Part shown: positions 1 to 17,593 of the stretch, piece by piece
Layout of the letters: each line of letters opens with the position of its first letter
Position numbering within the stretch: the first letter of the stretch is position 1
Source of the DNA: Verrucomicrobiota bacterium
GTDB lineage: Bacteria > Verrucomicrobiota > Verrucomicrobiia > Chthoniobacterales > UBA6821
NCBI GenBank assembly: GCA_008932965.1
Contig: WBXG01000036.1
Location: forward strand, 1 to 17,593
Length of the DNA: 17,593 bases
Reading direction: 5' to 3'
The notes under the pieces: generated by a model
Databases searched by the model: none
What the model saw: the letters and a program-made list of their open reading frames with translations, nothing else
What the model was told of the DNA's origin: nothing
Position numbers and translations under genes: made by a program

Positions 1-128
1 AGGCAGGCGAGCATTTTGATGCAGGGCTGTATGTGTACATACTGCCCAAATCAAAATGGGAGTCTAACGCAGCATCTATCTGACTTCCCGGCTTCCGTAG
101 TAGATCAGTATGAAATATTCGGGCTAGC
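1..128 (+). mobile_element. palindromic MITE-like element, copy A (long form; left part cut by the window edge)
   Basis: Aligns base for base with the right half of copy D (6300-6434). The right terminus gatcagtatgaaatattcgggcta ends at about 127. Strand is defined relative to copy D. Confidence 0.85.
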
Positions 129-838
129 TCTCCAGGAGACTGTGGTGCAGGAGCTGTTATTGAAACCAAACAAGTAAACTCGGTATGATGGCGTTCCTGG
201 TCCGGAAGCGCTGCTGGTGATGCAACCGTAATGGAAACTACTGCTAGACCAGGAAAGAGAGCTCTAGCAATGGTAATAGAGGCTAGTGATACTATATTTT
301 TTCCTCTCAATGGATTCCGTGACTCTGCCAAGCTCATTTCGCTTACTGGTATTCCACACGCATCATAGGCGACAACATGCTTAGATGGAGTTGAGAGCTC
401 TACCCTAATGCAGTGACTGGCATGGTCCATCCAGTCAGAAGAGAGGGCAATCACTCCATTCGGAGAGGTGGCTCGGAGTGTCTCTATAATCCGTTGAGCA
501 ATAAAGATCGCATTCTCCTTTTGCTCCACTTCAAGACTCATGCGTTGAGCAGCAGGCCAGAGATAAAGCATCCCCAGAAGGATAATAGCAAGGAGGCTCA
601 AAGCGACGAGCACTTCTAACAAAGAGAAGGCTAACCCGCATATTTCATACTGATTCTGCTGCGGCTTGCGAACACCTGATGGATACTGCGTCAGCTTCGA
701 ATTGCTCCTCGGGCAGTATGAAACATACAGCCGTCGTCGCAATCCATCACCTTCCTTGTCTGCATCAGGATTAGCGGCGCCTCGCGACGAACCAGTATGA
801 AATATGCGGGCTAAAGAGAGTTCATTTCTTAGGAGCAT
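1..838 (-). CDS. prepilin-type N-terminal domain protein (type II secretion / type IV pilus minor-pseudopilin-like); partial, 3' end beyond the window
   Basis: Absent from the supplied ORF track because there is no stop in the window. My hand translation of the minus strand from ATG 838..836 is stop-free down to base 2. An in-frame stop lies just upstream at 853..851. It contains FSLLEVLVALSLLAIILLG, a prepilin-type hydrophobic helix with Glu at +5. Two repeat-element copies (631-814 and 1-128) sit in frame inside it. Confidence 0.55.
   Translation of the reverse strand, partial: MLLRNELSLARIFHTGSSRGAANPDADKEGDGLRRRLYVSYCPRSNSKLTQYPSGVRKPQQNQYEICGLAFSLLEVLVALSLLAIILLGMLYLWPAAQRMSLEVEQKENAIFIAQRIIETLRATSPNGVIALSSDWMDHASHCIRVELSTPSKHVVAYDACGIPVSEMSLAESRNPLRGKNIVSLASITIARALFPGLAVVSITVASPAALPDQERHHTEFTCLVSITAPAPQSPGELARIFHTDLLRKPGSQIDAALDSHFDLGSMYTYSPASKCSPA
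631..814 (-). mobile_element. palindromic MITE-like element, copy B (short form, 180 bp TA to TA)
   Basis: Terminal inverted repeats are ctaacccgcatatttcatactg (631-652) and cagtatgaaatatgcgggctaa (793-814). It is the same length as copy C and collinear with it apart from small compensating indels. The flanking TA dinucleotides are at 632-633 and 812-813. Confidence 0.85.
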
Positions 839-961
839 CCAAGCCTCATATCAGAACGAACCTGCTATTTCAATTTCAAAACGTGTATGGAAAGAGAAAA
901 TCTCATTCAACAGAAGTGCTTTTCACGTTTTTAGGTTAAAATTTTATTGGCGGAACTCTTG

Positions 962-3685
962 CTACTTCCATTCGTGTTTGGGATAGCGACGTGAAAGTTC
1001 TCCTCGAAGCTTGGGATAGGTCTCCTTCCAAAAAGAATTCAAATCAGAGGTGATTTGTATAGGACGTTTATTAGGAGCACATAATTCCAATATGACAGGG
1101 GCTCGATTACCGGCAAGAGGGGGGATCTTAGTAACTCCAAAGAGCTCTTGGATCAAGGCCTTAAGGATCACTTCACCGGTTGGTTTATAGCGTAGGCGTG
1201 CCTTACGTCCTGAGGGAAGGGGGTAAAATATGGGGGCATGTTTATCAAGGGCATGACGCTGAGCTGATGATAAGAGCATTTCAAGGGCTGCAATAACGGG
1301 TCGATCCTTGACTTCTCGGTAACTAACGGCTCCCTCACACCATCGTTCGAGGGCCCTTAAACGATCCTTCTGAGTCCATGTCGGTAATGCTAACTCTGGA
1401 TAAAAATGAACAACCCACCTAAGACGATCGACCCAAACATCAACCTCATCTCCCCAGGTAGGAAGCGGAAGATCTCCTTGAGCTAGCGCTTCAGCAAGAA
1501 CATGGCTTGCTTCTAGGGAGGGGGGAGCATCCTGCTGTATCGATTCTAATACAAGATCACGATAGATTTTCTCTTTTTTCCATACAACACGGTTTATGGA
1601 GGTATCAAAAAATAATTCTTTAGTCTCATGAAAATCGTTCGGAAAGAGATGTCGTAACATCGATTCATCAACGGCTGTTGCCATCGAGAGTTGGGTGCGG
1701 ACCTCGCCGCTTCCCTGACCAATTTCAGTGATTTCAGCAGCCACAAAAAGTCGACTCGAAGCAGCAGCACTCTCTTTAACTAAAAGGCCACGTCGTCCAT
1801 GAACGACATCTGAGAGATTTGTTCCTGCTCCACGTCGACGTGCTACTTGATCGGCAAATCCAAGAAGAATACATTGAGCAATCAGATCGTCAGAGGCAGG
1901 AGCGGTCTGCGTGTCAAGTCCTTGGGCATGTGCGAGGGAGCAAAATTGTTCAAAGATACGATTGGTTTGTCGTGCAGCATCAGCGTGGATAGCATATTTG
2001 CGGCACGAATCAGAGCGAAACTCATGACGCTTAGCCCAAGAAAAAACTCGGGAGAGAACAAGAAAATCGGAGGTCCCCCCTTCAAAAAGCTCCTGACGTT
2101 CTTCTTCGGTTTTTTTATCAGTTCTTAAAAGCAATGGACGAGATTGTGTGAGGGCTGCCATCAGGGCAATACTGCGAACACAGCCATATTCCTCGGCTGC
2201 TAAGAGCATCCGTGCGTAGCGGGGATGTGTTGGAAATGAGAGCATCCGTTTTCCTAGAGGGGTAATATTTTCCTGGAAATCAAGAGCTCCTAAATCCTTG
2301 AGAAGCTGCGATGCTTTTCCAAGCGCCTGCTCTTCTGGCTTGTCAAGCCACGCCATGGTTTCTATTTGAGAAAAATTCATAGCCTTGAGTGTTAGCAAGA
2401 CTTCTGATAAATCGACGCGTAGAATTTCTGGTGCTTCACGTGCAGGACGTCGTGCCTGATCCCGCTCTGTCCAGAGTCGAAAACAGTGACCAGGAGCAGT
2501 CCTTCCAGCTCGGCCTGCACGTTGATCTGCAGAGGCTCGACTAATTTTTTCAATGAGTAAGGTATTCATCCCACGTCGAACATCGAAACGAGCCATACGG
2601 GCAAGTCCGGCATCGACTACCCCAGTCACCCCATCGATAGTCAGGGAGGTCTCTGCAACATTGGTGGTAACAATAACCTTGCGGGCCTCTGTTGCTGTTA
2701 CAGCCGCGTCTTGATCGGCAGGAGAGAGTTCTCCATGCAAGGGAAAAAGAAGAATGGAGGAGGAGAGCTGAGATCGCAGGAGGTTAATAGTTTTTGAAAT
2801 TTCATAGGCCCCTGGCATGAAGACGAGGAGATGTCCAGAAGTGAGGTGAAGTAATTTCTCGACACCCTCGGCAGCCAGGTCCCACGGTTTTTCTCCTTCG
2901 GATTCACGGGTGAGGTAGTGAAATGTTACAGGATGAGTTCTTCCCGAGGAGCGAATTACCTCACATGGTTCTAAATAATCTGCCAAGGATGCGGTATCCA
3001 ACGTAGCCGACATCACGATGATTTTTAAATCAGGGCGATGATTTTTTTGTAATAGGAGTGCCTGCATCAAGCTGATATCGCTGTAAAGATGGCGTTCATG
3101 GAATTCATCAAAGAGCAAGGTGCTAACTCCCTCAAGATACGGATCAGTGAGCATTTGACGCATTAAGATTCCTTCAGTGACAAAGAGAAGGCGTGTGGAT
3201 GAACTGCATTGTTCATCATGACGGATGCGATACCCCACCTCATCACCCAGTCTTCCTTCTCTCTCCTGAGCAACACGGGCAGCAAGCATACGAGCTGCTA
3301 AACGACGTGGTTGCAAAATCATGGCTTTTTTCGATCCTAATATTCCACCATCAAGAAGCATTTGTGGAATCTGTGTCGATTTTCCAGATCCAGTGGGAGC
3401 CTCTACAATAAGACGGTTGCTAGCACTTAGGGTTGTTACGATTGATTCACGTAATTCCTCAATCGGAAGAGCACTGGGAGTTAACCCGGATATTTCATAC
3501 TGATCTACTACGGAAGCCGGGAAGTCAGATGGATGCTGCGTGGAGTTCGAGGTCTTCCTCGAGTAGTCTGTACACACACAGCCGTCGTCAGACTTCATCG
3601 CTCGCCTTGCCTCATCAGCCTTCACAGCCTCCTGGTCAAGATCAGTAGGAAATATCTGGGTTAATGAAAATTGAGAATGTGCCAT
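962..3685 (-). CDS. hrpB: ATP-dependent RNA helicase HrpB (DEAH-box family)
   Basis: 907-aa ORF. Motifs: APTGSGKST (Walker A), DEFHER (motif II), SATL, TNVAETSLTIDG, QRAGRAGR. The C-terminal tail ...SFWKETYPKLRGELSRRYPKHEWK matches the tail I remember from E. coli HrpB. Codons 9-68 are contributed by repeat copy C. Confidence 0.9.
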   Translation of the reverse strand: MAHSQFSLTQIFPTDLDQEAVKADEARRAMKSDDGCVCTDYSRKTSNSTQHPSDFPASVVDQYEISGLTPSALPIEELRESIVTTLSASNRLIVEAPTGSGKSTQIPQMLLDGGILGSKKAMILQPRRLAARMLAARVAQEREGRLGDEVGYRIRHDEQCSSSTRLLFVTEGILMRQMLTDPYLEGVSTLLFDEFHERHLYSDISLMQALLLQKNHRPDLKIIVMSATLDTASLADYLEPCEVIRSSGRTHPVTFHYLTRESEGEKPWDLAAEGVEKLLHLTSGHLLVFMPGAYEISKTINLLRSQLSSSILLFPLHGELSPADQDAAVTATEARKVIVTTNVAETSLTIDGVTGVVDAGLARMARFDVRRGMNTLLIEKISRASADQRAGRAGRTAPGHCFRLWTERDQARRPAREAPEILRVDLSEVLLTLKAMNFSQIETMAWLDKPEEQALGKASQLLKDLGALDFQENITPLGKRMLSFPTHPRYARMLLAAEEYGCVRSIALMAALTQSRPLLLRTDKKTEEERQELFEGGTSDFLVLSRVFSWAKRHEFRSDSCRKYAIHADAARQTNRIFEQFCSLAHAQGLDTQTAPASDDLIAQCILLGFADQVARRRGAGTNLSDVVHGRRGLLVKESAAASSRLFVAAEITEIGQGSGEVRTQLSMATAVDESMLRHLFPNDFHETKELFFDTSINRVVWKKEKIYRDLVLESIQQDAPPSLEASHVLAEALAQGDLPLPTWGDEVDVWVDRLRWVVHFYPELALPTWTQKDRLRALERWCEGAVSYREVKDRPVIAALEMLLSSAQRHALDKHAPIFYPLPSGRKARLRYKPTGEVILKALIQELFGVTKIPPLAGNRAPVILELCAPNKRPIQITSDLNSFWKETYPKLRGELSRRYPKHEWK
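3481..3664 (-). mobile_element. palindromic MITE-like element, copy C (short form, 180 bp TA to TA), inside the hrpB 5' coding region
   Basis: TIRs are ttaacccggatatttcatactgatc (3481-3505) and gatcagtaggaaatatctgggttaa (3640-3664). The TA dinucleotides are at 3482-3483 and 3662-3663. It aligns with copy B directly, and with copies A and D as its reverse complement. Confidence 0.9.
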
Positions 3686-3724
3686 GATGTATTAAATCAA
3701 CATTGTTATTTTTATCCTAGAAAA

Positions 3725-3744
3725 TGTGAAATATTCGGGCTAGC
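3725..3744 (+). repeat. solo terminus of the same element family
   Basis: tgaaatattcgggctagc (3727-3744) is identical to the terminus of copy A at 111-128. I found no partner end or internal element sequence next to it. Confidence 0.6.
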
Positions 3745-3778
3745 GCAAATATTGCATGATCTGTTATTTTGTACCGTT

Positions 3779-4636
3779 ATGTTGATCTCGCTAAGAACAC
3801 TTTCCATTTTTCTTTTCCTTGTTCAGCTGGGTTATGCCTTTGGTTCCAAAAAAAATAGCCCTCCTTCGTCTTTGAATACCGGTCAAATGCAAGGAGCTCT
3901 TTATGTCGATGCACTTAGTGTTCCCTCCCCTGGAGAATTTTTTGCCTCCATCAATAAGGTGAGTCGACCCAATTGGACAACATTAGATCATGGAGGCAAT
4001 GCTCCCGTAACAACCAATCGTGCTCAGCTTGCTCTGGCTATAGGGGTTTTTGTTACCAATGGTTTTATTGCCGTAGAGGCTCAGGATGGACAACAGGTGA
4101 AAAATATGGGGCGTGATATGATGGCACTCTCTAAAGCCTTAGGAGTGAGTCAAACTATTCTAAGTCGAGGTAATAACCTCGTCGATTTTGCTGATGATGA
4201 TCAATGGGATCCCCTGCGTAACGAGCTGGAAGCCACAGAAAATGAAGTGAAGAGTACGATGCTAGGTCAACAAGATCACTATCTCATTACATTAATCTCT
4301 GCAGGGTCCTGGTTGAGGGAGATCGAGATTGCCTCTGAAATTATTGTGAATCACTACTCGCAACGTGGAGCTGCTCTTCTTCAAGAGCCAGCCTTGGCAT
4401 TCCACCTAGCCTCCGAATTAGAATCACTCCCAGAAAAATTACGCACCGATCCCTTAGTGCTCAATGTCAAAGAGACCTTGAATCATTTAGCAACACTTCA
4501 AAAAAAGGAACCCTATGGTTTAACAAAAGAGGATCTTGGGGTTTTGCAATTAGAAATCAAAAAAATAGTTGCTTCCATTAGCGCTTCCGATGCATCTCCT
4601 CTTTCCTCAAAACCTGCTTTACCCCCTGCTTTATGA
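3779..4636 (+). CDS. hypothetical secreted/envelope protein with an N-terminal signal peptide
   Basis: The ORF track gives 3671..4636. I prefer the in-frame ATG at 3779 because MLISLRTLSIFLFLVQLGYAFGS looks like a signal peptide, and the upstream extension is read through a repeat remnant (RKCEIFGLA). I recognise no family motifs. Confidence 0.6.
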   Translation: MLISLRTLSIFLFLVQLGYAFGSKKNSPPSSLNTGQMQGALYVDALSVPSPGEFFASINKVSRPNWTTLDHGGNAPVTTNRAQLALAIGVFVTNGFIAVEAQDGQQVKNMGRDMMALSKALGVSQTILSRGNNLVDFADDDQWDPLRNELEATENEVKSTMLGQQDHYLITLISAGSWLREIEIASEIIVNHYSQRGAALLQEPALAFHLASELESLPEKLRTDPLVLNVKETLNHLATLQKKEPYGLTKEDLGVLQLEIKKIVASISASDASPLSSKPALPPAL

Positions 4637-5106
4637 TGAAAAAAATAGTGTATCTTTTCCTAGGATTGTTGGTGGCTACAATCCCATCCCAAGCTGGAGA
4701 GAGGCCCTTTGCTCTCTCTGATAATGTTGCCGTGGCCAAAGAAAATGGACGCCGGCTCGCACAGGCTATAACCCATGATGGATTTCGAGTCAGAGAGAGT
4801 GATTGGGTTGTTTCTTTAAAACCTCAAGAGCCTCATCTCTTACGGGTAACCTTGTTTGCAGGAAATCAATATTGGTTTATTGCTGCAGCCTCTCCTCCTG
4901 CTCTCGTGCTACTAATAACCTTGTACGATAGCACAGGCAAGCCGATCAAAGGCGATCGCCTCAAAGAAGAGCCTGCTGTTTCTGGTGCTAGAACTGCAGT
5001 AGGGCTCACCGCTCCTCACAGCGGCAACTATTTTGTCAAATTAGAATTATTGAAATCTCAAGGAAAGCTACCCGCCGAGACCTACCTCGCCTATGCCTAT
5101 AAGTAG
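4633..5106 (+). CDS. hypothetical small secreted protein (signal peptide, probably beta-rich)
   Basis: 157-aa ORF. The N-terminus MMKKIVYLFLGLLVATIPSQAGE is signal-peptide-like. Its ATG overlaps the upstream stop (ATGA at 4633-4636), which implies translational coupling with 3779..4636. Confidence 0.6.
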   Translation: MMKKIVYLFLGLLVATIPSQAGERPFALSDNVAVAKENGRRLAQAITHDGFRVRESDWVVSLKPQEPHLLRVTLFAGNQYWFIAAASPPALVLLITLYDSTGKPIKGDRLKEEPAVSGARTAVGLTAPHSGNYFVKLELLKSQGKLPAETYLAYAYK

Positions 5107-8100
5107 AGAGCTTGTGTATCCGGGTTAACCCGATAGAGGCTTGGAATCACTGCTGCGGCCATCGTGTCAATAGGGAGCTCTCTTTTTAGAAAATGAGCAA
5201 TGGAACGGGCTGCTTGATGGGGGTCTTGAACTACAGAACTATACTCTAAGCAAAGAAGAGGCCAGTTAGCATGATCAATATGCTCTGCCATCGTGATTTC
5301 GTAATGGCGATAGACGTTATAAAGCTGATCTACTGTTGCAATCGACCCAGCCATACGATGTTGTGATGTGATTACCTCCTGAAGAGAGCGGCGCATCCAA
5401 ATGATCCTATAATGGTTCTGTGCGGGGAGATTTAAAGCGAGAGGGATGACCACTTTGGTAGCTCTTCCGGCTTTGAGAAAGAAGGCTTCTTGTGACATTG
5501 TTTTCACCTTCTCGTGTTCAAAATACCCATTGGGATTATGTTCATCAGGGCAGCGATGATAATCTGTATTAATGGCGATCCCGCCTGCTGCGAGCATCTG
5601 CATCATCAATGATGTTCCAGAGCGAGGGAGTCCAGTCACAATAATAGGTCCCTGATTTGAGGAAAGCCTTGAGGAGCGCTTAGGGGAAAGCTTGGTGGAA
5701 AGCTTGGGGGAAATCCTCAAGGAAGATTTTTTTTGGAGAGAAGAAATTTTTTTTATAGGAGATGAATGAAATCCAAGAGCGCTCTGCAAATTTATTTTTG
5801 CCTTCTCTGACTCACAATGATACTGCAAGGCTTGACTTGGATTATTTTTTCCATCCAACGCAATATGAGCAAGAAGTCTGAAAGCATCACTGCGATAAAG
5901 AAAGCTCTTTGAGGCCTCCTGAGCTGCTTTCCAAGCAGCACTCCAGCGACCTTGATGTGAGAGTGAGGTGGCTAATGCAAGCCAAGAAAAACGATGTAAT
6001 GGATTTCGAAGGATCGCCTCACGGGCACATTCTTCTGCCTCAAGAGGCTTCTTTTTTTTATTATAGTAGATTGCTAAGAACGCTAGTGCATCGGCCTCCT
6101 CGTGGCGTACCTTGGCAACATTGCGCAGGAGGGCAACACCTTTTTTCTCCGTGCGATAGGCTAACCCGGATATTTCATACTGATCGTGTCGAGGGAGCTG
6201 AGAAGGTTGATGGGGCACCACCGGCGGTCGGGAGACCGCAGGGGGACTGCCGAAGACTTCCTTTAGGCAGCCCTGAAAGGACGAGAGGAGTGGGAGCGAG
6301 CGAGTCAACGCAGACACGTATTTTGACGCAGGGCAGTAGGAGTGCATACTGTCCATGTCAAAATGGGAGTCTAACGCAGCATCCATCTGGTTTTCCGAAC
6401 TCGGTAGGTGATCGGTATGAAATATCCGGCCTAGGGCAAAGAGGCCTGCATTGAACTGTGCAGCACTATCCTCAGGATGTGCATGGGCATAGGTCAGTAG
6501 TAATTCAAGATCCTCGCTTTTGGAATGAGCCAAAAAGCGAGCTGAAGTTGCTATGAAGTTAATTTTCTCTTCATCAAGAGTAGCACGTGCCATCAGATGA
6601 CGTATCTCCCAAGCTTCTTGAAAAGAAATAGTTTTATTGGTAGAGGAATCTGCTTTTTCCCAAAATTGTCGTAGCGCTTGTTTGGCATCACGTCGACGAT
6701 AGCGTGCAATGTGATAAAAACATGTTGCAGCACGACGCCTTTCTCCCACAAGAAGGTAAGCTGTTGCAAGTTCCTCTAAGATGTCCGTCCGTAATAAAGC
6801 CTGTCCTGCTTTTCTTGCAGCACTACGGGCCTGTTCTAAAAGAGGAATTGCCTGATCAAGACGATCATCATGAAGAAAGGAGAGTGCAAGGTGAAAGATC
6901 TCATTGCAGTGAGCCTCTTGAATAGCTGCCTGTTTATTGAAGGGAATTTCTTGTAAATAACCCAGAGAGACCAGTTGACGTAATGCTGCTTCTGTAGATT
7001 CTGGGGAGGGGGTTGAGGGGCTCCAAGGAGCTTTCCAAAAGCCGTCCCACGAACTAATTTTTTTGATAATTGGTTTTTTAGAAAAAGATTTGAGAAGTAC
7101 TTTTCCAGGCATATCCCTTCCTATTGGCAACCCTGCAATTGCAAGTAATGTGGGGCAGAGATCCAAAATAGTGGCATGATGGATAGCAGCTCCTTGGCGT
7201 ATTTGTGTTCCCTTCATGATGAGCGTCCCGATAGGGGCATGCTGATGCGTTGGTGCTGTCTCTTGAATTCCTAAAGAGCTTGGTCTGCGAGCATCATGAT
7301 AAAACCCATGGTCTGATGCGATCACAATGGTAGACTCCTCTCCAGCAGCTTCTACGAGCTCTCCAATCCATCGATCATAGAGTTCATAAGCGCGATCTAC
7401 CACTTCTCCATAAAGTTCACAGTCGCGTGGTTTTTCTCCAGGCAATGCAGGTTCTCGGTAACACATGGCCAAATGAGAGAGACTATCAAGCCCCACGAGA
7501 TAAAGAGAGGTAAGATCCTGCCTTTTCCTCCTCATCAAGTGCAAGGTCACTTGGAGTGTGGTGAGATCCTCTGCAAGAATTTTAGCAATAGCAGCTACTC
7601 TGAAATCGGTGGTGGGATCAATTTCATAAAGTTTGGGAACGAGGAAGCGCAGGAGCGCTTCAGACAATTGCTGAGGATGTACACGGTCTTGTGCAATTAT
7701 TTTAGAAAGGGACCATGGAGAGACACTTTTAGGGGGAATGCTCCATGGTTCATGGGAGGGATGATGAGCGATACGAAATGTTTCATCGATCATAGCCCCT
7801 CTGATTTTTTCAGCAGGAGCAGTTGTCCACCATCCCACTATGGTGGACGTTTTTTTATAATGAGAGAACATATTCCAAATCGCTGGAGAGCGTCGTGAAG
7901 TCCTATCATAAGGCCTCAAGCCCATTCCCGAATGATCAGCATAGGTAAACCCAGTAATTCCATGTTCATAAGAGTGCTTTCCGGTTCCTATTGTTGCCCA
8001 AAGTGCTGGTGAGAACAGGGGAGAAATCGATCTTAATGGACCGCTGACACCATGGGTAACCATCTTTGATAGATGAGGTAATTTTCCGGCAGCGATTTTT

Positions 8101-8216
8101 AAAGAGAGTAACTCCCAGTCAGCAGCATCTAATCCGATAAAAAGAATTGGTGACATAAAAAGAAGAGGTGTTTTTATATGATTGCGAAGAAATTTTCTAT
8201 CTTCTATATTCACCAC
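5097..8216 (-). CDS. tri-domain protein: alkaline-phosphatase-superfamily (type I phosphodiesterase/nucleotide pyrophosphatase-like) domain + TPR repeats + C-terminal sulfotransferase domain
   Basis: 1039-aa ORF. The N-terminus LFIGLDAADWELL...GKLPHL...SPALWATIGTGKHSYEHGI and IASDHGF are typical of AP-superfamily phosphodiesterases. The middle is helical and TPR-like. The C-terminus has GLPRSGTSL (5'-PAPS-binding loop) and IIWMRRSLQEVITS (3'-phosphate-binding motif) of sulfotransferases. The GTG at 8216 is the maximal start. The ATG at 8156 (MSPILFIGLD...) is probably the real one. Repeat copy D is in frame within the TPR region. Confidence 0.75.
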   Translation of the reverse strand: MVNIEDRKFLRNHIKTPLLFMSPILFIGLDAADWELLSLKIAAGKLPHLSKMVTHGVSGPLRSISPLFSPALWATIGTGKHSYEHGITGFTYADHSGMGLRPYDRTSRRSPAIWNMFSHYKKTSTIVGWWTTAPAEKIRGAMIDETFRIAHHPSHEPWSIPPKSVSPWSLSKIIAQDRVHPQQLSEALLRFLVPKLYEIDPTTDFRVAAIAKILAEDLTTLQVTLHLMRRKRQDLTSLYLVGLDSLSHLAMCYREPALPGEKPRDCELYGEVVDRAYELYDRWIGELVEAAGEESTIVIASDHGFYHDARRPSSLGIQETAPTHQHAPIGTLIMKGTQIRQGAAIHHATILDLCPTLLAIAGLPIGRDMPGKVLLKSFSKKPIIKKISSWDGFWKAPWSPSTPSPESTEAALRQLVSLGYLQEIPFNKQAAIQEAHCNEIFHLALSFLHDDRLDQAIPLLEQARSAARKAGQALLRTDILEELATAYLLVGERRRAATCFYHIARYRRRDAKQALRQFWEKADSSTNKTISFQEAWEIRHLMARATLDEEKINFIATSARFLAHSKSEDLELLLTYAHAHPEDSAAQFNAGLFALGRIFHTDHLPSSENQMDAALDSHFDMDSMHSYCPASKYVSALTRSLPLLSSFQGCLKEVFGSPPAVSRPPVVPHQPSQLPRHDQYEISGLAYRTEKKGVALLRNVAKVRHEEADALAFLAIYYNKKKKPLEAEECAREAILRNPLHRFSWLALATSLSHQGRWSAAWKAAQEASKSFLYRSDAFRLLAHIALDGKNNPSQALQYHCESEKAKINLQSALGFHSSPIKKISSLQKKSSLRISPKLSTKLSPKRSSRLSSNQGPIIVTGLPRSGTSLMMQMLAAGGIAINTDYHRCPDEHNPNGYFEHEKVKTMSQEAFFLKAGRATKVVIPLALNLPAQNHYRIIWMRRSLQEVITSQHRMAGSIATVDQLYNVYRHYEITMAEHIDHANWPLLCLEYSSVVQDPHQAARSIAHFLKRELPIDTMAAAVIPSLYRVNPDTQALYL
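6161..6434 (+). mobile_element. palindromic MITE-like element, copy D (long form, 270 bp TA to TA), inside the tri-domain enzyme CDS
   Basis: TIRs are ctaacccggatatttcatactgatc (6161-6185) and gatcggtatgaaatatccggcctag (6410-6434). The TA dinucleotides are at 6162-6163 and 6432-6433. The ends align with copies A, B, C and E. It carries about 90 bp of extra internal sequence compared with B and C. Confidence 0.9.
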
Positions 8217-8230
8217 GCCAATGAAATAGT

Positions 8231-9364
8231 ATGCACGTAATTTCTTTTCTTGAACACCTTTGGTTAGAAAATTCTCATATAAAATTGGGCTGTGTTGATG
8301 TCTTTGAAGCAGGTAAAGGATATCTTTTTGCGGACAAACAGTTCGATAAGCTCAAAGAATGGGATCTCTCCATTCCCTTTGAAAAGGTTTCTAAAGTAGA
8401 ACCGATGTTCAAACCGATGCGTTATTCCGAGCATGGGCCTAAAGGAAAAGTGCTCATTTATAACGGTGTCGGAGGTATGGGTGACCAAATTATGACATGG
8501 CCATTAGCAAAAATTCTTGCTGATCGGGGCTATGAAGTACACATCCTCTCAGAACACCATTTAGCAATGTTTTGGTATGGCTTTCCATGGATTAAATCAA
8601 TTCTAATTTTACCCTGCTACTGGTCTGTGCTCGAGAACTTCGACTACCATCTTAATTTAGAATATATTTCCAATGGCTATGCACATAGTGATCAGATGCA
8701 ACCAATCGATCTTATGCTTCAACTATGTGGGATTGATCCTGAATCGATTCCAGATGAAGAGAAGCGTCTTGCCCCTCGATTTACGAAAATGGAAATGGGA
8801 ATTTCCCAGACTCTCTACTCTAACAGGCGTTTAGGTTTTTACCAAATCGCGTGCTCTCAACAAATACGTTCCTTGCCTCCTGAACTGAGTCGCCGTGTTT
8901 TTAAAGCGCTTGCAGAGGCTTTTCCTAATATTTACTGGATCGGTCTCTATGGACCTCTAGAATCCTCCGAATATTGGCTTAACCCTCTGGGACCATCCAA
9001 TGCTGAATTTCGTTCCTTTGAGCGGCCTCGGCTGATGTGGTCAATGATTCAACGAGCAGAGATTTGTGTTGCCCCCGACTCGATGCTTGTTCATATGGCA
9101 GGTGTTTTAGATAAGCCTTGTGTTGGTTTGTGGGGGCCCTATGGACCAGAATCACGTGTAAAATATTATCCCAACCATTATCCGATTCATCACAAAGCAG
9201 TATGCCCTCTGTCGCCGTGTCATTGGAATGCTGTTCAAATGCCACATATCTGTCCTCCAACAGAAAAACCATTAGATCGATGCCAAGTAATGCTTCAAAT
9301 AACCCCTGAAGAAGTTGTTGAGGCAGTGCGTCAGCTTGTTCCATCTTTGGAAACAATGAAGTAA
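8231..9364 (+). CDS. glycosyltransferase family 9 (heptosyltransferase-like)
   Basis: 377-aa ORF. KVLIYNGVGGMGDQIMTWPLAKILADRGYEVHIL resembles the GT9 N-terminal (I/L)GD motif region. APDSMLVHMAGVLDKPCVGLWGPYGPE resembles the GT9 nucleotide-sugar-binding motif (NDSGxxHLAAAxGxPxVxLFGPT). The Cys-containing tail ...CQVMLQITPEEVVEAV is also GT9-like. The start is uncertain; in-frame Met codons at 8405 and 8417 are alternatives. Confidence 0.75.
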   Translation: MHVISFLEHLWLENSHIKLGCVDVFEAGKGYLFADKQFDKLKEWDLSIPFEKVSKVEPMFKPMRYSEHGPKGKVLIYNGVGGMGDQIMTWPLAKILADRGYEVHILSEHHLAMFWYGFPWIKSILILPCYWSVLENFDYHLNLEYISNGYAHSDQMQPIDLMLQLCGIDPESIPDEEKRLAPRFTKMEMGISQTLYSNRRLGFYQIACSQQIRSLPPELSRRVFKALAEAFPNIYWIGLYGPLESSEYWLNPLGPSNAEFRSFERPRLMWSMIQRAEICVAPDSMLVHMAGVLDKPCVGLWGPYGPESRVKYYPNHYPIHHKAVCPLSPCHWNAVQMPHICPPTEKPLDRCQVMLQITPEEVVEAVRQLVPSLETMK

Positions 9365-9470
9365 AAGAAAGTTTTGACAACGCTTACCGTTGTGATCAAT
9401 AAAATGTGATGTATTGCAGTTAAATTTTTTTCTCAGGTGATTCCAACCTAAAACCAAATCGTGATTTGCG

Positions 9471-9905
9471 ATGAATATAAAAAACCAACCTACTGCTCAG
9501 CAAGACATCACTATTTCTAGTCGACAGCTCGAGTCTCTTTATGCACTTGGCTTTGAGCTTTATGGTGCAGGAGAATTTGAAAAAGCTGCGGATCTATTTC
9601 GACTCCTATGCTTGTACGACCCAGAAAAGTCACGCAATTGGATTGCTCTTGGTGGAGCTAATCAACAGAGGGGAGAATATCAGTTAGCCATTGCTGCTTT
9701 TGTGATGGCCTCGTTTCAGGAACCCCTGAGTCCTGAACCAAGATTATATGCAGCTCATTCCTTTATTGATCTTATGGATTTGTCTGCAGCGTTGGAGGCC
9801 ACCAAACAGGCATTAGAACTTTGTGAAAAGCGAGATGATAAAAAAGAAGTCCAATCCCGAGCCGCTTCCTTATTACAAGCACTTGAGTCTTATACCCAAA
9901 AGTAA
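9471..9905 (+). CDS. type III secretion class II chaperone, LcrH/SycD/CesD family (TPR)
   Basis: 144 aa. LESLYALGFELYGAGEFEKAADLFRLLCLYDPEKSRNWIALGGANQQRGEYQLAIAAFVMAS...PEPRLYAAHSF matches, position by position, the Yersinia SycD sequence as I remember it (LEQLYSLAFNQYQSGKYEDAHKVFQALCVLDHYDSRFFLGLGACRQAMGQYDLAIHSY...PRFPFHAAEC). Size and TPR layout also fit. Confidence 0.75.
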   Translation: MNIKNQPTAQQDITISSRQLESLYALGFELYGAGEFEKAADLFRLLCLYDPEKSRNWIALGGANQQRGEYQLAIAAFVMASFQEPLSPEPRLYAAHSFIDLMDLSAALEATKQALELCEKRDDKKEVQSRAASLLQALESYTQK

Positions 9906-9923
9906 AATCACTGAAATACTACT

Positions 9924-10880
9924 ATGAGCAATGCATCACCTGTTCCTTCCGGACAATCACCTAGTCCTGCACCATTATCTACTCCTGATGTAAATGATAG
10001 ACAACAGCAGCTCTCTGGCCAGGATGTCTTAAGTGATCAGAAAGCGCCAGAATCTGTCTCAAAAAAACCAAATCTTACTCAGATTTCGAATGTCCCTGGA
10101 TCATTAAATGATGTCTATAACAGCTCTATAACTCATCTACCAGACCCCTCGTTAACACTGAGTGGAGAAGATATTATAAGTTTATCAGTATGGAGCAACG
10201 ATTCTCTTAATAGTGATGGAACTCAAGCAGCTAACAACACTGCTGCATCTGGTATCCTGGCAATTCAAGAGGTATGTCTTCAAAATCAGAAGCGTATAGA
10301 AGTTAACTATAATGACCCTGGGGCGACTCATCAAGATGTAACCCCTCAATTTCAGCAAAAAATAGGTGCTCAGAAAAAAGGTGTTACCCTGCCTTCTGTT
10401 CCTCCAACAGCCAATAGTCCGCTTCCAGGTCATCAACTATTGAAATTACTAAATAACTATATTTCTCAGAAAAGCTCTGGGACTCTTTCCATCTCTACAT
10501 TTAGCTCCTCACAAATAATCAGTAGTGAACTATACTTAGATCTACTAATAGGAGAGTCTAATAATCAGTCTTCGCTTAATAGCCTCAACGTTCAAACAGC
10601 AAGTCAAAGGCATGTTAGTTCAAAGAGGATGCTAGATTCGGAAGGTAGCATGAAAAGTGCTGTTTCTGAGCATTCTAAAACTGATAGCAGAGGAGCTGCA
10701 AAACAGATTGAATCATCCTCCTTTTCTACTACTCAATCTTTGAAACGAGGTTCTGCTGCTGGCTCTCCAGCTACTACTTCAGTAAACCCAATAAACGTTT
10801 CACAAGCTTTAAAAAAAGGCTTTGGAACTCTTTCAATAGTAACGGCTCAACTTCGCCCCAAGCCCTTAGGGCCTACCTAG
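9924..10880 (+). CDS. Ser/Thr/Asn/Gln-rich low-complexity protein; candidate type III secretion substrate
   Basis: 318-aa ORF starting 19 bp after the chaperone gene on the same strand. The N-terminus is Ser/Pro-rich and looks disordered (MSNASPVPSGQSPSPAPLSTPD...). I see no obvious transmembrane helix and no recognisable catalytic motif. Confidence 0.55.
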   Translation: MSNASPVPSGQSPSPAPLSTPDVNDRQQQLSGQDVLSDQKAPESVSKKPNLTQISNVPGSLNDVYNSSITHLPDPSLTLSGEDIISLSVWSNDSLNSDGTQAANNTAASGILAIQEVCLQNQKRIEVNYNDPGATHQDVTPQFQQKIGAQKKGVTLPSVPPTANSPLPGHQLLKLLNNYISQKSSGTLSISTFSSSQIISSELYLDLLIGESNNQSSLNSLNVQTASQRHVSSKRMLDSEGSMKSAVSEHSKTDSRGAAKQIESSSFSTTQSLKRGSAAGSPATTSVNPINVSQALKKGFGTLSIVTAQLRPKPLGPT

Positions 10881-10926
10881 AAATTGAAAAATTCATTTCT
10901 TTAATAGGAGAGAAAAAAGAGATGCC

Positions 10927-10962
10927 TAGCCCGGATACTTGTAGTAGCCCGGATACTTGTAA
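10927..10962 (+). repeat. tandem duplication of an 18-nt unit resembling the element terminus
   Basis: tagcccggatacttgtag (10927-10944) is followed directly by tagcccggatacttgtaa (10945-10962), 17/18 identical. The first 14 nt match the family terminus tagcccgaatattt at 12/14. Confidence 0.6.
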
Positions 10963-11152
10963 ATGTCATTTTATAACTCATGAAAGCCCCTTGTGATCGT
11001 GCCTAGAAGGAAATAATGTTTTTTCAAGTTCGGAATTTAAGATGAAGTTCGAGTAATAAACACAACACTGTTTTTTATCTTTCTTAGTTTTTTGTTGCTC
11101 TTATGAGCAATCTATGGAATGTTCATCGCCTCACTTTTATTTTTTATCTTTC

Positions 11153-11470
11153 ATGTCTTACGCAATTATTAAAACAGGTGGCAAACAGTACCGTGTTACC
11201 GAGGGTGATATCCTTGATGTTGAAAAACTCGATATTGAGCCAGGACAGTCGACCACCTTTAGTGATGTTCTTATGGTTGCTGATGGAAGTAATGTAACCT
11301 TTGGTTCTCCTTTTATTGCCAGTGCTTCTGTGCAAGCTGAGGTTGTCGATCAATGGAAAGGTGAAAAAGTCATTGCTTTTAAATTTCGACGTCGTAAGGG
11401 ATATCATCGAACAGTGGGCCATCGTCGTCGTCTCACTAAACTCAAAATTACTTCGATTTTGAGTAAATAA
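11153..11470 (+). CDS. rplU: 50S ribosomal protein L21
   Basis: MSYAIIKTGGKQYRVTEGDILDVEKL... and ...FKFRRRKGYHRTVGHRRRLTKLKI are canonical L21 sequence. The ORF-track start at 11114 adds 13 unlikely residues, so I chose the ATG at 11153. Confidence 0.9.
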   Translation: MSYAIIKTGGKQYRVTEGDILDVEKLDIEPGQSTTFSDVLMVADGSNVTFGSPFIASASVQAEVVDQWKGEKVIAFKFRRRKGYHRTVGHRRRLTKLKITSILSK

Positions 11471-11509
11471 TTAACTCTCTTTTCAATTTAGTTAACTTCA
11501 ACTTATTTT

Positions 11510-11761
11510 ATGGCTCATAAGAAAGGTCAAGGAAGCGTCAAAAATGGACGCGATAGTCAAAGCAAACGACTCGGTGTAAAAAAGTTTGGTGGTGAATCTG
11601 TCATTGCTGGTAATATCATTATTCGCCAACGTGGTACTAAGTTTCTTCCAGGTCGCAATGTTGGTCTAGGGCGTGATTACACCATTTTTTCACTAGTTGA
11701 TGGTAAAGTCCTCTTTGATCGTGCAGGTCGACGCGTTAATGTAGAGCCCGTTTTAGTATAG
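11510..11761 (+). CDS. rpmA: 50S ribosomal protein L27
   Basis: [29 protein letters not shown]...[32 protein letters not shown] is canonical L27 sequence. It starts 39 bp downstream of rplU. Confidence 0.95.
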
Positions 11762-11899
11762 TTGTACGACCCAACCGTTCGATTGTTACCTTACTGTTCA
11801 GAGGTAAGAAAGCACTCAAAAGAGTTCTTTTTTTGAAGACTCATTTTGCTTTTTGACTTTAGATGGCTATCCCATGCTGATCTCGCTGTTTGTATAGTC

Positions 11900-12198
11900 T
11901 TTTACACGAATATTCCATGCTCCATCTATTACATATTATGGAAAGCTCTATGGCTACTGCGTTGTTCTTGAATTGTAATTTGGAGAGGGCACTTCACATA
12001 CAACCTGGCGTCAAACTTCTCATCTGCATTAACTCGCTCGCACCCACTCGTCTCACCCTTACAGGGCTTCCTAAGAGGCTTCCTAAAAGTCTTACTAAGG
12101 GGCAGTCTCTCCCCCCCCCGCGGTTTCCCGACCGACGGTGGTACCCCATTTGATTCCGCAGCCTCTTCGTCACGATCAGTATGAAATATGCGGGTTAA
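11900..12198 (-). mobile_element. palindromic MITE-like element, copy E (long form, intergenic, one end decayed)
   Basis: Its reverse complement aligns along copy D, from ttaacccgcatatttcatactgatcgtgacgaagaggctg... through ...gggtgcgagcgagttaatgcag. The intact terminus is at 12174-12198. The other end (about 11899-11922, cttttacacgaatattccatgctc) is degenerate. It contains a C9 run at 12111-12119. Confidence 0.75.
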
Positions 12199-12257
12199 AT
12201 TGAAAAGGGTAGGTAACAAGCCTCCCTTTTGCCCTACGATTCCACACAACTATACCC

Positions 12258-12869
12258 TTGAAGCAAGTTACTCCACTTAAGCTCGCTATCTTAGGTTCAG
12301 GCAAGGGCTCTAATGCACGAGCCCTCATTGAAGCATCGAAGCAATCCAAGCTGTACTATGAAACCGTTCTTCTCATTACGGATATTCCCCATGCTGGGAT
12401 ATTAAGGTTAGGTGAGGAATTTCAAATCCCTGCTTATTTTTTTAGCCCAGGTCCATTTAAAACCAAATTTGCACCGGAGCGTGAACAGGAGCTTGTCACC
12501 CTTCTTCGCGAAGCCAAGGTCGATTTTATCGCTCTAGCAGGATTCATGAGAGTGATTAAGGAACCCCTTCTTGCTGCATTTCCAAAACGTATTTTAAATA
12601 TTCACCCTTCGCTCTTGCCGCATTTTCCAGGACGAGAAGCATGGGAGCAAGCCATCGATGCAGGAGCTCGTGAAAGTGGTTGTACGGTTCACCTGGTGGA
12701 TCACGGTATTGACACTGGGGAGATTTTAGGACAGGAATCTGTACCTATTTTTCAAAATGACACAGCTAATACTCTTCATCTCCGGATTCAAGAGGCTGAA
12801 CACAGGCTCTATCCTTGTATTGTGAATACTGTTGCAAAAACGCTTTTACAAAAAAAGAGTCATTATTAA
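12258..12869 (+). CDS. purN: phosphoribosylglycinamide formyltransferase
   Basis: LAILGSGKGSNARALIEA, ALAGFMRVI, NIHPSLLPHFPG and GCTVHLVDHGIDTGEILGQ are the PurN formyltransferase motifs. The start is TTG at 12258. Confidence 0.9.
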   Translation: MKQVTPLKLAILGSGKGSNARALIEASKQSKLYYETVLLITDIPHAGILRLGEEFQIPAYFFSPGPFKTKFAPEREQELVTLLREAKVDFIALAGFMRVIKEPLLAAFPKRILNIHPSLLPHFPGREAWEQAIDAGARESGCTVHLVDHGIDTGEILGQESVPIFQNDTANTLHLRIQEAEHRLYPCIVNTVAKTLLQKKSHY

Positions 12870-12920
12870 AACTCAATCCCAAAGTTGAGAATGGTAATTT
12901 TAGAATTTTAAACCTATTTC

Positions 12921-14915
12921 ATGTCTCGTTTTCGTCTTTTTGATCTCAACCCTGAGCAATACCGCGCTGCAACTCATCCCGAAGGAGCACTACTCATTCT
13001 AGCTGGAGCAGGAACAGGTAAGACCCGTGTTCTCACGGCACGAATCGCCTGGCTTGTATCCCAAGGAGTTGATCCTAGCTCGATCTTGGCAGTAACCTTT
13101 ACGAATAAAGCAGCGCGAGAAATGAGGGAACGAATCACTACGATTCTTGGAGCTGAAAAAACAAAGGCCATGACCCTTTCTACGTTTCATTCCCTCTGCG
13201 TTCGCCTCTTGAGGCGTGATGCCCCCCTTCTAGGATACAAAGAAAACTTTAGTATCATGGATGAATCAGACCAAATGGGATTGATTAAAAAAATAGCCGG
13301 TCGCATTCATGATTCTCAAGATCCGATCAATCCTGAGGGCGCACGCGCCATGATCAGCAAGGTTAAAAATCTTTCTGCATCAACAAGCACCATGTCAACA
13401 GCAGTAGAGAGCCTTTTTACTCGGTATCAACAAGAGCTACGGTCACTTAATACAATGGATTTTGATGATTTGTTGCTTTATGCCCGTGAACTGCTTGTGG
13501 ACCATGAAGCGGTACGCCTCTTTTGGCAACAGCAGTACCGCTACATTCTCATTGATGAATTCCAAGATACGAATAAGCTTCAGCTCGATTTCATGAGCCA
13601 ATTGGTTGGTAAGCAGATGAATCTTTGTGTTGTTGGAGATGATGATCAAAGTATCTACGGGTGGCGAGGTGCTCAACGTTCTAATCTACTTGAATTGGAA
13701 CGTTATTTTTCTAATCCCGAAATCATTAAACTCGAGCAAAACTACCGTAGTACGCATCTTATTCTTTCGGCTGCCAATCGACTGATTCAACACAATGCCC
13801 ATCGCTACGAGAAAAATTTGTGGAGTGATCAAAAAGAGGGAGATCCTATCCGACTCCTAAGTAGCGCTGATGATATGACTGAGGCAGAATTTATAGCTGA
13901 TGAAATAAAGGCCCTCGGTTCTGAGAAATGGGATCACAGTGCCATCCTCTATCGTATGAATGCACAATCACGCATCTTTGAAACCATGCTGCGAGAAAGA
14001 AAGATTCCTTATCGTGTCGTGGGTGGAAAAAGTTTTTTTGACCGTCGTGAAATACGTGATGTCATGGCTTATCTCACCGCCCTGCTCAATCCTGATGATG
14101 ACAATGCACTCTTAAGAGTTTTGGCTGCTCCTCCACGTGGTATTGGAAAGGTAACATTACAACTTTTACTTGAAACTTCCATTAAACAAAAATCTTCTTT
14201 CTCCTCAGTGATCCTAGATCCAGAGCAACGTCATGATTGCTCGACAAAAACTGCTGAAGCTATCGTACGCTTTGCTGAGGATTGGGGTGCCTACCAAATT
14301 CGTTTACAAACACCGGGCCAGGATCCTGCAATGTTACTCGATGAAATATTGAAAGAATGTGGCTACAACGAAGATTTAAGAAAATCATGTAAAACACCAG
14401 AAGAGGCAGATCAACGAGAAACTAATGTTCGAGAGTTGCTCGAAAGCATGGGTGACTTCTGTCAGAAAAACCGCCGCAATGGAGCTCAACAATTTCTCGA
14501 TACTATGTCACTAGAGAGAGAAAAAGCTGAAGAGAAAGAAGAGCGTCATGGAGTGACTTTGATTACCTTGCATGCTGCTAAGGGACTAGAATATGAATTT
14601 GTCTACCTCGTTGGACTCGAAGATGGACTGCTTCCTCATGAACGCTCTAAAGAGGAAGGAAATATCGAAGAAGAGCGACGACTCTGTTATGTCGGTATGA
14701 CACGAGCCAAAAAAAAATTAACGATGACTTATTGTCGTACGCGAAAAAAATATGGAACGATTCTCTCCTGTACACCGAGCCCCTTTCTTTTGGAATGTGC
14801 TGGTGAGGGTGTCGAAGAGACAAGTATCGAAGAAATTTTAACCCGCCCCTTAGAAGAAGCCGATGTTAATGATGCCTTTGCCTCGATGCGAGCATTGTTA
14901 AACCTAGAAGAATAA
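12921..14915 (+). CDS. UvrD/PcrA/Rep-family ATP-dependent DNA helicase (SF1)
   Basis: 664 aa. Motifs: AGAGTGKTRVLTARIA (Walker A), ILIDEFQDTN, VGDDDQSIYGWRGA, LEQNYRS, ITLHAAKGLEYEFVYLVG, EEERRLCYVGMTRAKKKL. Confidence 0.9.
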   Translation: MSRFRLFDLNPEQYRAATHPEGALLILAGAGTGKTRVLTARIAWLVSQGVDPSSILAVTFTNKAAREMRERITTILGAEKTKAMTLSTFHSLCVRLLRRDAPLLGYKENFSIMDESDQMGLIKKIAGRIHDSQDPINPEGARAMISKVKNLSASTSTMSTAVESLFTRYQQELRSLNTMDFDDLLLYARELLVDHEAVRLFWQQQYRYILIDEFQDTNKLQLDFMSQLVGKQMNLCVVGDDDQSIYGWRGAQRSNLLELERYFSNPEIIKLEQNYRSTHLILSAANRLIQHNAHRYEKNLWSDQKEGDPIRLLSSADDMTEAEFIADEIKALGSEKWDHSAILYRMNAQSRIFETMLRERKIPYRVVGGKSFFDRREIRDVMAYLTALLNPDDDNALLRVLAAPPRGIGKVTLQLLLETSIKQKSSFSSVILDPEQRHDCSTKTAEAIVRFAEDWGAYQIRLQTPGQDPAMLLDEILKECGYNEDLRKSCKTPEEADQRETNVRELLESMGDFCQKNRRNGAQQFLDTMSLEREKAEEKEERHGVTLITLHAAKGLEYEFVYLVGLEDGLLPHERSKEEGNIEEERRLCYVGMTRAKKKLTMTYCRTRKKYGTILSCTPSPFLLECAGEGVEETSIEEILTRPLEEADVNDAFASMRALLNLEE

Positions 14916-15012
14916 AGAAGATATCCAGAGATAGAGCATGTTCCAAAGTGAACCAGTGTTAAAACTAGATTTTTAGCTCTTCCGGGATCTGTTGCAACTA
15001 CACAAAAAGTAA

Positions 15013-15033
15013 CGGGTGATCGGTATGAAATAG
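15013..15033 (+). repeat. short remnant of the element terminus
   Basis: gggtgatcggtatgaaata matches the right end of copy D (aggtgatcggtatgaaata, 6406-6424) at 18 of 19 positions. The flanking sequence does not align with the element. Confidence 0.45.
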
Positions 15034-15091
15034 GAGAGATCCATGATATTTTTTGTTTTATGTTGGTGAGCCTTCTCATACTGTGAGTCCT

Positions 15092-16282
15092 ATGCCATCA
15101 CCTGGAAAATCAAAACAATGGATTTGGAGTCTCTTGATTTTTCTTTTACTTCTCCTCACGGGAATTTCTTTTTTAAAGAATAGTAAGCATACACCTTCAG
15201 AAGAAAAATTTGAGGTTCCTGTTCTAACAGCTCCCCTCACGGAGGAACAACCGCTCTATCAGGATGAAATAATAGATCCTGAGACCACCTACCCAATGGC
15301 TCACGTTGCCTCGATGACCGAATTAGCTGATGGTACATTAGCAGCAACATGGTATGCAGGAAGTGGAGAGCTGGCCCCTGATGTGAGCATCTTTTTTTCC
15401 ACAAAGATACCAGAAGCATTGGTATGGTCTCAACCGAAGGTCATTATGACACGCTTCCAAGCGATTCAGGAACTAGGCCGTTATGTGAAGGGATTGGGAA
15501 ACGCCCTCCTCTTTGCTAGTGAAGATGGGATACTTCACTTGATATACATCACAGTTGCTTTTGGCAAATGGTCAGGTAGCCACTTGAATCTTACCTCTTC
15601 GTACGATGGAGGGTATACATGGAACAAAAGCCGACGCCTCTTTCTGAGTCCCTTTTTGAACCTCAGTGAACTAGTAAAAAACAGTCCCGTTCCACTCGTA
15701 AGTGGGGGATGGGCTGTGCCCGTCTATCAAGAGTTTTTGGCAAAGTTTCCTGAGATCCTCTGGCTCCTCCCTGGTAAAGATGGTTCGTTGAATGCTACTA
15801 AGAGCCGTATTGCAGGAGGATGCTCCTTTTTTCAACCCTCACTCACAGCACTCTCGGAAAAAGAGGGAGTCAGTTTTTGTCGTGATTATAGGTCAGCAGA
15901 AAAAATTTGGAGTACAGAGACTCAAGATGCAGGAAGAACATGGAAGCCCTCTCAACCAACCTCATTGCCTAATCATGATTCGGGAGTTGCTTCTCTAAGA
16001 CTTGCAAGTGGAGCTCTTCTTTTAGCTTTCAATGATGGTGGAACTGCTCGTGATCAGCTACGCCTGGCCCTTTCCAAGGATCAGGGACATACTTGGCAAC
16101 GTATTGCAACCATCGCACAAGAACCTAATGGGGATTTTTGCTATCCTTATTTTTTTAAATCTCACGATGGGCTTATCCATCTACTATATAGTTGGAAGCG
16201 CCGTCATATTCATCATGTCGTTTTTAATGGAGCATGGGTCGAGGCTCAAGATTCTCAGATGTCATGTTCACATTCTCAATAA
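15092..16282 (+). CDS. membrane-anchored BNR/Asp-box repeat protein (sialidase-superfamily beta-propeller)
   Basis: There are three Asp-box motifs (SxDxGxTW): SYDGGYTW, TQDAGRTW and SKDQGHTW. The N-terminal hydrophobic anchor is WIWSLLIFLLLLLTGISFL. The ORF track starts at TTG 15053; I prefer the in-frame ATG at 15092. Confidence 0.75.
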   Translation: MPSPGKSKQWIWSLLIFLLLLLTGISFLKNSKHTPSEEKFEVPVLTAPLTEEQPLYQDEIIDPETTYPMAHVASMTELADGTLAATWYAGSGELAPDVSIFFSTKIPEALVWSQPKVIMTRFQAIQELGRYVKGLGNALLFASEDGILHLIYITVAFGKWSGSHLNLTSSYDGGYTWNKSRRLFLSPFLNLSELVKNSPVPLVSGGWAVPVYQEFLAKFPEILWLLPGKDGSLNATKSRIAGGCSFFQPSLTALSEKEGVSFCRDYRSAEKIWSTETQDAGRTWKPSQPTSLPNHDSGVASLRLASGALLLAFNDGGTARDQLRLALSKDQGHTWQRIATIAQEPNGDFCYPYFFKSHDGLIHLLYSWKRRHIHHVVFNGAWVEAQDSQMSCSHSQ

Positions 16283-16338
16283 TTCAACTCTCTTCTCACG
16301 GGCTAGATCAGCTCCTCCTATTTACTTAAAAAAACGAA

Positions 16339-16971
16339 ATGCACAAAAATATGATTTCTCTTTTTCTCTACGGACTACTCCCATGGCTCCTGATCATGCT
16401 ATTACTGCAGAAAAAAATTCTTAAGAATCGGTTTTTTAGCTCTCCTGGTATTCTTTTTTTTGCTATAGGCGTTTTTGTTGCAGGAATGTTGCTTCTTCCG
16501 ATTAGAGGATTCTCCTTGCTTGTCTGGAGTGCTAGCTTAATGGGTGGGGTGAGCGTCCCACTGGTGGGCTTATTACTCGTGCTCATCATGGAAAAGTTCT
16601 TTTCCTGCACTCTTTTCTCAGCTTGGGAGTGGAGAACAACATGGATTTTTGGAATGCTTAGTAGCCTTATTTTATATCCAGCAGCACTGGGTCTAGGTCC
16701 AATCGATCCTTATTGCTGGGGTTGGGGGAATAACCTTTTTTTAATAGTGATCGCAATTCTTACTTTTTTTCTCCTCGTTACTAAAAATCGTTTTGCCATC
16801 CTAATACTTTTAGCTCTAGCCGCATTTGATTTTCAGCTCCAAGAAACAACCAATCTCTGGGATTATCTCATTGACCCGATTTATGCTGTGCTCGCACTGG
16901 TAATGGGTATGAGATCTCTTTTTTTTAACGAGGAGCCACAGGAGCCCCATTTTCAACTTCTCTTTCGATGA
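16339..16971 (+). CDS. hypothetical polytopic inner-membrane protein
   Basis: 210-aa ORF with about six hydrophobic helices, for example LFLYGLLPWLLIMLLL, ILFFAIGVFVAGMLLL, GVSVPLVGLLLVLIM and LFLIVIAILTFFLLV. I do not recognise the family. Confidence 0.5.
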   Translation: MHKNMISLFLYGLLPWLLIMLLLQKKILKNRFFSSPGILFFAIGVFVAGMLLLPIRGFSLLVWSASLMGGVSVPLVGLLLVLIMEKFFSCTLFSAWEWRTTWIFGMLSSLILYPAALGLGPIDPYCWGWGNNLFLIVIAILTFFLLVTKNRFAILILLALAAFDFQLQETTNLWDYLIDPIYAVLALVMGMRSLFFNEEPQEPHFQLLFR

Positions 16972-17593
16972 GTAAATCTTGATGGAAGAGATACCGAGCA
17001 ATATCCCCCAGAACCATCGCTTGGGTTTCTTGAGCATTAAAACGATCAATGAGGTTGAGACGTCTTCCAATAAGGAGAGCATGGTGAAGGTTTTCTTCGC
17101 TTTGATCCGTGAGTGGTAGGCTAATAATAAAGCGAGGGACTTTGCCTTTCATTGCATCAATGGTGATGGAGGCCTGGTAGTCGTAAGGAATCAGGGCGTA
17201 GGGATGAGGTAGGAGAAACCGATAGGATTCCTCACGTGCATTGAAGTTGATAGGAACCCAAATGCGTTTTTTAACTGCAAGTTCCTGAGAAGCTTCATTA
17301 AAGTGCCCCATCGGTCCATCAAAGGGTCCTAAAAAACAGCCATAGCAAAAATAAAGCAGGAAAATTCCCGGACAGACAAGAGCTCGTGTCCAAAGTGGCC
17401 TCATGATTCCAATAAGGGCAACTGCAATCGTACCAAGAATCACTATCCAATAGCAGAGGTGATAGTGGTAGGATCCCCAGGGGGATGCTGCAAGATGATG
17501 TTCTAACAAGAGTCCTAGAGCCCCAAGACCAGCTGCAATCACGCCAACAGCAAGTAAAGATAGTGAGAAGATCCAGCGCGGAATTTTATCCCA
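16925..17593 (-). CDS. membrane protein, 5' end probably beyond the window (possibly the C-terminal part of a GT39/ArnT-like glycosyltransferase; weak)
   Basis: The ORF track begins at GTG 17542. My translation of the same frame stays open to the window edge (WDKIPRWIFSLSLLAVG-VIAAGLGALG...). Hydrophobic helices are followed by a soluble tail. The family assignment is only an impression. Confidence 0.5.
   Translation of the reverse strand, partial: WDKIPRWIFSLSLLAVGVIAAGLGALGLLLEHHLAASPWGSYHYHLCYWIVILGTIAVALIGIMRPLWTRALVCPGIFLLYFCYGCFLGPFDGPMGHFNEASQELAVKKRIWVPINFNAREESYRFLLPHPYALIPYDYQASITIDAMKGKVPRFIISLPLTDQSEENLHHALLIGRRLNLIDRFNAQETQAMVLGDIARYLFHQDLLIEREVENGAPVAPR

Follow-up and report, generated by a model that had tools for sequence, protein, structure and literature searches.

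How might a gene keep working when a 180-bp repeat has entered it between the start codon and the cleavage site of its signal peptide? The question arises at one end of the window analyzed here, a 17,593-nt contig of a "Verrucomicrobia bacterium" metagenome-assembled genome (MAG).

A 180-bp in-frame insert in a prepilin leader

On the minus strand, the open reading frame (ORF) from ATG 838 encodes, as the initial annotation had claimed, MLLRNELSL, a 60-residue insert (ARIFHTGSS...QQNQYEICGL), and then AFSLLEVLVALSLLAIILLG..., and the frame stays open as far as the window edge. The 60 insert codons are bounded by inverted repeats (positions 632 to 656 against 789 to 813, 92% complementary). The insert had been proposed to be a mobile repeat, and it proves to be a multicopy element with terminal inverted repeats that separates Leu(-2) from Ala(-1) in a class III signal peptide and keeps the frame. 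Read in gene orientation, the proposed start codon (836 to 838, minus strand) has a GAGG Shine-Dalgarno-like motif 5 nt upstream (844 to 847) and opens the nine original leader codons (812 to 838, minus strand; MLLRNNRSL in the orthologous locus L008). These are followed by the upstream copy of the target-site duplication (811 to 814; CTAA on the plus strand, TTAG on the gene strand), the 176-bp core of the element, here called copy B (635 to 810; terminal inverted repeats at 635 to 655 and 790 to 810; 60 in-frame codons on the minus strand), and the downstream copy of the duplication (631 to 634, again CTAA on the plus strand), of which the gene-strand G begins the Ala(-1) codon. The class III signal core comes next (557 to 631, minus strand), with Ala(-1) at 629 to 631, Phe+1 at 626 to 628, Glu+5 at 614 to 616, and then a hydrophobic helix.

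Excision of copy B in silico gives MLLRNELSLAFSLLEV, a net loss of 180 bp, and leaves a leader of 10 residues, like those of element-free homologs such as P0004 (MKLRFTHG^FSLFE; the caret marks the cleavage site). The ancestral leader was thus short, and the insertion lengthened it from 10 to 70 residues, in line with the earlier estimate, making Phe+1 residue 71. One part of the original description needed revision: the duplicated TA is present, but the true duplication is the 4-bp YTAR. A TA duplication as in Tc1/IS630 was the first reading, and the 4-mer analysis described below favored YTAR instead.

The pseudopilin body occupies 128 to 631 (minus strand, 168 codons), and beyond it lies a second copy of the element, copy A (1 to 127), which is cut by the contig end, has its CTAG target duplication at 124 to 127, and sits in frame 4 codons before the ORF stop. 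Copy A is full length in locus L009 and in P0160, where the protein ends ...SPGE-L(60 aa)L-ALRI, and it is absent from L008. On the other side, an intergenic region (839 to 961, minus strand) separates the gene from hrpB, and alignment of the window with L008 shows a conserved block in it just upstream of the ATG, which we presume to be the site of the expression signals. A sigma-70 consensus scan of positions 1 to 1100 gave no match on the gene (minus) strand and a single match on the plus strand (160 to 189), and the promoter and terminator consensus scan of this interval was uninformative.

The insert belongs to a MITE family abundant in freshwater Chthoniobacterales

The terminal repeat TAACCCGGATATTTCATACTGATC occurs seven times in the window at up to 3 mismatches, compared with no occurrence in 200 shuffles. 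Within 17.6 kb it marks out five copies: A (from before position 1 to 127), B (631 to 814), C (3481 to 3664), D (6161 to 6434), and E (about 11,900 to 12,198); repeat remnants are also seen at 3719 to 3742 and 15018 to 15041. All copies carry the same repeat, and the terminal inverted repeats of the family measure 21 to 25 nt. When one genome per species was scanned for exact matches, the terminal repeat turned up in more than 86 stretches, with almost all of these in four MAGs of Chthoniobacterales ("Spartobacteria") from freshwater or soil. The single match in Saprospiraceae (L030) was set aside; it has no paired repeat and fits the approximately 4 chance matches calculated for a 19-base pattern in that collection.

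Left and right repeats could be paired 117 times in the roughly 700 kb of fetched loci; 182 bp is the most frequent length (50 copies), and in 74 of the 117 the net length is a multiple of 3. Identical 4-mers flank the element at both ends in 75/101 copies (TTAA in 41, CTAG in 21, CTAA in 10, and TTAG in 3), whereas approximately 27% would be calculated for independent ends; the target duplication is therefore the 4-bp YTAR, not TA alone. Empty sites complete the picture. At copy D the window reads CTAG-element-TTAG inside a phosphodiesterase/sulfotransferase gene, and the L008 ortholog of that gene has just one TTAG there; together with the empty site of copy A in the same locus, this comparison of sequences clearly indicates that the family has been mobile. 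Empty sites for copy B itself are found only in more distant homologs, e.g., locus L096.

[quoted passage not shown] The family has terminal inverted repeats, a target duplication, and empty sites, and it is small, multicopy, and free of a transposase gene; it is abundant in freshwater Chthoniobacterales (Verrucomicrobiota). The loci examined showed no transposase gene with these terminal repeats, and no full-length parent insertion sequence, sought as repeat pairs 0.5 to 3 kb apart, was present in the approximately 700 kb of loci; MAG assemblies often lose full-length insertion sequences. Rfam returned no family match anywhere in the window, the element-encoded peptides have no Pfam or NCBIfam match, and within the literature searched we found no description of this MITE family or of any MITE in a prepilin leader.

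The family is frame neutral on either strand

Canonical copies add exactly 60 codons, and only one reading phase can pass through them. Phases 0 and 2 are closed in 50/50 canonical copies, as they read TAR or TGA in the terminal repeat; phase 1, in which YTA is a Leu codon, is open in 39/50 copies in one orientation and 36/50 in the other, against a calculated expectation of approximately 6% for 60 random codons. The MITE family is therefore frame neutral and, in one phase, mostly stop free on either strand. In either orientation the element peptides begin L-(A/T)-R-I-F-H-T-D and finish Y-E-I-(S/C)-G-L. ORFs with at least 100 flanking codons hold 28/50 canonical copies, a share to be read with the loci having been chosen for the repeat and the ORFs not being gene calls; hrpB is among the long ORFs with a family copy inside, and at copy D Pfam domains flank the insert on both sides. 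Because most family copies are open anyway, the open frame through copy B is in itself weak evidence.

The host gene encodes a GspI/PilV-like minor pseudopilin

With the insert excised, the first 55 residues match PilV (4.9e-8), ComGE (2e-6), and XpsI/GspI (about 1e-3), all below the curated cutoffs. TIGR02532 gives the window protein 15.6 bits after excision and 13.7 bits with the insert, against a cutoff of 16.3, and N_methyl (PF07963) gives it 16.3 bits against 21.2. The equivalog models score the host protein far below their cutoffs (GspI TIGR01707, 18 bits versus 44; NF047828, 19 versus 150; PilV, 33 versus 52), and for this reason we name it "GspI/PilV-like" and not GspI. The signal itself, A^FSLLEVLVALSLLAIILLGMLYLW, has Phe+1, Glu+5, and a hydrophobic stretch, as a class III signal should.

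Searching 1.84 billion representative proteins with a profile yielded 159 relatives, mostly about 160 to 215 residues long. All members of a 30-protein family alignment share F+1, L+3, and E+5; position -1 is occupied by Gly in 16 of them and by Ala in 14, and the leaders of the element-free members have 4 to 26 residues. Matches at the family level among these 30 were obtained with XpsI (23), GspI (21), Verru_Chthon cassette protein B (20), and TIGR02532 (14, at E ≤ 0.01). The initial annotation had flagged Ala(-1) as a caveat for processing; given the 14 family proteins that share it, and given that prepilin leaders end in Gly or Ala (PMC10191384), it is not one.

AlphaFold2, run on the family alignment, predicts with a pLDDT of 95.7 a helix (residues 4 to 54) followed by a beta sheet of seven strands, the lollipop shape of pilins; no matching solved structure was found for the globular head domain. 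In the model of the full 302-residue protein the core exceeds a pLDDT of 90, and the element-coded residues (1 to 69 and 237 to 302) form low-confidence coil (pLDDT 42 to 60). The pseudopilin-like character first suggested for this ORF is borne out to the extent that minor pilin and pseudopilin models match it, with subthreshold scores for the window protein, and that a pilin fold is predicted.

The gene neighborhood agrees. In L008, gene 2 is J-like (226 residues, MKKSA^FTLLE; TIGR02532, 18.8 bits, above the cutoff of 16.3), gene 3 is K-like (942 residues; GspK match, 3.9e-6), and a GspE ATPase gene is near (7.8e-150); the same J-like and K-like genes follow the closest element-free homolog, P0004 (locus L096). 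On the strength of the family-model matches, the predicted fold, and the J-like, K-like, and GspE context, the host gene is a GspI/PilV-like minor pseudopilin gene, the first of an I-J-K-like set downstream of hrpB. No prepilin peptidase gene lies within the window. A profile search of metagenome contigs with the pseudopilin alignment gave no confirmed relative, neither the window HrpB protein nor P0160 had a record under exact look-up, and the 157-residue neighbor protein led only to a 2.7-kb contig.

Orthologs and alleles at the leader site

The L008 ortholog has 68% protein identity to the window protein, with a dS of about 1.0, and its element occupies the identical site downstream of the same ATG; this ATG and the leader start MLLRN are also conserved in L009 and L101. 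Between the window and L008, dN/dS is 0.20 (gene 1), 0.25 (J-like gene), and 0.16 (K-like gene), and these sequence comparisons indicate that the pseudopilin gene has evolved under purifying selection. Over the codons from Ala(-1) to +10 there are seven synonymous and two conservative changes.

Strains 97 to 99% identical to the window have three alleles at the leader site, adding 180, 180, and 273 bp. P0160, a protein of 302 residues, is the window allele, full length in a second assembly; P0158 is a copy of a different subfamily (the L009 allele), found on 6 contigs; P0154, on 4 contigs, combines a P0158-type copy with a 93-bp partial copy into a 101-residue leader of a 333-residue protein. 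All three are open from the same ATG, and each occurs in several assemblies. P0153 and P0155, considered as disrupted leader alleles, are actually an unrelated intergenic copy that had clustered with them via the element peptide. The site had been suggested to be unusually tolerant of insertion, and comparison supports that suggestion: it is occupied in a diverged lineage, has three open alleles, and finds parallels in other prepilin leaders (see below).

Copies of the element have diverged far less than neutral positions of the genes that carry them. In a comparison of the window with L008, identity reaches 91% in the right half of copy B but only 55% at third codon positions; for copy C the corresponding values are 88% and 68%. 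An element less diverged than the synonymous sites of its host gene may be younger than the lineage split, in which case a dN/dS taken over the entire branch is less informative about evolution with the insert in place. The leader-site alleles are also mosaics, the L008 copy resembling L009 in its left half and the window in its right half. Gene conversion among copies would be the most economical account of both the low divergence and the mosaics, with repeated insertion at the same TTAG as the alternative. A chimeric assembly as the source of the copy B mosaic was rejected, since both the allele and its subfamily are found again elsewhere.

Reading of the leader

We consider it reasonably probable that the 180-bp insert is read as part of the leader from ATG 838, that this leader is cleaved between Ala(-1) and Phe+1, and that the mature pseudopilin is unchanged. 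The MITE would have entered the class III signal peptide between TTA and G, with Leu(-2) on one side and Ala(-1) on the other. Transcription and translation would still use the original signals, with initiation at ATG 838, and the ribosome would read through the element. The resulting 70-residue leader would be kept in the cytoplasm, as other prepilin leaders are, and prepilin peptidase would cut between Ala70 and Phe71, leaving a mature protein unaltered and an insertion nearly neutral; gene conversion could then keep the copy similar to other copies. Prepilin leaders are cytoplasmic and of variable length, and their cleavage after a Gly or Ala takes place on the cytoplasmic face (PMC10191384), so that an in-frame insert upstream of Ala(-1) would be discarded on maturation. 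A mature protein that is probably unchanged would in turn account for the persistence of the insertion.

The main difficulties of this leader reading are an unprecedented leader length and a hairpin. Seventy residues is far beyond the range of the aligned family members given above, and we know of no prepilin leader of 70 residues that is processed. The hairpin of full-length copy B (-87 to -90 kcal/mol, with a 26-bp perfect stem; z = -5.3 and z = -7.6 in two runs) stands nine codons after the start, where it could impede translation or attract RNase III. Some pilin leaders are termed "very long" in a review, as a qualitative description only (PMC10191384).

Initiation within the element is the most serious competitor, although we regard it as unlikely. 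The MITE would then supply the start codon and a shorter leader, and the nine upstream codons would be an untranslated relic. There are precedents of a kind in the family: the K-like gene of L008 has its ATG within repeat-derived sequence (ATGTTTCATACAGAT), right after the stop of gene 2, and the N-terminal copies in L048, L066, and L020 have no upstream start codon at all. Gene callers picked internal starts for P0003 (MQYPSG...), P0156, and P0159, and the window copy offers an in-frame TTG (the Leu of GDGLRRR) 7 nt after AAGGAAGG. That TTG, however, sits within the strong hairpin, and no internal in-frame start is shared by the three alleles, the window having TTG and L009 and L008 having ATG or GTG at other positions, whereas ATG 838, the GAGG motif, and the MLLRN codons are conserved.

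A role of the element mainly as RNA is less likely still. Its hairpin would block or attenuate translation or be cut by RNase III, and the operon would be lowered in expression, regulated, or slowly inactivated. Correia elements in Neisseria mRNAs are substrates of RNase III. In the window-lineage alleles the hairpin reaches -87 to -98 kcal/mol (z = -7.6 to -10) with a perfect stem of approximately 26 bp, and in the older-looking L008 allele the structure is much reduced (-65 kcal/mol, z = -2.5), as would fit selection against it. Yet the hairpin starts 25 nt after the ATG, which is beyond the initiation footprint of the ribosome; genes 1 to 3 appear intact and under purifying selection in all alleles and lineages; and the same family lies inside many long ORFs, including hrpB and the phosphodiesterase/sulfotransferase gene.

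Initiation downstream of the element, which the initial annotation had named as the observation to look for against a leader insertion (for example, at the TTG within FSLLE), is very improbable. Starts at TTG 620 to 622 or GTG 611 to 613 would yield an unprocessed, membrane-anchored protein without Phe+1, and the GenBank annotation P0002 (MLVALSLL...) does begin at GTG 611 to 613. No downstream start is conserved: in L008, TTG 620 to 622 has become TTA, GTG 611 to 613 has become ATT, and Ile replaces the next Met of the window (residue +20). Every aligned family member has F+1 and E+5, and the mostly synonymous changes from Ala(-1) to +10 argue that these codons are translated. With the downstream starts not conserved and these codons behaving as coding sequence, translation would therefore begin in or upstream of the element.

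That the insert or its internal sequence is an assembly artifact of the repeat is scarcely credible: assemblies do break at the repeat (copy A is cut at the start of the window, as is a copy at the end of L009) and mosaic alleles could be read as such artifacts, but the window allele is full length in the second assembly, the other alleles recur on 6 and 4 contigs, and the window's subfamily is also found at other sites in another species (L022 and L039).

Recurrence in other prepilin leaders

Copy B, which we favor as part of a translated leader, has counterparts in other prepilin genes. In L101, the K-like gene has an element in its leader (MFEITE-L(60 aa)L-KEHSSG...ISGS^ALLMVLV), where the K-like gene of the element-free locus L096 reads MRVHSSGS^ALLLV. 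In L058, from another species, an unrelated GspJ-like prepilin gene (G^FTLLE; TIGR02532, 20.8 bits, above the cutoff) has an element copy 45 codons upstream of the prepilin motif with no start codon between. P0008 (locus L097), a 37% identical homolog, has a repeat-like remnant matching at 17 of 24 positions at the same place (LTRIFQKEG^FSLLE). These cases lend support, by sequence comparison, to a permissive leader in a sample biased toward element-bearing loci.

A broader reading, which we put forward tentatively, is that class III leaders are a recurrent safe harbor for in-frame mobile elements because the leader stays cytoplasmic and is cut off. MITE-rich leaders of 70 to approximately 115 residues would then still be processed, and one lineage would have recruited the MITE as the source of both the start codon and the entire leader of a GspK-like gene. 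Leaders of 70 to approximately 115 residues are several-fold longer than those of element-free family members.

Significance and comparison with known systems

Should a 70-residue leader indeed be produced and cleaved off, the length tolerated by prepilin peptidases would far exceed that of the leaders in element-free relatives, and a cleavable, cytoplasm-facing leader would offer selfish DNA a residence inside a gene at almost no cost. An element placed in a cleavable leader thus yields a specific, testable prediction about the tolerance of prepilin peptidase. The repeat also has practical consequences, as it breaks metagenome assemblies and misleads start codon annotation; the deposited protein starts inside the prepilin motif.

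Among minor pseudopilins and pilins (GspI/XpsI, PilV, ComGE, and Verru_Chthon cassette protein B), the host protein is at home in its (G/A)^F-x-x-x-E motif and hydrophobic helix, its approximately 170 residues, its predicted lollipop fold, and its J-like and K-like neighbors with GspE nearby; it differs from its relatives in a leader of 70 residues, compared with 4 to 26 in element-free family members.

The element resembles Correia elements and other prokaryotic MITEs in being nonautonomous, approximately 100 to 300 bp long, and present in high copy number, with terminal inverted repeats and a TA-containing duplication, and in folding into RNA hairpins on transcription. Most Correia elements lie between genes, and their duplication is TA alone, whereas the present family duplicates YTAR and has a large intragenic, in-frame share. 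The target duplication of IS5 is likewise a 4-bp YTAR (PMC5009759). This shared target points to an IS5-type transposase as the likely mobilizer of the family, although neither a transposase gene nor a full-length parent came to light in the loci examined.

In behavior the closest likeness is to Rickettsia palindromic elements (RPE), short palindromic repeats with many copies inside unrelated protein-coding genes, always in frame (Ogata et al. 2000, reviewed in PMC10969869). Both RPE and the present MITE family tend to occupy permissive positions, and the conserved peptide that they add leaves the host gene intact. The likeness is one of behavior, homology being disfavored indirectly by the absence of an Rfam match and by the different phylum. 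Unlike RPE, the present family has clear terminal inverted repeats of 21 to 25 nt and a 4-bp YTAR duplication, a fixed size of 60 codons, and the same phase open on both strands, and its hosts belong to a free-living freshwater lineage and not to obligate intracellular bacteria. It thus stands as a second, independent example of an RPE-style life inside genes, from free-living freshwater Verrucomicrobiota, and its clear transposon hallmarks, which RPE lack, should make the origin of such elements easier to study.

Element copies in the pseudopilin gene

The deposited annotation of the window's pseudopilin (P0002; DVB29_04960) begins at a GTG at positions 611-613, within FSLLEV, and under this start both Phe+1 and Glu+5 are lost from the protein; the comparative data point to a misassigned start. 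The leader-site alleles of the window (631-814), L008 (a contig carrying an orthologous pseudopilin; 9880-10060), and L009 (a further related locus; 50-231) were compared and found to be mosaics of element subfamilies that have diverged far less than the synonymous sites of the host gene, two features which together suggest gene conversion between copies of the element.

The same pseudopilin ORF contains a second copy, copy A (window 1-127), in frame and 4 codons upstream of the stop, which lengthens the C terminus by approximately 60 residues; in contrast to the leader, these residues would be retained on the mature pseudopilin. Copy A is absent from the L008 orthologue. Since contigs begin or stop within element copies (the window at position 1, inside copy A, and L009 at 1631-1749), the repeat therefore fragments the metagenome assemblies of this clade.

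Copies elsewhere in the window

Copy C (3481-3664) is inserted in frame into hrpB, a helicase ORF on the minus strand (962-3685), behind its eighth codon, giving the N terminus MAHSQFS-L[60 aa]L-TPSALPIEEL. It is shared with the hrpB orthologue of L008, which has an additional 105-bp partial copy. Copy D (6161-6434) is a long form of 270 bp, or 90 codons, and separates in frame the TPR part from the sulfotransferase part of a 1,039-residue phosphodiesterase/sulfotransferase ORF; the corresponding position in L008 is a clean empty site with one TTAG. Copy E (about 11900-12198), which has a degenerate left repeat, is intergenic and sits between rpmA (L27) and purN; rpmA-purN spacing varies by up to 60 bp across the closely related loci L001 to L006. 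Isolated half-repeats at 3719-3742 (GTGAAATATTCGGGCTAG) and 15018-15041 (GATCGGTATGAAATAGGAGAG) look like remnants of additional copies.

The element in other prepilin-type leaders

The leader of the GspK-like gene, third in the operon, is likewise built from the MITE (4685-4960 in the related locus L101; 11266-11400 in L008), and in L008 the ATG of this gene lies inside sequence derived from the terminal repeat (ATGTTTCATACAGAT). The element-free relative (L096) has a short GspK-like leader, MRVHSSGS|ALLLV, where the bar marks the proposed prepilin cleavage point. On the minus strand of L058 (a Kiruna MAG of another species), in the region of about nt 610-985 in reverse-complement numbering, an unrelated GspJ-like prepilin ORF also includes a MITE copy, 45 codons upstream of G|FTLLE, and the stretch between the two contains no in-frame start codon. 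Finally, in P0008, a homologue with 37% identity encoded at locus L097, a match to the terminal repeat at 17 of 24 positions (691-714) falls exactly in the leader (LTRIFQKEG|FSLLE) and may be the footprint of an old element copy.

Follow-up and report, generated by a model that had tools for sequence, protein, structure and literature searches.

Positions 3481-3664 of the window, by which we mean the whole 17,593-nucleotide stretch of DNA analysed here, very probably hold a non-autonomous DNA transposon (MITE) that lies in frame in hrpB and belongs to a family abundant in one Chthoniobacterales lineage; we place the probability of this reading at roughly 0.88. The names of its homologues put the window in Verrucomicrobiota/Chthoniobacterales, and a chlamydial origin, to which the gene content had seemed to point, was rejected. 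The copy in hrpB, referred to as copy C, carries 21-nt terminal inverted repeats (TIRs) and spans 180 bp between two copies of its TTAA target site. One TTAA and the 176-bp element together make 180 bp, or 60 codons, which form codons 9-68 in the frame of hrpB. The features of the gene and of the insert are as follows.

962..3685, minus strand: hrpB ORF, 907 aa, DEAH-box ATP-dependent helicase HrpB, with domains DEAD, Helicase_C, HA2 and HrpB_C
3481..3664, minus strand: MITE copy C, the 176-bp element with both TTAA copies; aligns with 49 other 180-bp copies
3481..3484, unstranded: target-site duplication TTAA on the side distal to the gene start; the family-wide 4-bp YTAR direct repeat
3485..3505, plus strand: terminal inverted repeat CCCGGATATTTCATACTGATC; the gene strand reads ...DQYEISG
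3640..3660, minus strand: terminal inverted repeat CCCAGATATTTCCTACTGATC, with 2 mismatches; codes TQIFPTD
3661..3664, unstranded: target-site duplication TTAA, equal to codon 8 (TTA) and the first base of codon 9

Copy C has several hallmarks of a MITE, namely TIRs, a target-site duplication, small size with no transposase ORF, and many dispersed copies. The 21-mer TIR occurs eight times in the window at three or fewer mismatches, compared with 0.00 occurrences expected from 200 shuffles. The predicted fold is a long hairpin, with an energy of -97 kcal/mol for the family consensus and -77 kcal/mol for copy C. As the first-pass annotation had read it, the ORF runs from MAHSQFSL through the 60 residues TQIFPTD...DQYEISGL to TPSALPIEEL...APTGSGKST, with the insert between codons 8 and 69.

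The element family

A census of the family yielded at least 120 paired copies in four Chthoniobacterales/Spartobacteria metagenome-assembled genomes (MAGs) and two metagenome contigs, and the modal copy length is 180 bp (50 of the at least 120 copies). The 21-nt TIRs are conserved over the 120 copies listed, and identical 4-bp flanks are present in 76 of them: TTAA in 39, CTAG in 23, CTAA in 11 and TTAG in three. The target duplication of the family is thus the 4-bp sequence YTAR. For copy C, the first reading had measured 180 bp from the TA at 3482-3483 to the TA at 3662-3663, and this spacing is exact, but the true duplication is the 4-bp TTAA and not the TA within it. A TA duplication of the IS630-like kind would require the element ends to co-vary with the flanks and leaves the 11 CTAA/CTAA copies unexplained; the 4-bp YTAR duplication is preferred because the TA model fails on these non-palindromic sites.

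The family consensus is free of stops in exactly one frame per strand, the other four frames being closed. For this frame (frame 0), the 120 copies listed give 97 open strand-frames out of 240, versus 7 out of 480 for the remaining frames. The excess of open frames over the random-substitution expectation is inflated by sub-family variants shared between copies. In 23 of the 120 listed copies (about 19%; 14 sense and nine antisense) the element lies in frame within an ORF with at least 200 flanking codons, although some copies near 5' ends, such as that in MalQ of locus L041, may precede the true start. The in-frame host genes, by NCBIfam assignment, include those for GlnD (two copies), PheT, PriA, Dxr, AroD and a LivM-like protein. 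When 50 copies were folded jointly with RNAalifold, nothing but the TIR stem and one central hairpin was retained, and covariation contributed -2.4 kcal/mol; selection on structure is not claimed, because sub-family mosaicism blurs the middle of the element.

The hrpB case is not isolated within the window, where copies A, B and D likewise lie in frame in ORFs.

1..127, minus strand: MITE copy A, of the long form and interrupted by the window start, target-site duplication CTAG at 124-127; in frame
631..814, minus strand: MITE copy B, 180 bp, target-site duplication CTAA; in frame
6161..6434, minus strand: MITE copy D, also of the long form, with 270 bp (90 codons); a precise in-frame insert
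11999..12198, unstranded: MITE copy E, truncated, TIR at 12174-12194 and TTAA at 12195-12198; intergenic

Copies A and B share one ORF for a prepilin-type protein that runs off the window start, copy B being in the leader peptide and copy A at the C-terminal end. Copy D is found in a phosphodiesterase/TPR/sulfotransferase gene in the orientation opposite to that of copy C, and its empty site, GCC TTAG AAC, is present in loci L001 and L002. Copy E lies between rpmA and purN.

The insert in HrpB

The insert adds 60 residues to HrpB without a stop. The HrpB domains begin at residue 82 with DEAD (Pfam), and all helicase domains are intact. Similarity to the solved structure of E. coli HrpB (PDB 6EUD) covers query residues 70-906 (E = 2.8e-122), and this homology begins with query residue 70 at chain residue 4, in agreement with the proposal that, once the insert is removed, the distance to the Walker A motif is close to that in E. 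coli HrpB. The alignment of orthologues bears out the predicted gap of precisely 60 residues: the segment is missing from 116 of 118 HrpB proteins, and orthologue P0003 is 847 aa long, which equals 907 minus 60. The contrary case, in which orthologues lacking the DNA repeat nevertheless carry a homologous segment, is not what these 116 proteins display. Among the 118 aligned orthologues, the only carriers are the protein of the window and P0002, in which two tandem copies of the element occupy the same TTAA as copy C. Across the alignment as a whole there are six independent in-frame insertions, which derive from two element families. An empty hrpB site at base level was sought in P0003, P0004 and P0005, whose N-termini are too diverged to align. 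When N-termini were compared, P0005 was seen to have a TTAA three codons away from the insertion site.

Comparison with the related contig L001, which has an element at the same site, gave dN of 0.048, dS of 0.62 and omega of 0.078 over the 839 codons of the hrpB core, while the insert compared with its L001 counterpart gave an omega of about 1.0-1.2. The gene is under strong purifying selection and the insert is not. The core contains no stop or frameshift, which speaks against the earlier suggestion that hrpB might be a pseudogene, and the pattern of substitution indicates that hrpB is functional despite the insert. The disordered N-terminal extension that the first reading had raised as a question is predicted by AlphaFold, with pLDDT of 23-35 for residues 1-70 and of 85-95 from residue 71; residues 1-70 are thus modelled as a disordered tail before a confidently folded helicase.

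Divergence from the same-site copy in L001 is 10-12% for the insert and 42% for the adjoining synonymous sites. These values are not those expected if a single ancestral insertion had simply decayed neutrally, and gene conversion, constraint at the nucleotide level or re-insertion must be invoked to account for the mismatch.

The translation start

Three features bear on the start of hrpB.

3683..3685, minus strand: ATG start upstream of the element, probably ancestral; the same ATG is present in L001, and MAHSQ resembles MNHTQ of P0004
3596..3598, minus strand: element-internal ATG at codon 30, with GAGGCAAGGCGAGCG directly upstream; the NCBI start, giving 878 aa
3717..3743, unstranded: remnant copy in the hrpB promoter region, consisting of a 13-nt TIR end and 6 nt between two CTAGs; conserved in L001

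In-frame ATG, GTG and TTG codons are absent from codon 69 to Walker A (codons 96-104), as had been noted at the outset, and the next such codon is the ATG at codon 109. Since an in-frame start is missing between the element and Walker A, element sequence must be translated, and it must, judging from the reading frame, enter the HrpB protein whichever start is used.

Translation most likely begins at ATG 3685. The less likely alternative is that the element supplies the start, with transcription and translation of hrpB beginning inside the MITE at the codon-30 ATG; on this account, which we consider rather unlikely, the protein would contain 39 element-encoded residues and the MAHSQFSL codons would be out of use. 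The ATG at 3598 does have Shine-Dalgarno-like AAGG/GAGG stretches 6-12 nt upstream, and copy C has this ATG and the stretch before it in common with both L001 copies. The element-internal ATG is chosen both by the gene caller on L001 and by NCBI on WBXG01000036.1, and one ORF of L041 can begin only within its element. However, ATG 3685, the next eight codons and the 91-bp promoter region are retained in L001 at 94.5% identity to the window, the frame from ATG 3685 meets no stop in one or two copies of the element, and MNHTQ, which MAHSQ resembles, belongs to an insert-free orthologue. The sole promoter-like site on the hrpB strand, whose -35 is overlapped by the remnant copy, lies upstream of ATG 3685 but does not rise above chance. 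The lack of a Shine-Dalgarno sequence at ATG 3685 carries little information, because insert-free orthologues also lack one. That the start of HrpB differs between callers (907 or 878 aa on one contig) calls for caution in gene calling, and inserts of this kind inflate apparent protein novelty in metagenomes.

Other explanations of the insert

A far less probable account treats the 60 residues as a functional N-terminal module of long standing in HrpB, or as a shuffled domain, and the DNA repeats elsewhere as copies of this coding module. The frame is open in most copies, even beyond long ORFs, and the nucleotides of the insert are more conserved than adjacent synonymous sites, and both observations count in favour of this account. 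Yet nearly all orthologues lack the segment, its omega is about 1, its peptide is disordered in the AlphaFold model and has no Pfam match, and many element copies are intergenic. In copy D and in the genes for PheT and the LivM-like protein, moreover, the element is read in the opposite orientation and yields an unrelated peptide, while inverted termini and 4-bp target duplications are marks of transposition. The protein-module reading is therefore largely refuted.

It is equally improbable that mature HrpB lacks the insert because the segment is lost following transcription or translation, as a self-splicing intron, an intein or a programmed bypass. The RNA is predicted to fold into a very stable hairpin in which the two TTAA junctions lie close together, an arrangement that might in principle promote excision or bypass. 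Nevertheless, neither a self-splicing intron nor an intein was found: an Rfam scan of the whole window, group I and II introns included, gave no matches, and a Pfam search of the element peptide gave none either. The peptide, which begins with TQIF and ends with ISGL before T, lacks intein junction residues, and copies embedded in genes would need neither a length strictly divisible by three nor a stop-free frame if the segment were removed.

The least probable account of all makes hrpB a pseudogene, or its insert an assembly artefact, with the frame open by coincidence. This is a metagenome contig, and MITE repeats often give assembly errors in metagenomes, but the conserved 839-codon core and intact helicase domains oppose this account. 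At least 14 contigs of independent origin (JGI, NCBI and ENA) encode this 907-aa protein or close variants in which the insert is identical, and a 90%-identical relative has the insert too, which shows that it is not an assembly artefact.

Origin and persistence

Under the preferred reading of a MITE in frame in hrpB, the element would have entered the TTAA at hrpB codon 8 through a transposase acting in trans, with duplication of these 4 bp. The 4-bp YTAR duplication suggests an enzyme of the IS5 or IS701 type, as the IS5 group and IS701 family, which duplicate 4 bp at YTAR-type sites (TTAA, CTAG, CTAA, TTAG), would leave such flanks. An autonomous parent or transposase with matching ends was not found in 0.66 Mb of loci, where only two TIR pairs lie more than 600 bp apart. 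Both were considered as autonomous elements and rejected: between the pair at 2263-6056 of L057 lie ordinary genes, one of them for an aminopeptidase-like protein, and the other pair, in L069, overlaps the region of the PriA gene. IS copies are usually lost from MAG assemblies.

The frame enters through the inverted repeat as TTA ACC CGG ATA TTT CAT ACT GAT, or LTRIFHTD, and continues without a stop to DQYEISGL. As the element and one duplication make 60 stop-free codons, the reading frame runs on into an intact helicase. The HrpB product would have an unstructured N-terminal tail of 39-69 residues and an undisturbed RecA-like core, and for the protein the insert may be a neutral passenger, tolerated rather than useful. 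An insertion in either of the remaining frames would meet TAA or TGA in the inverted repeat and be purged. For the remaining family, in a gene-dense genome, the length and the single open frame per strand may have allowed persistence inside genes.

A broader and more tentative proposal, which we hold at slightly less than even odds, is that at least two MITE families of this Chthoniobacterales lineage are specialised for life inside genes and that gene conversion or nucleotide-level selection keeps them closer between lineages than neutral sites are, as an independent counterpart of the palindromic elements of Rickettsia. The traits with which this proposal is concerned are a length that, with the target duplication, is a multiple of the codon, one stop-free frame per strand, and stops in the inverted repeat. 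If the proposal is true, gene-dwelling MITEs would steadily supply essential proteins with new disordered linkers and tails and would offer, from environmental metagenomes, a mechanistically tractable and independently evolved second system beside that of Rickettsia.

Comparison with known systems

Rickettsia palindromic elements (RPEs) are described as palindromic repeats inserted in frame in unrelated housekeeping genes (Ogata et al. 2000 Science, summarised in PMC10969869 and PMC1779305). Both systems consist of short (100-180 bp) palindromic interspersed repeats, with several families side by side in one lineage. Both are intergenic and, frequently, in frame within unrelated housekeeping genes, and in both the added peptide is compatible with the function of the host protein. 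The two systems also share PheT as a host gene (PMC1779305). RPE-like behaviour is seen here in the 23 in-frame copies, the purifying selection on hrpB and the six independent HrpB insertions. The behaviour of the family matches that known for RPEs, a habit earlier documented at scale mainly in Rickettsia.

The two systems differ in that their sequences appear unrelated and their hosts belong to different phyla: RPE hosts are obligate intracellular Alphaproteobacteria, whereas the present hosts are Verrucomicrobiota from environmental metagenomes (freshwater in the case of L001). In addition, the Chthoniobacterales family has clear 21-nt TIRs and the 4-bp YTAR duplication of a classical transposase-mobilised MITE. 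Each of its strands has one frame free of stops, and genes contain it in either orientation. The family is not classified as an RPE because, among the 86 stretches listed, exact matches to its terminal repeats come almost only from Chthoniobacterales MAGs and none come from Rickettsiales.

Coxiella QMITE1/2 (PMC5896051), ERIC, BOX and the Anabaena MITEs (PMC10969869) are likewise non-autonomous, with TIRs, direct-repeat flanks and a hairpin core, and some of their copies extend or interrupt ORFs in frame, as here. In those elements, however, in-frame internal insertions are exceptional, most of them in hypothetical proteins or at the ends of genes, whereas about one copy in five of the Chthoniobacterales family lies in frame in a long ORF, essential enzymes included. 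The likeness to the IS5 group and IS701 family is confined to the 4-bp YTAR-type target duplication; in the loci examined, a transposase gene and a full-length IS with these termini were not found. A search for literature on MITEs in Verrucomicrobia or Chthoniobacter returned nothing relevant, and a paper on Thiomargarita MITEs contains no in-frame cases.

A 2024 review treated the in-frame colonisation of genes outside Rickettsia as merely "conceivable" (PMC10969869). The family described here provides an abundant second system, in another phylum, for a habit that has been regarded as a peculiarity of Rickettsia. The six independent hrpB insertions from two families amount to a natural experiment on the positions at which a protein tolerates 45-90 extra residues, and, given the clear TIRs, YTAR duplications and empty sites, the manner and the sites of insertion are therefore accessible to direct study.

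An in-frame element near the N-terminus of HrpB

The first-pass annotation described a 60-codon element inserted in frame at codon 8/9 of hrpB and necessarily translated; this feature is real, the observation is correct in every particular and its interpretation is right too. The HrpB N-terminus reads MAHSQFSL, followed by 60 residues (TQIFPTD...DQYEISGL) and then TPSALPIEELRESIVTTLSASNRLIVEAPTGSGKST. Two inverted 21-mers lie between TTAA at 3481-3484 and TTAA at 3661-3664, whose spacing is the 180 bp that had been reported between the TA dinucleotides. The window contains the 21-mer eight times at three or fewer mismatches, compared with none in 200 shuffles. Besides the hrpB insert (copy C), the window holds four more copies and one remnant.

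962-3685, minus strand: hrpB ORF, 907 codons
3485-3505: inverted 21-mer CCCGGATATTTCATACTGATC
3640-3660: second inverted 21-mer, the complement of that at 3485-3505 with two mismatches
1-849, minus strand: prepilin-type protein ORF, running off the window start
1-127: copy A, cut by the window edge
631-814: copy B
6161-6434: copy D
11999-12198: copy E, truncated, with one terminal inverted repeat (TIR) and TTAA, between rpmA and purN
3717-3743: remnant, CTAG + AAAATGTGAAATATTCGGG + CTAG, with 19 bp (13-nt TIR end and 6 nt) between the two CTAGs

In two alignments, of 24 and 118 HrpB orthologues, the 60-residue segment is found only in the window protein and in P0002 (90% identical), while P0003 (83% identical) has 847 residues, exactly 60 fewer, which is the precise gap expected of an insertion. 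A protein search assigned hrpB to Verrucomicrobiota/Chthoniobacterales. P0002 is encoded on L001, a freshwater metagenome contig syntenic with the window, where the hrpB ATG and eight codons are as in the window and are followed by two abutting 180-bp copies (9935-10298) with a common middle TTAA, both in frame and together adding 120 residues. The hrpB site is empty in Deming_bin.170 (L002). The solved E. coli HrpB (6EUD) aligns from query residue 70, corresponding to chain residue 4, and the insert thus occupies a position that would otherwise be the extreme N-terminus. At least 14 contigs (JGI, NCBI and ENA) encode the 907-residue insert-bearing protein or variants that differ at a few core positions and have the identical insert, which excludes a one-off misassembly as the source.

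Translation start and constraint on the insert

As first noted from the sequence, a codon-by-codon listing of the hrpB frame contains no ATG, GTG or TTG from codon 69 to Walker A, the next being codon 109, past Walker A. Translation may start at ATG 3685, as in the JGI call (907 aa). Conservation of the ATG itself, of the following eight codons and of the sequence upstream favors this start. A promoter-like match (3730-3702), the sole one on the hrpB strand and not above chance, lies upstream of the ATG, and its -35 overlaps the TIR remnant. With the insert removed in silico, the N-terminus, MAHSQFSLTPSALPIEEL, is similar to MNHTQPPSSIPSALPIEEL of the orthologue P0004, which supports ATG 3685 as the ancestral start. 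Translation may also start at the element-internal ATG at codon 30 (3596-3598), which is preceded by GAGGCAAGGCGAGCG and was chosen by two annotation pipelines; the NCBI annotation of the window contig (KAB2643680.1, P0123, 878 aa) starts there, and the gene caller on L001 starts at the ATG inside copy 1. Judging from the reading frame, either start would place 39-69 residues before the conserved helicase N-terminus, at least 39 of them element-encoded, in agreement with the claim that element sequence necessarily enters the protein.

In the AlphaFold model (118 aligned sequences), residues 1-70 have pLDDT values of 23-35, rising to 85-95 from residue 71. The DEAD domain begins at residue 82 (Pfam) and the insert has no Pfam match. 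Together, the model and the Pfam result support a disordered N-terminal tail followed by an intact RecA-like core. Between the window and L001 the hrpB core has a dN of 0.048, a dS of 0.62 and an omega of 0.078, compared with an omega of about 1.0-1.2 for the insert, indicating that the helicase is under strong purifying selection and that the insert peptide is unconstrained.

A MITE family in Chthoniobacterales

An exact scan with CCCGNATATTTCATACTGAT across one genome per species recovered at least 86 stretches, and the matches listed are nearly all in four Chthoniobacterales/Spartobacteria MAGs (Kiruna_bin-02438, Tobar2m-G38, Deming_bin.170 and SMAG_U8253). Defining a copy as a convergent TIR pair less than 600 bp apart, at least 120 are paired in the loci from the matches listed, with a modal length of 180 bp (50 copies) and a second class of 261-299 bp. 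In 76 of 120 copies the two 4-bp flanks match exactly (TTAA 39, CTAG 23, CTAA 11, TTAG 3). Since the non-palindromic CTAA/CTAA cases require a duplication of 4 bp (YTAR), TA is rejected as the target duplication. For copy D, the unoccupied site is seen in L001 and L002 as GCC TTAG AAC. The TIRs, 4-bp duplications and empty site are hallmarks of a MITE. A 4-bp YTAR duplication presumably implies, by ISfinder rules, an IS5-group or IS701-type transposase, and such an enzyme may lie behind the element; a gene for it was looked for in the loci examined and not found.

The remnant lies 32 bp ahead of the hrpB ATG. It is conserved in L001 and resembles a copy lost almost entirely to deletion. Mechanically called ORFs across copy E, at 11890-12153(+) and 11929-12249(-), are probably spurious, produced by the open frame of the element.

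Persistence of the hrpB insert

Relative to its L001 counterparts, the insert is 10-12% diverged across all codon positions (dS about 0.11; 88-90% identical), against 42% at adjacent synonymous sites (58% identical). Conservation is comparably high in copy A (about 88% identical to L001) and in the 91-bp promoter region (window 3686-3776; 94.5% identical). Neutral decay of one ancestral insertion does not fit, as it predicts much more divergence than is seen. One candidate is gene conversion among the more than 100 genomic copies: an alignment of 50 copies of 180 bp (from the window and L001-L087) contains at least three sub-families, and several copies join the left half of one to the right half of another (e.g., L009, L047, L033), a mosaic structure that suggests recombination or gene conversion. 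Another candidate is replacement by re-insertion at a regenerated TTAA, in line with the frequent abutting copies with one common 4-bp duplication (L001 9935-10298, L016 5242-5689, L021 2927-3389, L046 6496-6867, L084 6791-7138, L088 7083-7543), which suggest preferred insertion at YTAR beside an existing copy, or tandem duplication. Constraint on DNA or RNA, rather than protein, is a third candidate. RNAalifold retains nothing beyond the TIR stem and a central hairpin and shows little covariation, and thus does not choose among the three.

In-frame insertion as a habit of the element

The 180-bp consensus, predicted to fold as a long hairpin (-97 kcal/mol; copy C, -77), has exactly one stop-free frame per strand, reading LTRIFHTDRDEEAAKADG...SAVDQYEISGL in sense and LTRIFHTDQLRRPGSQMDAALDSH...PRHDQYEISGL in antisense. 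The remaining four frames are closed, first by TAA and TGA within the inverted repeat. Across 120 copies, 97 of 240 strand-readings are open in frame 0, compared with 7 of 480 in the other frames. With one open frame per strand, a third of insertions into coding TTAA/YTAR, in either orientation, would leave the host frame intact, while the rest would truncate the protein and should be purged.

In-frame genic insertion is a habit of the element, not an accident. Among the 120 copies, 23 (14 sense, 9 antisense) are read in frame within an ORF that has 200 or more flanking codons, and in about 14 the host ORF extends 40 or more codons on each side. Host genes (NCBIfam) include GlnD (two copies), PheT, PriA, Dxr, AroD, MalQ, a LivM-like permease and an FtsX-like permease; PheT and Dxr pass the curated NCBIfam cut-offs as two stretches, one either side of the insert. 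The PheT copy (L026 3792-3975) follows the N-terminal tRNA-binding domain.

Within the window, copy D is a 270-bp long form. It is inserted precisely and in frame, in the opposite element orientation, in a 1039-aa phosphodiesterase/TPR/sulfotransferase gene, to which it adds 90 codons. Copy D is absent from the L001 orthologue (5506-8505) of this gene (window 5097-8216), in which the low-complexity linker preceding the sulfotransferase domain contains two other additional segments of about 30 residues (alignment columns 858-942). Copy B is in frame in a prepilin-type leader peptide, MLLRNELS[element]LAFSLLEVLVAL, the insert-free L002 orthologue reading MKLRSIQAFSLLEILVAL. It sits two residues ahead of the cleavage motif (A|FSLLE), so removal of the leader may take the insert with it. 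Copy A is in frame near the C-terminus of the same ORF, and the L002 orthologue lacks both copies.

Five further in-frame inserts, at different HrpB positions, occur in the orthologues P0076, P0006, P0071/72, P0070 and P0073 from other Chthoniobacterales lineages. They come from another hairpin-forming repeat family, unrelated to the first, with termini of about AGACCCCTTTCAAAACTCGCTGCTGC, which encodes RPLSKLAA...AVEFS in one orientation and is read in both orientations; its HrpB copies include those at L089 3136-3285 (P0073), L090 11216-11362 (P0070) and L091 3272-3460 (P0006). Copies occur elsewhere in the same MAGs, and further ones in L043, L086, L088, L051 and L060.

Comparison with known systems

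A literature search found no report of MITEs in Chthoniobacterales. The behavior of the element matches that of the Rickettsia palindromic elements (RPEs), which are palindromic repeats of 100-150 bp, common in coding as well as intergenic DNA, that occur in frame within unrelated genes, PheT among them (PMC1779305; PMC10969869, which cites Ogata et al. 2000 and 2002). An RPE-7-derived in-frame insert is described in the PheT of all Rickettsia (PMC1779305); as host of both, PheT may offer a tolerant surface loop. The element is not classed as an RPE: it probably has no sequence relationship to RPEs, the terminal-repeat matches listed including none in Rickettsiales, its host is in a different phylum, and it shows classical TIRs and a target duplication. 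Occasional in-frame fusions are described for Coxiella QMITE, ERIC, BOX and Anabaena MITEs (PMC5896051, PMC10969869). In-frame insertion is frequent here and open to mechanistic analysis.

Follow-up and report, generated by a model that had tools for sequence, protein, structure and literature searches.

A MITE insertion that adds 90 codons in frame to a phosphodiesterase-TPR-sulfotransferase gene of Chthoniobacterales

Rickettsia is the best-known source of in-frame 'coding' repeats, which are usually tied there to relaxed selection in obligate intracellular bacteria; in Rickettsia gmk, the inserted RPE is both transcribed and translated, and the host protein is still active. RPEs are 105–150 bp long (Ogata et al., 2000, cited after PMC2229807 and PMC10969869), and their target duplication is uncertain (Table 1 of PMC2229807). 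Among other MITEs, ERIC, the 107-bp Correia/NEMIS element and YPAL have contiguous ORFs and form in-frame fusions (Delihas, 2008, PMC2229807). The insertion sequence IS5 makes 4-bp 5'-YTAR-3' target duplications (PMC5009759).

The window analyzed here, that is, the whole stretch of 17.6 kb, comes from a freshwater Verrucomicrobia genome, a Chthoniobacterales MAG from environmental metagenomes. One of its genes carries a repeat, copy D, that is probably a non-autonomous MITE inserted in frame and tolerated as a loop, with the fold of the host protein kept.

Copy D and its host gene

The product of the host gene has a type I phosphodiesterase domain, TPR-like helical repeats and a sulfotransferase domain, and the Pfam matches in the ORF are Phosphodiest, TPR_12 and Sulfotransfer_3. 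The protein probably starts at M21 (ATG 8156), giving 1019 aa, since the same protein has 1019 aa in other annotations. The gene, the insert and the parts of the insert are as follows.

5097..8216, minus strand: host gene, phosphodiesterase-TPR-sulfotransferase ORF of 1039 aa from GTG 8216
6162..6433, minus strand: MITE copy D, long form, 272 bp, coding sense on the minus strand
6161..6164, minus strand: right target-site duplication of copy D, TTAG; codon TTA (Leu685), then the G of Ala686
6162..6185: terminal inverted repeat of copy D, TAACCCGGATATTTCATACTGATC, with 0 mismatches to the family consensus; coding strand ...DQYEISGL
6216..6305, minus strand: internal module, about 90 bp (TRSLPLLSSFQGCLKEVFGSPPAVSRPPVV), setting the long form apart from the 180-bp short form
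6410..6433: terminal inverted repeat of copy D with 3 mismatches to the consensus; coding strand L-GRIFHTD...
6431..6434, minus strand: left target-site duplication of copy D, CTAG; codon CTA (Leu595), then G

Translation confirmed the in-frame block of 90 aa that a sequence-only reading had placed in the 1039-aa ORF: copy D adds exactly 270 bp, or 90 codons (residues G596–L685), and the minus strand reads ...AAQFNAGLFAL / GRIFHTDHL...PRHDQYEISGL / AYRTEKKGVALL... across it. The TA dinucleotides at 6162–6163 and 6432–6433, which are the outer bases of the inverted repeats, were also found to be exactly 270 bp apart, as that reading had stated. The inverted-repeat arms are 24–25 nt long and 88% complementary, and the predicted fold of copy D reaches −97.8 kcal/mol (z = −5.07), which is better than shuffles by 5 sd. 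Ten occurrences of the repeat motif were counted in the window, while 0.01 are expected from shuffles. Copy D is about 20% diverged from the long-form consensus, and its internal module was delimited by aligning long and short copies and by comparing the encoded peptides. A Pfam search of the insert peptide gave no match, and no family reached its gathering score in an Rfam scan of the window.

The presence of the same block in homologues had been named as evidence against an insertion; the 90-aa block is absent from all 14 aligned orthologues, distant ones included. The closest orthologue, P0002, which is 83% identical over the aligned part and lies in conserved gene order, has an empty site, uninterrupted at the DNA level (GCC TTA GAA CAT vs GCC C[TAG...GGGT]TA GCC TAT in the window). 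In silico excision of the block rejoins the host sequence, as had been claimed, and the result is colinear with the orthologues.

All 12 full-length population variants, obtained from several assemblies, carry copy D in an open state, which means fixation of the insert in the population sampled, and no frameshift or stop occurs in them anywhere in the 1019 codons. Five SNPs inside copy D define two haplotypes, which were seen in independent assemblies. In this small sample of 20 nucleotide differences in all, there are 5 nonsynonymous and 0 synonymous changes in the 270 nt of the insert and 15 changes (9 nonsynonymous, 6 synonymous) in the 2790 nt outside it, which gives an odds ratio for variable sites of 3.8 (p = 0.02). 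Against the orthologue, dN/dS, which blends the time before and after the insertion, is 0.13–0.26 in both gene halves and 0.21–0.26 downstream of the insert. No empty allele of the same species was recovered: a metagenome scan found neither the predicted excised junction nor the filled-junction control, and the collection evidently does not contain the locus.

The AlphaFold2 model of the insert-bearing protein has a mean pLDDT of 87.5, and all residues that are invariant across 58 homologues are retained in this protein. Within the Pro/Ser-rich insert the pLDDT falls below 50, to around 30, while the flanking helices 564–579 and 658–683 are intact; in the model of the insert-free orthologue, the site corresponds to the end of helix 564–576 and the turn 577–579. 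The insert is thus a predicted disordered loop at the C-terminal end of a helix and a 3-residue inter-helix turn. Prediction with and without the 90 aa, proposed earlier as a check, left the neighboring helices in place and corrects the accompanying claim that the insert interrupts a TPR helix: the AlphaFold2 models place it at the C-terminal end and turn and not in mid-helix.

A second case was found in orthologues of another species, P0005 and P0007, which have a copy of the family in the linker before the sulfotransferase P-loop; at the DNA level (L093 5252–5550) it adds 297 bp, in frame. This second insertion, at a different site, is an independent event.

The repeat family and its YTAR target

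At least 128 paired copies of the repeat were found in four Chthoniobacterales MAGs, and more than 89 loci have the repeat, nearly all in four Chthoniobacterales/Spartobacteria MAGs among the matches listed. The suggestion that the block is a copy of a repeat element is borne out by these dispersed inverted-repeat copies. The modal form adds 180 bp and the largest copies reach about 300 bp, with no transposase ORF; the short form falls into four subfamilies, each of 180 bp, and the terminal inverted repeats are conserved across the 128 copies. The window holds five copies and two fragments, which, besides copy D, are the following.

1..126, minus strand: MITE copy A, truncated where the window begins; in frame, close to the 3' end of a 302-aa ORF
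632..813, minus strand: MITE copy B, 180-bp short form; in frame, close to the 5' end of the 302-aa ORF
3482..3663, minus strand: MITE copy C, short form, 180 bp, in an orientation opposite to that of copy D
3719..3742: solo repeat-like fragment
11902..12197, plus strand: MITE copy E, a long-form element in the orientation opposite to that of copy D, with a degenerate left repeat
15018..15041: solo repeat-like fragment with 71% identity to the reference repeat

The 302-aa ORF that holds copies A and B leaves the window at its start and is complete at L091 17319–18227. Copy C lies in frame after codon 7 of a helicase ORF at 962..3685, which is HrpB-like by Pfam (MAHSQFS-L[TQIFPTD...DQYEISGL]TPSALPIEELRES), and in the Tobar MAG, too, an element begins at the orthologous position (L090 10431). 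Copy E is intergenic, with the L27 gene on one side and a formyltransferase gene on the other. No similar DNA was found in the plasmid collection searched.

To the left and right of the copies, the flanking 4-mers are identical in 76 of 127 cases (34.6 ± 4.4 in shuffles), and each of the flanking Y and R positions matches in 102 of 127, where about 62 are expected. The target duplication of the family is accordingly 4 bp, YTAR. A target of TA, as proposed in the sequence-only reading, is correct for the ends of the elements and too short for the duplication; a TA-only duplication of the IS630/mariner type was rejected because the matching extends to the flanking Y and R. With YTAR as the target, read-through insertions always fall in a Leu codon (YTA/R).

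The 90-aa peptide matches 81 cluster representatives out of 1.84 billion, mostly short ORFs on MITE copies, and these few matches, together with the lack of a Pfam match, led us to reject the peptide as an ancient protein domain. A profile search with the peptide returned 218 mostly 45–107-aa hypothetical proteins, all from Verrucomicrobia MAGs wherever the source names the organism; MITE copies are widely mis-annotated as hypothetical proteins of this size. It was also observed that contig ends in these MAGs often coincide with MITE copies (L090 ends inside one), and the copies thus break MAG assemblies.

The approximately 600 kb of related loci sampled yielded no transposase or IS with matching repeats. 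Pairs of repeats 0.6–3.5 kb apart enclose ordinary genes (ketoacyl synthase, glycosyltransferase) and no transposases, and no multi-copy ORF emerged when 400 ORFs of ≥200 aa from these loci were compared all against all by BLAST; no autonomous parent element was thus recognized among the sampled loci. The repeats of the elements (CCCGGATATTTCATACTGATC) are not known to resemble the ends of E. coli IS5.

Reading frames and the fate of the insertion

Stops in the repeats close two of the three phases (TAA/TAG, and TGA inside ACTGAT). The phase that has YTA as a codon, phase 2, is alone open, and it is so in both orientations in 4/4 subfamily consensuses of the 180-bp form. Long ORFs contain 13 of the 128 copies, and all 13 are 3n and in phase 2; the hosts include, by Pfam, PheT, GlnD, PyrF, an FtsX-like permease and PMT, and in hosts other than the phosphodiesterase-TPR-sulfotransferase the insertions lie between Pfam domains. 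A further 30 of the 128 copies sit exactly on a stop codon, and a limited literature check found no description of such a placement for a quarter of the copies. Genes struck by the family include those of PheT, GlnD, PyrF, HrpB and the phosphodiesterase-TPR-sulfotransferase.

According to its consensuses, the 180-bp short form is apparently built for read-through, being 3n and open in phase 2 both ways. The long form differs, as 10 of its 24 copies are 3n and 4–5 of the 24 are open, which means that, for either orientation taken alone, about one long copy in six is open, and a stop-free design of the long form was rejected on these counts. The open frame of the host ORF had been attributed either to selection for the frame or to an element designed to be stop-free; design thus fits the short form and fails for the long form, copy D included. 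Since the long form is not built to be open, copy D most likely survived through a chance in-frame, stop-free state, and its openness could be partly luck because the long-form family is not generally stop-free.

We propose that a long-form MITE entered a Leu codon (YTA, then a purine) of the phosphodiesterase-TPR-sulfotransferase gene after the split from the lineage of the 83%-identical orthologue, and that the 4-bp YTAR target would have been duplicated on insertion. An IS5-type transposase presumably mobilized the element in trans, as a YTAR duplication is a signature of such transposases. Because the 270 bp are 3n and phase 2 is stop-free in copy D, the ribosome would pass straight through and produce a 90-residue peptide that starts with L-GRIFHTD and ends with DQYEISGL; read-through of the −98 kcal/mol hairpin is assumed here by analogy with RPEs. 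The peptide would then be extruded as a disordered loop where one TPR-like helix turns into the next, antiparallel one, and since the loop leaves from this turn, the fold would be kept; the host protein may well remain functional.

It is unlikely that the insertion inactivated or functionally split the gene and that the open frame merely reflects the youth of the insertion in a pseudogene in the making. Such a fate would fit the long-form copies, which are not designed to be open and of which 4–5 of 24 are, and it would fit the 9 nonsynonymous vs 6 synonymous changes outside the insert, a high ratio though the counts are small. However, the insert is fixed in the 12 variants without any frameshift or stop in 1019 codons, the residues invariant across the 58 homologues are all kept, and dN/dS remains at 0.21–0.26 downstream of the insert; the divergence of about 20% from the long-form consensus suggests that the insertion is not very young, and like insertions in PheT, GlnD and PyrF are hard to reconcile with inactivation. 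Quite improbable, too, is an exaptation in which the loop now serves as a flexible linker, as a segment for binding or regulation or as a regulatory mRNA hairpin, and is under positive or purifying selection. The fixation of the insert and the gain of a same-family element in the same protein by orthologues of another species would be in line with it, but these two insertions do not share a site, and the peptide has no Pfam match and is predicted to be disordered (pLDDT around 30). Within the population, moreover, the insert is changing more quickly than the remainder of the gene, and at nonsynonymous sites only (odds ratio 3.8, p = 0.02). On the side of exaptation, short-form open frames exceed the prediction of a random-mutation simulation (37 observed vs 19.6, and 37 vs 24.8), which assumes that the copies are independent descendants of one consensus; the subfamily structure violates this assumption, so that the excess shows open source lineages and not selection on each copy.

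Removal of the element after transcription or translation, as an intron or intein, would explain the exact multiple of three and the colinearity of the excised sequence with the orthologues, and yet it is extremely improbable: the window has no Rfam match, group I and II introns included, Pfam finds no Hint or intein domain, the junctions L/GRIF...SGL/A lack the Cys/Ser/Thr and His-Asn of inteins, and the anatomy is that of a MITE, with inverted repeats, target duplication and many intergenic copies. We give hardly any credence to the block being ancestral sequence lost elsewhere or an assembly chimera from a collapsed repeat. MITE copies do often occur at contig ends, as at the end of L090, but the block is bounded by family repeats and a target duplication, it is missing even from the distant ones among the 14 orthologues, and independent assemblies carry it with 5 internal SNPs in two haplotypes. 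A MITE inserted in frame and tolerated as a loop therefore remains the probable explanation for copy D.

Beyond copy D, it is conceivable, though rather doubtful, that the 180-bp family has been shaped by element-level selection for translation compatibility wherever it lands. YTAR targeting makes each insertion in the Leu-codon phase (YTA/R) readable, insertion on a stop codon regenerates that stop, and the 180-bp form encodes disorder-prone peptides. If this were true, the family would be a 'coding-safe' transposon that steadily seeds disordered loops and linkers, housekeeping enzymes included, into the proteomes of environmental bacteria without known host association.

Comparison with RPEs and other MITEs

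By its size, inverted repeats, target duplication, empty sites and many dispersed copies, the family is, on sequence grounds, one of MITEs. It is a family of RPE-like in-frame 'coding' MITEs, a kind that is known, here with a repeat family and a bacterial lineage that are both new. That environmental Chthoniobacterales have a family just as pervasive indicates that the phenomenon extends beyond the intracellular lifestyle. It offers a clean model, with a defined target (YTAR), a frame rule (Leu vs stop codon) and two forms of differing coding compatibility, and it suggests a mechanistic account of how a transposon may add disordered loops to proteins without killing them.

RPEs resemble the present family in being short and palindromic, with inverted repeats at the termini and a long stem-loop by prediction; they have intergenic copies as well as in-frame copies within conserved protein genes, and their insertions lie in loops, surface or inter-domain regions that suit the fold. 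In both, no function is known for the peptide, and inserting it seems to be neutral or slightly deleterious. The family is likened to RPEs by this behavior and is not filed as RPE, given its Chthoniobacterales host and the absence of an Rfam match: RPE hosts are obligate intracellular Alphaproteobacteria, whereas the present hosts are Verrucomicrobia (Chthoniobacterales MAGs). The present elements are also longer (180 or about 270 bp vs 105–150 bp) and, unlike RPEs, have a clear 4-bp YTAR duplication and are readable in the same phase in both orientations.

With ERIC, Correia and YPAL, the family shares small size, inverted repeats, target duplication, terminal TA and a hairpin transcript, and the 107- and 155-bp Correia elements parallel the short and long forms in that the stop-free variant decides the presence inside genes. 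It differs from them in sequence family and phylum, and in that even aminoacyl-tRNA synthetase and nucleotide-metabolism genes are struck. IS630/Tc1-mariner-derived MITEs (e.g., RUP of pneumococcus) likewise have TA at both termini, but the duplication of the present family reaches Y and R, which a pure TA target does not predict. The 4-bp YTAR target duplication is shared with IS5, from which the present element differs in having no transposase gene and a length of only 176–270 bp.

Copy D and the empty site in orthologues of its host gene

The phosphodiesterase-TPR-sulfotransferase ORF (5097..8216, minus strand, GTG start; Pfam domains Phosphodiest, TPR_12 and Sulfotransfer_3) had been read from sequence alone as staying open across a repeat, and translation confirmed a continuous frame of 1039 aa. 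It reads ...AAQFNAGLFAL-GRIFHTDHL...PRHDQYEISGL-AYRTEKKGVALL..., with a middle block of 90 residues (G596-L685). The insert, copy D, is a long-form copy of a MITE (small non-autonomous transposon with inverted repeats) and is bounded by 24-25-nt inverted repeats (6162-6185 and 6410-6433; 88% complementary), whose outer TA dinucleotides were measured to be 270 bp apart, as claimed. Its G+C content is 0.56 against ~0.44 around it, and it folds into an end-to-end stem-loop (-97.8 kcal/mol, z = -5.07 relative to shuffles). The repeat motif occurs ten times in the window versus 0.01 expected, and two solo repeat fragments are present in addition to the following copies.

Copies of the MITE in the window
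Copy A: up to 126, truncated by the window start
Copy B: 632-813
Copy C: 3482-3663, 180-bp element in the minus-strand ORF 962..3685, orientation opposite to D
Copy D: 6162-6433, long form, inside the host gene
Copy E: 11902-12197, degenerate left repeat

Copy E, an old copy of the long form, lies between the genes for L27 and a formyltransferase; in locus L091 (5856-6224), a gene caller had put a 122-aa ORF on it.

A search of 5.8 billion proteins assigned the host gene to Chthoniobacterales (Verrucomicrobia) MAGs. The 90-aa block had been proposed to be an insertion, and in the alignment it is absent from all 14 of the 14 best orthologues. The closest one, P0002, with 83% identity across the aligned part, has the sequence ...AGLFALE-HRKEKKG... 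at the site. On its syntenic contig the empty site is GCC TTA GAA CAT CGC, while the window DNA is GCC C[TA GGCCGG......CCGGGT][TA] GCC TAT CGC, and in-silico removal of the element plus one duplication copy regains colinearity. We also collected 12 full-length same-species variants (at least 99% identical; NCBI, JGI and ENA assemblies), and the insert is present and open in all of them. Differing start-codon choices and a single 4-residue deletion outside the insert account for their lengths of 1019, 1035 and 1039 aa, and a haplotype differing from the window at 20 nucleotides is identical in two independent NCBI assemblies. On these grounds, ancestral host sequence and an assembly chimera are both rejected as the origin of the insert, and an artefact is a less likely explanation.

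The orthologues P0005 and P0007, from another species and sharing 53-54% identity with the window protein, lack an insert at the TPR site and carry element peptides directly before the sulfotransferase P-loop (...PRYDQYEISGL-NRPIIVTGLPRSG). At the DNA level, the P0005 copy (L093 5252-5550) has recognisable repeats and adds 297 bp. This element is an insertion independent of copy D. At the shared site it spans 99 aa in one protein (P0005) and 60 aa in the other (P0007), so its internal module has since been gained or lost in steps that are multiples of three. The region lies in the TPR-sulfotransferase linker (P0002 residues 711-804, window protein ~830-853), which is long, of low complexity, very variable in length among orthologues and modelled with pLDDT <50.

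Target site and reading frame of the MITE family

An exact-match scan with 19 nt of the repeat, using one genome per GTDB species, matched more than 89 loci, nearly all from four MAGs (Kiruna_bin-02438, Tobar2m-G38, Deming_bin.170 and SMAG_U8253), with copy densities biased by the selection of loci through repeat matches; among the matches listed, other phyla were few, each with a single match. Pairing of the repeats yielded 128 complete copies (L001-L089 and the window, among the matches listed). The modal increment is 180 bp (52 of 128 copies), and 76 increments are multiples of three. The long form, to which copy D belongs, is heterogeneous (261-304 bp) and has an extra internal module of ~90 bp. 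Folding of the 180-bp consensus gives an almost perfect hairpin (-89.5 kcal/mol). The family has no Rfam match, the element-encoded peptide no Pfam match, and no plasmid relatives of the family were found. The 180-bp subfamilies, assigned by pairwise scores on partly palindromic sequence, seem to be mosaics: in cluster 1, the left half is that of cluster 2 and the right half that of cluster 5, a pattern suggestive of exchange between copies by recombination or gene conversion. Intergenic copies are widely annotated in MAGs as 'hypothetical proteins' of 45-107 aa (P0137-P0309; locus-tag prefixes K9M81, QE493 and DVB29), probably spurious genes from the element's open frames.

In 95% of the copies C or T precedes the left TA, and in 98% A or G follows the right TA. 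When the left 4-mer (flank base, TA, first element base) was compared with the right one (last element base, TA, flank base), the two were equal in 76 of 127 copies versus 34.6±4.4 with shuffled partners. Therefore, the target duplication is 4 bp, YTAR; the TA ends noted earlier are borne out, and the duplication is larger than TA. YTAR is the motif reported for IS5 (PMC5009759), and a TA-type target as in IS630/mariner was rejected on the basis of this duplication.

Counted from the terminal TA, phase 0 meets TAA or TAG at the start and phase 1 is closed by a TGA within the repeat (ACTGAT), leaving phase 2 as the sole phase able to stay open. Combined with the YTAR target, this gives in-gene copies a YTA codon, always Leu: every in-ORF copy starts with L-[TA]RIFHTD and ends with ...SGL, and in copy D the codons are Leu595 (CTA) and Leu685 (TTA). 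Where TAR is itself a codon, the duplication restores the stop codon. The exact stop-codon position (ORF of at least 100 codons) is occupied by 30 of the 128 copies versus 3.2% for YTAR sites overall in these loci. Stop codons seem to serve as a 'safe' place to land that is either favoured or retained preferentially.

The sequence-only reading had asked whether the frame was selected or the element built to be stop-free, and the answer differs between the two forms. Phase 2 of the 180-bp consensus is open in both orientations (forward peptide TRIFHTDLLRRPGSQMDAALDSHCDLGSMYTYSPPPNSSPALPHQPSRPPRHDQYEISGL; reverse peptide TRIFHTDRDEEAAKADGV...DQYEISGL), and it is open in 58 of the 128 copies forward and 50 in reverse, the other four frames being open in 0-9. 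At a 22% core-divergence cut-off the 180-bp elements fall into four subfamilies, and each has a 180-bp consensus with both phase-2 frames open. Shuffling the consensus interior left both open in only 2% of trials. Open frames were kept in more copies than expected from random mutation of the consensus (37 vs 19.6 and 37 vs 24.8), an excess inflated by shared subfamily ancestry. Among 24 long copies, 10 are multiples of three and 4-5 are open; their 265-bp majority consensus is closed, and only two, one of them copy D, are open in both orientations. The short form therefore looks built for read-through, whereas copy D is more likely the survivor of a filter.

Copies in other genes

Judged by open frames and Pfam, 13 of the 128 copies have an open frame of at least 60 codons on each side, two or three of them being tandem-element artefacts. 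All are in phase 2 and multiples of three (8 forward and 5 reverse, orientation resting on pairwise scores of partly palindromic sequence).

Examples of genes with in-ORF copies (Pfam)
PheT: between tRNA_bind and B3_4
GlnD: between HD and ACT; second copy near the N-terminus
Orotidine-5'-phosphate decarboxylase: near the N-terminus
FtsX-like permease: internal
PMT/TMEM260-like glycosyltransferases (two): internal
Endo/exonuclease-phosphatase protein: near the N-terminus

Another 15 copies are in frame with a long ORF on only one side, and in 14 of these the long ORF is downstream, placing the copy at the ORF 5' end. Copy C, one of the 15, follows codon 7 of an HrpB-like helicase, MAHSQFS-L[TQIFPTD...DQYEISGL]TPSALPIEELRES...APTGSGK, and no alternative start codon was found 3' of it in this ORF. 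In the Tobar MAG an element starts at the orthologous HrpB place (L090 10431) and the D site is empty, so copy C is older than copy D. Contig JAIPKF010000027.1 terminates inside this copy (L090 10431-10552), and repeats at position 1 or the contig end of several loci suggest that the family has fragmented MAG assemblies.

A single 302-aa ORF (window 1-838, minus strand; L091 17319-18227) has copy B at its N-terminal end and copy A at its C-terminal end. The next ORF, of 987 aa (L091 18910-21873), contains one copy following codon 6 and part of another; neither ORF has a Pfam match. The 302-aa ORF has a hydrophobic N-terminus after the insert (AFSLLEVLVALSLLAIILLG) that looks like a prepilin or pseudopilin signal.

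Predicted structure, selection and known systems

AlphaFold2 modelling from a 58-sequence alignment (model numbering is window numbering minus 20) gave the insert-bearing protein a mean pLDDT of 87.5. Model residues 584-656 have pLDDT <50 and no regular structure, and the flanking helices (564-579 and 658-683) absorb the repeat-encoded GRIF and DQYEISGL ends. In the insert-free P0002 model, helix 564-576, turn 577-579 and helix 580-593 all have pLDDT >95, and the insertion site, L575/E576, coincides with the C-terminal end of the first of these helices; two other orthologues have small indels at the same position. The proposed interruption of a TPR helix is thus correct as to the region, but the models place the site at the inter-helix turn rather than in the helix body. 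The insert is predicted to loop out with the repeat stack undisturbed, and its removal by splicing is considered less likely.

Substitutions between two population haplotypes
Insert (270 nt): 5 nonsynonymous, 0 synonymous
Rest of gene (2790 nt): 9 nonsynonymous, 6 synonymous

Variable amino-acid columns are 5 of 90 in the insert versus 14 of 929 elsewhere (odds ratio 3.8, p = 0.02), which fits a tolerated, weakly constrained loop; exaptation of the insert is a less likely reading. Relative to P0002, dN/dS has a value of 0.13 before the insert, whereas beyond it the TPR part gives 0.26 and the sulfotransferase domain 0.21, in a comparison with dS of about 0.75 that mixes pre- and post-insertion time. 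Given these low ratios and the retention of all residues invariant across the 58 homologues, the gene is not decaying on either side of the insert, and pseudogenisation is likewise less likely.

The best-supported reading of copy D is an event like those of the Rickettsia palindromic element (RPE): a non-autonomous transposon, mobilised in trans by a putative IS5-type enzyme, would have inserted into a Leu codon at a surface turn and been read through as a disordered loop. We infer that copy D is translated and that the host protein retains activity. According to reviews, contiguous ORFs are common in bacterial MITEs, and in-frame host fusions are reported for RPE, ERIC, the 107-bp Correia form and YPAL; the fusion frequency of RPE is exceptional, and one RPE-bearing enzyme, gmk, was shown to be translated and active (PMC2229807; PMC10969869). 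Full-text searches of open-access papers turned up no account of elements of this kind in Verrucomicrobia. We file this MITE as a new family among the in-frame-fusing bacterial repeats, not as an RPE; its short and long forms parallel the 107-bp versus 155-bp dichotomy of Correia.

Follow-up and report, generated by a model that had tools for sequence, protein, structure and literature searches.

The DNA analysed here is a stretch of 17,593 nucleotides (positions 1 to 17,593) of contig WBXG01000036.1 of a Verrucomicrobiota bacterium (the window), in which a 181-aa open reading frame at 5909..6454 (+) lies antisense to a conserved 1039-aa gene and overlaps a palindromic segment with one frame free of stop codons on each strand. 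This raises the question of whether the ORF is a gene and, if it is not, how a segment open in both directions comes to sit within a conserved protein. A sequence-only reading made without database searches had called the ORF spurious and the segment one copy of a repeat of which only in-frame, open insertions survive in genes, a parallel to the Rickettsia palindromic elements (RPEs).

A small repeat with inverted termini and a duplicated target

The window contains five copies of the repeat and a solitary terminus, listed here with the host gene and antisense ORF of copy D:

1..127 (+): copy A, truncated by the window start
631..814 (-): copy B, short form of a second subfamily, in frame between MLLRNELS and AFSLLEVLVAL
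3481..3664 (-): copy C, short form, 184 nt including duplications, residues 8-68 of an HrpB-like helicase ORF (962..3685, -)
3724..3743 (-): solitary terminus CTAGCCCGAATATTTCACAT, remnant of another copy ~60 bp upstream of the HrpB start
6161-6434 (+): copy D, long form, 274 nt with both 4-bp target duplications (net insert 270 bp), comprising a CTAA duplication (6161-6164), 25-bp left inverted repeat, interior, right inverted repeat and CTAG duplication (6431-6434)
5097..8216 (-): host gene of copy D, 1039 aa, with a phosphodiesterase/alkaline-phosphatase-family domain (PF01663), TPR repeats and a sulfotransferase domain (PF13469)
5909..6454 (+): spurious antisense ORF, 181 aa, the unused strand of copy D plus ~84 open flanking codons
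11905..12198 (-): copy E, long form, intergenic between rpmA and purN

Copies range from 184 to 390 nt and are bounded by terminal inverted repeats of ~25 bp that are perfect in many copies (consensus CCCGGATATTTCATACTGATC plus flank). The window has ten terminus matches where chance would give 0.42, and those of copy D have no mismatches at 6166-6180 (+) and 6415-6429 (-). The whole length of the element can fold as a hairpin (z = -10 for one short-form copy and z = -5.6 for copy D). Folding is strand-asymmetric, with the same strand consistently the more stable in 22 of 25 copies. The flanks are YTAR in 123 of 138 cases, and the non-palindromic informative flank pairs are direct in six instances and inverted in none, identifying YTAR as a target that is duplicated as 4 bp. 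There are 213 non-overlapping nhmmer hits across 79 loci, and related contigs contain copies by the hundred. The repeat is a MITE-like, non-autonomous DNA transposon of a Chthoniobacterales (Verrucomicrobiota) lineage: it is small and lacks a transposase gene, has inverted repeats, duplicates its target at a site that is empty in a relative, and is present in multiple dispersed copies.

The YTAR target with a 4-bp duplication is also that of IS5-group insertion sequences and their MITE derivatives (ISfinder descriptions), and for this reason an IS5-like enzyme is a possibility. The likeness seen is that of the target; no transposase gene or full-length insertion sequence with matching termini occurs in the fetched loci (~1.6 Mb of related sequence). 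It is thus the inverted repeats and target duplication that point to mobilisation, probably by a transposase acting in trans and possibly IS5-like. Two candidate autonomous elements were rejected: positions 5141-6210 of locus L084 are a CysD gene between two remnants, and 66..2522 of locus L153 is an 818-aa ORF between a left and a right terminus that is single-copy, has no Pfam match and is not a repeated transposase.

Synteny links the window to Chthoniobacterales metagenome-assembled genomes (MAGs), and all related copies are from verrucomicrobial MAGs or metagenomes; the source metagenomes are apparently freshwater. A 14-base pattern scan of a genome collection was too loose, and among the matches listed most are chance and only the verrucomicrobial loci are real. 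Assemblies break within the element.

The net insert of the source sequences is either 180 bp (short form) or 270 bp (long form), which keeps the frame of exit in phase with that of entry. Reading inward from either strand, one frame meets the TAA or TAG of the duplicated target and another a TGA inside CATACTGATC. The third enters as Leu-Thr-Arg-Ile-Phe-His-Thr-Asp and leaves as Asp-Gln-Tyr-Glu-Ile-Ser-Gly-Leu. These motifs (with Gln or Arg at the second exit position) had been reported on both strands and are indeed there, but because they are encoded by the 25-bp terminal inverted repeats they do not constitute independent evidence. The identity of the end motifs is trivial; the stop-free interior is not.

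Copies within and between genes

Copy D is stop-free in the (+) frame from 6161 (LTRIFHTDRVEG...GDRYEISGL) and in the (-) frame from 6434 (LGRIFHTDHL...HDQYEISGL), as the sequence-only reading had it, with two to seven stops in each of the remaining four frames. Its host gene uses the (-) strand, from which the element contributes 91 aa (L595-L685 of the 1039-aa protein) flanked by conserved sequence on both sides. These residues are missing from 11 homologous proteins, including the closest (77% identity). In a syntenic relative (L214), where the site was located via translation, a single TTAG (...GCC TTA GAA...) stands in place of the CTAG, element and TTAG of the window. Copy D has therefore inserted cleanly, as 90 codons, into a TTAG site that L214 retains empty. 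An AlphaFold model has a segment with pLDDT<50 at 600-681, inside the insert (595-685), with confident helices on either side. The AlkP linker of L214 holds the relic of an eroded insertion.

The insertion of copy D is recent and lineage-specific; its unused strand has not yet been broken, and the spurious 181-aa ORF is the result. The ORF exists as first described, and its designation as spurious stands, the opposite strand being the conserved AlkP/TPR/sulfotransferase gene.

Copies A, B, C and D are all of the genic copies of the window, and each is read through in its single open frame. Copy C too is an insertion: HrpB homologues begin 3-20 aa ahead of LPI(E/Y)EL, without the 61 aa of copy C, in all those examined. 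Copy C has an orthologous counterpart in L214 (~90% DNA identity), so it is older than the split from L214 and has been open ever since; the solitary terminus at 3724..3743 is also kept there as the same remnant. A search of the fetched related loci found no orthologue of the HrpB or prepilin-like gene. Copy B lies in the leader of a prepilin-like protein, directly before a weak N_methyl motif (E = 0.0075, below the Pfam cut-off). The prepilin-like ORF (-, from 838 down to 1 and off the window edge) also enters copy A in the open frame (LARIFHTDLLRKPGSQIDAALDSHFDLGSMYTYSPASK...). The unused strands of copies B and C contain the stops reported earlier, with TAG at 772-774 in B (placed one base earlier, at about 771-773, in the first reading) and at 3646-3648 in C; both are in the special frame of the (+) strand, and the host ORFs use the (-) strand.

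The intergenic copy E has a decayed right terminus and a length that is out of phase, and gives rise to a second spurious ORF (11929..12249, -). The rpmA-purN spacer is 497 bp in the window versus 204 bp in L214, with no element match in the L214 spacer.

Beyond the window, the element peptide is found in 265 protein clusters by an exhaustive profile search, from which the long hosts emerged; a word-indexed search gave almost only short ORFs. Hosts include 3-dehydroquinate synthase, type I dehydroquinase, shikimate kinase, aldose epimerase, 5-formyl-THF cyclo-ligase and a phosphopantetheinyl transferase. In verrucomicrobial MAGs the repeat accounts for at least 45 clusters of short "hypothetical proteins", ORF calls that have no support, and the same goes for ORFs 5909..6454 and 11929..12249 of the window.

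Phase and openness among related copies

A census covered 69 copies with paired termini on related contigs. Their loci were retrieved by matching an exact 19-nt terminus, a route that favours young copies, and some copies are orthologous between metagenomes and so not independent. Lengths are 0, 1 and 2 modulo three in 39, 15 and 15 copies. With gene context judged by ORF length rather than a gene caller, 17-23 of the 69 are embedded in ORFs, or between about one quarter and one third of the sample. A length divisible by three is found in 22 of 23 ORF-spanned copies and 17 of 46 others, as predicted for genic copies, but this contrast is partly circular because the terminal stops bar ORFs from spanning out-of-phase copies. 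Length variants follow the same pattern: 13 of 15 copies of exactly 174 nt are inside ORFs, and none of eight frameshifted variants of 175-178 nt. Those eight short-form copies lie outside long ORFs, and the four tested by Pfam separate complete genes and split none; no gene disruption was seen. Genes with an element at the 3' end stop in the duplicated TAA or TAG, or seven codons into the terminus.

The host gene runs one way through 12 of the 22 in-phase ORF-spanned copies and the other way through 10, and 12 of the 22 have kept the unused strand open. The used strand is open in every genic copy, and stops and indels build up on the unused strand and in intergenic copies. A six-frame tabulation over the 69 copies gives 0.020 interior stops per codon in the two special frames (the open one on each strand) versus 0.042 in the other four. 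Non-genic copies by themselves have 83 stops in 3606 codons of the special frames versus 301 in 7142 of the others. The short-form consensus is open on both strands whether built from all copies, genic copies or non-genic copies, and that of the non-genic copies has a net length of exactly 180 bp, so openness belongs to the source sequence. A long-form consensus was discarded as not meaningful, since it mixed subfamilies. Several subfamilies have different interiors, each open on both strands. In one subfamily (267 nt) both strands bore stops ancestrally, yet at least three copies exist, showing that openness is not required for spread.

These data bear on several readings of the doubly open segment. 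Palindromy plus luck could account for the identical end peptides, which the inverted repeats force; pairing over most of the element makes the two strands related sequences, and long antisense ORFs are not rare in the window. However, the interior peptides of the two strands are wholly different, and paired positions do not fall in register with the frame. Shuffling the interior of copy D leaves both strands open with a probability of 0.003-0.005 whether or not hairpin pairing is preserved (with pairing preserved, copy D gives 0.005 and the short consensus 0.03), and the same-phase antisense frame is open over 91 codons at only 1.2% of positions in other genes of the window. The special frames also have half the stop density of the others, even in non-genic copies. 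Symmetry and chance together are thus improbable as an explanation and largely refuted. It is still harder to credit that 5909..6454 is a real overlapping gene or the peptide a functional module taken up by many proteins. In favour are the 181-aa length of the ORF, peptide ends conserved over hundreds of proteins, and the many such ORFs that annotation pipelines label hypothetical proteins; but the element-encoded part of the ORF has no Pfam match, the predicted structure of the peptide is of low confidence, and use of both strands yields unrelated interior peptides. Moreover, intergenic copies with target duplications exist, L214 lacks the element and hence the ORF, and DNA is the level at which conservation is seen. 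Removal of the insert before or during translation, by intein- or intron-like excision, RNA hairpin cleavage or ribosome bypass, is equally far-fetched. The RNA hairpin would be very stable, and the strand asymmetry of folding could hint at a role at the RNA level, yet removal gives no reason for genic copies to keep a multiple-of-three length and an open used frame that are both lost intergenically. Neither inteins nor other families match the element peptides in Pfam, the window has no Rfam family at the gathering threshold, introns included, and the Leu...Leu junctions are not intein-like.

A closer competitor is survivorship, in which the element is in no way specialised, insertion is random, only copies that by chance are in frame and open persist in genes, and the open unused strand of copy D reflects its youth. 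It accords with the absence of copy D from L214 and the stop on the unused strand of the older copy C, with intergenic decay (of the 15 non-genic copies that are in phase, 10 are closed both ways) and with the spread of a subfamily closed on both strands. Against this, a young copy can be no more open than its source, the non-genic consensus is open both ways at a net 180 bp, and several subfamilies with different interiors are all doubly open. As a complete account survivorship is possible but rather unlikely. It overlaps the preferred explanation and differs solely in whether selection shaped the source sequence. The claim that only in-frame open insertions survive in genes is supported, both by the reading through of copies A to D and by the length bias of the census; gene survival alone does not account for the openness of both strands.

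The best explanation as a whole, to which we assign a probability of about 0.85, is that the repeat is a MITE tolerated in genes, gated by its termini and stop-free both ways. Where a Leu codon (YTA) precedes a purine, insertion would add 60 or 90 residues and leave the gene unbroken in either orientation, since the 180 or 270 bp are in phase and the source has no stop on either strand. Insertions would last where the additional peptide is tolerable; in the window these places are the leader of a prepilin-type protein (B), the very N-terminus of HrpB (C) and a loop between TPR helices (D). Conservation of the frame suggests that the inserts are translated, and that selection on the host gene probably keeps the used strand open and the length a multiple of three; selection at the level of the element may also favour stop-free sequence on both strands. 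More tentatively, and at somewhat less than even odds, the element lineage may have been shaped to be invisible to translation in both orientations, to which four features could contribute: a duplicated target that provides a Leu codon, closure of two frames by the termini, a net length that is a multiple of three, and interiors free of stops on both strands. If so, coding sequence would be a habitat of the element and no dead end, and in this lineage of bacteria a steady supply of new protein segments would erode into lineage-specific linkers.

Comparison with known repeat families

A literature search found no description of the verrucomicrobial family, and it appears to be undescribed. Like ERIC/RU-1 (PMC2759123), QMITE1/2 of Coxiella (PMC5896051) and the Correia elements of Neisseria, it is small and non-autonomous with inverted repeats, target duplications and hairpins, and shares with them occasional in-frame fusions and copies at 3' ends that provide the gene with a stop or a short C-terminal extension. 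In those families, however, intragenic in-frame copies are exceptional and mostly at gene ends, whereas verrucomicrobial copies are read through entirely in a quarter to a third of those sampled, even midway through conserved enzymes, and their source sequence is open in both orientations.

Rickettsia is the best-known case of in-frame invasion of genes by palindromic repeats, a phenomenon that has been described as unique to that genus. Ogata and colleagues (2000) reportedly placed 19 of 44 RPE-1 copies of R. conorii within ORFs, and we know of no established transposition signature (long inverted repeats with a target duplication) for RPEs. Two articles that summarise the work of Ogata and colleagues of 2000 and 2002 (PMC10969869, PMC1166351) describe RPEs as short, hairpin-folding palindromic repeats of roughly 100-300 bp that are numerous and to a large extent lie in frame within unrelated housekeeping genes, where the added peptide is at positions compatible with the fold; in R. 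felis 85 of 728 RPEs are within ORFs (PMC1166351). The parallel with RPEs holds as one of behaviour only: both are palindromic hairpin repeats lying in frame in unrelated protein-coding genes that are left intact. The verrucomicrobial family is set apart by its host, a different phylum (Chthoniobacterales, outside the Rickettsiales), and by long perfect terminal inverted repeats with a 4-bp YTAR duplication; kinship in sequence would not be expected.

It thus represents a second, independent and high-frequency case of palindromic in-frame gene invasion, outside the phylum of Rickettsia. Its anatomy suggests how compact, roughly 90% coding genomes tolerate a mobile element. Unlike that of Rickettsia, this case has a clear signature of transposition (inverted repeats, YTAR duplication and an orthologous empty site), and because old and young insertions can be distinguished, insertion bias, frame filtering and decay are directly testable.

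Copies of the element and their open frames

The window contains five copies of the palindromic element (A–E) and a solitary terminus, and the 15-nt terminus CCGGATATTTCATAC occurs 10 times with three or fewer mismatches, compared with 0.42 expected by chance.

Element copies and associated features in the window
1-127: copy A, truncated by the window edge
631-814: copy B
3481-3664: copy C
3724-3743: solitary terminus
5909-6454 (+): ORF of 181 aa, antisense to the 1039-aa ORF 5097..8216 (-), with copy D inside
6161-6434: copy D, within ORF 5909..6454 (+)
About 11905-12198: copy E, intergenic, out of phase, one end degraded

Intergenic copy E seeds a second spurious ORF of 106 aa at 11929-12249 (-). 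The window start and the contig end of L214 (10420-10552), a syntenic relative with an empty D site, both lie inside element copies, and the element appears to act as a break point in short-read assemblies.

The element consensus is TTAA-CCCGGATATTTCATACTGATC...GATCAGTATGAAATATCCGGG-TTAA. When read inwards on either strand, frame 2 is closed by TAA or TAG within the flanking YTAR and frame 3 by TGA in CATACTGATC, and frame 1 gives L-T-R-I-F-H-T-D; the exit is open solely as D-Q-Y-E-I-S-G-L. Entry and exit share phase only for core-to-core lengths that are multiples of three; the modal short form has 174 nt and copy D has 264 nt, giving net inserts of 180 and 270 bp. The sequence-only reading had stressed that both strands share these end motifs, and they do, but as evidence this is trivial because it follows from the 25-bp inverted repeats and adds no information.

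Copy D has no stops in the + frame from 6161 (LTRIFHTDRVEG...GDRYEISGL) or in the - frame from 6434 (LGRIFHTDHL...HDQYEISGL), and the remaining four frames have 2–7 stops each. It is therefore stop-free on both strands, as first read, giving ORF 5909..6454, which is not a gene. The open interior of D is not an automatic result of the inverted repeats; the probability that both strands are open is 0.003 when the interior is shuffled and 0.005 when it is shuffled with hairpin pairs kept, and only 1.2% of positions in the other genes of the window have an antisense same-phase frame open across 91 codons. The host ORFs of copies B and C use the - strand, and the special frame of the + strand (the potentially open one) contains a TAG at 772-774 in B and at 3646-3648 in C, both within one base of where the earlier reading had placed them.

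It had also been proposed that this pattern arises because only in-frame, open insertions survive in genes. Interior stop density in the special frames is 0.0065 for genic copies, 0.023 for non-genic copies and 0.020 for all copies, compared with 0.045, 0.042 and 0.042, respectively, in the other four frames, although counts of open and closed copies are not independent events, as the copies are related by descent. Survival is supported, but alone it falls short. The 184-nt short-form consensus is open on both strands whether built from all 31, the 16 genic or the 15 non-genic copies, and both strands are open in each of several subfamilies with differing interiors. A 267-nt subfamily has stops common to its copies on both strands and no genic copies, yet it has spread, and openness is therefore needed only for residence in genes. 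Openness of both strands is a property of the source sequence, and not solely a product of survival in genes.

Insertion sites and host proteins

The 1039-aa host protein of copy D contains a PF01663 phosphodiesterase/AlkP-family domain, TPR repeats and a PF13469 sulfotransferase domain, and alignment to 11 homologues shows residues L595–L685 (91) to be a clean insertion. The closest homologue (P0002) is without these residues and is encoded at L214 (Chthoniobacterales MAG, JAIPKF010000027), which reads ...TTT GCC TTA GAA CAT... at the exact D site; the window reads ...TTT GCC CTA G, the element (GCCGG...CCGGG), and then TTA GCC TAT.... The single TTAG of L214 compared with CTAG and TTAG around the element amounts to a target duplication of 4 bp. 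YTAR is found at 123 of the 138 flanks of 69 copies, and where flanks are not self-reverse-complementary the two ends agree as direct repeats six times and never as inverted ones. In the AlphaFold model pLDDT is below 50 at residues 600–681, inside the insert, with confident helices flanking it on both sides. In two AlkP homologues (P0005 and P0007) the linker preceding the sulfotransferase domain is a second site with element copies. At this same site the AlkP-family gene linker of L214 (8196-8336) has a weak nhmmer match (E = 1.5e-7), an eroded element relic whose termini are gone; judging from such sequences, old insertions seem to fade into lineage-specific linkers.

In an HrpB-like helicase, copy C follows MAHSQFS and precedes TPSALPIEEL, and all HrpB homologues examined begin 3–20 residues ahead of LPI(E/Y)EL, without the 61 aa. 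The contig end of L214 matches copy C, together with the upstream flank and the solitary terminus within it, at about 90% identity, so this insertion is older than the divergence of the two lineages and remains open in both. Copies D and E are not present in L214 and are therefore younger. Copy B separates MLLRNELS from AFSLLEVLVAL, a prepilin-type N-terminal motif with a weak Pfam match, which would place the insert in a leader peptide. The host ORF of copy B continues into copy A, which it also reads in the open frame.

An exhaustive profile search with the peptide of one orientation recovers 265 clusters (E ≤ 0.001), the majority of which are shorter than 150 aa and are ORF calls on intergenic copies. 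A separate word-indexed peptide search likewise gives at least 45 database clusters (P0121–P0165) of 'hypothetical proteins' of 45–107 aa from Chthoniobacterales and Verrucomicrobiae MAGs that are calls on the element. About 25 of the best 150 of these 265 clusters exceed 200 aa, and include 3-dehydroquinate synthase, type I dehydroquinase, shikimate kinase, aldose 1-epimerase, 5-formyl-THF cyclo-ligase, a phosphopantetheinyl transferase and a DR2241/Fer4_23 protein, the insert usually occupying either terminus of the protein or an interdomain position. In P0334 (576 aa) the element peptide (338–401) joins a Vut_1 transporter domain (26–164) to an FtsX C-terminal domain (455–561), and this may be a fusion of two neighbouring genes through a read-through copy. 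In P0306 (287 aa) the peptide (170–234) directly follows a weak match to the integrase core (rve) that falls short of the Pfam cut-off.

Census and phase of copies

A JGI metagenome contig (3300027969) matches the window, and a 'Spartobacteria' MAG (CAIWMF01), Chthoniobacterales MAGs and many metagenome contigs contain genuine homologues of the element. There are 213 non-overlapping nhmmer matches across 79 loci, and pairing of termini defines 69 copies, with lengths modulo 3 of 0, 1 and 2 in 39, 15 and 15 copies, respectively. The predicted bias of genic copies towards multiples of three is present: 22 of the 23 copies within a stop-to-stop ORF of at least 100 codons are in phase compared with 17 of 46 others, a contrast that is partly circular because out-of-phase copies are closed by their own termini. 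Exact 174-nt copies are in ORFs in 13 of 15 cases and 175–178-nt variants in none of eight. The 22 in-phase, ORF-spanned copies are read 12 one way and 10 the other (nine and eight for the 17 copies that count as genic when, more strictly, 150 or more flanking codons are required), and 12 of the 22 retain an open unused strand.

Out-of-phase copies occupy short gaps between long ORFs, and gene splitting is not seen in the five gaps compared with Pfam (four short-form copies and one of 182 nt), where the neighbours are different, complete genes (e.g. QueH/squalene synthase, RNase III/unknown, amidohydrolase/RNase PH and unknown/PRPP synthetase). Two 175-nt copies, one in a MAG and one in a metagenome contig (L055 1608-1792 and L137 11224-11408), share the same context downstream of an RNase III gene and are orthologous rather than independent insertions. 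Many neighbouring genes terminate precisely in the duplicated TAA/TAG of YTAR, or seven codons into the terminus at TGA; genes end at the element in L132 (1606), L135 (4277), L151 (7317), L174 (3088) and L018 (6386), and 22 nt inside it in L162, L129 and L157. The YTAR preference may direct insertions onto stop codons, with the termini quickly capping truncated frames.

Folding, associated ORFs and comparison with known systems

The short form is a single full-length hairpin (z = -10), and the fold of copy D has z = -5.6. Among 25 short-form copies folded as RNA (e.g. L141 11707-11890) the strands average -86.8 and -74.8 kcal/mol, the same strand being more stable than its complement in 22, which implies G-U pairs on one strand only; with copies related by descent, this asymmetry may be a single ancestral feature.

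An 818-aa ORF at L153 (66-2522), with no Pfam match, has termini at 299-317 and about 2493-2512 and a second right terminus at 2559-2577. Its main body opens with the left terminus (LTRIFHTDRDEG) and closes with the right (QYEIFGLN*), and one element seems to enclose 2.2 kb of coding sequence between its two ends; the ORF was rejected as a repeated transposase, being single-copy. Elsewhere in the window, a small protein (9471-9905) matches TPR_3 (PF07720), a kind of repeat characteristic of type III secretion chaperones, and is followed by a Ser/Pro-rich 318-aa ORF (9924-10880) with no Pfam match. These could be a chaperone/effector-like pair, which might hint at a host-associated lifestyle.

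The window has no Rfam match, the element peptides have no Pfam match, and a literature search found no description of a verrucomicrobial family. The element has the features of a MITE except for a cognate autonomous element, none being found in the related loci searched. Coxiella QMITEs and enterobacterial RU-1/ERIC affect mainly gene ends (PMC5896051, PMC2759123). A 2024 review of prokaryotic MITEs describes in-frame fusions in several families, with Rickettsia palindromic elements (RPEs) doing so at unusually high frequency, and speculates that similar cases occur elsewhere (PMC10969869); of the 728 RPEs of R. felis, 85 are in ORFs (PMC1166351). The parallel drawn with RPEs holds, in that the element works like an RPE, although it is not one.
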